Source of the DNA: Eledone cirrhosa
Taxonomy: Eukaryota
Assembly: GCA_964016885.1 (NCBI GenBank)
Contig: OZ024742.1
Coordinates: 177,692,001-177,756,000 of the forward strand
Direction of reading: 5' to 3'
DNA length: 64,000 bases
The notes under the pieces are model-generated. The model ran no database searches and was not told the DNA's origin. It worked only from the letters and a program-made list of their open reading frames with translations. Shown here piece after piece: positions 1 to 64,000 of the stretch. Positions within the stretch are counted from its first letter, which is position 1; each line of letters begins with the position of its first letter. Position numbers and translations under genes: made by a program.

Positions 1-673
1 TCAAATAAATTACAAAGATAGTAAATAGTTAAAATAATCACAACATCAATCTAAGTAAGAAATATGACTTTAGCATGTAAAACGAACTGATACGAAACAG
101 ATTGAAATTAACATGTGAAAGATGTCATGGGGTATATAATATATAGTGTAGAGATAACCTGGGGCTGGAAATAATGGACCATTTACTTTACTGTAGGTTT
201 GCTGACCGTAAGATTTATTTAATATGTGACAGATAAAACATTTTCATTGTAGTGAGGATGGTAATTTTTATGTGGCGTAAAGTGGATTCATTATTTCAGT
301 GGTCTATATTAGATGAAGGGATTGTTACTTCGAATCATGGGGGTTGTTTAGTTTTCACAGTATCAATAACAAATCATTCATGAATAAAACAACAACAACA
401 ATATAGGAAATAAGGTAATATAGAGGTTAAGAAAGCAAGGTATATATAGAAAACATGATGAATACTATTACGGATACATTGGGGTGTTCATTATAACAAC
501 AGGAGGAAGGTGATATTTCAATTGGTGATCGGTTGACGCAAAAACAGGCGGGTAGCGATCTCTAGACCTACCAGTTCGGAGAAACAATTGTCAGCAATGT
601 GAATAAAGCCCTTATTTGTATAGCAAACCATGGCACTCTTCTTTCTTGATTATACATATATATATATATATAT

Positions 674-789
674 ATAAGTTGAAAAAAATGAAAACGAAAT
701 TTCATTTCTCACTCTTAGTATGGCACTTACTTAAATGTAAGTATGTATGTATACGTACATACATATATGTATACAGACGTACAGTAGCA

Positions 790-849
<60 letters not shown>

Positions 850-932
850 TATACACATATGCATACAGGTACACATACATATATGCACGCATATGCAATC
901 GAACAGCCTGAATTTATGCCATACGGTGTTAA
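674..932 (-). repeat. Inverted (fold-back) partial copy of the adjacent tandem-repeat unit
   Basis: 674-892 is the reverse complement of ~1044-1264, and 897-932 is the reverse complement of 954-989. About 55 bp between these two parts is missing from the inverted copy. Confidence 0.9.
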
Positions 933-1086
933 ACAAAAAGGTGACGTGGTTGCCTTAACACCGTATGGCATAAATTCAGGCTGTTCGATTTGTTGACAAA
1001 CAAACGAACAAAGCAGGCGTTATAATAAACGTCGGCTAGACTGATGCGTGCATATATGTATGTGTACCTGTATGCATATGTGTATA

Positions 1087-1148
<62 letters not shown>

Positions 1149-1382
1149 TGCTACTGTACGTCTGTATACATATATATATGTACGTATACATACATACTTA
1201 CATTTAAGTAAGTGCCATACTAAGAGTGAGAAATGAAATTTCGTTTTCATTTTTTTCAACTTATCGTTTTCGGTATGCCTGACCGATTTAACTCACTCAA
1301 TATGCAAATTAGGCTGCTCAGTCGTTAATTTTCATAAGGAAAGTATATACTTTCGAACGTTCAACTATCTGGCAGATGGGTA

Positions 1383-1427
1383 AACGGTGCTGATGATAGC
1401 TAACAAGCTTGAAACTAGTACATCGTT
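1383..1427 (+). ncRNA. Type I hammerhead ribozyme, copy 1
   Basis: Helix I AACGGTG/CATCGTT; core CTGATGA; helix II AGCT-AACA-AGCT with a U-U first position; GAAAC-TA-GTA with palindromic helix III ACTAGT. Predicted cleavage after A1420. Helix I extends to GTTCAAC(1359)/GTTGAAC(1445). Confidence 0.85.
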
Positions 1428-1597
1428 CCTGTGTCAGTGTTGAACAAAAAGGTGACGTGGTTGCCTTAACACCGTATGGCATAAATTCAGGCTGTTCGAT
1501 TTGTTGACAAACAAACGAACAAAGCAGGCGTTATAATAAACGTCGGCTAAACTGATGCGTGCATATATGTATGTGTACCTGTATGCATATGTGTATA

Positions 1598-1657
<60 letters not shown>

Positions 1658-1891
1658 TGCTACTGTACGTCTGTATACATATATGTATGTACGTATACAT
1701 ACATACTTACATTTAAGTAAGTGCCATACTAAGAGTGAGAAATGAAATTTCGTTTTCATTTTTTTCAACTTATCGTTTTCGGTATGCCTGACCGATTTAA
1801 CTCACTCAATATGCAAATTAGGCTGCTCAGCCGTTAATTTTCATAAGGAAAGTATATACTTTCGAACGTTCAACTATCTGGCAGATGGGTA

Positions 1892-1936
1892 AACGGTGCT
1901 GATGATAGCTAACAAGCTTGAAACTAGTACATCGTT
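1892..1936 (+). ncRNA. Type I hammerhead ribozyme, copy 2
   Basis: Identical to copy 1, offset 509 bp; predicted cleavage after 1929. Confidence 0.85.
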
Positions 1937-2095
1937 CCTGTGTCAGTGTTGAACAAAAAGGTGACGTGGTTGCCTTAACACCGTATGGCATAAATTCAGG
2001 CTGTTCGATTTGTTGACAAACAAACGAACAAAGCAGGCGTTATAATAAACGTCGGCTAAACTGATGCGTGCATATATGTATGTGTACCTGTATGC

Positions 2096-2182
<87 letters not shown>

Positions 2183-2416
2183 TGCTACTGTACGTCTGTA
2201 TACATATATGTATGTACGTATACATACATACTTACATTTAAGTAAGTGCCATACTAAGAGTGAGAAATGAAATTTCGTTTTCATTTTTTTCAACTTATCG
2301 TTTTCGGTATGCCTGATCGATTTAACTCACTCAATATGCAAATTAGGCTGCCCAGCCGTTAATTTTCATAAGGAACGTATATACTTTCGAACGTTCAACT
2401 ATCTGGCAGATGGGTA

Positions 2417-2461
2417 AACGGTGCTGATGATAGCTAACAAGCTTGAAACTAGTACATCGTT
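2417..2461 (+). ncRNA. Type I hammerhead ribozyme, copy 3
   Basis: Identical to copy 1, offset 1034 bp; predicted cleavage after 2454. Confidence 0.85.
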
Positions 2462-2631
2462 CCTGTGTCAGTGTTGAACAAAAAGGTGACGTGGTTGCCT
2501 TAACACCGTATGGCATAAATTCAGGCTGTTCGATTTGTTGACAAACAAACGAACAAAGCAGGCGTTATAATAAACGTCGGCTAAACTGATGCGTGCATAT
2601 ATGTATGTGTACCTGTATGCATATGTGTATA

Positions 2632-2717
<86 letters not shown>

Positions 2718-3454
2718 TGCTACTGTACGTCTGTATACATATACGTTTCTTCCAAAATCTCGTTTGGAATCATCGGAGCATTATCAATGCTTGCGCATAT
2801 AATTACCCTCCTATTCAACTGAACAATAATATAGATACATATAAATTGATGTTGTGAACAACAGTTTCGCATTTACAGGATGGAATGGATGTGACATATA
2901 TTTACGAGAATTGTACAATAATTGTACAAACATTTAAGTTCAAATTCAAATAAAAATTAAAATTAAAATCAAAAGTACGGAGTGGAATACATGCAACAGT
3001 TAAAACAAGGGAATAGTCCAAATATTAAAGAGGCATTGAGGAAGCAGTTTTGAGAAAGGAAGAGTGCGATAACAAATCATATGCAGGCGTGTGGATAGTG
3101 TGACTGCGTTAATCATATACATGAGAAGGAGACAAGCAAAGCTATTATGCATATATAGATGAATAAATACTGCAGTAGAAGCAAATATGTTAATGTATTA
3201 GAGTCTATGGTGGATGTTGAATGTTGATGGTGTTCGAATTAATGTGTGTTGAGAAACATACAGTTTTTGCATACTTTTCCATGACATATGTTGAATTAAA
3301 TTTCAGTTGATATTTATATTGAGTGTTTTAAGTTAGTTAGAGCAATGGATTGTAACTTAGTCTTAATGAATTCATATTCATAGATTATATTTTATCAACC
3401 GTTAAATGTTCAATTGCTAATTTCCGGAAGTGAATAAGGGGAGTTATTGTATAA

Positions 3455-3489
<35 letters not shown>

Positions 3490-3707
3490 TATAAGAACAG
3501 ATCAAAGTTTAAGCAAAGAATCGCTACTTTCACCATTAAGGGTGAAAGTAGCCATTCTTTGTTTAAACTTTAATCTGTTCTTATAATAAATATTTGGTCT
3601 ACGGGTTTCTGTATTTATATATATAATATATATATATATATAATCCTTATCGAGCCCTCTTCGGATTTTAGTCTTCACATTTATTATTACTATATATATA
3701 TATATAA

Positions 3708-3739
<32 letters not shown>

Positions 3740-4904
3740 ATGTGTGTGTGTGTACACAACAATCTGAAACAGGATATAAAGTCTAACCAACTAGATATAG
3801 CGTATGATGTTGTACATCAGCATTCCCATGGTATAAAATAGCTGTAATTATCTAAATGAACAAAATATATGGAAGGCATATTTTATTGTGGATCCGCAAT
3901 TCTTGATGGCAAAGCAAAAAAGAACAATAGAAATAAATCAACTGGAGACAAACAATATCATGAACAAACTAACAGGAATGAACGTAAGAATATATTAGCA
4001 AGAACGTTGAACTAATATTCGATATTTTATAAGTTAATTCCAATCCATTTAGACTACGGTAAATTTCGTTTCGCAAATTTGGATGTAAAGAATTTTCTAT
4101 AAGTAGCAGGAAAGAGATTCTCATTAAGGTATTTGAAATCAACAGGCCCACATGTTGAGTGTCTTCATTAAGGAAATTGTTACTGGTTATTACTGCCAGA
4201 GATATTACAAAATGGTAAAATAGTAATAAAAATGGTAAAATGGACCCTGAAGATATTAATAGCAGAGTTGATATTACTGGCCTAATAACCCTACACTGTG
4301 TGACTATATATATAACATGTTCAGAATATAAGCATGTGTGTCTATCTGAACACATACCTGATTTTTATACTCGATGTTTTTCGGTTTCTTCCTCTTCTCA
4401 CTCACCCATATATTGCCGACACGATGAGACATTTTTCTCGCTATATCCAAAGTTAAACTAATATATATTGGATCGTGAAGTATGAAATTTGTAGAAATTT
4501 ATTTTGTTTCAACAAATTTCTACAAATTTCATACTCGATGACTCAATATCTTTATTGTATGATAGTGTTTAATTTGTTAAATCTGGTTGCTTTTCGTATG
4601 CATAAATACATATATATACGGTTGTGTACATTCGTGTCTCTGTGGCCCTCTTCAGGTGAATGATAATCACGATAGGTTATTTTGGTTAATATGGATGAGG
4701 TGGGGGACAATGTCTATGTGGCGTTATTGTAGTAAAATCTTTTAACTATTTTCATATTTTATAATTAAGGATGTTATGCTTTCTTGATACGTAGATAAAA
4801 GGAAGACGAAATAGAAAGTAATATCCATGCGTGCATATGTGTATCCGTGTATGTGTATACTCTATATGCTGAGTCCTCTCCTCAAGCATTTTTGCCTTAC
4901 TCAG

Positions 4905-4942
<38 letters not shown>

Positions 4943-4955
4943 GCTCACTCTCTCT

Positions 4956-4988
<33 letters not shown>

Positions 4989-5401
4989 CTTTTCTGTCTA
5001 TCGATTTAACTCTCTCTCTCTCTATATATATATAAGTGCATATGTATTTATGTATGCATGTATGTACATGTGTGTATGTACCCACCATTACACACATATA
5101 TATATATCCAGATGTATGCACTTGTGTATGTATGTATTATGAATTTATGAATATATGTATTATGAATGTATGTATATATGTATATCCAGAATATACCCCA
5201 GTACTGTCTATTTTTGCGAGAATTATTTATTTAGAGAATATTGGCATATTCTGAAGAGACAGAAATTTTACAAGTTATGTAACAGACATTTTTTTATTGT
5301 TCATATATACATCCACTTAGTATCTATAGAGTGGGTTGCCTTAAATTGTTTAATTTCCGAGTTTCTTTTTTATTAAATGATTTTATTGTGTGGGTGGGGG
5401 G

Positions 5402-5467
<66 letters not shown>

Positions 5468-5979
5468 ACAGACAGATATGTAACATAACTTTGATGTAAA
5501 ATACATATACAAACATATATATATTTACTCACACACACATGTCCATATAAATATATATATATGTGTGTGTGTATATGTGTGTTGTGTGTGTGTATATGTA
5601 TGGATATATATTCATATGAATGTATACATACAGATATATACATATTCACACACACACACACCCACTTATATATATATAAGCTAACACACACTTGCTTATT
5701 TCTATATGTATCTATAAATAGATATATGTTTGTGTATTTGAGATGTATTTGAGTACATGTGTGGCATTATGCAGGTGTATGTACATGTGATATTCGGTTC
5801 TACTTGCAATTCCTTCAGGCAATATTCGTATTTCTGTGAAATAATTGATGATGTTAGAAAGAATTATTGAAACATCACATCAAATAAAATATTCAAGTAG
5901 CAAAATAGATGATTAATAACTAGGCTCTGATGTAACAGGAAGAAACGGCATCTTTTTTGTCATATAAACTAAAATAAGA

Positions 5980-6340
5980 AGAGATGTCTTCGTGGTTAGA
6001 AATCTCGTTGCACAATTGATGTCTAAATTTCGATCTCAGTATGTGGTACCCAAATAAGTGTTCCAGGATGTTTTAGTCGATATGGAAAAGGAAGGTCTGA
6101 TGGATTGTCCCTGTAATTGAAATATCCACCCATGTCACATGTTGTGATATGCTAATTCAGCTTTGGAATTACGAGGTTTGGTCTCAAAATTCATAGACTG
6201 AAAGGTGCATACAATGTCCAATATATTCTCATGGAATGCCCAAATGAGGTGTATTTTTCGAAATTGTCCCTGGAAAAAAACAATGCAGTTATCAATAAGA
6301 GCTGAAATTAATGTATGCAAGATTTCACAACCTAGCATCG
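5980..6340 (-). pseudogene. Highly decayed Penelope-like RT remnant (tentative)
   Basis: Broken-frame peptides FRKIHLIW, FQSMNF, VTWVDISI and NPSDLPFPYRLKHP..WVPH follow the order of the PLE RT C-terminal motifs (FRYIDD, HPSIKF, FLDV, KPT..YL..S.HP..IP). No intact catalytic motif. Confidence 0.3.
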
Positions 6341-6900
6341 CTGCTTCATTCGTCAGCCTATAAACATTTCAATCTTATGTCATATGTCTGTGGAAACTCA
6401 AACATTTACTACACGCCAATTCACTTCACATATCGGATTTCAGTTAATCGAACTACTGAATGCTCATCGTGGAAACCGATGTAGAATCTCTAATTATCCA
6501 GATATATGTTGTCAAAGGAAAACAGCTTTCTCTACTCGACTTACTAGGAAGGGGGTAACCTCTATACATATTACTTCGACCAGCTAAAGAATAAGCCAGC
6601 TTGGGAGTCTCTACACAGTCACTCAAACTCTTGCTAAACATACCATATAAATTACCTCAACTTACAAAAAGACTCGCTGGATAACATGACGAATTATTTG
6701 AGGCTAGAAATCATAATATTAAAAGATATGCTTAATCATGGCTGATATGGAGCTACACGACTATAAGTAACCCGTTAGAGAATGGAACGAAATCATTAAG
6801 AAAAGACTCAACTCAGCCGGTTTCCGTTACAAATGGAACATGTCTACTACAAGCGAGGGACTATAGATGCCCAGACGAGATAATTATTTTCCGTTTCATC

Positions 6901-7141
6901 ACTTATACGGCACGCCACAGGTTGCGAGACTTATACGGCACACCACAGGTTGCGAGACTTATACGGTACGCCACAGGTTGCGAGACTTATACGGCACACC
7001 ACAGGTTGCGAGACGTATACGGCATGCCACAGGTTGCGAGACTTATACGGCACGCCACAGGTTGCGAGACTTATATGGCACGGCTGAGGTTGTGAGACTT
7101 ATACGGCACGCCACAGGTTGCGAGACTTATACGGCACACCA
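6901..7141. repeat. 28-bp minisatellite, ~8.5 copies (ACTTATACGGCACGCCACAGGTTGCGAG)
   Basis: Direct tandem copies start at 6901, 6929, 6957 and onward, with no spacers. Confidence 0.95.
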
Positions 7142-7461
7142 CATCTCCGATGCTCAACATCATCACTTCGGCCACTAGTCCAAGCAAAGCTTTCCAAATA
7201 CAGAAAATACTTCCATTCTCCTCATTTCCTCAGTTTTCATCCATCAAATTGGGACTAGGTTATCGCTGCCTGTTCTCAGCATCAACGCTTTCACCAGAAA
7301 CATTTTGTATTTTGGCAAAATTAATATTCTTTCTTTTAAAAAATATAACAGTGGTGAACAATTCTGAAAAATACTTTCAATTCGATGGAACAACTATTCT
7401 TTCAGAGGCATACATACAAAGACACACACACACACACATCCGCGCGTATATATATATGTGT

Positions 7462-7515
<54 letters not shown>

Positions 7516-7908
7516 TGTTCAGTTACTGATGGTTGACCAGTTTGAGCATTCAATGCTAATATGTTGGTCCGGCTACCGAAGTGGGTGTCTACATTTGCGT
7601 TTACACCAGTTTTACTATGCGTAACAAGTAGAGTGTTAATAATAATAATAATAATAATAATAATGTTTTCTTTATTAACCACAAGGGTTCACATAAAGTA
7701 GACATTAAGGACAGTACAGGACAATACAGGACGGTACAAATGGGCATTTCTGCGTGTAAAAAAACAGGGGGTTGAAATAAAATAACAAAGAAAAATTCCC
7801 CAATAGGGGGGAGACTTCCAAGGGACATTTGTGGAGAAAGCCCATTAAAAGACCACAGTGGCCCTGACCACCAGGGCAAGTGCCCTCTCCCAGTTTTCCA
7901 CCTTTAAT

Positions 7909-9486
7909 TTACAGACACATACTCAGAGAAGGCCCAATCATTCGGGCCATACTTGCTTCTCTCACCCATCTTTCAACAAAATGCTGGGAAGAGAGCACTT
8001 CCCTCTCTACCCTGATTTTCCTTTTCAAATGAAATTTGAAAAAGTTAATCAGGGCATCACCGAAGAGGTAAGTGCTCGTCTTCAGCCCTTTCAAACGTGT
8101 CCACCATACTATCTCTTTCGCCATGGCCACCAGACAGATAAAAACTGCCTGCCCTTCCAGGCTAAAGGAAGGGGGCGGGGCAATGCTCGGACACTGGACG
8201 AGTGCGTGCAGGACGGTTTCGTCGCCCTGCGCGCATCTCGGACATGCCCGGCTGACGGCACCTCCATGCCTGTAGAGTTTATCCCGAACTGGCAAGGCTC
8301 CTCGGTAGCACTGCCAGGCCAGAGATTTCTGGAAGTTGTCCATAGGCCCCGGCCCGAAAGTTCTTCCGAAGAGATTGGCTAGTTGATTTTCGTCGACGCC
8401 TAGATTTTCCCCAAGTACGTCGTCGCTCTTACCCTCCACTAATCCTCTATAGAACGCCGAGGTGGAGTTTCCACCGATCACATTGCCCGATTGGTCGAGG
8501 GCTGTAAGCGCCTGAAGACATTCCAGTCTCCAGGCGCTCCCTCTCGGTCTTCGCTTGACCCAGGACTGCAGCTCCGTCAAGGAAACGAGCTGGGGAAATA
8601 CGCGCCTAGCAAACGGCGACCACACCTGATCACCGTCGAGGAAGAGGTGGAGATGTTGTAGCCTGAGCGCGTGCCTGCGCATCATCAGCCACGGCATGCC
8701 CAGCCCTCCACGTAGCGGGTGTTGACAACAGATGGACCGCCTGACCATCGGAGCACGTCCCTTCCACAAAAAGCGAAAGAGCAAACGCTCCAGCGCAGTC
8801 AGGCGAGGCTTAGGACAAGGTACGACGGTCAGGCGGTAGCAGATGACAGACGCGATGTACGCGTTAGCCACCTCCGCTCGACCTTTCAGGGATAGCTTCC
8901 TCTCCGCCCATTTCTGGGTGAGAGAAGCCACCCTGCTCGTCACCTCGTACCAGTTTTTGTCCGTCTGTTCAAAACGCCTGAGCAGGTTGGTGAGGCTCTT
9001 GCACCCTCCACCCCTATCCGCTAATCCCACACAGTCCCAGCGTGCATCTAAGATCCCGTTCCAGTCGCCCACTAACACTAAAGAGCGGGACGTTCCAAGA
9101 AAGGTCTCCAGACGCCGGAAGAAATCAGGCCGCCCTGCTCCTGTCGGGGCATAGACGGCCACTAGCCTGAAAGCTTGCCCGTCTCCGCTGGTCACGTCCA
9201 GCACCACCAGCTTACCCTCTGGGTCCAGGAAGATGGCCCGTATGGCGAGATCCAAACCTCTCCGAAAAAGCACAGCAACTCCTCCACCCGATCCAGGACG
9301 GCTGGGAGATGCGTACACATCGTAGCCGCCGAAGATCGGTGCGAAGGCCCGTGCTTCGGAGATTCTGGTCTCGCTGATGGCCACTACATCTATGTTTAGT
9401 GACCTGAGGTCATTGAGCAGGTGACCCTGCTTCCATGACGACCCCAAGCCACGCGCATTTATGCTGCCTATTCTGAGTGAGGTCAT
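7909..9486 (-). pseudogene. Tx1 ORF2 lacking the RT domain (partial APE endonuclease fused in frame to the C-terminal CCHC region)
   Basis: SINARGL, ISET and GDWN APE motifs are joined directly to KNWYEVT...CPRCAQGDETVLHALVQC. The YADD region present in the paralog at 35122-38559 is absent. Confidence 0.85.
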
Positions 9487-9521
9487 GTTTAAAATAGAGT
9501 GGAAAAGATGGGAAAGACCAC

Positions 9522-11619
9522 TTACCATACTTTTGGTAGAGGAGGGATGGTTTTTACATCCCTTTTCACTTGATCGTCTGGTGAAGGGACCGTTGAATCG
9601 TCCCTTCGGCTGGTCGTCGACTCTTCTAAGAGAATGTCTGAATATACTCTTCGATTGATGGTTCCTACTAGGTCCCTGAAATCACCAACTGCGTTGGGGA
9701 ATTTCGTTTTAATGTTTGTGTATTGTTTCTGTGCTATTTTTAGCAGTCTTATGTTAGTTGGCGTTTTGATTGGTGCTGGTATTATGTAGTCCTGTTGTGA
9801 AATGTCTGTGTGTTCAATTATGTAAGTCATTAGTTTCTTGTTGTGTGTGTTTATTGCCGTGCATTTGTTTTTCTGGGGGTGGAGTGTGGTTCTGCTATTT
9901 TCTTGTCGTTGTTGCTGGGTGTGTGTGTTTTGTTGTTGTGTTTGCGATGTTGGTGCTTGTGGTGGTGGTGTTGAAGGTGTTGTTGGCGGTGGGGTTGTCG
10001 CCGGTGGTGATGGTGGTGCTGGTGTGGGTGGTGATGGTGTTGGTGGTGTTGCTGCTGTGGGTCTCTTTGCAGTAGACTTTACCCTTTTCACCATTTCTTT
10101 CCTCCCTTTTCAAAGGCGACGATGCGCTGCTTCTGCGTTTGTGCCTTCTTGCGACCTTTTGCCATCCCTCTCCCACCTCACACTCCATGTCTGATTCTGT
10201 GAGGTCGGGGAGGGGTACCAGCTCCACTCTTGCACTTGTTGTTGTTGGTGATGTTTGCACTGGAGTCTCTGTTGCAGCTGCATTTGGTATTGCTGTTGTT
10301 GTTGTTAATATTTCCACTGCTGCTGCTGTTTTTGATTTCCGTGGAGTGGGTATGGGTGCCACGGACCTATCGTTCCTGGTTGCCGCTTGTCCTGTTGCTG
10401 GTAGCCGTGGAGCCGGATTCGGAAGGAGGGGGGTTTTCTCCTTTCTCAGGGTCTTCTCGTTGCAGAAGGCCCTGAGGTGAGTCTTCGATCCACAGCGAAA
10501 GCATTTCGGGCGTTTGCCCTCAACACTTATGGGCAGTTGAGTGCCGTTATCGAAGTCTATCACATCCGGGATAGCTTCGATGCACTCCTGGTTGGTTTGG
10601 ATTAGCATCTCAATGGAGGAGCCGACCCAATCTTCTCTTACTTTTTTCTGTACTTGCAGTACAGTTGTTTTGTCCTCGATTCCGACGAGGACAGACGCGG
10701 CCAGCCAAGAGGTGGTCATTCCGGGGGGGACGTGGGTCAGTTTGACCCTCACAATTTTTTGCCCGCAGTAGGAGGGCACCAACACCATTTCCTCGCTCCT
10801 TAGGGTCACTACTGATTGGGCCTTTGCCTCCTGGGGTGTGGCAAAAAGTACGTCTACGGTGGCATATTTTTTGCCTCGGGTGATGTGCGTTTTCCGCTGC
10901 CACACAGACCCCAAGGCTTTTTGTATTTGGGCCTCTGTGGCTCTTTCCACCCTACGGGATTTTGTACTTACTGTACGGTACGTGACCGTACAGTGCTCTT
11001 GGGTTTCGAAAAATGTTTCCGCTGCCTTGCAGATTGCTCGGTGTCTGTTCTTTGTCACCATCTTCTTCGCTTCCTCTAATTCCTCATTTGTTATGAGGAT
11101 TGTTTCCAAGTTTTTCGCAATACCTGCAAATGAGATTGGTTTTTCTCTGCTGTTGTTGTTGTCGTCAAAGCTGCTGGTACTTTTGTTGTTGCTGCAGGTA
11201 CTACGACTACTGCCTCCGCCGCTGTTGCTGTGGTTGTTGGTGGTGTTGCTGCTGCTAATGCTGTTGTTCTTTATGCTGCTGGTGATGCTGTTGCGGCTGC
11301 TACTGTTGTTTACATTGTCACTGTTGCTGTTGTTATTACGGCTGCTACTGCTATTATTCCTGACGTCAGACGAATGAACTGGGTTTTCGTATTTCCCGCA
11401 CACCTGTTTCGTCGCTGTCGTCGTCGTCGTGGAGAAACCTTGCACGCTTTGCACGAGACTTTTCTTTTCTTTCGTCACTTGCGAAAGAGAAGGGAGGGAG
11501 AGAGACACATTTAAAGAAGGGAGGGAGAGAGACAATCTTCTCTCTGCTGTAGTGATGATTGAGGAAGAAGAAGACAGAATGAGTGGGAGTGACGTATGAA
11601 ATTTCTTTTTCGTAGCCAT
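9522..11619 (-). pseudogene. Tx1 ORF1 (nucleic-acid-binding, CCHC knuckle), frameshifted near 10100
   Basis: CFRCGSKTHLRAFC zinc knuckle with low-complexity N/S/T tracts. The C-terminus continues in ORF 9522-10094, which is homologous to the ORF1 C-termini at 38584-39060 and 42886-43286. Confidence 0.8.
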
Positions 11620-11959
11620 GTTGTTTTTTTGTTTAAAATGAAATTTTGGGTACAAAACCCCAATAATTGGTTATTTAACCCCGAAGGGCCAAATAACGGA
11701 CAGAAAGACCCCTCTCACGAGGAGGAGGGTGTCTTTATCAACAATTTGGTTCAAGTTTTAAACAATTTACAATTGTTTTAACGGTTAATAATTACTATAC
11801 CTTACAGAGCCGAGCCTCCGTCAACCATGGCATTCAATAATAATAATAATAATAAATTGTAATGCACTGGGTGATTGCTGGCTTTGTGCCTGGAGTGGAG
11901 ACAGTTATTAATAATTTCATTCTTAAGCCACGCAATGCTCACATTAAGGAACCACTCAT

Positions 11960-14900
11960 GATAATAACAATTTAAAAAAAACAACAAAAAGAAAACCCCG
12001 TGACCAAGAAATACCGGGATGGCGGCCAGCGGGGAATAGCCGTGTCTCTAGGGGAGAACGACCCCTCTAGTCTTGGTTGACACTCGTTCTAGAAGTGGTA
12101 ACACGAAATGATTACCCCTTGGCGGATAAGGATAAAACGCGACAAAATAAAGTAAATGTCTGATGATAAAATCTCATACCGAATCGGCCGTCACCCGGGT
12201 AAAAAAGGGCCGCGTCGTTCAGAGAGGAACCAGACTGGGGTCGAAAAATCAGCTAATGGTTCAAACCCTCCCATCACTTCGGAGCTGGAGACCTCCCATA
12301 ACCGGAATACTCCTACTCCCATCAAATACATCGAATACAGAACAGACATATATCAACTGGAAAAAGAAACATCCCGAAAACAGAGGCTATATTGACAGTA
12401 ACAAACTAGCCAATATACGAAGAAATATTGTAAGAAAAAAGTTACTAACTGATATAGAAATTGATCAGATCAAGCTATTAGCACAAAGTCAGCGAAGGGA
12501 AAATGAAACATGTGTCAGTGAAAACGAGGTAAACTGTAACACTTCGAACCCCAGGGTTGGGGCGGAATCACTGGCAACAGAACAAATTAAAGAAAGGATC
12601 GAAAAAGTGGAGGGAGTGCATGCTCAGGATTAAACTCCAAATGAAAATAATGAGATCGTAAATGATAAAGAAATGAATGAGAATGAACTTGCCAACTTGA
12701 AGGATGAAATTATGATCGAATGGAGGAAAATGAAAGAATCTGACATGGGGCAACGAGACACCCTCCCTAAGATCCAGAACTCCAAACAGAACCAAAAGAT
12801 AATACACAAGACTAACATAATTCTCAAAAACATTATCATCACAAACAAACTAAACATTACTGATTTAAATCATCTCTGTTATGCATCGGCTAAAGTCACC
12901 ACTCACTTATGTGGAGTGAAGATGAAAAAACAAAGGAATTCCCACAAGAAATCTACTTGGCAAGACAACATCAATCGCCAAATAAACCTTCTCCGATCTG
13001 ACATAGAAATGTTAACACACTATAAAGTAGGTGAACATGTTAAACAAACTAAACTTAGAAAATTGAAAAAAAAGTACAGTATAAAATCAACATGTGACAT
13101 AGACATGCTGATAGAAATAATCAAGCAAAATGTGTCGGCTAAAGCTGCTCGTATAAGGCGCTTTGAAAAACGATCTAGATTCTATAAGGACAATAATATG
13201 TTCAAAAACAACCAAAGAAACTTCTACAGAAAAATTGGTGAGTCAACAATAACTGCTAAATCAATACCACCCAAGGAGGAAGTGCAAGAATTCTGGGAAA
13301 AGATCTGGGCCGAAGAAAAAGTTCATAACATACATGCACCATGGATAGACAGACAAATGAAAGATACAGCTCACCTCGAGGAACAAATATGGGAAAATAT
13401 AACGCTTGGCTCTAAGAAAAACCAGCAAATGGAAATCCCCAGGAAAAGACAAAATACAAAACTTTTGGATAAATGCCTTAACAGAGTCTCATGAGCTGTT
13501 AGCCCAACTTTACAATGAAATAGTTAAGGAGCCAGAAAAGATACCATCATGGCTAGTTAACGGCATTACATTCCTGCTTCCGAAGAATGATGAGACAAAC
13601 AATCCCAAAAATTACAGACCGATAACTTGCTTGACCACAATGTATAAAATGTTAACATCAGTCCTAACTGAATACACATATGACCACCTGATAACAAATG
13701 ACCTATTTTCCATTGAGCAGAAAGGGTGTAAACGAGGCTCATATGGCTGTAAGGATCAGCTTCTGGTTAACAAAATGATACTGGAAGATTGTCATAATAG
13801 ACACAAAAATCTATCGATTTCTTGGATAGATTATAAAAAAGCATTCGATAGTTTGCCACACAGTTGGATTGAAAAATGTTTAGAGATTTTCAAGATATCC
13901 CCCGTTGTCAGGAGGTTTTTGTCATTCAGTATGAAGACATGGAAAACGACACTCCTTTTGAATAGTGAAACAAAATCACTGGAAGCTGGAGAAGTTAATA
14001 TTAATTGTGGAATTTTTCAGGGTGACTCTTTATCACCGCTTTTATTCTGCAACGCACTTATACCATTAAGTAAAATGCTCAATGAAACAAAACATGCATA
14101 TAAAGTCTATGACAAAACCATTAATCACTTGTTCTACATGGATGACCTGAAACTATTTGCAAAAAATGATGAACAATTGCAAGGGCTATTATCCACTGTG
14201 GAGCAGTTCAGTGATGACATTAAAATGGAGTTTGGACTAGATAAATGCGCCAAAGCAACGTTCACCAGAGGAAAGCTGCTGAAGAGTTCAGACATTAATC
14301 TTGATCGGGGGAACGTGATAAGAGAACTTGATCAAGAAAAAACTTACAAATATCTAGGTGTTTGTGAAGGAGACGGAATCAAGCACTCTACAATGAGGGA
14401 AAGGATAAGGAAGGAATGTTACCGCAGAGTAAGACAATCTTAAGAACGGAATTGAATGCAAGGAATAGGATCGATGCCATAAACACGCTTGCCATACCAG
14501 TAGTAACCTACAGTTACAATGTCATCAACTGGTCAAGCACAGAGATCCGTAGGCTCGATACAAAAATTCGAAAATTATTAACCATGCACAGAATGCATCA
14601 CCCTAAGGCAGATATAGATAGAATATATCTCCCTAGGAAAGAAGGAGGACGTGGGTTAATCCAGTTAGACATTGCGTTGAAAACTGCAACAATTGGATTA
14701 TCTACATATCTAAGGGAATCACATGATTGGATGATCAAACTCGTTTTGAAACACGAAAGCATCAAATGATCATATTCCATTACAAAAGATGCACAAAGAT
14801 ACAGTAATGGACTACAAATTTCAGAAGTCCCAGTTACTGCTGAAATGGAAAACACAGAAAAAGCAAAGCAGGTAAAAGTAACTGCAAGGAAAGAACTGCT

Positions 14901-15826
14901 ACAGAAACTGGCTAAGAAATGGCAAGAAAAGCCTCTGTATGGAAAATACCCAGAGCGAGCTAACAATCCTGATGTTGACAAAACTTTAACCCATCAGTGG
15001 TTGGCATCCTCTGGACTGAAATCGGAGTCTGAAGGACTGATTATATCAGCACAAGATCAGTGTCTGCCAACAAAATTTACCAAGCCAACATAATAAAAAA
15101 TGGATGCAGCCCATTATGCCGTGTATGCAAAAAACAACCAGAGACCATTGACCATATAATTTCAATGTGCAGTCCTATAGCTCCAACCGAATACCTAAAC
15201 AGGCATGACAGAGCTGCACAATACATACATTGGATAATGTGTAAGCATTTTGACCTGCCACATCAAAAGAATTGGTGGGAGCATCAACCACCACCCATAC
15301 TTGAAAAAGATCACATCTCAATCTTGTGGAACTTTAGCATCCAAACAGACCGAAAAATAGATGCAAATAGACCTGATATAATATTGAAGGACTCTAAAAA
15401 GAGGGTATGCCTGCTAATTGATATGTCTGTTCCAATAGACAAGAATGTATCTATAAAAACATTTGAAAAATTGAGCAAGTATAAGGACCTGGAGATAGAA
15501 ATTGGAAAAATGTGGAAATTGAGAACTAAAACAATACCAGTGGTTGTAGGCGCTCTGGGAATGATACCTAAGGGGTCTAATGATTACTTATCGCAGATCC
15601 CAGGAAACCCGCGTATAAGAGAAATACAAAAGATAGTACTAATGGGAACTGCCCATATACTAAGGAAGATTCTGTCAATATAAGTACATCACAAGTCTAA
15701 ACACTAAAGATGCATGTGTGAGTATGTATGTTCTTCCTTGAACATGGCGGACCTTGTTGTCTCTTGAAGTCACTGGTTGTGACTTGGTGATAACTCGTAT
15801 GAACATAAAGCAAGATAAATGCAACT

Positions 15827-15827
<1 letters not shown>
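11960..15827 (+). mobile_element. R4/Dong-like RLE non-LTR retrotransposon, near full length, disrupted
   Basis: RT motifs (KSPGKD, YRPITCL, DYKKAFDS, GIFQGDSLSP, YMDD), CCHC finger CRVC..ETIDHIISMC and restriction-like endonuclease RPD..IDMSVP..K..KY. Ends in (TAA)n at 15828-15877. The 5' boundary is approximate. Confidence 0.9.
12156..15683 (+). pseudogene. R4/Dong-like polyprotein broken into about six ORF pieces
   Basis: Colinear ORFs at 12163, 12673, 13406, 14416, 14845 and 15060 are separated by stops or frameshifts. Confidence 0.85.
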
Positions 15828-15877
<50 letters not shown>

Positions 15878-17158
15878 GGCTGATGACATCAAGAACAAAA
15901 AAAATGAAAGAATTGATAAGAACTGAATACATTCGGGGAGTAAGGAGCATATTAAAGTCACATCTGAACAGTAGGAATGCCATAAGTGCAGTAAATTCCC
16001 GAGCTGTGTCTATTATTAGGTACAGTGCGGGAATTCTGAGATGGAATGTTGCTGAACAAAAAGAAATGGATAGGAAGACTAGGAAGCTATTTACTATCTA
16101 CAACATGTTCCACAAGAGGAGTGATGTCGATAGACCCTACTTAAGGAGATCTGAAGGTGGAAGAGGTCTTATCAGCATAGAGGACTGTGTTCAGATGGAG
16201 AAAAACAACCTACACAAATACGTGACTGATAGTAAGGAGCCAATGCTCAGAACTGTACTGAAGGAGGGGACAATAGACCAGGGGATGTCCAAGGAGGAAA
16301 TAACATCAAGGAGAAAGAGCAACCTTCAGGAAAAATCCCTTCATAGTACCTTCTTTGAGAAAACTGAATTCAGAGATCCACAGACATGGAACTGTTTGAA
16401 AAGAGGAGACCTGAAAAATGCTACAGAAGGAATGTTAATGGCTGCGCAGGAGCAGGCCCTCAAAACGAAGTGGTTGAAACACCATATTTACAAGGAGGAG
16501 GCTAGCCCACTGTGCAGGATATGTGGAGAGAGAGAGGAGACTGTGGCTCACATTGTATCCGAGTGTAAACACCTAGCCCAGGCTCACTATAAAGGCTGGA
16601 GACATGATGTGATAGGCAGGGTGAACCACTGGCACCTATGCAAAGTAAACAATTTACCACATTCTGAGAAGTGGTATGAGCATAAGCCAGAGTTGGTGAT
16701 AGAAAACGATCAGGTGAAGGTGCTGTGGGATTTTAGGATACAGACGGATAAGAAACTGGAATACAATAGATCTGACCTGGTGGTTGTGGACAAAGAAAAA
16801 AGATCATGCCTGATTGTGGATGTGGCCTGCCCATTCAACACGAGAGTGCAAGTGAAGGAGAGGGAGAAAATTAAACGATACCAGGACTTAAAGCGGGAGG
16901 TAAAAAGGATTTGGAACTGCTATGAAGTCAAAGTGGGCCCGATTGTTATAGGCGCACTAGGTACTATCTCAAAAAGTTTCCAGGGATAGTTAAAGAAAAA
17001 GGGCCCCTTCACGCTTTTTGGAACGCTTCAGAAGGCATGGTTGCTGGGAACAGCAAGAACCCTCCGATACGTCCTGAATATCTGAGGCTGCAGGTAGTGG
17101 CTTGATATTCATTTCAACAAACTTTCCAGTTAACTAACATCAATGACTGAGACTCAAA

Positions 17159-17160
<2 letters not shown>
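15878..17160 (+). mobile_element. Second, divergent R4/Dong-like element, 5'-truncated, between two (TAA)n tracts
   Basis: EGGRGL, MAAQEQAL, CRICGEREETVAHIVSEC, RSD..VDVACP and GALG motifs. (TAA)n lies at 15828-15877 and 17160-17219. Confidence 0.9.
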
Positions 17161-17219
<59 letters not shown>

Positions 17220-18008
17220 TATAAGTAGCAAAAACGAACTATCAATATAACAACATGAGGCACATTTCGAGAATCCACAAATCTTGTGAGCTATTAATTC
17301 CAGAGTTAGGCTCGATCATGACTAGTCTACCTTGAACTGATTGATTACGAAACGTGCTTCGCTTGTGATAAAACATATTGATGTTATATTGATAATTCGT
17401 TCATGCTTATTATTATATATTAAAACGATGAGTTTCCCCTTCCCTACAAATCTCTGACATTGTGTTAAAACTAGAAACATTTCTTACAAAATCGAGATCA
17501 CGGAAGAGAGCAGCAGATTATTATATTCTTATTAACACCACAATTATCATTATAAATTCAATTCATTTAAATTACAATACCACTTTAATTTATATAAAGT
17601 ATAGGTGAACATAAGTGAAGCAATTATGTCAAACCAGTCATAGGTGTTACATGTAAATAAGCAGAAGGAATTTATCGGTTAATGGGTGAATGCTGAATCG
17701 GTTTTATGTTCTGATTTTGTGTTTGCTCTGATTGAGTGAAAATGAGAACAATTAACAAAATTCTATGTAAAATATCTACTTTCTTTTGATTATGTGAAGA
17801 GCCATTTCTAAATTGCGTTTATAGGTTATCGCTGCAGATCACGTTACAGAAATGATACCAGGAACTTGGACTGGAATAAAATGCAAATAAATCTTTTCCA
17901 GTGAATCTTAACATGTGTTGTTGGTTGTTAACAATCTTTGCTATAATATATTTATATATGTGTGTGTTTATATGTGTGTGTGCGTGCGTGTGCATGTGTA
18001 TATGTATA

Positions 18009-18045
<37 letters not shown>

Positions 18046-18058
18046 CACATACACACAC

Positions 18059-18112
<54 letters not shown>

Positions 18113-18659
18113 CAGACTTTGGCAACTATCAATGGATACTCAGGCACGTAGTTGATGATTAGCAGTAAAGATCAAGGAAATCGCCTGGTTCTTCATGTTG
18201 GTGCCAACAACTAGAGATAATGCCTTTCAAATAACATTGTCATCTGTCCAAAAGACATTGAAACAATCTATAGCGGATTAGGTTTTAAAACATACGGCGT
18301 CCCAATCAAAGTGGTTGTTATTGTTCTTGAGTGGAATGTGAAGTGTAAATATGAATACGTAAAGAGTTCTTAATGTAAGATATAGAAGGAGATGAGGTGT
18401 AAGGTAGTACAAATACTTGAGAGGAGGTAATGCGGATGAGGTCGGTGGTATTAAGTAGCGATTCAGTATGAAATGTGAAGTTAGAAATAAATATATATAC
18501 ACATTTAAAGACGTACAAACACGCATACTTATGTAAATATAAATGTACAAATATATATATGTATATGCAAAGGTTATATTTAATTTGTTGGAATTCAAAA
18601 AACTTAAAAGTTGTATAACTGATAGAAAGCACTCAACAGTTTAGTGGAGTAAATATTCA

Positions 18660-18848
18660 TTGTGAATTGGCAGTATCGTTAGAGGGTTGGATTATGCTTT
18701 CCAGTATAGTTACGTCCCTTTACAATCTGAGTTCAATTCCCGCCGAGGTTAACTTTGCCTTTCATCCTTACGGGGTCGATAAAATAAAGTACCAGTAATG
18801 TACTGGGATAATTGCTGGCCTTGTGCCAACAAGTAGAAACAATTATAT
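18660..18848 (+). mobile_element. tRNA-derived SINE with Deu/Nin-like core
   Basis: A-box TGGCAGTATCG, B-box GAGTTCAATTCC, core GCCTTTCATCCTTACGGGGTCGATAAAATAAAGTACCAG; many homologs in this window. Confidence 0.8.
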
Positions 18849-18984
18849 TAATAAATGGAAACTATATTTATAAAACAAATTTTGTATTTTATCTGATGAA
18901 AGCGCACCAAAATTTGCCTTGGTTGCCCTTGAAATATATATAATAAAATAATTATGGTTTTATAAATATAGTTTCCATTTATTA

Positions 18985-18991
<7 letters not shown>
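18842..18991. repeat. Perfect 35-bp inverted repeat enclosing the hammerhead
   Basis: ATTATATTAATAAATGGAAACTATATTTATAAAAC at 18842-18876 and its exact reverse complement at 18957-18991. Confidence 0.95.
18885..18950 (+). ncRNA. Type I hammerhead ribozyme (second family) inside a 150-bp hairpin
   Basis: Helix I TATTTTAT/ATAAAATA; CTGATGA; helix II AAGCGCACCAA...TTGGTTGCCCTT; GAAAT-ATAT-ATA with palindromic helix III. Predicted cleavage after 18942. Confidence 0.7.
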
Positions 18992-19025
<34 letters not shown>

Positions 19026-19405
19026 GTGTGTGTGTGCGTGTGTGTGTGTGTGAGTGAGCCTGTGCAAACAAATATATGTATATATAAATATACATATTGT
19101 TATACTTGGGGAGGGTCATATTTGTGTAATATTGCCAGAATTAATAACAGAATACACTCACTGTTTGATTGGTTTTCGCTTCTGTATCTTTTATATCAGT
19201 TAATTTATTCGGTCCTCAATGTTGCCATTGACTGACCAACGGTCAAAAATACAGATATAATATAAACACAAACACACATATATAGTCTAACAAACTTCTT
19301 TCGTTGCAAATCTGCAACATCGTCAGTGGTGCTATTAAGTTTCCTCCTGTTGTATTGTATATCTACGCCATCTTTATTTAATCTGTTTATTTATTTATGA
19401 AATAA

Positions 19406-19451
19406 ATATATATATATATATATATATGTGTGAGTCTGTGCAAATAAATAA

Positions 19452-19512
<61 letters not shown>

Positions 19513-19530
19513 TATTTATTTGCACAGACT

Positions 19531-19563
<33 letters not shown>
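19406..19563. repeat. Palindrome centred on (TA)n
   Basis: TATGTGTGAGTCTGTGCAAATAAATA ... (TA)n ... TATTTATTTGCACAGACTCACACATA. Confidence 0.9.
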
Positions 19564-19568
<5 letters not shown>

Positions 19569-20339
19569 GATATGCCCTTGTATATGTATGTGCGTATGTA
19601 TACATGTAAATATATAAATATGTATGTATTTATGTATTTATGTGTGTATGCATGTCGGAATGTAGGTAGGTACGTATGTAGGTATCTAGCTAGCTATTTG
19701 TGTATGTATGTGAGTATGAATTCCTAGTTATCGCTATGATTTGGTGGTGTGTCAATCGCCACAGCCTGTTGACTGAGCTGGCTACTTTACCCAAGAATTG
19801 ACAACATTGAAAACAGAGAAAACAATATATCAACAGAAAAATTTCGAATAAGTAATTAGCTATCCTTAACCAACAGATCTTTATAGTACTGCTTGCTTAC
19901 TGCACTCATCCTGCATGTAACAGATAGGGAGTTCGATCCTTCTCAGACACCTTTGTCCACTTTCTCCAATTTCCACAAATATTATTTGCGTCTTTGAATT
20001 TGCTAATATTATAATGATGTGTGTTGGACGTACACATTCCAAATGTTTCCAATGTTTATTGCGGCAAACGCTTTGATTACACAGACACATTTATGAATAT
20101 ATATATATGTGGGGGGGGGGGGACAAACAAACATTAGGTGTATCCAAAATCATTGAAGGGTTCATAGGAAAATGGCAAACTCAAACAGCCGAATAGAAGA
20201 AATATTAACAGCCTAGAAATCAAATAAAAATTCTCACTAAGGACAGAAAGTAGTGGTCAGTGACTGCGACAGAGGAATGACTACTATTTTAGCATCCTTA
20301 GGATTGTTTTTACCCAGCTTCTATGCTGTTATTATTAAA

Positions 20340-20530
20340 GGCGGTGGATTGGCAGTATCGGTAGAGGGTCGGACGCCATGCTTTCCAGCAGAGTTACGTC
20401 CCTTTGCGGTCTGAGTTCTAATCCCGCCGAGGTTAACTTTGCCTTTCATCCTTGCGGGGTCGATAAAATAAAGTACCAGTAATGTACTGGTTAATTGATG
20501 GCCTTGTGCCAAAAGTAGAAACAATTATTA
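20340..20530 (+). mobile_element. Full-length tRNA-derived SINE with Deu/Nin-like core
   Basis: GGCGGTGGATTGGCAGTATCGGTAGAG head, B-box, core and GAAACAATTATTA end. Confidence 0.85.
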
Positions 20531-20759
20531 AAGGCATTCGGTTATTTTGACAACTATTTCTTGCGTTTGAATTTCACATTTTTCGATGAACCTCGTATAT
20601 ATAATGTATGTATGTATGTTTGTGTGTACGTGTTTGTGTATATATATATATATATATATATGTAAATATATAAATCTATCCATGTATATATATGGCACTG
20701 ATACAGACATCAGTTTAGTTTGTTACAACCCTGTTCTAGCCATACACTATTACAATATA

Positions 20760-21239
20760 CTAGCAGAAAAACCACCCTTCGGGTGGTTTTCTGCTAGCAT
20801 GTGTAGTGTGTATATTGATATTATATGCAAGTATATATACATGTAGATATGATACATCAAATAAAATCGTAATTGACAATATACATAGAAATTGAACGAA
20901 GACTGCGTTACACTGTCTTATGTAATCAGTAACATAATCCATGCTACATTAAAAAAAGACGATATTATATATAAACTTCATTAGAAGAAAATTAGTGACA
21001 GAAAATTAGTATGTTTATTTAAGCGATCGCCAAACGGAAGTGTTGAAATTTCAGAAATTTTAAAGAAGAGAATCTTTAAATAAACAAAATATATTTAATC
21101 AACAGCCACGAAATTTAGTAGATAAATTATGTAATATTCATTCATTAATTATCCAAAGTAATACAACTTATTTTACTAATAGGATAAAAAATTGTAAACC
21201 GTACGCAGTCCCGAGCTCCTTACTTTATTATAGTTTAGA
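20760..21239 (-). mobile_element. Non-autonomous Helitron (~480 bp)
   Basis: The minus strand begins A|TCTAAACTATAATAAAG and ends with hairpin CCACCC-GAA-GGGTGG followed by CTAG|T. Confidence 0.7.
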
Positions 21240-21481
21240 TAAGGAAAATGCCTCATACTTTTGTGTAATATCATGCTAAGCATATATTCTGCATGCAAAG
21301 TGTCAGTTTCTGAAAGATTTTATCATTGAATAGGTAAAAGAAAATACTTTTGGCATTTGCATATTTATTTTATGTGTGTTTTGAAATATTCTCTTTTAAT
21401 ATATATATATATATGTGTGTGTGTGTCTGTGTGTGTATTTCTATGTGTGTGTGCGTTAGTTTGTGTGTATGTGTGTGTGTG

Positions 21482-21529
<48 letters not shown>

Positions 21530-21974
21530 CGTGCGAGTGTGTGTCTGAGTGTTTGTGTGCATGTATATATATATATATATATATATATACACTTCGCGCA
21601 TCGTAAGGGAAATATGTTCCAAATAACGCTTTTAGAAATTGGAAATTTAATTTAATTTATTTGCCAATTTTCAAACAATAAATAGAAGAAAATTGAAGAA
21701 TATTGAATGAATTTTTTGAAAAAGTGGTAACGGTTTAATTGCAAATATAAACAGAAATTTTTGAAAGCATTTTAGAAAATAAATTTTATTATTAGTTACC
21801 ATATTTTGGCAAAGAAAAGTCTGAAGTAAAAATAATGTTCATGTTGAAGTTGAATAGGCTAAGTACAGTAGAAGAAAGAAATTGTATGTATATTTTGAGA
21901 AGAGCAAGCACAAACACTTAGCATAAATATATATATATGTGTGTGTGTGTAAATGTATACATATGTGTATATGA

Positions 21975-22034
<60 letters not shown>

Positions 22035-22036
22035 TC

Positions 22037-22070
<34 letters not shown>

Positions 22071-22199
22071 ATACACATATATATATACATACATATACAT
22101 ATATATATATATATACATATATATGTGTATACATATATATATATATATATACATGTATATATATATATGTATAATATATATATATATATATATATATAA

Positions 22200-22233
<34 letters not shown>

Positions 22234-25037
22234 ATATATATATATATATATATGAGTATAGTGTAGAGAAAGAAGACAAAAAATAATAAAAAATATATAC
22301 CTGTAATGGTAGAAATTCAGAAAGTTAAAAAGAATACTTCATATTAATTTTGTTATTTCAATGAAGAAAATCTACAAGCTGGAACGAATGTGCGGAGAAT
22401 AATCGATAATATAGTCCTTTGTACACACCTTAACTAAAAACTAGTGAATGTATTAACACACACGCATATATTCTGTTTCCTATTGCCTCAAATATAAAGG
22501 AGAGGCATGTTTAAAATGAATGGTTATGCGCGTGGTTTAGTGGTTAATGTGTTCGTTTCATGATCCTAAATTTGCGTGTTCGATTAGTGGAATGAACGCT
22601 ATGTTATGCCTTTGTCAGCAGCCAACAGAAAACAATATATAGAGGATTACAATGACATTGATACCATGTTCTATAGACTTTCTCTTTTGCTTTAGAAAAT
22701 ATATCTGGTGTTTTGAGGGGGTTCAGTCATGCAGAAGCGATTCCCTTTATCCGCAGAACACCCTGGCCAGGCGTGCGCCAAAGAGTGGATTTTGCTGGTG
22801 CAAGCCTATGGTTTCTCAGCACCGAATGGAATCTTTATCTATACTGTAAACTACTGCGTGTATGCTGCAAGATGCTAATATTCATATCAATTGTTTAAAC
22901 ACCGTTAATTTGATTGACAGTTCATCGTGTTGTCGATTATTAGTTTCAAACATCAGGCAAATCTCCATCAAATTCTTCTTTACAATCTTAAACGGGGAAC
23001 GAAAATTGAACAGTTTTAGTCCCTGCTGTATAGAAATACAGGTTTTTCATAGCTGAAATACGTTTGATTATAGTTTCGCTAGATCAGCCTTGAGTTGTAA
23101 CTAAGGAATAAGAGAATCTGACTTGCTAGAAACAGCAGGCAAATCTCCCACAAATCCCAATCCAATAGCTACAAAAGAGGTAAGGACACATTGCGCCACG
23201 CTGTATTCTCTGATACAGCAACAAGTATTCAATAAAATAATGCCGGTTGTACACATAATACCACCCCTGGTGATACATTGATCTAACGTTTACAGCGAAG
23301 TCCTTATGGGTACGACGATATTTTACAGAAGCTTATAGTGAGTGTTTTGAAAAAGCTAGAACCGTCATTTTTCGTTGGTTCTAGGTCAGCCCTCACTTTG
23401 CACACCATTAACCAGTAAAGTTTCTGAAGCTGGTCTAAAATAAAGACTTGATGCTTAAAATAAAACTGTCTAAAGCGCAACCGTTGATAACATTTCCCAT
23501 CTCATGACTTTTGCAAAACATCAGATGGACCTTGCCCCTGGTTCCGACAGGTAGAAAAGCGAATGAATTACGGCGAAGAATAACAAAGACTCCACTGCTA
23601 CAGGTTCGATCATAAACCTATCGGAGAGCGACCGATAGTTCGATAGTTCGCCCTCTTCGGCTTCGCGAGCAACGAAGAACGGATTAGTTTCCGAATGCAA
23701 CAGCTTGCATTAGTCACTGAATTGAGAAGTTTGCATTTCCGTTTTCACACAGCAGAATGTGCATTAATGGATATTTGCTGTAAATTTTAGCTGGTAGCGT
23801 AACTGCCAACATAATCCGCCGTTCATTTGTTAAACTTGGTCTCCATGATTTGGAAAGAAAGGATAAAAATTACAGAATATATAGACATGACAATGAAGTA
23901 GAATAACTCTACCACAATCTCACCTCATCCACCTCCCTCCCCTTTCTCATTCACTCTCCAATACTCTTCCCCAGACTCCCCTCGCTCACTTTCCCCAACT
24001 CTTCTCTCCCACCCTTTTTCTCCCTCATCTCTCTTCCACACTTCCCGCTATCACCCCTTCCCTTCTCCGCTATATTTATATCTCTTTCCATCGCCATCTC
24101 TCAAATGCGATCTAATTGATGTCAAATGTGAGGAAACATAGATATAGTTATACATTGCTTCTGGTGGTAATTAGAAGTCAATTATCTGCACAAAACGCAT
24201 CTAACAAACTGTTTAGATCCTACGGCATTGGCAAAATCTCTCCTAAAGTTAATTAAAATGAGTTTTCATCATCTAGACTTGGATTAATACCGTCTAGTTT
24301 TGTTCTCACTAAAGCGTAACTTTCTTCTAGTTTATATTTAACAATATGTCAGTGCTGTTTTAAGTAACCACATTGGGAGTATTGAAGACAAAACTAGTAG
24401 CGAAACCAAGCTTGAATCCAGTCATGTCATATGAATCGGCCACCGTTGGTTTCGAAGATAAGTGTTCCAGTAGAACAGCCTGCTCAAGAAATTAACAAGG
24501 GGCTACGAAATCTACAGACACGTGTATATATCCTGAACATAATTTTCAGGAGTGTTCTGCATAATAAAATGTGTGACAAGATTGGGTTTCCCGAAGATAT
24601 GGTAATTGATACATGCACAATATACTACCTAGTGGTATCGATCCTGGGAATTAATGATTCCGAAGCGAAATCCTTAACCATTCAGCTATGCTACGACCAA
24701 TAACATCTACATATAAGAAAAACTATACTTGGAATCAACATTCTCTTGATATACAAGTTACTACTAATGTAATCATTTACTTATACTGGCATTGCTTAAT
24801 ACACGAGCAAATACTGATAAGAAGGAATGAGAACTTCAATGAATCTTCCGTAAGAATGAGCTATTTAAATTTCCCTGCTTCTTTCAACACATTCCCTCGC
24901 TAAATTATAGTATGACTCATTCCTAATTCTCACCGGCGATACCATGATGCAACATTCTATCAAATGTTTTGTAAAGAACAGAAGTCAGTTTCATTCGTAT
25001 GAAACCGTTCTAGTCCTGTAGAAGTCATTTCTATATA

Positions 25038-25229
25038 TAATTGTTTCTACTTTTGGCACAAGGCCACCAATTGTCCCAGTGCATTACTGGTACTTTATTT
25101 TATTGACCCCCGTAAGGATGAATGGTAAAGTTAACCTCGGCAGGATTTGATCTCAGAGCGTGAAGGGCCGTGACTCTATGCTGCAAAGCATGGTGTCCGA
25201 ACCTCTACCGATACTGCCAATCCACCGCC
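25038..25229 (-). mobile_element. tRNA-derived SINE with Deu/Nin-like core
   Basis: Reverse-complement homolog of 20340-20530. Confidence 0.85.
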
Positions 25230-25270
25230 CATTTCTATATATATAATAAAGATGCTTCTTCTCTATGAAC

Positions 25271-25335
25271 TTATTGAATACGATTTTTAAGAGCGGTTTC
25301 TCTCGACACAATTCGGTAACCTACACACACACACA

Positions 25336-25369
<34 letters not shown>

Positions 25370-25440
25370 TGTGTATGTGTGTGTGTGTAGGTTACCGAAT
25401 TGTGTCGAGAGAAACCACTCTTAAAAATCGTATTCAATAA
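25271..25440. repeat. ~65-bp-arm palindrome centred on (TA)n
   Basis: TTATTGAATACGATTTTTAAGAGCGGTTTCTCTCGACACAATTCGGTAACCTACACAC... matches its reverse complement ending at 25440, with one substitution in the unique arm. Confidence 0.9.
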
Positions 25441-26104
25441 TTTATAGTATATATATATATATATAAATGGGGGCAGGGTGAGCAAGAGAGTACGTAATCC
25501 ATTATTAGAAAACTCATGAAGAAACGCAGGAATGAAGTCTATCCATCCCAGTGGTATATATTTCACCACTAAATTTTGTATAGCTAATTATTTAGGCATA
25601 TAATTACTACCAGCTGGTACGATACACGCTAAGAGCTGACAGTCTGTTCTTGAATACAAAAACAAAGAAATCATTGTAGCATACCTTTAGTAACTACCAA
25701 ATAAACATTAACGTATTTTACGACTAATTAGCGTATCGAATAGCGAATCAACAGTTCATTGATTTGTTGAAAACATTGGTGCTTTCCACTCATTATGTTA
25801 ATAATTAAGTAAATAAATAAATAAATAACAAAAATGAAGAACAAAAGAAAGAAAGAAGGAAACAAAGAAAAATAGATAGAATGAAAGATATAAATATAGA
25901 AGAAACGAAATCACATCTTTCTTTTTAATCATATACCGTATTTGCTGATCTATTGGACGTCCCTTCGTATTAGATGCTCCCTGGTTTTACAATGACATTT
26001 TGAGAACAAGAATATTTGTACATTTCCTCATAAATGTATTTAAAATGTTTTCATTGTTTTTTTCAGAAACTCTTATATAAGTTCGACATCATTTTGCTTA
26101 TATA

Positions 26105-26520
26105 AATTGCAGCATAGAATTACGGTCTTTTAGGGTTTGATTTCAAATCCCGCCGATGTTAACTTTGCCTTTCATCCTGACGGGGTCGATAAAATAAAGC
26201 ACCAGTAACGTATTGAGAACAATTTAATCGACTTTCCCCTACCCCCAAATTGTTGACCTTGTGCCTATACTAGAAATTATTATTGTATGAGTAACACTAA
26301 TAGTAATACAAACAAAATGTTTTTTTAATGTTATTTTTTTTTTGGGGGGGGGGGGGGGTTCCAATAGGCCAGCAAATACGGTAATTATAATTGTTTCTGA
26401 TTTAGTCACAAAGCCAGCAATTATGGGGTGAGAAGAAAGTCGATTAAATCGACCTCAATGCGTTAACGGTACTTTATGTTATCGACCCCGCAAGAATGAA
26501 AGGCAAAGTTAATCTGGGAG
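26105..26520. mobile_element. Two tail-to-tail Deu/Nin-like SINE copies (+ at ~26105-26285, - at ~26385-26520)
   Basis: The core GCCTTTCATCC..GGGGTCGATAA appears on each strand. Confidence 0.7.
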
Positions 26521-26601
26521 GCACTAGGTGGGAAATTCTATTATTTCAACTATATACATGGAATGACACTTTATTTTCTCGATGCCGGAAAGGTGTGTAA
26601 A

Positions 26602-26925
26602 GGCGCATGGCTTTGTGGTTAGAGCATTGCCTTTCAATCGGAAGGTTGTGTGATCGATTCTCGGACCGGGTGATGCGTTGTGTCCTTGAGCAAGACACTT
26701 TATTTCGAGTTGCTCCAATTCACTCGGCTGTTGCGACGTCACCGGTGTCAAGCTGTATCGGCCATTGCCTTTCCCTTGGACATCATCGGTGGCGTTGAGA
26801 GGGGAGGCTGGTATGCATGGACGACTGCTGGTCTTCCACAAATCAATCTTATCCGGACTTGAGTCTCGGAGGGAAACTTTCTAGGTGCAAATCCCATGGT
26901 CATTCGTGACTGAGGGGCGTCTTTG
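26602..26925 (+). mobile_element. tRNA-derived SINE of a second family (CORE/Meta-like central domain)
   Basis: tRNA-like head GGCGCATGGCTTTGTGGTTAGAGC..GATCGATTC and central GTGTCCTTGAGCAAGACACTT. Confidence 0.7.
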
Positions 26926-27184
26926 CAAAATATATATAAATTTATATATATAAATGACATAGAAGGGTAGAGAGGGCTCATGAGTCCAGTAAGACATCCT
27001 CTCTAGTGCTGGTGGCACAAATTATAAGCACCCAGTCCATGCTGTAAAGTGGCACTGGTGTTAGGAAGGGCATCCAACCAGTGTATTAATGCCAAAACAA
27101 TTATGAGCACAGCAACTTTTTATCATCATCATCATGTCCCACCTTGCAAGCAGGGATAAGCGGACGTACAACAACAACAACAAC

Positions 27185-27292
<108 letters not shown>

Positions 27293-27630
27293 AGCCTTCA
27301 ATGTTGATCGTATAGTATTATACCACTTTGCCTTTTATCTTTATGGGGTCGATAAAATAAAGCACCAGTAATGCACTGAGGTAATTTGCATTGCTAGTCT
27401 TGTGCCAAAAGTAGAAACAATTAATATATATTAGTTTAAATGCAGAACTTTTCCTTCATCAACAACCAGCTGGAGAACAAAACGACTTCGGCACTTCCAG
27501 ACACTATCTCTCACGACTAGAAACTCTGCGCCAAATTTCGCTCGTCGTCTTCCTCGTCGAGGTGGACGTCGTTGTTGCTGTTTTAGCTGTGTTTGTTGTT
27601 GTTGTCCTTCTTCTTCTATATATATATATA

Positions 27631-28095
<465 letters not shown>

Positions 28096-28574
28096 CATGC
28101 ATCTATATGTGTTTATATATATATATATATATATCTATATATATATTATACATCACAAATTCTTCTGTGACTTTCTTCTAATCATTTCTACATACTCACC
28201 CCTCTCTCAAGTCCTCCCCCCTCTCTCAAGTCCACACTCCCTCTCTCAAGTCCTCTCCCCTCTCTCAAGTCTCTTCTCCTCTCTCTCTCTCTACGGTGCC
28301 ATGTACCCATTGAGAATATCACGACACTATCTCAAAGCCACACCAGTCACAGGAAATTAGACTTTCTCCATTAATACAGGCAGGAACTTGGAGGTGATTT
28401 ATCGCGTGAGAGTTTATTTGTAATTCATGTTAAATAACTTATAAAATTTCTCAACAGCATGCTTTGAAAATCTGTAATTATAGCAAAGCTACAAACCATA
28501 CCCAGTTTTGCCAGCAGACGACAGTAAATGGAGTAGCAGTTGTAGAATTAGTATTAGAACACGTATTATTGGTA

Positions 28575-29110
28575 GGCGGTGATGGTGGATTGACAGTGTC
28601 GTTAGAGTATTAGACAAATGGTTAACAATAATTGTTCCGGCCATTTACTTTCTGAGTTCAACACCTGCCGAGGTCAACATTATCTTTTTTCTTTAAGAGT
28701 TCGATAAAATATATTGCTAGTAATGCACTGGGGTTGATTTAATCGACTATCCCCCACCCCGAAAATTGTTGGCCTTGTGCCTAAATCAGAGAGCACTATT
28801 GGAAGGCGGCGGTGGAATGGGAGGGTCGTTAAAGTATCGACAAAATTGTTAGCAGTATTTGTTCCAGATCTTTATGTTCTGAGCTCAAAACCTGCCGCGG
28901 TCAACTTTGCCTTTCATCCTTCAATTGTCCATAGAATATAATACCATTAATGGTATTGTATTATGACTAAAATAGAAATAAATAATGGAAGAGGGTAGAT
29001 TGGCAAAACCGTTAGAGCGCCAGATAGATTCTTAACTCCGAGATCAAATCCGCTCAAGATCAAGGTCAACTTTGCTTTGTATCCTTTGTGGTTCGTTAAA
29101 TAGTGTACCT
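28575..29110 (+). mobile_element. Three tandem decayed SINE copies
   Basis: The GGATTGGCAG..GTTAGAG, GAGTTCAA..GCCGAGGTCAAC and ATCCTT motifs repeat at ~28575, 28805 and 28990. Confidence 0.65.
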
Positions 29111-29329
29111 CACGAGTCCTCTCTAGTTTCAGTCCGTTTACTTAGTCAACTGAATATCCGAATTAAATTCTTTTAAAAATAAATATAACATAGGCTTTTC
29201 GTTAGTATGTTGTGGATTATGCGTACGGAGGTGGACATTCACATGATTCTACTGCAAGATTATTATAAGTCTGTAGATACATTGTCAAATAAAATTAAAT
29301 TAACAAAGGAAAACAATTACCTAAAATGA

Positions 29330-29398
29330 CCACTGACCTAAGGATAACAGTTAATTTTAAACTGTTGACTTCCGCTCTACCAACTAAGCTATCGCGAG
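29330..29398 (-). pseudogene. tRNA-Tyr pseudogene (3' end lost, anticodon destroyed)
   Basis: The CTCGCGATAGCTTAGTTGGTAGAGCGG 5' half and ATCCTTAGGTC remain. Confidence 0.75.
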
Positions 29399-29644
29399 AA
29401 CACTAGCGTAGCATTCAAAATATAACATCATATATGATATTAATGGATAGTATCACGATGTGAGAACAATAATTTAAATCATAATAGAAAGTATACACGC
29501 ACAAATACACACACAGAACGCACACACATACATACAATCGCAGACAGAAACACACATACATACAATCGCAGACAGAAACACACACATGTATATTAAACAT
29601 TAGATAATGTAATGCCTACTACTTAACATAAACCATTATAAATA

Positions 29645-30372
29645 TGGTGGATTGGCAGTATCGGTAGAGGGTCGGACGCCATGCTTTGACGCATAGAGTT
29701 ACGGCCCTTGCCATTCTGAGTTCAAATCCCGCCGAGGTTAACTTTGCCTGTCATCCTTACGGGGTCGATGAAATAAAGTACCAGTAATGCACTGGGTAAT
29801 TGCTGGCCTTGTGCCAAAAGTAGAAACAATTATAAACATACACAAGAGAGTGCTGAACTTGCAGTATCAGAAGGGCATCGAACATCATGTTTTGCAGCAT
29901 ATATTTGCGCTCCTTTACGTTCAGAGTTCAAATACCGCCCAGCTCATCTTTGCCGTTCATCCTTACATGCTCTATGAGATAAAGTACAGGGACGGCACTT
30001 GGGTAGATTTAATCCACCTTATACACAAATATATATACACACAGGCTGACACACACATATACATACAGTTGCACAGAGAAGCACACACGTGTATATAATG
30101 CATTCAATGACGTGAATCCTACTTCTAAATAGCAACAATTATGTATACACAAAAAAGCGTTGGATTGACATATCGGTAGGGCGTCGGACAACATGAATCG
30201 CAGCATATAGATACGTTCTGAGTTCAAATCCCAAAGAGTTTAGCTTTGCGTATCATCCTTACGGAGTCGATAAAATAAAGTACCAGTAGGGCACTTGAGT
30301 CGATTTAGTCCAGTTTCCATTACCCCAAAATTGTTCCCCATGTGCCTAAATCTGAAACCATCATTAATATTA
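29645..30372 (+). mobile_element. Cluster of SINE copies (29645-29833, ~29850-30015, ~30157-30372) forming part of the tRNA-array spacer
   Basis: Homology to 20340-20530; the 30157 copy has paralogs at ~55300 and ~58508. Confidence 0.75.
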
Positions 30373-30770
30373 GTAATTGGTGACAGAATTTTAAGAGAAC
30401 TGGGAAAATACGTTTCACCGATAAACAGTTTTCTACGCGGAGTAGCAGTTCGTTTAATTGAACGATGGCTTTTCTGAATTGATTTATTTAAAAAATCTGA
30501 ATATTACATAGGCGTTTTTATTTGTATATGTTAATATACCTCGAGATGTGAGATGAAAATTCATATGATCTCATGAAAAGAACTGACTGTTTCTCAGCGC
30601 CTCACCCTCACAATCCGTTCGCCAATTCCATCAATTAACAACAAGAAGGAACGGGAATTTCCCGAAATAGCAGAAAAGAACCTACGACATTATTTTCCAT
30701 CTTTAGAAATATTGTCAATTAAAATTGAAAAGAAAAAAGAAAAAAAAAAAAAAAGAAAAAAAATGGTGAT

Positions 30771-30859
30771 TTTCGCTAAACGGATTCAAACCACCGACCT
30801 AAGGATAACAGTTAATTTCGAACTACAGTACTCCGCTCTACCAACTGAGCTATCGCGAG
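30771..30859 (-). pseudogene. Intron-containing tRNA-Tyr(GTA) pseudogene
   Basis: GTA anticodon and 16-nt intron are present, but the B-box reads GTTTGA and the acceptor and anticodon stems are mismatched. Confidence 0.8.
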
Positions 30860-31255
30860 AACACTGGAATATCGTTCAATGTTAATGAACGCTATCTGAT
30901 GTTAATGAACGCTATAACAATCTGACAACAATAATTTAAGGCGTCATATGAATAGTTTACTCACACACATACATACAGTTGCACACAGAAACACTCAAAC
31001 ACTTTTATACAATACATCCACCACTATATATATATTCAAACGTGGACAAAATTAACAAGATGTATGATTTATTATACTACTAGACAAATCCAGTTCAATC
31101 TCCTATGGAGAATGCTTTCTGTAGTTGGCTTATTGTTCAGAATATGAAAATGAATTCAAGTTGCCAGAAGAATGGGGAAAGAAATACAAATAATTGTAAA
31201 ATTATTAAATGAAATATAATAAAAAAAAAAATATCGCTTGACATAGGTAGATATA

Positions 31256-34200
31256 TTTCTTTATTTGCCACAAGGGCGCACAAGAAAAGGGGACAATACA
31301 AAGACATGCCGGGGATTTTACATACAGTCATGTAAAAATATAAAAACAAACAATTACAACAATCGAAATCCCCAATACGGAGGAGGCGCCACAAATGGGT
31401 TGTTTAATACCCCGTCGATAGAACAACCCTCAACTCCAGGAGCGTGTTGCGCAAGTGCTCCTTTCTTCCTTTTGCTCTCTTCTTCAACCTACAGGCTTAT
31501 AAACAGAGAAGGCCCAATCACTCGGGCCATTTTCGCTTCATTCAGCCACCTTTCAGTAAATTTACTGGGGTGCAGTGCCTCTCTCTCCACCCTGATTCTC
31601 CTTCTAAAATGATACTTAAAGAAGGGTATCAATTGTTGTCCACAGAGAAAGGCATCTGTCCTCAGTCCTCTCATCTCGTACGCCATATAACCTCTTTTAC
31701 CATAGCCACGGTACTGAGGAAAACCGCCTCTCTTTCGTTTTTGAAAGAGGCTGGCGGTTTGATCCTTACTATGGACTCGGCAGTCAACTGGATTTGTCCC
31801 ATACGCGACAGCTGTTCTTCTGCATAGTTCCACAGGTCGGTTACGCCCGGGCAGTGTACAATTGCGTGCAGGACTGTTTCAATGTCCTGCGCGAATCTTG
31901 GAACGTCCTCTTGGAAGGATCCCTGCCGGGGCTTCTGTGCCTGTAGATCTTGTCATGAACCGGTAGAGCTCCTCGGCAGCACTGCCAAGCCAGGGACCTC
32001 TGGAAGTTGTCCATAGGTCCCGGGCGGAAAGTCCTACCAAACAGACTGGTGAGCTCATCGTCTTCGACGCCCAGAGTCTCTCCGAGCACGTCGTCGACCT
32101 TGTAACGTACAATCCCTCTATAGAATGTTAAAGTGGAGTCTCCACTGATTGCTGCGCCCGATTGCCAGAGGACTGTGAGCGCCTGAGTGCATTCAATGTG
32201 CCAGGCGCACATCATTTTCGGTCTTTTCTTCACCCAGGACTGCAGCTCCGTCAGCGAGACGAGCTGTGGGAAAGCCTGTCTCAAACGGTGCCCAGACCGG
32301 TTGGGGGTCGGTGAGGAATACCTGGAGATGCCGCAGCCTCAACGCATGTTTGCGCATTATCAGCCACAGCATTCCCAGCCCTCCGTTGGAAGGGTGCTGA
32401 CGGCAGACGGATCTCCTCACCAGCGGAGCCTGCTTCTTCCACAGAAACTGGAAGAGCATGCGTTCTATCTTGGCGAAGTGTTCACGGGGACAAGGCATGA
32501 CAGTCAAGCGGTAGTAGATGAGGGACGCTATGAAAGTGTTCACCACCTCCGCTCGACCTTTCAAGGACAGTTTACACTCTGCCCACTTCTGGGTGAGTGC
32601 AAACACCTTGGCCGTGACCTCGTTCCAGTTTTTCTCCACCTGGAGGTCTGGACCGAACCAGACCCCGAGCAATTTCACCGGTCCGTCCGTCCAGCGTCCA
32701 ACGACGCTGTCGGACGTCATCGGTTTGCCTCTCCGCGTACCGAGTTGCAAACCGACAGACTTGTCCGGGTTTAGTTTTGCTCCCGTCAGCGTTTCGCATT
32801 CTTTCAGTAAGTTGCCGATCACCCCGATTTCCGAGGTGCTCGATACCATTACCATAACGTCGTCGGCATAAGCCGATGCCGCTTTGCGCAGTCTCGGTTC
32901 TAGAGGGATGCCCTGCAACAGCTCCAATTTCCGCAGTAGTGGCTCTAGAGTCAATACATACAGAATGGAGGAGAGAGGGCACCCCTGTCGAATGGAACGC
33001 GTTATTGCGAACGGCTCCGATAGGTAGCCGTTCACCTTGACCCTCAAGCAGATGCTGGTGTGCATCGCCTCGATCCATCCTCTGAACACGGGACCGAAAC
33101 CGGCCGCCTTGAGAACCGCTTCCAAGTATCGATGGTCGACCCTATCGAATGCCTTAGACTGATCCAAGTGGATCAGAGCCCCACCGAAGCCGGGTTTACT
33201 ACCCACCTTCTCTATGATGTATCGCATGAGGTGGAGGTTGTCGTGTATGGACCTGGTCGGGATTGCACGCGTTTGCGCTTTCCCTACCAGGTTCTCCACG
33301 ACAAGCGCCAACCTCTTTGCTAGCACCTTGGTCAAAATCTTTAACTCTGTGTTTAGCAGAGTTATGGGCCTGAAATTGCTTATCTCATCCCCCTTGTTCT
33401 CATCTTTCCTGATCAGCGTTACTACGCCTCTGCCTACAGAACTGGGAAGTGGATGTTGCAGGTGTTTGTGTTGTGTTTGGTTTGGAGTGTTGATGTTGGG
33501 GTTTTGGTGTTGGTAATAACACCTTGTTTGTCCTCGGTTTGTTTAAGAGAGGGCAAAAGGCTTTTAAGTGTGTGGTTTTCCCACACTTATGGCACTGATG
33601 TCTCTTCTCCTCCACTAAAATGGAGATGACATCTTCCTCAAGGACGATCCTGTTCGGTATTTTCTCAACTCTCTCTGGCCTCATTTGTACCAGAACGTCG
33701 ATGCAGGTTCCAAACCAGTTATGCCGGTCTGTCCTGTCTACAGATAGGAGGGTGTCCTCATCCTTCTTCAGGATGCAGCGTAGGATCCACCATATGTTAA
33801 GCTCTGCTGGGATCCTGGTTATTTTTATTTTGTATGATCTTCTTCCCATGTATGTAGGGAAGAAGATGTGTTGATCCGTTTTTATTGAGTGAACCGAGTG
33901 TTTTTGTGCCAGAGTTTCGCTCTTAAAAAGCACTGACACACTTCCATACTGTTTACCTCTTTGGTAGTATACCACGTCTGGCTTGATGACTTTTAGTGCA
34001 GCTTCAATAGTGCTTGGTGGGAGCGTTATGGGTTTTTTGGTAGTGATGTCAACTGTTCTATAAATTAGCTTCTTTTTCTGTGTCATTTCTCTTACTTGTG
34101 GGGGTATGTGTATGTGTGGGGTGTCTCCCTCAAACGTCATATAGTTGCAAGCTTCTTCCAAACATTGGCACATTTGGGAAATGTCCATGCAGTAGTATTT

Positions 34201-34806
34201 AAAATCCTGTTGCTTAGCAACTGTTGCGGCAAATGAAATGTTGTTATTGTTGTTGTTGGTGGTGATGATGGTCTCATTCGTTGTGTTACCACTGATTCCT
34301 TTTGTTGTGTTGTTGTTGTTCTCATTTATTGTGTTGTTGTTGTTGGTTGTGGTGGTATTAGTGTTCGCTACACATACTTCCTTCTGTGTGTGGATACATG
34401 TGACGTTTGTGACGTCAGGTGTGTTCAGTTGCTTACAAGCAGCTGAAGCTTGTTCCTCTTCGAAATGTTGAGGCGATAATGTTGACATTCCTCTGTCCAT
34501 GTTTGCTACTCCCTGATGGAAAAGTAGGCATGGCTTTCCCTTCCCATCTTCTTGTTTTGACAAAGAAGTGGGTGCCTTTGCTTCAGCCATTTTTTAAAAA
34601 TTGAGGTGTTTTGCAAACATTTTTTTTTCGAAAATATTTTGGATGTTTTTGCCCTGAGGGGCACGATATTTTGGGAGACTGACCAGGTCAAAATTTGACC
34701 TGTCAGTCCTTCTACAAATTGGTATGAAAATAAAATTCACAATGACGAAATTCTAAAGAAATTTAAACAAAACTTACCGAGCAAGTTTAACACATGTGTC
34801 CATCCC
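31256..34806 (-). mobile_element. Tx1-like LINE copy A: both ends present, large internal deletion joining ORF1 to the RT part of ORF2 near 33449
   Basis: ORF1 from 34590 with CHKCGKTTHLKAFC; ORF2 remnant with SKAFDRV, RQGCPLS and YADD, frameshifted downstream; 3' GTGGCAAATAAAGAAA. Confidence 0.9.

Positions 34807-34856
<50 letters not shown>
34807..34856. repeat. (GATA)n between Tx1 copies A and B
   Basis: Pure tetranucleotide run. Confidence 0.95.
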
Positions 34857-37800
34857 TGTTTCTTTTATTTGCCACTAGGGCATCAAAAGTGGGACAAGTA
34901 CAAAGGGGGGAGTTTACACAAAAAGGCGTCCTCAATAAGGAGGAGGCAATAACAAAATATAAAAATAAAATAAGATATAACAAAAAATAAAATTTATAAC
35001 AAAATCCTCAATAGAGAGGAGGCGCCTTGGGGGGGTCGCACACACCCCCGAAAAAAGTGTGCAACCCTTCTCCTCAGGAGCACAGAGAAGGGGTGCTCCC
35101 TTGGTCTTTCATCTTCCTCACCTATAGTCTGATGTAGAGTGAAGGCCCATTCACACAGGCCATTCTCGCCACTTTCACCCATCTTTCATAGAAACGGCTG
35201 GGGTGCAGCACCTCTCTCTCCATCCTGATCCTTCTTCCGAAATGATATCGGAAGAAACGGACCAGTTGTTGGCCAGAGAGAAAGGTGCCTGACCTCAGTC
35301 CTTTCAGACGCGTCCACCATACAACCTCTTTCGCCATGGCTATTAAGCACAGAAACACCGCCTCTGCTTCATCTTTGAAGGGGGGAGGCGGCTTGATCAT
35401 TACAATAGACTCGGTGGTCAACCGGATCGGTCCCACCCTTGACAGCAGTTGTTCGACATAGCCCCACAGATCGGCTACGCCCGAGCAGTGTACCAATGCG
35501 TGTGCAACGGTTTCCTCGTCGCACACGCATCTGGGACAGATCTTTTTGGCGGGGTCCCTACCCGGGCGCCCGTGTCTGTAGAGCCTTTCTCGAACGGGTA
35601 AAGCCCCTCGGTAGCACTGCCAGGCCAGGGACTTCTGGAAGTTGTCCATAGGTCCCGGGCTGAATGTCCTACCGAACAGGCTGGCCAGTTCGTCCTCCTC
35701 CATGTCTAGGGCTTCTCCGAGGGCGTCGTCGCACCTGCTGCGTACCAGCCCTCTATAGAATGTTGCGGTGGAGTCTCCACTGATAACCGGATCCGCCTGC
35801 CAGAGGGCGGTGAGCGCCTGGGCACACTCAGTGTGCCAGGCGCCCAGTTTTCTCGGTCTCTGCTTGACCCAGGATTGCAGCTCGGTGAGTGAGACGAGTC
35901 TGGGAAAGGTTCGTCTCACAAACGAGGCCCATACCGGTTGTCCGGTGAGGAATACGTAGAGGTGCCGTAGCCTTAATGCGTGTTTACGCATCATTAACCA
36001 CGGCATCCCCAGCCCTCCTTTCGAAGGGTGTTGACAGCAGATGGATCTCCTCACCATAGGAGCCCGCCTCTTCCAAAGGAATTGGAAGAGCGCGCGCTCC
36101 ATCTTGGTGAGGGTTTCCCTTGGGCAGGGCACTACGGTCAGGCGGTAGTAGATGACGGACGCTATGTAGGTGTTCGCCACCTCCGCCCGACCTTTCAGGG
36201 ATAGTTTGCAACTGGCCCACTTCTGGGTCAGTGCAAACACCCTGTTCGTAACCTCCGCCCAGTGTTTCTCCACCTGGAGGTCCGGTCCGAACCAGACCCC
36301 GAGCAACTTCACCGGGCCCTCCGTCCAGCGTCCGACGACGCCATCGGAGGGCATCGGTCTGCCCCTCCACGTGCCGAGTTGCAAACCGATCGACTTGTCC
36401 CGGTTCAGCTTAGCCCCTGTGAACTTTTCGTACTCCTCCAGTAAGGTGCCGACCGCCTCGATTTCGGAGGCCGTCGACACCATTACTGTCACGTCATCGG
36501 CGTAGGCCGACACCGCTTTCCGCAATCCCGGTTCCAAAGGGATGCCCTGCAACAGCTCCAACTTCCGCAGTAGTGGCTCGAGAGTCAACACATACAGAAG
36601 GGAGGAGAGAGGGCACCCTTGTCGGATGGACCGCGCGATTTTGAACGGCTCCGAGAGGTAGCCGTTCACCTTGACCCTAGAGCAGATGCGGCTGTTGTGC
36701 ATAGCAGTGATCCAGCCCCTGAAAACGGGTCCGAAGCCTGCCGCCGCTAGCACCGCATCCAGGTAACCATGGTCGACCCTATCGAACGCCTTAGATTGAT
36801 CCAAGTTGATCAGAGCCCCACCAAAGCCGGGTTCGTTCCCAACCCTCTCTATGATGTATCGCATGAGGTGGAGGTTGTCATGGATGGACCTGGACGGGAT
36901 AGCGCATGTCTGCGCATCTCCCACCAGGTTGCCCACGACAAGCGCCAACCTCTTTGCTAGCACCTTGGCCAAAATCTGTAACTCTGTATTTAGCAGAGTT
37001 ATGGGCCTGAAGTTACTTATTTCGTCCCCCTTGTTCTCGTCCTTCCTCACTAGCGTGACTACGCCCTTGGTCACAGTACAGGGAATTCTCCCGTTCTGTT
37101 GCCAGTTGCAGTAGACCGCCTCGAGGAGATCGGGGAACAAGTCCGGCATAGCTAGATATAATTCGTAAGGAAGACCATCGAGACCCGGGGATTTGCGTTT
37201 GCCGCATCGGCTCAGCACGTCCTCTATCTCAGCGGCCGAAATCGGCTCCTCGCAGGACTTCGCCTCCCTGTCCGAGAGGCGCGGCAGGCCGTCGAGGTAT
37301 GGACCGAAGTCCACGTTCCCAACCGGCTCTCCGCCCCTCCCGAACAGTCGGGCAAAGTGCCTTTGAAAGGCCTCACACATCTGCTTAGGCTCAAGAATCG
37401 CCGGTCCATCCAGGTCTCGCAAAGACCGGATGGTGGATTTAGTTCCACTGTTGGCCTCTGTCACGCGGGCCCAGCTAACAGCTTTGGTCCCCTCGTTCCC
37501 TAGAGCACGTATTTTACTTCGGACAACGCAGCCTTCGTGCTTCGCGTCGAAAAACTGGCTCAAAGCCGTTCTCGACGCTAGCACTCTGGCCACGTCGCCG
37601 CTTCTAATTACCTCTTCTACTCTATCTATTAGCTCCCTTTCCTTCCTATTCCTATCCGCAGCTAGAACCTTACTAAATTCTATCGAGACTACTCTAATCT
37701 CTCTCTTTAGAGATACCCACCACCTGCTGTTGACGATCGCTCCAGTCAACCGTTCCTTAACTAACGTACTAATCCGATTCCTGTAGGCTCTACTTGCCGG

Positions 37801-39158
37801 CAAGGACAAGTTGAGCTTCCAGTAACCGGGGCCCTGTCTATGAGTTCTGTCAAGGTTGACCATGCAGGTCACTAATTTGTGGTCTGAATAGCCAACCATG
37901 CGCATTTTTGGACAACTTAAAAAGTCCTTATCCTTAATTCTAACTAAGAACCTATCTAGGTACGACCTAGATGATCCGCTACGATTTGCCCAAGTCCAGG
38001 TTGGCGCAGTCGGAAAATCTAGTCGATATCTATCGGCCAGGTCAAATCGACCGATTAACCCTTTGAGGCTATTACACGCCTCTCTATCGGGGCAGGCCCC
38101 TACGTAGTCCCAGCGTGCATCTAGGATACCATTCCAGTCCCCCACTAATAGCAAGGAGCGGGACGTCCCTAGAAAAGTCTCCAGACGATGGAAGAAGTCC
38201 GGTCGCATTGACCCGAAAGGGCCGTAGGCGGCTACCAACCTAAACGCTCCGCCTTTACCACTGCCAAGGTCCAGAACCACTAGTCGACCCTCCGGGTTCA
38301 AATGTACCATCTGTGTTGCGAGACCCAGATGTTTTTGCAGCAGAACGACAACTCCACCTCCACCTCCGGGCTGACAGAGAGATGCGTGCATCTCAAAGTC
38401 ATCAAAGGTGGGGGCCAGCTGTCGCACGTTGCTGATCCGGGCCTCGCAAATAACCATCACATCTATACGTTGTGACCTGAGGTCATTTAGAAGCATTGCT
38501 TGCTTCCAAGTTGAGCCCAGGCCACGCGCATTTAAACAGCCTACTCTTAGCATAGCCATGTTGGTGGTGAAGAGAAAAGGCACTTACCTCTCTGCGTCCC
38601 GGGTATCGGGCTGCACAATTTCCATTAGGGTGGGGGATGGGTTGTTGGGTGGGGTGGTGGTTTGTGGAAGTGTGGGGGCATCAGTGTGTTGTGTGGTTGG
38701 GGAGCTTGGAGTTGTGTGGGTGTTTGGGGAGGGGGTGGGATAGTTTTTTAGGAGGACGCGGTTAATGGGCCCGACGCAGGGGGGACCCACGTCCTCTTTA
38801 AAATTGTTTTTTAAAGTTTTATAGGTGTCCTGTGGGGCCTTAATCATTTTGAGGTGGGGGAAATCCCCTGCCTGGGTGAAGTTAGGCCCTTGTGTTTTTA
38901 TTAGATTGTTGTTGTACACAATGTTTAACAGTTTTTTGTTTCTTGTATTTATGTATGTGTATGCATGTTTTTGTTTTTGTGTGGTGTTTTTTGTTTGCTG
39001 TTGTTGTGAGCTCTTTTGTGTTGGTGTCAGTGTTATGTTTTGGGGAGGGTTTTTTTTCATTTGTGTATCTGAGGTGTGTTTTCTTTTTTTTCTTTTGATT
39101 GTGTGGAAGTGCTCCTCCTCGTCTGACGACGAACTAGGGTCATCTTCCGCGTTGGAGG
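34857..39158 (-). mobile_element. Tx1-like LINE copy B, 5'-truncated in ORF1, intact ORF2
   Basis: ORF1 C-terminus at 38584-39060, uninterrupted ORF2, (GATA)n on both sides. Confidence 0.95.
35122..38559 (-). CDS. Tx1 ORF2: APE endonuclease, reverse transcriptase and CCHC zinc finger (1145 aa from ATG 38559)
   Basis: CLNARGL, GDWN, YLDRF and SDH (APE); SPGLDG, FRPITLLN, KAFDRV, RQGCPLS and YADD (RT); CPRCVCDEETVAHALVHC. Confidence 0.93.
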   Translation of the reverse strand: MAMLRVGCLNARGLGSTWKQAMLLNDLRSQRIDVMVICEARISNVRQLAPTFDDFEMHASLCQPGGGGGVVVLLQKHLGLATQMVHLNPEGRLVVLDLGSGKGGAFRLVAAYGPFGSMRPDFFHRLETFLGTSRSLLLVGDWNGILDARWDYVGACPDREACNSLKGLIGRFDLADRYRLDFPTAPTWTWANRSGSSRSYLDRFLVRIKDKDFLSCPKMRMVGYSDHKLVTCMVNLDRTHRQGPGYWKLNLSLPASRAYRNRISTLVKERLTGAIVNSRWWVSLKREIRVVSIEFSKVLAADRNRKERELIDRVEEVIRSGDVARVLASRTALSQFFDAKHEGCVVRSKIRALGNEGTKAVSWARVTEANSGTKSTIRSLRDLDGPAILEPKQMCEAFQRHFARLFGRGGEPVGNVDFGPYLDGLPRLSDREAKSCEEPISAAEIEDVLSRCGKRKSPGLDGLPYELYLAMPDLFPDLLEAVYCNWQQNGRIPCTVTKGVVTLVRKDENKGDEISNFRPITLLNTELQILAKVLAKRLALVVGNLVGDAQTCAIPSRSIHDNLHLMRYIIERVGNEPGFGGALINLDQSKAFDRVDHGYLDAVLAAAGFGPVFRGWITAMHNSRICSRVKVNGYLSEPFKIARSIRQGCPLSSLLYVLTLEPLLRKLELLQGIPLEPGLRKAVSAYADDVTVMVSTASEIEAVGTLLEEYEKFTGAKLNRDKSIGLQLGTWRGRPMPSDGVVGRWTEGPVKLLGVWFGPDLQVEKHWAEVTNRVFALTQKWASCKLSLKGRAEVANTYIASVIYYRLTVVPCPRETLTKMERALFQFLWKRRAPMVRRSICCQHPSKGGLGMPWLMMRKHALRLRHLYVFLTGQPVWASFVRRTFPRLVSLTELQSWVKQRPRKLGAWHTECAQALTALWQADPVISGDSTATFYRGLVRSRCDDALGEALDMEEDELASLFGRTFSPGPMDNFQKSLAWQCYRGALPVRERLYRHGRPGRDPAKKICPRCVCDEETVAHALVHCSGVADLWGYVEQLLSRVGPIRLTTESIVMIKPPPPFKDEAEAVFLCLIAMAKEVVWWTRLKGLRSGTFLSGQQLVRFFRYHFGRRIRMEREVLHPSRFYERWVKVARMACVNGPSLYIRL

Positions 39159-39214
<56 letters not shown>
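39159..39214. repeat. (GATA)n between Tx1 copies B and C
   Basis: Pure tetranucleotide run. Confidence 0.95.
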
Positions 39215-39215
<1 letters not shown>

Positions 39216-39445
39216 ATTTCTATTTATTTGCCACGAGGGCACAAAAGAAGGGGACAAATACACAGTGGGGGAGTTTACATAAATCGAGTAAAGAAAAAGG
39301 AATAACAATAATAATATAATAATAAAAAGTCCTCAAAAGGGAGGGGGCGCGTTCGGGATTGCACATACCCCCGAAAAGTGTGCAACCCTTTTCGCGGGGG
39401 AAGCCCAGAGAGGAGACGCTCCCCCTTTCCTCTTCACTTCTTCAC

Positions 39446-42400
39446 CTACAGAACAATGTAGAGAGAAGGCCCATTTACACGAGCCATTCTCGCTTCTTTC
39501 ACCCACCTTTCATAAAACTGTCTGGGGCCAAGCACTTCTCTCTCCATCCTGATCCTTCTTCCGAAGTGGTATCAGAAGAAGTAAACCAGGTGATGGCCGG
39601 AGAGAAAGTCACCCGACCTCAGACCTTTCAGGCGCGTCCACCACACAACCTCTTTCATCATGGCTATTACGCACAGAAAGACCGCTTCTGCTTCGTTTCT
39701 GAAGGGAGGAGGCGGCTTGATGTTCACCACAGACTCGGCGGTTAATCGAATCGGCGCCACACGCGACAGCAGTCGTTCGACGTAGCCCCACAGATCGGCA
39801 ACGCCCGGGCAGTGTACCAGTGCATGCGCAACGGTTTCCTCGTCGCGCACGCATCTGGGACAGATCATTTTCGCGGGATCCCTGCCCGGGCGCCCGTGTC
39901 TGTAGAGCTTTTCTCGAACGGGCAGAGCCCCCCGGTAACACTGCCAGGCTAGGGACCTCTGGAAGTTGTCCATGGGTCCCGGGCCGAAAGTTCTACCGAA
40001 CAGGCTGGCCAGTTCGTCCTCCTCCATGTCTAGCGACTCTCCAAGGGTGTCGTCGCCCCTGCTAGCCACCAACCCTCTATAGAATGTCGAGGTGGATTCT
40101 CCACTGACAGTCGGGTCCGCTTGCCAGATAGCCGTGAGCGCCTGGGCACACTCGTTGTGCCAGTTGCCCAGTTTTCTCGGTCTTTGCTTCACCCAGGATT
40201 GCAGTTCGGTGAGCGAGACGAGCTGTGGGAAGGCTCGCCTCACAAACGGGGCCCACACCGGCTGACCGTTGAGGAATACCTGTAGCTGCCGTAGCCTCAA
40301 TGCGTGCCTACGCATCAACAGCCACGGCATACCCAGCCACCCTTTCGAAGGGTGCTGGCAGCAGATGGATCTCCTCACCATGGGAGGCCGCTTCTTCCAG
40401 AGGAACTGGAAGAGCATGCGTTCCATGATTGTGAGCTTTTCCTTGGGGCAAGGCACGACGGTCAGGCGGTAGTAGATGACGGACGCTATGTAAGCGTTCG
40501 TCACCTCCGCCCGACGTTTCAGTGATAGTTTGCACTTGGCCCACTTCTGGGTCAGCGCAAACACCCTGCTCGTCACCTCGCCCCAATTCCTCTCCACCTG
40601 GAGGTCCGGTCCGAACCAGACCCCGAGCAGCTTCACCGGGCCCTCCGTCCACCGCCCGACGACACCGTCTAACGGCATCGGTTTGCCCCTCCACGTTCCG
40701 AGTTGCAAACCGACTGACTTGTCCTGGTTCAGCTTAGCCCCCGTCAGCCTTTCGTATTCCTCCAGTAGGGTGGCGATCGCCCCGATTTCCGAGGCGTCCG
40801 CCACCATTACTGTTACGTCGTCGGCATAGGCCGAGACCGCTTTGTGCAATCCCGGTTCCAGGGGTATGCCCCGCAGCAACTCCAACTTCCGCAGCAGTGG
40901 CTCGAGAGTCAATACGTACAGAAGGGAGGAGAGGGGGCACCCCTGTCTGATGGATCGGGTGATTTGAAACGGCTCCGAGAGGTAGCCGTTTACTTTAATC
41001 CGAGAGTAGATGTTGCCACTGTGCATGGCAGAAATCCAGCCCCTGAAAACGGGTCCGAAGCCCGTCGCCGCTAGCACCGCATCCAGGTAACCATGGTCGA
41101 CCCTATCGAACGCCTTAGATTGATCCAAGTTGATCAGGGCCCCACCAAAGCCGGGTTCGTAGCCAACCCTCTCTATGATGTATCGCATGAGGTGGAGGTT
41201 GTCGTGAATGGACCTGGACGGGATAGCGCATGTCTGCGCGTCTCCCACCAAACCACCCACCACAAGCGCCAACCTCTTCGCCAACACCTTGGCCAAAATC
41301 TGTAACTCTGCATTCAGCAGAGTTATGGGCCTAAAGTTACTTAAGTCGTCCCCCTTGCTCTCGTCCTTCCTCACTAGCGTGACCACGCCCTTGGTCACAG
41401 AACAGGGAATTCTCCCGTTCTGTTGCCAGTTGCAATAGACAGCCTCGAGGAGTTCGGAGAACAAGACCGGCATAGCTAAATAAAGTTCGTATGGTAGACC
41501 ATCGAGACCCGGGGATTTGCGTCTGCTGCATTGGCTGAGCGCTTCCCCGATTTCAGTGGCTGTGATTGGCCTTTCGCAGCAGTCCGCTTCGCCGCTCGAA
41601 AGACGCGGTAGACCGTCGAGGTATGGACCGAAGTCCACATCCCCGTCCGGCCCCCCGCCACCTCCGAACAGTCGAGCAAAGTGCCTTTGAAAGGCCTCGC
41701 ACATTCGCTCAGGTTCAAGGATCACCCGTCCATCCTGGTCTCGCAAAGACCGAATGGTGGATTTAATCCCACTCTTGGCTTCTGTCACGCGGGCCCAGCT
41801 AACAGCTTTGGTCCCCTCGTTTCCTAAAGCACGTATTTTACTTCGGACAACGCAGCCTTCGTGCTTCGCGTCAAGGAACTGGCTCAACGCCGTTCTCGTC
41901 GCTAACACTCTGGCTACGTCTCCGCTCCTAATCGCCTCTTCTAGTTTATCTGTTAACTCCCTTTCCTTCCTATTTCTATTCGCCGCTAGTTCCTTACTGT
42001 AACCTATCGAACTTACTCTAATCTCTCTCTTTAGAGATACCCACCACCTACTGTTGACGATCGCTCCCGTCAACCGCATCTTAACTAAGCTACTAATCCG
42101 GTTTCTGTAATCTTTCTTTGTCGGTAAGGACAAGTTCATCTTCCAGTAACCGGGACCCTGTCTATGCGTTCTATCAAGGTTGACCACGCAGGTCACTAAT
42201 TTGTGATCTGAATAGCCAACCATGATCAGTTCTGGACAACTAAATACGTCCCTATCCTTACTCCTAACCAAAAACCTATCTAGGTACGATCTAGATTGTC
42301 CACTGCGGTTTGCCCAGGTCCAGGTTGGCGCAGTTGGACAATCTAGTCGAAATCTATCGACCAGGTCGAATCGATCGAGTAACCCCTTGAGGCTGCTACA

Positions 42401-42888
42401 CCCCCCTCTATCGGGACATGCCCCTGCATAGTTCCAACGCGCATCTAGGATTCCATTCCAGTCCCCCACTAAAAGCAGGGAACGCGACGTTCCTAGAAAA
42501 GTCTCCAGACGCTGGAAGAAGTCGGCTCTTTCCGCCCCGAAGGGAGCATAAAGACCGACCAGTCTGAAAGCCCCGCCTTCACCGCCTCCGACGTCCAGCA
42601 CCAGTAATCGACCCCCCGGGTCCGAGTGAACAATCTGTACGTCGAGAGTCAGACGTTTATCCAGCAGTACGGCAACTCCCCCCCCCCCCCCGCCTCCGGG
42701 TTAACAGAGAGATGCGTGCATCTCAAAGTCATCGAAGGCGGGCGCCAGCTGTCTCACGCTGCTGATCCGACTCTCGCAAATAACCATCACATCTATACTT
42801 TGTGACCTGAGGTCACTTAGAAGCTTTGCTTGCTTCCAAGCTGAGCCCAGGCCACGCGCGTTCAAACAGCCAACTCTCAATTGATCTA
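39446..42888 (-). pseudogene. Tx1 ORF2 of copy C (APE-RT-CCHC)
   Basis: A 1009-aa open stretch aligns with copy B ORF2. The start codon position reads ATA, and there is a premature stop 42 codons before the terminal TAG. Confidence 0.85.
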
Positions 42889-44719
42889 TTTTGGTGTTGA
42901 AAGTGAAGAAAGAAAAGCACTTACCTCTCCGGGTTGCGTAATTTCCATGGCATCAGGTGTGTTGGGTGGAGGGATGTTTTGTGGTGGTGTGGGGGTACAC
43001 GTGTGTGGTGGGGTTGGGGTATTTGGAGTTGTGTCAGGGAGAGGGGCGGTTATGGGGAAATCTTTCAAGAGGACGCGATTCAACGGTTTTAAACAGGGGG
43101 GGGGCTCACGTCCCGTCTAAATTGTTCTTTTAAGGAACGATAAAGGTCCAGAGGGACCTTTATCATTTTTAAATGGGTGAAGTTCTCTGTTGAGATAAAG
43201 TTTGGCCCTTCGGTCTGCACCATAGGGTTATTGTTTATTAATTTAACCAGTTTTTTGTTTTCTTTATTTATATATGTGTATTGCAACGTCTTTTTTGTGA
43301 TGCTGTCAATGTTTCGGAGAGGGGAGGCGCAGATTTATTTTTGTTTGTTGAGGGTGGGGTGTTTTTGATTGGAGTTGGTGTTTGTGTGTGGGTTATTTGT
43401 GGTGTGCTGGGTGTGTGTTTTCTTTTTTTTCTTTTAACTTGTCTGAAGGCTTCTCCTCCTTCTTCTTCAGAAGTTGGGGGAAACTCTTCAGCGCTAGGTG
43501 GGAGGGACGTGTTGTGTGGTTGTTTTTTTTTTGCGGGAGGGGTAGATTTGTTACTGTTTTTTTTATTATTTGTTTGGAATGGGTTTTGTGGTGGTGGTGG
43601 TAATGTTTGTGTCGTGCTTGTGGTTGGTGATGGTGGTGGTGATGTTTGTGTTGTGGTTGGTGGTGGTGATTTTTGTGCCGTGCTTGTGTTTGGAGCTGGT
43701 GGTGGTGATGTTTGTGTTGTGTTTGTGGTTGGTGGTGTCTGTATTTTGTTTGCTGTGTGTGGTATTAGTGTATTTTTGGAGGTGGGTGGTGTTGGTGTAC
43801 TGTTTGTGGTGGGTGTGGGCAATAGTTCTTTTTGGGGGATACGTTTCGGGCAGTTAGCCTTAACGTGTCCCCTTTCCATGCATAAATAGCATGCTGGTCT
43901 TCTCCCCTCTACAATTATGTCTATTGGGGTAAGGTCATCCAGCCAGATGCGATCCGGGATTTGTGCTATTCTTTCGGGCCTCATTTGGACTAGTATGTCG
44001 AGGCCCATTCCCAGGAACGCATCTCCAGTTGCCTTCCCCATTGACAGCATTGTGTCTTCGCCCATATCAATGAAGCCAGCAATAGCCCACCAGAAGTCCA
44101 TTGTGGGCAGCATTGTTTTTACTTTTACTCTCTGTGTTCTTCTACACATGTAGGAGGGATAGAAGCTATATGTTGTCGATGAGAGTGGGCTTAGGGAAAG
44201 CTTCTCCGCCGTTTCCCTGTCTCTTGTTAGGACCGAAATGCTGCCATAGAGTCGGTCCTTTCGTATGAAGAGAATATTCTTCATATAGTCTTTTAGGACT
44301 AACTCTATTTCCATTTGGCTGGGCTGTGCTGGCTTTCTTGTCTGGTTCAGTATAGTTCTGTAGAGAACTGTGTTTTCTGCTCTGGCTTTCTTGAATTCTG
44401 GGGGGGAGTTAATGGAAAACATTCCGTTCTCCCCCAAAACAATGTGTTTCTTTGCTTCGGCCAGTTTTTCTCTGGCGGCAGTTAGGTCAATTGGTGTGTA
44501 TGTAATGGATTGTTTTGTTTTCTGGGCGAAAGTTGCCCTGTTGTTATTTGTATTATTTTCTGTTTGTTTGTTTTCTGTTTGCTCATTTTCCTTAACATTT
44601 GTTTTTTCATTTTCTTTGTTTGTTTCATTGTCTAATTTTGTTGTAATTATTTTTTGTTCTTCAGACTTGGGGGGCGTGGCAGAGCTAATGGCAGACAGGT
44701 CTGCCATCTTTTCCGCCAT
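42886..44719 (-). pseudogene. Tx1 ORF1 of copy C
   Basis: Zinc knuckle and P/T-rich tract; the C-terminus is split into ORFs 43089-43286 and 42886-43083. Confidence 0.8.
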
Positions 44720-44921
44720 GCTGCCAAGAAAGAAATTTTTCGGCAAAAATAGATATTTATTTTACCCCCTAAAAAGGGGGTAAATGCAAAAATGTTTCCC
44801 TAAAAAACAGGGGTTAGTGTTCCAAATGTGTTGCACTGAAAAATTTATCCGGTACTTACAATAGTAAGGGTAAATCCCGATGGAATAGCGGAGCCGATGT
44901 GAAGCGTGTCTTACTCTATCA

Positions 44922-44950
44922 AGATAGATAGATAGATAGATAGATAGATA
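44922..44950. repeat. (GATA)n between Tx1 copies C and D
   Basis: Pure tetranucleotide run. Confidence 0.95.
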
Positions 44951-47850
44951 TGTTTCTTTTATTTGCCACCAGGGCATCAACAGTGGGACAAGTACAATCG
45001 GGGGAGTTTACAAAACAAGGCATCCTCAATAAGGAGGAGGCAATAACAAAATATAAAAAAAAATAAAATATAACAGAATAAAATTATTAACAAAATCCTC
45101 AATAGAGAGGAGGCGCCTTGGGGGGGCGCACACACCCCCGAAAAAAGTGTGCAACCCTTTTCCTCAGGAGAACAGAGAAGGTGTGCTCCCTTGGTCTTTC
45201 ATCTTCCTCACCTATAGTCTGATGTAGAGTGAAGGCCCATTCGCACCGGCCATTCTCGCCACTTTCACCCATCTTTCATAAAAATGGCTGGGGTGCAGCA
45301 CCTTTCTCTCCCTCCTGATCCTTCTTCCGAAATGATATCGGAAGAAACAGACCAGTTGTTGGCCAGAGAGAAAGGTGTCTGCCCTCAGTCCTTTCAGACG
45401 CGTCCACCATACAACCTCTTTCGCCATGGCTATTACGCACAGAAACACCGCCTCTCCTTCGTTTTTGAAAAGGGGAGGCGGCTTGATCGTTACAATAGAC
45501 TCGGTGGTTAACCGGATCGGTTCCACCCTTGACAGCAGTTGTTCGACATAGCCCCACAGATCAGCAATTCCCGAGCAGTGTACCAATGCGTGTGGAACGG
45601 TTTCCTCGTCGCACACGCATCTGGGACAGATCTTTTTCGAGGGGTCGCTACCTGGGCGCCCGTGTCTGTAGAGCCTTTCTCGAACGGGCAGAGCCCTTCT
45701 GTAGCACTGCCAGGCCAGGGATCTCTGGAAGTTATCCATGGGTTCCGGGCTGAATGTCCTACCGAACAGGTTGGCCAGTTCGCCTTCCTCCATGCCTAGG
45801 GCTTCTCCGAGGGCGTCGTCGCACCTGCTAACCACCAGCCCTCTATAGAATGACGAGGTGGATTCTCCACTGACAGTCGGGTCCGCCTGCCAGAGAGCCG
45901 TGAGCGCCTTGGCACACTCGGTGTGCCAGGTGCCCAGTTTTCTCGGTCTTTGCTTGACCCAGGATTGCAGCTCGGTGAGTGAGACGAGTCTGGGAAAGGC
46001 TCGCCTCACAAACGGGGCCCACACCGGTTGACCGGAGAGGAATACCTGGAGGTGCCGTAGCCTTAATTCGTGTTTACGTATCATTAGCCACGGCATCCCC
46101 AGCCCTCCTTTCGAAGGGTGTTGACAGCAGAGGGAGCTCTTCACCATAGGAGCCCGCTGCTTCCAAAGGAATTGGAAGAGTGCGCGCTCCATTTTGGCGA
46201 GCGTTTCCCTTGGGCAAGGCACAACGATCAGGCGGTAGTATATGACGGACCCTATATAAGTGTTCGCCACCTCCGCCCGACCTTTCAGGGACAGTTTGCA
46301 CTCGGCCCACTTCTGGGTCAGTGCAAACGCCCTGTTCGTTACCTCACCCCAGTTCTTCTCCCGGTTCAGCTTAGCCCCTGTAAACCTTTCGTACTCCTCC
46401 AGTAAGGTGCCGATCGCCCTGATTTCCAACTTCCACAGCAGTGGCTCTAGAGTCATTACATACAGAAGGGAGGAGAGAGGGCACCCTTGTCGGATGGACC
46501 GCGAGATTTCGAATGGCTCCGAGAGGTAGCCGTTCACCTTGACCCTAGAGCAGATGCGGCTGCTGTGCATGGCCTTGATCCAGCCCCTGAAAACGGGTCC
46601 GAAGCCTGCCGCCGCTAGCACCGCATCCAGGTAACCATGGTCGACCCTATCGAATGCCTTAGATTGATCCAAGTTGATCAGGGCCCCACCAAAGCCGGGT
46701 TCGTTCCCAACCCTCTCTATGATGTATCGCATGAGGTGGAGATTGTCGTGGATGGACCTGGACGGGATAGCACATGTCTGCGCATCTCCCACCAGGTCGC
46801 CCACGACAAGCGCCAACCTCTTTGCTAGCACCTTGGCCAAAATCTGTAACTCTGTATTTAGCAGAGTTATGGGTCTGAAATTATTTATATCGTCCCCCTT
46901 GTTCTCGTCCCTCCTCACTAGCGTGACTACACCCTTGGTCACAGCACAGGGAATTCTCCCGTTCTGTTGCCAGTTGCAGTAGACGGCCTCGAGGAGATCG
47001 GGGAACAAGTCCGGCGTAGCTAGATATAGTTCGTATGGAAGACCATCGAGACCCGGAGATTTGCGTTTGCCGCATTGGCTCAGCACGTCCTCTATCTCAG
47101 CGGCTGAAATCGGCTCCTCGCAGGACTTGGCCTCCCTGTCCGAGAGACGCGGCAGGCAGTCGAGGTATGGACCGAAGTCCACATCCCCAACCGGCTCCCC
47201 GCCCCTTCCGAACAATCCGGCAAAGTGCTTTTGAAAAGCCTCGCACATCTGCCTAGGTTCAAGGATCACCCGTCCATCCTGGTCTCGCAAAGACCGGATA
47301 GTGGATCTGCTCCCTCTTTTGGCTTCTGTCACGCGGGCCCAGCTAACAGCTTTGGTCCCCTCGTTTCCCAGAGCACGTATTTTGCTTCGGACGATGCAGC
47401 CTTCGTGTTTCGCGTCGAAGAACTGGCCCAGGGCCGTTCTCGACGCTAGCAGTCTGGCCACGTCGCCGCTTCTAATTGCCTCTTCTACACTATCTACCAA
47501 CTCCCTTTCCTTCCTATTTCTATTTGAGGCTAACTCCTTACTAAATTCTATAGAGACTACTCTAATCTCTCTTTTGAGAGATCCCCACCACCTGCTGTTG
47601 ACGATGGCGCCCGTCAACCGCTCCTTAACTAAAGTGCTAATCCGGTCCCTGTAAGCCTTACTTGCCGGTAAGGACAGGTTGAGCTTCCAGTAACAGGGTC
47701 CCTGTCTATGAGTTCTGTCAAGGTTGACCATGCAGGTCACTAACTTGTGACCTGAATAGCCAACCATGCGCATTTTTGGACAACTTAAATAGTCCTTATC
47801 CTTAATTCTAACTAAGAACCTATCTAGGTACGACCTAGATGATCCGCTAC
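44951..47850 (-). mobile_element. Tx1-like LINE copy D (same family as B), 5'-truncated in APE, two in-frame deletions including YADD
   Basis: 853-aa ORF highly similar to B with junctions KLE|IRAIG and KLNRE|KNWGE; 3' UTR nearly identical to that of B. Confidence 0.93.
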
Positions 47851-47894
<44 letters not shown>

Positions 47895-48025
47895 CATTTC
47901 TATATTAGCCACAACGGCACAAAAGAAGGGGACAAATACAAATGCGGAGTTTACATACAGGTATATGAAAATAAAACTATAAATAAAATAACAGATAACA
48001 ATTGAAATCTCCAATAGGGGGGAGG
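47851..48025 (-). mobile_element. (GATA)n (47851-47893) plus 3'-end remnant of a fifth Tx1 copy (E)
   Basis: TTTCTATATTAGCCACAACGGCACAAAAGAAGGGGACAAATAC matches the 3' end of copy C. Confidence 0.8.
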
Positions 48026-48327
48026 TGTTACACAGGTCAGGATTGGAGAGGTTAAGGGACATTGTCCGGAAAAGGAGACGGCGGTTTGCGGGCCACATCA
48101 TTGGTTTGCCGCAGATCGACCTGCTCATATTGCCATGGATTGGGTACCAGAAGGTGGCAGGAGAGAACGGGGAAGACCACGAAAAACATGGCGGAGCACA
48201 TTCAGGGAGGACCTGCAGGAGATGGGAATTACCTGGAGAGGTGCTAGAAGGGCCGCCAGTGACAGGATCAACTGGAGGAGGCTCGTCGCCCAATGATCCA
48301 CAAGGGACTGGAGGAACTAAGACTAAG

Positions 48328-48328
<1 letters not shown>
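48026..48328 (+). mobile_element. 3' fragment of an RTE-type LINE
   Basis: LRDIVRKRRRRFAGHII, then after a frameshift DRPAHIAMDWVPEGGRRERGRPRKTW..EDL, with a short TAAGAC-type tail. Confidence 0.7.
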
Positions 48329-48385
<57 letters not shown>

Positions 48386-48882
48386 ATGTATGTGTGTGTG
48401 TGTGTGTGTGTGTATACGTCAAATTATAATATAGAGTTAGAAATTCACAATAAATCCCTATAATCATGGGAGCTCAAGGAAGAGAGACCGAGCTCATTAT
48501 AAATCGTAGGAAAGAGAGAAGGCACATAATAAATTACGTCAGATCATAGGGGATATCTATGTATATAAACACATGCATGTTGATGTGATTCCCAAAAGAA
48601 TGAAAACATTGTAAACATAAATGTTAAAATTAGGAAATTTAATTATAATAAAAAATGCCCTTGAGGCTCAAATATAAATATTGTAAATAACAATTGAAAT
48701 GAAAAAAAATATATATATTAAATTAATTTAACAATAACCTCGTTTCAGAATATTATATTCAACAACACATAATATTGATAAAATGTTACCAGTAGCGAGT
48801 ATAATGTTTTATTTCAAATCGTCCAGTTAATTTTTTTTTTTTCAGTTTTGGTTTTACTTTTCATTTAATTTTTTTTATTTTT

Positions 48883-51800
48883 TTATTGCTTTTTATATCT
48901 AAAAAACTTCATCATAAACAATGCTTTTAACTTTTCATCTTTTGTGTGATAATAAAGATTATTGGGATCTCCCAATTTTGAGAGTGATACATATAGTTGT
49001 CCATTAGAAAATACTTCATTTTTAAGATTGATACCAACTTTTTTTAATGTTTGACCATGTGGTTTATTTATTGTCATAGCAAAAGATAGTTTAACTGGAA
49101 ATTTTAATCTTGTAAACCTCACTGGCTCCTCTGCAAGTAAGTTAATTCTTGGTAATAATACTAATTCATTTTTGTACTTTCCATTTAGTTTTTTTTTACT
49201 TCAATTACATTATTTGTAAGGGATTCCACTATTAACCTCGTTCCGCTGCATAATCTTGGAGTTTGTAAATTTCTCAAAACAATAATTCGAACTCCTTTCT
49301 TCAAATTCAATTCGTGTGGTGGAAATCCCGATAATTCTAATAAATTTAAGAACTCAACCGAAAAATCTACTGTTTCATTTGTATCCATTACTTGATCTAT
49401 CGAATTGTAGGTTCTTAATCTATGTTCTTATACTGTGTTAAGTAATCACATATTAATAGCATCAACATTATCATTTTTAGCAGCTAAAATTATTCTGCCT
49501 GACATCCACTCTGTATTAGTGTAATTAATTGCAATGTCCTCAAAAATAAATGTTTCTAAATCAATTTCATTCTCAATTTCCCACTGTCATCACTTGAGAT
49601 ACTTTTTTCTCCTATTTCTAATAGTTTACTTGCAAGTCATTATGTTTTAGAAAATGCACTTTCATATTAATCCTTAATGACAATTTGTGGAATAATGGCC
49701 ATAAATAGGATGCCTTGATAGATGCATCACTTCTTGGTGCTAATGCAAGTATTTGTCTAAAATCACCAGCTAGTAAATTATTCTTTTTAATCTCTTTCAA
49801 TGTTTTAACAACAGCCTCTAAAATCGTTTTCTGTGACATTGTAACTTCATCCAATACTAATAAATTACAATTTTCTAAGGTTATCCAAATTCGACTTCTT
49901 TTTCTAATTAATGTTGTGAATTCATCAAGTATTGATGATGAAAAGAGTAATTTAAACATTGAATGTACTGTTTTTCCATTATCTATTAAAGATGCTGCTA
50001 TTCCTGAAGTAGCAACGGCTATACTAATATAATCATTCATTTTATTGTTTGTTAGTAAAAGATTCATCAAAAATGTTTCTCCAGTTCCACCTGGAACATC
50101 TAAAAAGTATAATGTTTGTTCATTTCTATTGGCTATTGAATCATTGATTGTAGTGTAAATAAGTCTTTGTTCTTCATTCAACAATGGTTCATTCACATCT
50201 ACAAAGTTTCTTATTTCTAAGTGTTCATTTACTCAATATTGTTTACTTCTAGTTCTTCACAAGCTGTCATGTAGTCCTATTTCAATCAAAGCCTTTTGTC
50301 CTATTTCACATAAAAGAGTTTTAAGTTTGTGTAAAATTTCACTGTATAATATTTCTTCATCGTTTATTTTTTCTTGTTGATTGTTTGTCAACTGATTTAG
50401 AATATCAACTGACATTAGTTGTTTCAATTCTTCATATAATACTACAGGACCAGAAGGATTACAATGAATTAATGCAAGTTTGATAGAAACAGTTTCTTTA
50501 AGTGCTAGTTTTAGACGATTGTCATCTTCTAATAATCCTCTTGCCAAACATGCTCCTTTAAATGTATTATAGACAATACCTTCATGTGTTTTCCCCTCTC
50601 TGAAAGATTTTGGACTTCTTACTACGTTCAGCAATAATCTGAGACAATAGCATTCTGTTTGATTAGGTGGTACAGTGTAAATTCTAGAACATGTTTTCAA
50701 TTGTATATGTTTTTGAGTTTATTATTATTGTTGCTGTTCTTCCTCCATTTTCTGTTTTTCTCCGTCTATATAAGGGATATCCTGTGACATCTGCCCTGGT
50801 TTCATTAATCAAATATTTTGGGTAATTTTTCCCAGATTTTTTATCATTCATACATGGACATTGCGGATTTAATAAACCACATGGACCATGGATCATTTGT
50901 GTAGCAACAATATCATAAAGATTAGGATCATTAATTGGATTGGGAATTTCTGCAGAGATTACTGAATCTAATTAATTTGGATAAATTGTTTGCTCTAACC
51001 AAAGTAAGATATAACAATGTGGTAAGCCTCTTTTCTGCCATTCTACTGTGTATATATATATGCCTTTATTTTGTGAAATATTCCACCTCCCTTGTCAACC
51101 AATATTTTCATCATCTTGTTTAACTTTTGCTTGAAAGAATTCTTGTAATTATGTCGTGCATATCTTCGATTTTTTTACCTTTGTATAGGTTTTCCATGAT
51201 CTCATTCCATTTAGGATTGCAAGTGAATGTTATAACTAGATCAAACCTACCATATTCTCTCACATAACACATTGCATCTTGAGTTCTTTCCTTCCAATAC
51301 ATTGGACTTCCAACAAAAGTAGAAGGTAAAATTACAGCCCTACCCTACTTCCTGTGCATTGAATATTCCTTCATTATTTAGAGAATCTTTTAAAAGAGAC
51401 CCTTAGGTTGGTTCGGTGCTTTTTATTGTAAATAAACCGTTCAAACTCAATTTTGGCATACATATCAACTAAAAACATTTGGAACAATCGTTTACATCTT
51501 ACTATTTGATTTCAAGTATTTCTTAGCTGTAAATAATATGCATAATATTGCCTGCGTGTAACATTCTTATCTGGGATTGTTTGATTTGTATTTGGGTTGT
51601 TTGACGGTAAATCCAACGAATAGCGATCATTTCTTCTCCAATGAATCAAAGAATATTGTAATGGATCAAATGATCTATGTAATTTATTGATTTTCTTACA
51701 ATGTTATCTTTATAAGTAAAAATGATGTTTCTTTGTGGAAGTTCGGTTACAACCATTACTATTCCCACATCGTTAGATACTCGGTCATTGTACCATATTG

Positions 51801-52200
51801 ACCATATTTAGGAGTATTATCAACTGCATTATACAATGAACTTATTCTGTGATTAATTTGAGCTTGTATTTTAAAACCTGGCATGAATTCCAACAGAGAT
51901 ACTGATTCACCGACTCCAAAGGATGTCATTAAAAACAATTCGTTGTATTAATATTCTTTAAGAATTCGTTGTGTTTAATATTCTTTAAGAAGTTTTTGGA
52001 ATCCCGTGTTTCCCTCGGCATTAATGTATTTAAAGTTTCAAATGGTGTTTCAATTAAATTCAATTTAACTTTACCATTTGAACAACATAATCCCTTAGGT
52101 TCATCTTTAAATAGTTTTGCACAACAATGCTTACAAACTACTGACATTGTTCCTAACTTTGATAGATTATCATAATTTTGAATTGGATCATATTCAAATG
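48883..52200 (-). pseudogene. Helitron RepHel (HUH Rep plus Pif1 helicase), heavily decayed
   Basis: CKHCCAK..CCSNGK, TFTCNPKW, VEWQKRGLPHCYIL, MIHGPCG, YPLYRRR, PGGTGET (decayed Walker A), LDEV, GDFRQ, LRNL..LCSGTRL, FPVKLSFAMTINK and GQLYVSLS occur in order across broken frames. Confidence 0.93.
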
Positions 52201-52693
52201 TTGGATTCTGTTTTCTGTCAAATTTCCTATCAACTCTCGGGAAGGTAATCTGTTTTCTTCTCTAATTTCATTTCCCCTTTGAATTGAGAGCCTTTCCGGT
52301 TTTTATCTTTGATACTATCGATTTCTTGCTTCCACCTCATCACATAAATGTGTGTGTATGTAATAATAATTTTTTTAAGCATGTCTCTTTATATATATGT
52401 GTATGTGTAAATACGCGTATTTGTAATTCTATTGTCTATGTAAATAAACATACACAAACACATATACACTCACTCAAATATTATATATAAATATATTTTA
52501 CACGAACACAGATATACACACACACACACACAAACATTCACATACCTCCCTTTTACCCACACATACATTCACACACATACACACATATACGCACACAGAG
52601 TTGAAACGCTGTTTGATTTTGATTTTTCACCGGAGAATTTTCACCATCCTACTTCCATCGGTGGACTGACACACGGACACGATTCGACTTCTA

Positions 52694-52862
52694 CCGTATT
52701 TCCCGGCGCCAAAGAGACTTCGTCCTCGAGGATGCACACTAATTTGGAAAACCCAAAATTTGAAAAAAAAAAATAAACAACCTTCTGCCTCCAGGACACA
52801 TGGTAGATTTATAGACTTATTTTAGGAAAAAAGTTGCGTCTTCGACGCCGGGAATTATGGGG
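52694..52862. mobile_element. ~170-bp pogo/Tc1-like MITE near the Helitron 5' end
   Basis: TA|CCGTATTTCCCGGCG ... CGCCGGGAATTATGG(GG)|TA imperfect TIRs with TA flanks. Confidence 0.65.
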
Positions 52863-53546
52863 TATTTATATAGATTATAGTGAATATGTTAGAACATCAG
52901 ATAGTATTTGCCGTCACACCTTTCTTCGCTCTGAGACGAAACAAATCCTTCCGAGGTCAATTATACTTTTGATCCTTTTAACGTCGATAAATGGAGTAAC
53001 TGCCCAATAGTGATGCTAAGGCTACCACTATATTTCTCACTTACAAACACTTCTCTCTCTCTCCATCTCTCTCTCTCTCCCTCCCTGTAAAACCACCTCT
53101 TGTCAGACATAAATGGGGATGAGCTCTGCCAAAGATTACATATGACCCATTAATAGATTTCTTTATGGGACAGCAATCAGTTTGTGAATTTCTCAATTGA
53201 TTTCTTTTCAAAATAGATATTACATAGGATTTTTGTTTGTATGTTATGTATTATTATATATGAAATGAATATTCATATGCACGAGCCTCGGAAATTGAAC
53301 TTTATTTCAACGCCCCACCTTTATCAGCCTGTCCTTCCGTCCGTAACGTCAATCAACAACAACCATGATCGTGAATTCCCTGCAATAGCAGAAAAGTGCA
53401 TTCGGCGTTACTATAAGCCTTTGGACACATTGTCAAGTGTAATTGACAAAGAAATAGTTAAATTCTCGTGAGATGTGATGTGGGATGGTCATATGAAAGA
53501 TAATTTAAATAAATTATCAAGTATAAATTGAGAAAATAAATTAAAT

Positions 53547-53627
53547 TCTCGCGAGACAGATTCGAGTTAAGGATAACAGTTAATTTCGAACTACAGTCCT
53601 CCGCTCTACCAACTGAGTTATCGCGAG
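53547..53627 (-). pseudogene. tRNA-Tyr(GTA) pseudogene with an 8-nt T-arm deletion
   Basis: Acceptor stem, anticodon and intron are intact; the T stem is missing. Confidence 0.85.
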
Positions 53628-55020
53628 AACACTGACAAACAATTTCAAGATAAAAGCTCTTAAGTGATATTAATGGATATTAATGGATAATATCATGATT
53701 TCAGAACAATAATTTAAAACATCATAGTAACAGTTTACATGCACGAATACACACAACAGGACATACACACGCGCACAGAAACACACACATTTATATGATA
53801 TATTATATAACGTGAAGTCTACTTTTTCACAGCAACCATTATATATACATATGAGAGCGAAGAACTGCCAGTATCGGTAAGGGCGTCGGAAAACATGCTT
53901 TACATTCAGAGTTTAAATCCTACCAAGCTTAGCTTTGCCTTCCATCCTCACCAGCTCGATACAATAAATTATAAGTAGTTCACAGGGGTCTATTTAATCA
54001 ACATTCCCTCCCCACAAAATTGTCAGCCTTGTGCCTGAATCATATACCTACCCCTGCGCCTTTTGTCATTGCTTAATTTTGTTTTTATCATTTTTTTTCC
54101 TATATCCATCATTGTACAATGTCTTTTTGTAAAATATAGTTGACATAATATGTATATGTCAAAATATCATCAACAGATGTCATCAACAGATGTCATAAAC
54201 AAAATGTCATCAGCAGATGACAAAATATAATTTTTTTTCATTAGTGAATAAAAAAAAGTATTAATATTAGGAATGGATAGTGATAGAATCTTAAGAGTGC
54301 TGGAAATAATATTTTGCATCTATATTGCCCTAGCTCTGTACGTTTGCTCAGTCACTGTCCTCCTAACTGTGATAAGTTCCTTGTTTTGTATATATTTCTT
54401 TTCTAAATTGTTTCATACTTAAATATATGTAACTCTACAATCTGTTGTATCCCAAATAAAAGAACAACACAAACTTTATGTATGACCCATAAACAAATTT
54501 CTTCATGCTGTAGAAATCTGTTTCTTTGGCCGACTGGATTTTCGAATTAATTTCTTTTAAAAATAAATATAACTGACTTTTCTTTTGTGTGTTAATTATG
54601 ACGCGATTGAGATGGCCATTCATATTAACGAGCCTCGGAAAGTACCTCACTTTTATTCAGCGCCTCTCCCTTATCATCTCGTAATCCCATACCGTTCATC
54701 AACAACAAACATAAACGGGAATTTCGTGCAATAGCAGAATAACAACCTACGACATCATTATGAGTCTTTATATTACATTGACAAGTATAATTGACAACAA
54801 CAAAAAGGATTAAATCCTGCGAGACGGGTTGTAAGATAGACATTCAGATGAAAGAGCCTCGTGAAATGGACTGACGTTTTCCCAACGAGTCACTCTCACC
54901 AGTTCCGTGTAATCAACAGCAAACACGAAAGGAAATTTCCTGTAATACCAGAAAATTAACGAAGTTATTATCAATTTTTACATAGATTGTGTAGTAAAAA
55001 TGGAAAGAGAAAAATGAATT

Positions 55021-55109
55021 TCTCGCGAGACGGAGTCGAACCATCGACCTAAGGATAACAGACATTTTCTCGCTACAGTCCTCCGCTCTACCAACTGAGC
55101 TATCGCGAG
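55021..55109 (-). tRNA. tRNA-Tyr(GTA) with 16-nt intron, apparently intact
   Basis: CTCGCGA TA GCTC AGTTGGTA GAGC G GAGGA CT GTA G [CGAGAAAATGTCTGTT] A TCCTT AGGTC GATGG TTCGACT CCGTC TCGCGAG A. It has C1-G72/A73 Tyr identity and a T5 terminator ~6 nt downstream. Confidence 0.88.
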
Positions 55110-55887
55110 AACGATAAGATAAAATATCTCGTCTGATGGTAATTGATAATATCACGCTGTGAGAAAAATAATTTAAAACATCATGGGAAAAGTGTACACA
55201 TATACATACAGTTGCACAGATAAACACACACATGTTTTTGATACATTCAATGGCGTCAAGGCTACTACTAAACATCAACAATTATGTATGCACAAAAGAG
55301 CGTGGATCGACATCGGTAGGGAATCGGACAAAATGCATTCCAGCATATAGTTACGTTCTGAGTTCAAATCCCACAAAGTTTAGCTTTGCGTATCATCCTT
55401 ACGGGGTCGTTAAAATAAAATACCAGTAGGGCACGTGAAACGATTTAGTCCAGTTTCCCTTCCCCGCAGAATTGTTGCCCATGTGTCTAAATCAGAAACC
55501 AACATTAATATTAGTAATGCGGAGTGACAGAAACTTAAGAGAGCTGGAAAAAGAACTTTGTGACCCACAAAAAGATTTCTACATGGGGCAGCAGTCCGTT
55601 TTCTTGACCGACTGTATTTCTGAATTAATTTTTCTAAAAACTAGATATTACATAGGAATTTATTATATGTTAATAAACCTTCGAATGTGAGATGAACATT
55701 CATATGAACGAGACTCAGGAAAAGAACAGACACTTTTTAGCGGACACACACTCCCATCCTGTTCGCCAGTTCCGTCAATCAACTACAAACAGGAACTTGG
55801 ATTTGGGGCAAAAGCACAAAACGTACCAAGGACAATATTATGAAGCTTTAGATATATTTCCATAAATTGACAAAAGAAAACTGAATT

Positions 55888-55976
55888 TCTCGCGAGACGG
55901 ATTCGAACAACCGACCTAAGGATACCTGTTGATTTCGAACTACAGTCCTCCGCTCTACCAACTAAGCAATCACGAG
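55888..55976 (-). pseudogene. tRNA-Tyr(GTA) variant, probable pseudogene
   Basis: Full length with intron, but A9>T, a T-stem mismatch and an altered B-box. Confidence 0.75.
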
Positions 55977-56198
55977 AACACTGGCGGAGCACACGAAATA
56001 AAATCTTTTATCTGATGATATTGGATTGTATCACGACGTAGGAACAATAAATTAAGCCGTCATATGAATAGTTTACTTACAAAGACATACAGTTGCACAG
56101 AGAAACATTCACACACACTTTTATACAATACACCCACCATAATATGTACAAAACTGGACAACATTATCAAGATATATGATTTCTTATACTATTATAGT

Positions 56199-57509
56199 CT
56201 TCTTCTTGTGTCCACAAGAGAATCAGTTACAAACCTTGGCCATGTGGTTCCGCCACAGCTAAACACATGGCTGTCATTTCTCATTAAACTCTGCCACTCC
56301 AATGCAGGGGGAATGTCAGGAGGTGCTGCGCAGTCTGTCATTCGATGCCGCAGTCACACACAACGTCCCTATCCTTTAAATATCCCCATTTTGCAAGATT
56401 GACTTTTGCAGGTGCCACACCATAACTTAGTCTGTTTAGGAATTTCCACACTGCATTGTTTGAATCTGCTCCCGGGAGCAGTGCCTCGCTCCTCTATAGC
56501 TCCATTGTTGTTATAGGCAGGAGGTTTTTAACTTTTTCTTCAGTACTTATGCTTGATTGTCCAAGGTTCGTGATGCTCTTTAGGAAAGTTTTCATGGTTT
56601 TAAGGCAACTTTTAGCTGGAACATGGCCGAAGAGAGGTTGTTTTTGATTTGTAGTCTGTTGTTGATGATCTTTCTTGTTCTGCACTTCATCGTATCTCTG
56701 ATGGGGCTATGCCTGTCGGGTGTAGATTTCTGGCATCCCGTGATGATGCAGCAGCTAGCATTGAGGACGTGATCTAGCTTCTGGGCATGGACAGCTCACT
56801 CTCATACTGGGACCACTCGGCAGCTGAGTAGCAGAGCGCTAGTGCAGTTGATTTCAGAGTCTGTGGGTTTGCATCCCAGGTTGTGCCAGTGAGCTTGCCG
56901 ATGATGTCCCTCGCATTCACTTTGCACTTTGTACTCTCAAAGTGGATCTTAAAAGAGAAACACGAGTCCAGGATTGCGCCTAGATAGACTGGGTACTCAA
57001 AGTGATCAATGGAGGTTCCTGACCAGTTGAACTTCAGTCGGCGCTTGGCCTCAGGGTTTCGAGGGTAGAAAGCACACAGATGCGTCTTGGATGGATTTTC
57101 ACGCAGGTGGTTCTCTTCATAATAAGTTGTTAGCTTTTCCAGGGCATTGGAGAGCCTATCTTTCACAACTTTGAAATCAGAGTCTTGTGTACCTATTCCA
57201 AAATCGTCTGCATAGCTGGAGCCGCGATTGTCTGCACCTTTTGGTTGGTCGTTTAAAGACAACTGGTGCAATCACACATCATTGTAGGAGGCGATTCTAG
57301 AGTCTTCGCCGCCTGCCTTTCTTCCCTCCTAGCTCAACAAAGAAGTGCCTGTTTTCAAGCATGATTCCAATCAACTCTGTCAGACAGGAGTCCCTTGCTA
57401 AAGAGTCGTGTGTGGTTGAGAGTGTCATAGGCAGCTAAGAGGTCGACAAACTCCACACCGGTAACCACCCCCCACCCCCTCATGGCCGTCCTCGATGTAC
57501 TGGGTCATG
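56199..57509 (-). mobile_element. 5'-truncated Ingi/Vingi-like LINE fragment, copy 1
   Basis: YADD, NPSKT..F..RN.EAKRRL, YLGAILD and ALALCYSAAE motifs; (GAA)n tail on the minus strand. Clade assignment is tentative. Confidence 0.75.
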
Positions 57510-58177
57510 ATAGTGAATATGCTAGATCATATAGATAGAATACTTTGTCGTTTTCGTCACGCCTTTCTTCGCCCTGAGATAGAAACTCCTGCCGAGCTTA
57601 ACTTTGCTTTGACGTCGGTAAATAAGTAACTACCGAGAAATGGTGTAGAGACTTTTACATTTCTCTCTTACAACCCCCCCCCCCCCGACTCCCTATCTCT
57701 CTTCCTGTGAAATCATCTCTTGTCCTCCTACCTGGGATACGTTCTTTGTTGTTTTGGAGTTATTTCTTTTTATTGTTTCATACTCAAATCGATGTAACTC
57801 TACAATTTGTTGTAGTGCGTACGTTCATGCTGCACCCTCCCCCCTCCCGTACCTTCAATCAACAACAAACATAAACAGAAATGTCCTGCAATAGCAGAAT
57901 AAGTAGCTTCGACAATATTATCAGTCATTAGATACATTGACAATTATAATTGACAACAACAAAAAAGCTAAATTCTTGCAAGTCAGTTTGTAAGATAGAC
58001 ATTCAGATGAACGAGCCTCGTGAAGTGGACTGATCCTATTCCCAACGCCTCTCTCACCAGTTCCGTCAATCGAAATCAAATATGAACGGAAATTTCCTGT
58101 AATACCAGAAAATTAACAACATTATTATGAATTATTACATAGAGTATGTTTTAAAATTGGAAACAAAAAAATTTGAT

Positions 58178-58266
58178 TCTCACGAAAAGGATTCGAACCA
58201 TTGACCTACGGATAACAGTCATCCACACGCTACAGTCCTCCCCTCTACCAACTAAGCTTTCGCGAG
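58178..58266 (-). pseudogene. tRNA-Tyr(GTA) pseudogene
   Basis: 89-nt homolog with several stem-breaking substitutions. Confidence 0.8.
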
Positions 58267-59227
58267 AACCTGCCTTGCAAGATTTTAGCTTTTTTGTTGT
58301 TGTCAATTATGTCTGATGTTAATGGATAGTAAAACGATGTGAGAACAATAATTTAAAACACCATAAGCTCAGTTTATGCACACATATACACACACAGGCT
58401 GACACACACATATACATAGAGTTAACAGAGAAACAAACACGTGTATATAATACATTCAATGACGTGAATCCTACTTCTAAACATCAACAATTATGTATGC
58501 ACAAAAGAGCGTTGGATTGACATATCGGTAGGGCGTCGGACAACATGAATTGCAGCATATAGTTACGTTCTGAATTCAAATCCCACAGAGTTTAGCTTTG
58601 CGCATCATCCTTACGGAGTCGATAAAATAAAGTACCAGTAGGGCACTTGAGTCGATTTAGTGCAGTTTCCATTACCCCAAAATTCTTGCCCTTGTGTCTA
58701 AATCAGAAACTATTCTTTCCATTCTGAATTCAAATTCCGCCGAGGTCAACTTTGCCTTCCATCCTTACGGGGTCGATAAAATAAAGTACCAGTAATGTAC
58801 TGGGTAATTGCTGGCCTTGTGCCAAAAGTAGAAACAATTATTAATATTGGTAATGGGGAGTGACAGAAACATAAGTGTGCTAGAAAAAGAACTGTGTGAC
58901 CCCTTAAAAGAGTTCTACATGGGGCAGCAGTCCGTTTACTTGACCAACTGTATTTCTGAATTAATTTTTCTAAAAAATAGATATTACATAGGCATTTGTT
59001 AAAGGTTAATACACCTTCGAATAAGAGATGAACATTCATATGAAAGAGACTCATGAAGAGAACAGACATTTTTTAGCGGGGACACACTCCTATCCTGTTC
59101 GCCAATTCTGTCAATCAACAACAAACAGGAACTTGGATTTGGGGCAAAAGCACAAAAAGTACCAAGGACATTATTATCAGGCTTTAGATACATTGCCAAT
59201 TAAAATTGACAAAAAAAAAACTGAATT

Positions 59228-59316
59228 TCTCGCGAGACGGATTCGAATCAAAAACCTAAGGATAACAGTAAATTTGGAACTACAGTCCTCCGCTCCATCA
59301 ACTGGATTATCGCGAG
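59228..59316 (-). pseudogene. tRNA-Tyr(GTA) pseudogene
   Basis: D arm and T stem are decayed; acceptor and anticodon are retained. Confidence 0.8.
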
Positions 59317-59532
59317 AACACTCGCAAAGGATTCGATATTTTGAAATAAAATCTCTTATCTGATGATAGTGGATTGTATCACGACGTGAGAACAATAATT
59401 TAAGACATCATATGATTAGTTTACTCACACACAGACATACAGTTTCACACACCTTTATAAAATACACCCACCACAATATGTACAAAAGTGGACAAAATTA
59501 ACAAGACGTATGATTTCCTATACTATTATAGT

Positions 59533-60972
59533 CTTCTTCTTGTCGTGTCTACAAGTTTGTTAGTTACAAAGCTTGGCCATGTGGTTCTGCCATAGCTGAA
59601 CACATCGCTGTACTTTCTCATTAAACTCTGCTACATCCAATGCTGTGCAGGGGTGTTCCGGCAGGGAACATGTCAGGAGGTGCTGCACAGTCTGTCATTC
59701 GATGCCGCAGATACACTCAACGTCCCCATCCTTTAAATATCCCCATTTTGCAAGATAGACTTTTGCAGATACCACACCAGAACTTAGACTCTTTAGGAAT
59801 TTCCACACTGCATTGTTTGAATTTGCACCAGGAAGCAGTGCTTCGCTCCCCTATAGCTCCATTGTTGTTATAGATGGGACGTTGTTAATTTTTTCTTCAG
59901 TACTTATGCTTGAATTTCCAAGGGGCGTGATGCTCTTTAGGAAAGTTTTCCTGGTTTTAAGTCAGCTTTTAGCCGGAACATGGCTGAAGAGAGGATGTTT
60001 TTGATCTGTAGTCTGTTGTGATGATCTTTCTTGTTTTGCACTTCATCGTACCTCTGTTGGGGCAATGTTTTTCACGTGTAGATTTCTGGCATCCCGTGAT
60101 GAGGCAGCAGCTAGCATTGAGGACGTGATCTGACTTCTGATCATGGACAGCTCACTCCCATACTGGGCACACTCGGCAGCTGAGTAGCAGAGAGCTAGGG
60201 AAGTTGATTTTAGAATCTATGGGTTTGCATCCCCGGTTGAGCCAGTAAGCTTGCCGATGATGTTGTTCCTCTCGTTCACTTTGCACTTGGTCTTGTCAAC
60301 GTGTAACTGAAAAGAGAGGCACCTGTCGAGGGTTACAACTATATAGACTGCGTACTCGGTGTTCAAGGGAGGTTCATGACCAGTTGACCTTCATTTGACG
60401 CTTGACATCAGACTTTCGCAGGTGGAAGGCACACAGCTGCGTCTTGGATGGATTTGCACGTAGGTGGTTCTCTTCATAATTAGGTGGTAGCTTTTCCAGA
60501 GCATTTGAGAGTCTGTCTTCCACAACTCTGAAATCAGAGTCTTGTGCATCTATTCCAAGATCGTCTGCATAGATGAAGCGGCGGTTGTCTGCACTTTCTG
60601 GTTGATCGTTCGTGTGGATGTTGAAGACAACTGGTGCCACCACACTTCTCTGAACAAGCCATTCTTTAGTCTTCGCCATTTGATTTTCTTCCCTCCTAGC
60701 TCAACAAAGAAGTGCTTGTTTTCAAGCATGATTTCAATCAACTCTGTCAGAAAGGAGTCTCTTGTAGTCTCCATGACCTTGCTAAGGAGTCGTGTATGGT
60801 TGACAGTGTCATGGGCAGCTAAGAGGTCGAGAAACACCACGCCGGTTACCATCCCTTCCTCATAGCCGTCCTAGATGTACTGTGTCAAGATATGATCGTC
60901 CTAACTACGGACTTGGGAGGTCGACAAGATCGACAAGATATTGCTAACCCTATCACCACCATAAGGTACAAA
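59533..60972 (-). mobile_element. 5'-truncated Ingi/Vingi-like LINE fragment, copy 2, with 11-bp TSD ACTATTATAGT
   Basis: TSD at 59522-59532 and 60973-60983; VFLDLLAAHDTVNH, FIYADD and NPSKTQLCAFHL motifs. Confidence 0.8.
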
Positions 60973-61467
60973 ACTATTATAGTGAATATGTTAGAACATA
61001 GGTAAAATGCATTGTCCTGTTCGTCACGACTTTCTTCGCTCTGAGATAAATAAATCCTGCCGAGGTTAACTTTACTTTTAATCCATTTGACATCGCTAAA
61101 TAAAATAACTCTCCAGTAGTAGTGTAGAGACTTCCTCTACCTCTCTCTCTCTCTCTGTGAAATCCGCGTTTGTCAGACATGAATGAGGATGAGATCTGCC
61201 AAAGATTAATAAAGTTTCAAAAAAGATATTCCATAGTATTTGTTTGTATGTTATGGATTATAGGATGTGAGATTGACATTCATAGGAACGAGCTTAGGAA
61301 AATGGACTTACATTTTTTCAACGACTCTATCTTTCTATCTCATACTCCCGTACCATCAGTCAACAAAAAAAACGTAATCGTGAGTTTCCTACAATAGCAG
61401 AAAAGTACCAACAGTATTATTATCATTGTTTGCGCACATTGTCAAAGAAAAAAAAAAAAAAAAAAAT

Positions 61468-61556
61468 TCTCGCGAGACGGATTCGAACGAACGACTTAAG
61501 GATAACAGCTAATTTCAAACTATAATCCTCCGCTCTACCAACTGAGCTATCACGAG
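61468..61556 (-). pseudogene. tRNA-Tyr-derived pseudogene with ATA anticodon
   Basis: The anticodon loop reads TT ATA G instead of CT GTA G, and the T stem is mismatched. Confidence 0.8.
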
Positions 61557-61769
61557 AACACTGTTGTAGAATTCGAAATATCTGATGTTAATGGATATGA
61601 GATCAACAATTTAAATGATGATAGGAACAATTTCCATGCACAGATACAGACACTGATACGCAGACACACACATAACTACAATTGTATACACAAAAAACAC
61701 ACTCATGTATATTGCATGATAGATGACGTAAAGGTTACTTCTCAATATCAACCATTATATATACGTAAG

Positions 61770-62003
61770 AGAGCGGTGAACTGGCAGTATCAGTAGGGCA
61801 TAGGACAACATGTCTTGCAGTTTATAGTTACGCTCCTTTACGTTTACATTTCAAATCCCACCGAACTTAGCTTTGCCGATCACCTTTATGGGCTCGTTAA
61901 AATATAGTACCAGTAATGCATTTGGGTAAATTTAATCGACTCTATCCTCTACCGAAATTGTTGGCCTTGTGCCTAAATCAGAAACCAATATTGATATTAG
62001 TAA
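61770..62003 (+). mobile_element. Decayed SINE in the tRNA-array spacer (paralogs at ~53855, 55300, 58508 and 58720)
   Basis: TGGCAGTATC head, TTCAAATCCC and TTGGCCTTGTGCCTAAATCAGAAAC end. Confidence 0.7.
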
Positions 62004-62555
62004 TGAAGATTGCCAGAATCTTAAGAGCTGGAAATAATATTTTGCAAGTATTTAGTGCTGGCTCTCTACGTTCTCTCAGTCGCTGTCATCCTACCTGGGA
62101 TACGTTCCTTGTTGTTCTGGAGTTATTTGTTCTTTTCATTGTCTTATACTCAAATTTATGTTACTTTTCATTCTTTTTTATTTCGTACTTTTGATTGAAA
62201 CATTATTCTTTCCATTCTAGTAATCTCAGAGATTAAATATGGCCCATAAAAGATAAATTGGGTAGCAGTCTGTTTCCTTAGCCGACTGAATTATCAAATT
62301 AATTTCTTTTGAAAATGAATATAACATAAGATATTCGTTTGTGTGTTATGAATTATGTGATGTGAGATGGAAATTCATATGAACGAGTCTCGTGAAGTGG
62401 ACCGACTTTTTTCAGCACCTCTTACTTACCATCATGTCAGCCCGTTCCGTCAAACAACAAGAACCATGGGCATGAATTTCCTACAATAGGACTAACTACG
62501 ACATTATTTTCAGTTATTACATACATATTGTGGAAAAATAAAAAAAAAAGACTTT

Positions 62556-62644
62556 TCTTGTAAGACGGATTCGAATCACCGACCTAAGGATAACAGTTAA
62601 TATCGCACTACAGTCTTCCGCTCTACCAACTGAGCTATCGCGAG
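62556..62644 (-). pseudogene. tRNA-Tyr(GTA) pseudogene
   Basis: 5' half nearly intact; the 3' acceptor strand has decayed to TTACAAG and the B-box is altered. Confidence 0.8.
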
Positions 62645-63873
62645 AACACTAGCGTAGTATTCAAAATATTATATCTTATGTGATGTTAGTGGATTGTATC
62701 ACGAAGCGAGAACAATCATTTAAAACATCATGGGAACAGTTTACACGCAGAATACACATACATACATCAACCATCAAGAGAGGGCTGGATTATCAATATC
62801 GGTAACGCGCCGGACAACATGCTCGCTCTCTCTCTCTCTCTCTCTCTCTTTCACTATCCTTCGACTATACTATCAGTTACTCTTCATGAACCTGGAGAAT
62901 CAATTAAGTGAATATTACTTTAAATATTATTTCAACTTACCAGATGGATGGACATCCGTCTTTTTCGAAGATGAGTTTTGTGATCACTGGAACAGACTGT
63001 TCAGGTAAATAAGGTGTGAGGGACTGAGCATAGACACTAGAACCTTTAACGTAATTCTCAGAGAGATCTAGCGTGTTTCAATATCTGTTATGGTTAATTT
63101 TTTTTTATTTATAGGTACAATCAATCTGTCGGGTTCCAAACAATTTATTACTACCCATTTCGCTCCCACGGTTTGGGACGACATCCAATAGTATCAAACA
63201 CGGTACCTAATGATTGCGAAGAAAATTCGTTAGACATTCGGTCTCTTTACATCCACTTAGAATTAAAGATTGTATCAAATTAAAACTTTTAACTAGCCGG
63301 TGAATTGGTGCAGTCTGACGAACATAGATTTCTGGTATTCGTAGATCACGGCGGAATCTGTTCATGTCCCGCCGATCTCACATTAGCCTTTCATGAGATA
63401 AAAGAGTTTTGATAAGCATAGTTTCTTGGCGGCAGATGTTTAAGGATGTTATTATTTTAATCGTCACGCTCAAGATCTTACTTTATCTACTAATCCACCA
63501 TAAGAATATTTTCAGAATTTATTTTTACTAGCGTACATATTTTCAAAAAAATCCAGTTATGTCTCTTATAGAATTGCTAACATTATAAAAAAAAATATTA
63601 TTGAAGATTATGAAAAAAAAACTGTCAATAATTTTCAGTTACTATGTCAATCAATTTTGTAACCGAGCATTCTTCTGAGTTCTAGTTTTGACGATTGTAT
63701 CGGGCAATATTAAAAATAGACATTTTGAAGAGGTGAATGGATCTGCCGTGATGTCGTAAACACAACGTAAAAATAACAAGCTTATCCAAAATATTGTTCC
63801 GCCCACAAGCCTATTGTGGCTTTGACTGGCAGGTGATTATTTCACCATCAACATTATTCTAATATATGTATGC

Positions 63874-63949
<76 letters not shown>

Positions 63950-64000
63950 ATTAAGTCAAATAGGTAAAATTTGGCTTCGTTTATTATAAATTATAGATAT

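What the first reader, a model, noticed from the sequence alone, without database searches (positions are those of the whole stretch)
31241..48025. Five Tx1-like LINEs from several families stacked head-to-tail in (GATA)n: a self-renewing target
Seen: copies A-E are all on the minus strand, and every internal junction is a pure (GATA)n run (34807, 39159, 44922, 47851), whether the neighbouring 5' end is complete (A, C) or truncated (B, D). D's truncated end shares GAT microhomology with the repeat: B continues GCTACGATTTG where D reads GCTACGATAGA. Known: Tx1 families target microsatellites (Kibi, Koshi) and multicopy RNA gene arrays (Dewa, Keno, Mutsu); I do not recall a described GATA-specific family. 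Inference: strand-specific (GATA)n targeting, with each insertion leaving a fresh tract and so building retrotransposon arrays.
Basis: partly seen in the sequence, partly recalled or inferred. Interest (0 to 1): 0.75.

Follow-up and report, generated by a model that had tools for sequence, protein, structure and literature searches.

The report
GATA-repeat-seeking LINEs that stack head-to-tail
Five different jumping-gene (LINE) copies sit head-to-tail with a GATA repeat at each joint, as related copies do across this animal genome (likely an octopod's), likely because their enzyme cuts that repeat and each insertion duplicates the landing site, while a close sister lineage does the same in ATT repeats; repeat-seeking LINEs are known, but I found no report of this target.

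Summary
Five L1/Tx1-type LINE copies of different subfamilies lie on the minus strand at 31241-48030, with four pure (GATA)n joints. The two outer ends are not GATA runs, and copy A has a large gap and is likely a composite.

The preference is genome-wide. Of 85 position-sampled copies, 57 have (TATC)n at the 5' joint (43 of 67 truncated copies), against 0.35% by chance, and none lies in the opposite orientation. It is not strict: about a third sit in (TA)n or other sites, nearly all starting TAT[C/A]T, many with 13-22 bp duplications. Nested duplications at three other loci show re-insertion into an earlier copy's duplicated site. 3,701 of 12,640 long TATC tract starts follow such an element end. 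A sister lineage in the same window uses (ATT)n (30 of 30 5' joints).

Microsatellite-targeting Tx1 families and tandem stacking are already in print. I found no GATA target in eight paper searches; Repbase and Dfam could not be searched. This scan has noted the same system at least eight times on other DNA of this genome. Verdict: real, a new member of a known kind; the nuclease's role is inferred.

The parts
47895..48030 (-). Copy E: 3' UTR fragment only; 5' side abuts an RTE-like fragment, not GATA
   Evidence: nearest genomic relatives 96%
47851..47894 (+). (GATA)11 joint E|D
44951..47850 (-). Copy D: 5'-truncated inside the endonuclease with 3-base microhomology, two internal deletions
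   Evidence: nearest relatives 96-97%
44922..44950 (+). (GATA)7 joint D|C
39215..44921 (-). Copy C: full length (5.7 kb); ORF1 43268-44761 with CCHC knuckle; ORF2 with in-frame stops near 42702 and 39573
   Evidence: relatives 96.6-99.1% over long stretches of three loci
39159..39214 (+). (GATA)14 joint C|B
34857..39158 (-). Copy B: 5'-truncated in ORF1; open ORF2 (35122-38559) with APE endonuclease, RT and zinc finger
   Evidence: relatives 99.2-99.4%
34807..34856 (+). (GATA)12 joint B|A
31241..34806 (-). Copy A: 5' head and ORF1 joined at about 33444 to an RT-3' part; frameshifted; decayed tail; likely composite
   Evidence: nearest relatives 94-95% for each half
48030..48325 (+). RTE-like LINE 3' fragment flanking E (label from recalled C-terminal motif)
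7664..11835 (-). Sister-lineage copy F (internally deleted), with (ATT)n on both sides (7637-7664, 11836-11855): internal control

Best explanation
The locus is a stack of five separate LINE copies whose lineage sits in one orientation in (TATC)n/(GATA)n; its endonuclease likely nicks the GATA strand at Y|TAT[C/A]T sites, the RNA end likely pairs with the nicked strand to prime copying, and insertion duplicates 13-22 bases of the site, so later copies likely land in the duplicated tract again. Shown: flank preference, orientation, junction register, duplications, nested re-use at other loci, and different ages of the five copies (oldest outside, youngest inside). Inferred: the nick and its position, RNA-primer pairing, and the order of events in this array. 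Arrays need no special tail-seeking, because element ends already supply at least 29% of the long tracts.
For: 5' flank TATC in 57 of 85 sampled copies and 43 of 67 truncated ones, against 0.35% of 79,760 background windows; opposite orientation 0 of 85. 3' joint positions 3-5 read TAT in 84 of 85. Duplications with non-repeat letters start at TAT[C/A]T on both sides, e.g. L043, L049, L072, L074, L080. L052 holds three copies with nested duplications; in L094 and L096 the duplication includes the first bases of the downstream copy's head. 44 of 85 copies have a same-strand neighbour. 3,701 of 12,640 long-tract starts follow an element-type end; the reversed control gives 5. A-type heads 26 of 30 and C-type heads 24 of 30 have TATC upstream. 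Sister lineage: 30 of 30 heads in (ATT)n. The endonuclease keeps its catalytic residues and models as L1-EN-like, TM 0.80.
Against: 28 of 85 copies have non-TATC 5' flanks, 15 of them in no repeat class. (TA)n flanks (8 of 67) are no more frequent than background, p=0.23. Flank data cannot separate nuclease choice from RNA-tail pairing. Full-length heads begin with target-like letters even in TA sites (L205, L261), so their flanks are weaker evidence than truncated ends. The window's outer ends show no duplication or GATA run. The sample is the first 86 of 1,974 matches on one contig and one subfamily group, and includes at least one duplicated pair (L080/L081). Survival bias towards harmless sites was not tested.
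Confidence: 0.72

Rival explanations
1. Target choice comes mainly from the RNA. A loosely specific nuclease nicks AT-rich DNA, and only nicks whose 3' end pairs with a read-through (UAUC)n RNA tail prime efficiently. The TATC/ATT split would then be a change of tail, not of enzyme.
For: The two letters after the element end track the subfamily (CT in 15 of 20 V40-type copies), so the RNA end is copied up to the repeat. A tail-dependent site choice is proposed for RTE LINEs (PMC6007223 passages). L1-EN point mutants did not change nicking (PMC1950540 passages).
Against: 14 of 28 non-TATC insertions carry no TATC unit yet nearly all start at TAT. The register is fixed across subfamilies. Tx1L endonuclease is sequence-specific on its own.
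Confidence: 0.2
2. The (TATC)n runs are only element-made tails, and the arrays arise by template jumping between RNAs or by tandem DNA duplication, with no targeting of pre-existing repeats.
For: A 15.8-kb duplicated unit (99.4%) lies inside a 43-kb array on C1. Four C-type joints have only a minimal spacer (L212, L213, L216, L217). One tandem pair differs at only 13 of 4,359 sites (L315).
Against: 27 of 55 copies with TATC 5' flanks have no element end upstream. Copies in other sites mostly lack the tail. The window's copies span 94-99% identity to their nearest relatives and five subfamilies, which one event or a duplication cannot give.
Confidence: 0.05
3. Insertion is near random, and copies persist beside repeats and other elements because those sites are harmless.
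For: Arrays lie in repeat-rich DNA. Passive accumulation is proposed for Waldo-A/B (PMC3812793 passages).
Against: About 180-fold enrichment in a 99%-identical young family, fixed orientation and register, no enrichment at the roughly 25-fold commoner (TA)n, and a sister lineage sorted into a different repeat.
Confidence: 0.03

Closest known systems
Kibi (TC)n and Koshi (TTC)n of teleosts; crocodilian Tx1 families in (TTCC)n/(TTTC)n (PMC4494074 passages and section 15; PMC3812793 passages)
   Same: APE-type L1/Tx1 LINEs inserted preferentially in one microsatellite; well above that paper's 20% rule for target specificity.
   Different: Target units are TATC and ATT rather than pyrimidine-only repeats; host is likely a mollusc; two sister lineages with different repeats share one genome. 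Kinship to Kibi/Koshi was not tested.
SINEU-3/Tx1-Mar tandem insertions and Utopia tandem copies (PMC4494074 passages; PMC4640811 passages)
   Same: Sequential insertion into a duplicated target gives tandem copies on either side of the duplication.
   Different: Targets there are a transposon or U2 genes; here a simple repeat collects many subfamilies of different ages, in arrays up to tens of kb.
Dong (TAA)n, Waldo/Mino (AC)n, Togen (TG)n
   Same: Microsatellite-targeting non-LTR elements; Dong shares the TAA/ATT repeat with the sister lineage.
   Different: Other clades; Dong and Togen belong with the restriction-like-endonuclease groups (Togen, Dong recalled).
L1-Tx1 families annotated in Octopus vulgaris (PMC13282606, part 1 of 3 and passages)
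   Same: 13 recently active L1-Tx1 families, 421 near-full insertions; possibly the same or related families.
   Different: The main text has no occurrence of 'target' or 'insertion preference'. Supplements were not read, and sequence identity to those families was not tested.

Membership tests
L1 group of APE-type non-LTR retrotransposons | ORF2 with N-terminal APE endonuclease, RT and C-terminal zinc finger, closer to L1 than to R2 | tested here: met
   Pfam Exo_endo_phos, RVT_1, zf-RVT; human L1 ORF2p E=1e-46 against R2 5e-19; model matches L1-EN, TM 0.80
L1 group of APE-type non-LTR retrotransposons | Variable 5' truncation, fixed 3' end, target-site duplication | tested here: met
   67 of 85 truncated, lengths 44-5761 bp; duplications of 13-22 bp where the flank is informative
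Tx1 clade | Two ORFs, ORF1 with a CCHC knuckle (feature recalled) | tested here: met
   CCHC in ORF1 of A, C, F and locus L099
Tx1 clade | RT phylogeny places it with Tx1L/Keno/Kibi rather than L1 proper | not testable with these tools
   No named Tx1 reference was returned; the Tx1 label rests on architecture and recall
Microsatellite-specific Tx1 (Kibi/Koshi type) | More than 20% of flanks are one repeat (rule in PMC4494074) | tested here: met
   57 of 85 5' flanks
Microsatellite-specific Tx1 (Kibi/Koshi type) | Target is (TC)n, (TTC)n, (TTCC)n or (TTTC)n | tested here: not met
   Target is TATC, and ATT for the sister lineage: works like Kibi/Koshi but is not filed as one
Microsatellite-specific Tx1 (Kibi/Koshi type) | Endonuclease itself cleaves the target sequence | not testable with these tools
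   Needs a nicking assay
Dewa/Keno/Mutsu (RNA-gene-array targets) | Insertion in or between tRNA, U2 or 5S genes | tested here: inconclusive
   A tRNA-like gene lies 380 bp from copy A, but the 85 printed joints are repeats or varied sequence with no shared gene-like flank; loci were not scanned for RNA genes

The most novel reading that the evidence does not exclude
A recent specificity switch is caught inside one genome. Two sister LINE lineages with about 60% identical endonucleases split the microsatellites (TATC versus ATT) through a few residues, including the tip of the DNA-probing hairpin (Ser/Thr versus Ile/Met). Each lineage now breeds and occupies much of its own target class, so the genome's GATA microsatellite complement is largely retrotransposon-maintained.
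Probability: 0.3. Interest if true: 0.65.

Novelty: new member of a known kind. Interest (0 to 1): 0.45.

Why it matters
How APE-type LINEs choose microsatellites is described as not well understood (PMC3812793 passage), and the L1-versus-Tx1L loop graft did not transfer specificity. Two young, closely related lineages with different simple targets give a much tighter pair for separating nuclease read-out from RNA-primer pairing. Practically, at least 29% of long GATA tract starts here follow an element end, so GATA markers in this animal often sit beside multicopy DNA, and such arrays help explain local transposon hotspots. The strategy itself and tandem stacking are known, which caps the surprise.

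Tried and rejected
Naming the family. The protein search gave 16 unnamed or hypothetical relatives, cluster look-up gave no names, and the Atlas gave no result. The endonuclease alone found only two weak unrelated matches among solved structures; the full ORF2 and the profile found L1.

Expression. No RNA holder was listed. Contigs of four runs showed only that relatives exist in other runs and say nothing about RNA ends.

A third lineage with another repeat. A distant-homologue search returned a second ATT family (29 of 30 tails ATT) and a further TATC-type subfamily (4 loci), not a new target.

Copy E's 5' flanks elsewhere. The script found no reference end, so only 3' tails were scored (23 of 30 TATC).

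Target duplication around the whole array. None was found.

tRNA-spacer targeting (Dewa-like). Considered because of a tRNA-like gene beside A; dropped since sampled joints share no such flank.

Dropped rows. L101's first copy (5' end off the locus) and the repeat of L069 inside L068; L025 was mis-oriented; L132 and L158 were mis-parsed; two endonuclease clusters with 2 and 6 stops were left out of the alignment.

The long ATT-family array on C1 near 423.36-423.41 Mb was seen only as spaced hits and not read.

Full report
Observation. The window holds exactly four (GATA)4+ runs, all 100% pure, at 34807-34856, 39159-39214, 44922-44950 and 47851-47894. Read on the minus strand the order is E, D, C, B, A, and each internal joint is an element 3' end, (TATC)n, then the next head. 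The copies are different subfamilies (75-93% alike). B has an open ORF2 with APE endonuclease, RT and zinc finger. C is full length with two in-frame stops in ORF2. D has two internal deletions. A keeps a 5' head but lacks about 2.1 kb, and its halves have different nearest relatives, so it is likely a composite. The outer ends are not GATA runs and show no shared duplication. The genome is 3.0 Gb in 1,796 contigs. I take it to be an octopod from a recalled SINE and its repeat make-up; no call names it.

Census. A 24-base 3' anchor of the B group occurs 1,974 times. I fetched 80 of the 93 regions covering the first 100 matches on contig C1, which hold 86 matches, and scored 85. The 30 bases upstream of the 5' joint were TATC in 57, TA in 8, TCTATA 2, TACC 2, TAA 1, other 15, and GATA (opposite orientation) in 0. 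Among truncated copies, whose heads cannot carry encoded repeats, 43 of 67 were TATC. Background from twenty fixed 10-kb stretches is 0.35% TATC and 8.8% TA in 79,760 windows, so TATC is enriched about 180-fold and TA is not (p=0.23). The other subfamilies agree, though these sets are best-scoring hits and include the window copy: A-type heads 26 of 30, C-type heads 24 of 30, D tails 15 of 20, E tails 23 of 30.

Target or tail. Of 28 copies whose 5' flank is not TATC, 21 have 0-1 TATC unit at the 3' end, so the long tracts come mostly from the site. Positions 3-5 after the element end are TAT in 84 of 85 and position 6 is C or A. Where flanks hold non-repeat letters, duplications of 13-22 bases (including 1-3 bases of microhomology) start at Y|TAT[C/A]T on both sides. 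From this I infer a nick on the GATA strand. The two letters before the repeat follow the subfamily, so the RNA is likely copied from inside the repeat edge, where it could pair with the nicked strand.

Self-renewal. At L052 three copies are separated by nested versions of one duplicated site. At L094 and L096 the duplication includes the first bases of the downstream copy's head. These show insertion in front of an earlier copy. 44 of 85 copies have a same-strand neighbour, a lower bound because some heads were not in my library; 28 of 55 TATC-flanked copies follow another element's end; none has an opposite-strand neighbour within 600 bases. Genome-wide, 3,701 of 12,640 starts of six-unit TATC tracts directly follow an element-type end (reversed control 5). 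Interrupted tracts are counted more than once, so 29% is likely a lower bound, and I did not read these ends to confirm each is a LINE. Stacking is thus of the order expected from target supply. In this array the nearest relatives are 96% (E), 97% (D), 98-99% (C), 99.3% (B) and 94% (A), so the oldest copies are outside and the youngest inside, as repeated insertion into inner tracts predicts. Against a pure insertion model: a 43-kb array on C1 contains a 15.8-kb duplication, L080/L081 are one duplicated insertion, and four C-type joints have minimal spacers.

Sister lineage. Copy F at 7664-11835 is about 72% like A-D and has (ATT)n on both sides. Its family has ATT at 30 of 30 heads and 27 of 30 scored tails; a second family has 29 of 30. 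Among 218 element ends collected from all loci then held, clusters were either TATC-type or ATT-type, without mixing of the two. Endonuclease trees separate the two groups (support 0.96 and 0.76). The stretch that aligns to the L1 hairpin reads N-R/H-S/T-G in six TATC-type subfamilies and N-R-I/M-G in three ATT-type ones. This is one contrast between two clades, so it is only a candidate; in L1-EN point changes did not alter nicking, while whole-loop grafts did (PMC1950540 passages). The B domain keeps its catalytic residues, models at pLDDT 90 and matches L1-EN best.

What is known. Kibi, Koshi and crocodilian Tx1 families target (TC)n, (TTC)n, (TTCC)n and (TTTC)n, and tandem SINEU-3 copies around a duplication are ascribed to sequential insertion (PMC4494074, passages and section 15). 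A review lists ACAY, AC, TC, TTC and TAA targets and calls the mechanism not well understood (PMC3812793 passages). Utopia is occasionally tandem (PMC4640811 passages). Tail-dependent site choice is proposed for RTE (PMC6007223 passages). The O. vulgaris annotation lists 13 active L1-Tx1 families with no target statement (PMC13282606, part 1 of 3 and passages). PMC5786205 and PMC10294476 passages added nothing. Eight searches (listings and abstract starts) showed no GATA-targeting family. Kojima and Fujiwara 2004 was seen only as cited, no supplements were read, and Repbase and Dfam were not available, so absence from print is not established. Tx1 membership rests on architecture and recall; L1-group membership is tested. 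This scan's notes describe the same system at eight other places in this genome; they are unchecked and not independent support, and I reached my reading before seeing them.

Verdict. It is a new member of a known kind, useful chiefly as a close TATC/ATT pair for testing how these elements choose targets. Interest 0.45.

Noticed in passing
window 7637-17224: A second cluster built in (TAA)n: the ATT-lineage copy F on the minus strand, then two plus-strand LINEs of another type (RT plus a C-terminal PD..D-like motif; R4/Dong-like by recall) at 11856-15828 and 15878-17160, each between (TAA)n runs. Two unrelated LINE types share one repeat class in opposite orientations.
   Followed up: partly
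window 30771-30859, 55021-55109, 55888-55976, 58178-58266, 61468-61556, 62556-62644 (all minus): Six tRNA-like genes with an apparent intron (Tyr-like by recall) in a decayed repeated unit; Rfam hits, none by ARAGORN.
   Followed up: no
window 49618-50718 minus: PIF1-like helicase fragment, likely a Helitron remnant.
   Followed up: no
L102:7000-7080: A TATC-lineage copy with a poly(A) tail inserted in a (TAA)n run; possibly mobilised another way.
   Followed up: no
L080, L081, L082 (C1 108.72-108.83 Mb): Copies inserted in a minisatellite at a TATAT site; L080 and L081 are one insertion duplicated with its flanks.
   Followed up: partly
L351, L095, L352, L096, L319, L097, L353 (C1 134.030-134.073 Mb): An array of about 43 kb with at least 8 element ends, containing a 15.8-kb internal duplication.
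   Followed up: partly
G000 C1 423.36-423.41 Mb (L335, L337, L342): ATT-family hits at multiples of about 5.84 kb suggest a long tandem array of full-length copies.
   Followed up: no
L003 and L009, 370-440 bp past the 3' end: Opposite-strand relatives facing tail-to-tail, in 2 of 30 loci.
   Followed up: no
window 674-2746: A roughly 510-bp unit repeated in tandem with (TA)n runs, with one inverted piece.
   Followed up: no
window 6901-7143: 28-bp minisatellite, 8.7 copies.
   Followed up: no

Follow-up and report, generated by a model that had tools for sequence, protein, structure and literature searches.

We analysed a 64,000-nt stretch of the Eledone cirrhosa genome, hereafter the window, in which four LINEs form a head-to-tail array, D-C-B-A, with (TATC)n between the members. 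Copy C is the full-length member of this array. Its main parts, together with a donor motif of the neighbouring copy B, are as follows.

39215..44921, minus strand: full-length Tx1-type LINE, copy C
44923..44950, minus strand: (TATC)n target tract 5' of copy C
43268..44719, minus strand: copy C ORF1, which encodes a CX2CX4HX4C knuckle and has a premature stop in this copy
39572..42700, minus strand: ORF2 of copy C, the part that is open (APE, RT, zf-RVT); start region and end broken
42919..42924, minus strand: GTAAGT, a second donor motif of copy C, lying between its ORF1 and ORF2
38587-38582, minus strand: second GTAAGT donor motif of copy B, over the ORF1 stop

ORF2 of copies B and C matches PF03372, PF00078 and, below its curated cut-off, PF13966. 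The CX2CX4HX4C zinc knuckle of ORF1 is found in families C, A and E, and a Pfam search with ORF1 returned no significant family. Both frames of copy C itself, ORF1 and ORF2, are broken. The APE endonuclease and the two ORFs rule out a Penelope-like element, which would have a GIY-YIG endonuclease or none, a single ORF and pseudo-LTRs. Membership in Tx1 is a putative assignment, drawn from anatomy and microsatellite targeting rather than from a tree with named references; a protein homologue search returned 81 proteins, one of them with a generic name.

All 30 C copies that we fetched, the window's own copy included, start at the identical base after TATC repeats of varying length. Insertion is microsatellite-specific, C copies lying after TATC repeats and E copies after (TTA)n. 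In this respect both families resemble Kibi and Koshi, reported as microsatellite-targeting Tx1 elements (PMC4494074): all are APE-RT LINEs in short tandem repeats, the targets of C and E being (TATC)n and (TTA)n. The start of copy C, TTGATAGA (window 44916-44928, minus strand), is complementary to the upstream TCTATC target repeat; a GATAG start also occurs in the sister families F8 (one copy), F11 and F17, and may bear on precise 5' junctions. The TATC tract with TGATAG at the 5' end of the element is itself acceptor-like.

A DNA search gave 663 candidates in the 3.0-Gb genome, and the 40 that were scored are 99-100% identical; the leader is part of a young family. Family E, a more distant relative at about window 7900-11837 (minus strand), is also young and high-copy, with 2222 first-look candidates, and is flanked by (TTA)n and not by (TATC)n.

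The intron-like segment of the leader

An earlier note, made from the letters alone, had described a GTAAGT...CACTAAC...TAG motif at 44859-44800, 5' of the ORF1 ATG. We confirm this motif; the segment is exactly 60 nt long and lies in the leader of the element. The features of the leader are listed here, positions within it being counted from the DPE-like motif.

44904..44911, minus strand: DPE-like motif AGACACGC, a 6/8 match to RGWCGTKY and a putative promoter element
44860..44921, minus strand: leader exon 1, 62 nt long and without an ATG, ending in ACTATT
44800..44859, minus strand: GT-AG intron-like segment, 60 nt, of the relocated type (donor at +51)
44854..44859, minus strand: splice donor GTAAGT, used at a sister copy
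44813..44819, minus strand: branch-point-like CACTAAC, a candidate by motif
44798..44812, minus strand: stretch holding the pyrimidine tract CCCTGTTTTT and the acceptor TAG (44802-44800)
44761..44784, minus strand: hairpin 2, a 10-bp inverted repeat, with a similar hairpin in most sister leaders
44721..44735, minus strand: alternative acceptor candidate, a pyrimidine tract and CAG (44723-44721) that abuts the ORF1 ATG

The GT donor, branch point, pyrimidine tract and YAG of a U2-type intron are all present in the segment, and the ORF1 ATG at 44719 follows about 80 nt 3' of its end. CACTAAC aligns with the 5' arm of hairpin 1 (TTGACCC/TTAACCC) of the sister families. The acceptor TAG lies within a predicted 5-bp stem, CCCTG/TAGGG (-6.5 kcal/mol), which is a reduced form of hairpin 1 and in which the AG is predicted to be paired (P unpaired <=0.05). 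A further candidate acceptor is the AG inside hairpin 2, near 44769. Rfam covariance models, scanned over 30000-50000, gave no match at E <=1 over 44700-44921. No upstream ATG inside the segment makes splicing necessary for translation in C; exon 1 of other families has ATGs. As a background rate, the parts of the window outside Tx1 elements (85,200 nt over both strands) contain 36 GTRAGT hexamers, of which 1 is accompanied by CTRAY and YAG within 85 nt.

That the leader is part of the element is borne out by the 30 fetched copies, which share their start and all keep the GT and the AG. The signals are also kept across divergent families, as shown below. Conservation within family C is, on the other hand, uninformative, with best matches 99-100% alike and mostly scattered single changes among 29 distinct copies, and we rejected it as proof of selection. 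Taken by itself, this pattern would also suit a chance origin, in which an AT-rich leader happens to resemble an intron and the copies share the resemblance by descent only.

Retention of the segment in genomic copies

Splicing of a leader followed by integration is known from human L1. Its 5'UTR donor at +97 is reported to be functional and conserved, with most RNA unspliced and acceptors more than 500 nt away, and the splicing is described as a dead-end by-product that leaves intron-less copies, about 1.8% of full-length elements (PMC5860796). We sought such copies in five ways, all of them exact-match patterns, which diverged copies escape. With exact 15-nt flanks, the whole assembly holds 464 intron-plus copies (gap of 55-65 nt) and no intron-less copy with a gap of 0-30 nt. 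A variant end of exon 1, ACTATA, occurs in 48 further copies, and the segment is kept in all 11 of those viewed. The ratio of intron-plus to intron-minus copies, for which the earlier note had called, is thus 464 exact-flank plus 48 variant-end copies to 0 in family C, and 70 to 0 in family A by exact-flank patterns. For C, 0/512 sets a 95% upper bound of 0.6% and differs from the 1.8% rate of human L1 SpIRE97/622 with P = 9e-5.

Exon 1 is followed by something other than GT at only two places, one with a GT>GC change and the other with 1 nt deleted. These are small mutations that leave the segment in place, and copies spliced from the donor to other acceptors are therefore also excluded. In agreement with this, exact-flank patterns found no genomic copy spliced from the donor to the alternative acceptor before the ORF1 ATG, and a pattern search that had no positive control of its own found no base other than G before exon 2. 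SpIRE-like integration in the form of intron-less copies was not encountered by exact-flank patterns in family C (0/~512) or in family A (0/70).

Run contigs and use of the donor

Of seven listed runs, all in the form of Logan contigs, we compared four with 44690-44921, bearing in mind that contigs drop minor forms. X6 and X3 are the only runs that cover the segment, X7 covers only 44690-44792 and X2 has no match. The X7 contig is at least 99% identical to the leader and ORF1 start over 44690-44792, in a run labelled as another organism; this may reflect a close relative, a mislabelled run or a transfer. No joint across 44800-44859, as excision of the 60-nt segment would leave, was present in the contigs of any of the four runs, from which minor forms are dropped. 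In X6 (88 Mb of contigs) one contig with a depth of 381 runs unspliced across the whole segment, indicating that the retained form is present and is probably not the minority.

Another X6 contig, of 904 nt (depth 78), follows exon 1 for 30 nt up to the variant end ACTATA and then enters a single-copy exon. Its 30 loose letters have one genomic place, with one mismatch at the junction base; the host exon at the matched place is 71 nt long, with TTTTAG before it and GTAAGT after it. A full-length C copy of the ACTATA type lies 9,466 nt upstream of this exon on the same strand (G000:C3:31436422-31430711). The extra A of the ACTATA copy accounts for the mismatch at the junction base, and since this copy, its GTAAGT and the TTTTAG stand exactly at the junction, the joined form is an exact GT-AG splice from the leader donor. 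The joined form is absent from the assembly, and X6, the kind of which is not on record, is therefore probably RNA; the joined form is not listed for X3.

The leader donor works, being joined at a sister copy to a host exon about 9.5 kb away, in one contig of one run. None of the three candidate acceptors of the leader is used in this contig. As contigs drop minor forms, splicing of the internal intron may go on at a lower level. The search for junctions thus had a divided outcome: a splice from the donor is seen in one contig, its partner is a host exon, and the contigs hold no joint across the 60-nt segment.

At the same C copy (G000:C3:31436422-31423708, loci L072-L074) the host exon to which exon 1 is spliced contains an ATG. 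A candidate next host exon encodes a Walker A motif and has weak NTPase matches, UreG among them, which are not diagnostic; we did not adopt UreG as the name of the host gene, although it is among the best of these weak matches. The LINE at G000:C3:31436422 may supply the first or an internal exon of a host gene.

Leaders of the sister families

Because LINEs stack in the same repeats, we took leaders from 160 ten-kb stretches beside C and A copies and from the search loci, which together gave 16 full-length leader types. From the first set we dropped 5 of 129 ORF1 loci for want of a microsatellite upstream, as well as 4 of 18 clusters that were incomplete or mis-anchored. In the later set 14 of 55 ORF1 loci were unassigned; two of them became the new types L207 and L221, and the rest were incomplete, edge-cut or without a leader. 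Two leaders of other families in the window are the following.

34712..34777, minus strand: GT-AG segment of the copy A leader, 66 nt, donor at +19, acceptor TTTGTAG
11733..11805, minus strand: family E leader, (TTA)n-flanked, donor GTAAGG at +20

The leaders are collinear, with a DPE-like motif, an interval of 96-103 nt (13 of 13 measured), hairpin 1, usually hairpin 2, and the ATG. In Doc, F, G, I and jockey, RGWCGTKY is reported to occupy +29 to +36 relative to the transcription start (PMC1636488), and four sister families (F7, F10, F13, F16) carry an 8/8 match, AGACGTGT. If the DPE-like motif stands at +29, the start of transcription would lie within the (TATC)n tract upstream, and a +19 donor would then be near +49 of the transcript, close to the 46 nt of Penelope. 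The suggestion that the intron overlaps the internal promoter found no direct support, in that the sole common promoter-like motif, the DPE-like one, lies upstream of the donor and the position of the segment differs between families.

Two donor positions were observed. Eight types (F2, which is family A, F4, F5, F6, F9, F10, F17 and F12, which is family E) have their donor at +19/20, and in seven of them a TTTGTAG or TTTATAG acceptor follows 66-71 nt on, just 5' of hairpin 1. Family E has no YAG 50-80 nt from its donor, only an AAG at 73 nt; an older E variant, L122, has TTGTAG near the acceptor position. Six types, which we call relocated (F0, which is family C, F7, F8, F13, F16 and L221), carry CC, AG or CG at +19, their donor lying instead at +49 to +52. 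Each of these donors is followed, 58-63 nt on, by a YAG within the 3' strand of hairpin 1 (54 in one F13 copy with a small deletion), the lengths for the F16 copies and L221 having been counted by eye. The older acceptor is missing in five of the six and kept in F8. F16 was missed in the first tally, and 4 of its 5 copies were later found to have GTGAGT; L221, with a +50 donor and a 60-nt segment, was found after the pattern was set. GTAAGA near +42 also occurs in F10 and F16. Neither site holds a canonical donor in F11 or L207; both are single copies, and F11 appears to have an internal deletion. Overall, the donor precedes a YAG by 58-71 nt in 13 of the 14 donor-bearing types.

A donor and a YAG 50-80 nt apart were present in 11 of 14 leader types; 500 dinucleotide shuffles averaged 0.70 such types and never exceeded 4, and the antisense strand had 1 of 14. 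Two caveats apply: the motif was defined with the data already in view, and the families are related. Fisher's test of 5/5 versus 0/8 leader types gives P = 8e-4, a value that overstates the case because of this relatedness. TRAY branch-like motifs were present in only 6 of the 12 acceptors scanned, which counts against a selected intron. The ORF1 cores of the first 14 types are only 24-65% identical, and such divergence, together with the excess over shuffles and the exact use of the donor in the contig, leaves the chance reading already disfavoured and, in our estimate, highly improbable.

The constant spacing could also be read as that of DNA elements of the internal promoter, with splicing as a harmful by-product. 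The distance from the DPE-like motif to the donor is 19 nt in seven types and 20 nt in the eighth, and the human L1 donor at +97 is reported to lie in a RUNX3 site (PMC5860796). However, the donor lies 30 nt further on in six types while the spacing from DPE to hairpin is unchanged where measured, the variants GTAAGT, GTGAGT, GTAGGT, GTAAGA and GTAAGG fit pairing with U1 better than a site for one factor, and spliced integrants, which L1 leaves, are absent here. We consider this reading improbable.

Resolution of the ORF1 tree is poor, with stars on 2 of its 11 branches and no fewer than 2 forced changes, and the six relocated types may therefore represent only one or two events. A count of independent relocations on this tree was not decisive, giving 5 changes against a shuffled mean of 4.7-4.8. 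Under midpoint rooting all relocated types fall in one starred clade that excludes E, A, F9 and F17, and on this basis the donor position of these four families would be ancestral. Leader and ORF1 relationships disagree in places: the leaders of F2, F4 and F6 (L031, L089, L093) are alike, and their ORF1 cores are 37-54% identical, which suggests swapping of leaders or ORF1 between families.

In all five relocated types that we folded, the AG of hairpin 1 is predicted to be paired (P unpaired <=0.08). The stem of hairpin 1 is kept in the +19-donor families as well. Since the relocated acceptor is the 3' strand of this stem, its conservation need not reflect splicing. This brings in a reading in which only the donor is selected: U1 docking near the promoter would guard a long A-rich and otherwise intronless transcript against premature termination or polyadenylation, the AG would be part of the hairpin, and the segment would practically never be excised. 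Such a reading accommodates the pairing of the AG in 5/5 relocated types, the zero count of intron-less copies, contigs limited to the retained form and a distal host-exon splice, the family E donor without a YAG at 50-80 nt, and the second donor at the end of ORF1; a 5' splice site has also been reported to block Restrictor-mediated termination (PMC12211998). It leaves unexplained why TTT(G/A)TAG stands 5' of hairpin 1 in seven of eight +19-donor types and is missing in five of six relocated ones, and why the relocated donors lie 58-63 nt before a YAG. We regard selection on the donor alone as the main rival to a selected intron, a possible but rather unlikely account.

Discussion

On balance, we lean by a small degree towards the explanation that the 60-nt segment is a real, selected minimal spliceosomal intron which aids expression, and that only unspliced RNA is reverse-transcribed. 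In such a scheme, an internal Pol II promoter with the DPE-like motif would start RNA at or just upstream of the 5' end of the element, and U1 would bind the leader donor. With the AG placed in or next to hairpin 1, only part of the RNA would be spliced to the acceptor. This part would then be exported or translated efficiently, as with the Penelope leader intron in a reporter, while the unspliced share would serve as the template for target-primed reverse transcription. This choice of template would require that spliced RNA be rare in the germ line or not packaged in cis.

The tracking of the older acceptor with the +19 donor, and the position of relocated donors about 60 nt from another YAG, are expected if a spliceable unit is selected. 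Such coupling appears less expected if only U1 docking matters. Against the selected intron we count the retained X6 contig and the distal host-exon splice as the only forms seen, family E without a YAG, and F11 and L207 without a donor. Moreover, if the proteins were made from spliced RNA, cis-preference would lead one to expect intron-less copies, and that none were found also argues against it. The proposal of the earlier note that spliced RNA is translated and unspliced RNA is the template therefore stands in part: retention, use of the donor and the cross-family signals agree with it, and the contigs show only the retained form. A broader claim, which we advance tentatively and hold to be doubtful at present, is that a lineage of APE-RT LINEs depends on a leader intron and escapes cis-preference, in that ORF1p and ORF2p, made from spliced mRNA, would copy unspliced RNA only. 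Strong selection on the intron would then have led to the replacement of a lost donor 30 nt downstream, with a hairpin acceptor about 60 nt away.

The closest known cases come from Penelope-like elements. In D. virilis, Penelope is reported to have a 75-nt leader intron 46 nt after the start, with spliced and unspliced RNAs coexisting, and deletion of this intron abolishes reporter protein and not RNA (PMC2377424). Chlamys-3_cRei is reported to have a 5'UTR intron, and intron retention after retrotransposition is treated there as a Penelope-like peculiarity of unknown significance (PMC8557442). Copy C shares with both a leader intron near an internal promoter that is kept after retrotransposition, in its case an intron-shaped segment near a putative promoter. 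It differs from them as a two-ORF APE-RT LINE, whereas they are GIY-YIG elements with pseudo-LTRs, and splicing is proven for them, whereas in the Tx1 leader only use of the donor is seen.

With human L1, family C has in common that it is an L1-group LINE with a conserved, functional 5'UTR donor. Unlike L1, it has no spliced copies among about 512; across family C and its sister families the unit measures 58-71 nt, and the positions of donor and acceptor vary together. Antisense introns of TART, as well as introns in L1, Tad and kangaroo-1 transcripts, have been listed (PMC1636488). The TART introns are similarly short (many 53-67 nt) and of similar size and spacing in divergent subfamilies, but they are antisense and thus, unlike that of the Tx1 leader, do not conflict with the copying of sense RNA. 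L1-Tx1 families are listed as active in Octopus vulgaris, and the word 'intron' does not occur in that paper (PMC13282606). Among titles and abstract openings, with partial coverage of the literature, we found no retained 5'UTR intron described for Tx1 or L1-group LINEs.

If the selected-intron explanation is true, a young, high-copy LINE whose leader intron is under selection and which has left no intron-less copies would offer a natural test of how template RNA is chosen. It would equally test how an intronless retroelement gains the benefits of splicing, with natural variants of two donor positions at hand. Host transcripts could also be altered by the hundreds of young copies, given that at one locus the donor is spliced to an exon of the host.

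Elsewhere in the window, 674-2690 holds a tandem array with a unit of about 510 nt and TA-rich repeats, and an inverted copy at 674-892, and many SINE-like repeats of 100-140 nt occupy 18706-20531, 26116-30879 and 53517-62664. A tRNA-like Rfam match lies at 30771-30859, and several stop-to-stop open frames of 160-415 aa are found on the plus strand at 12151-16989.
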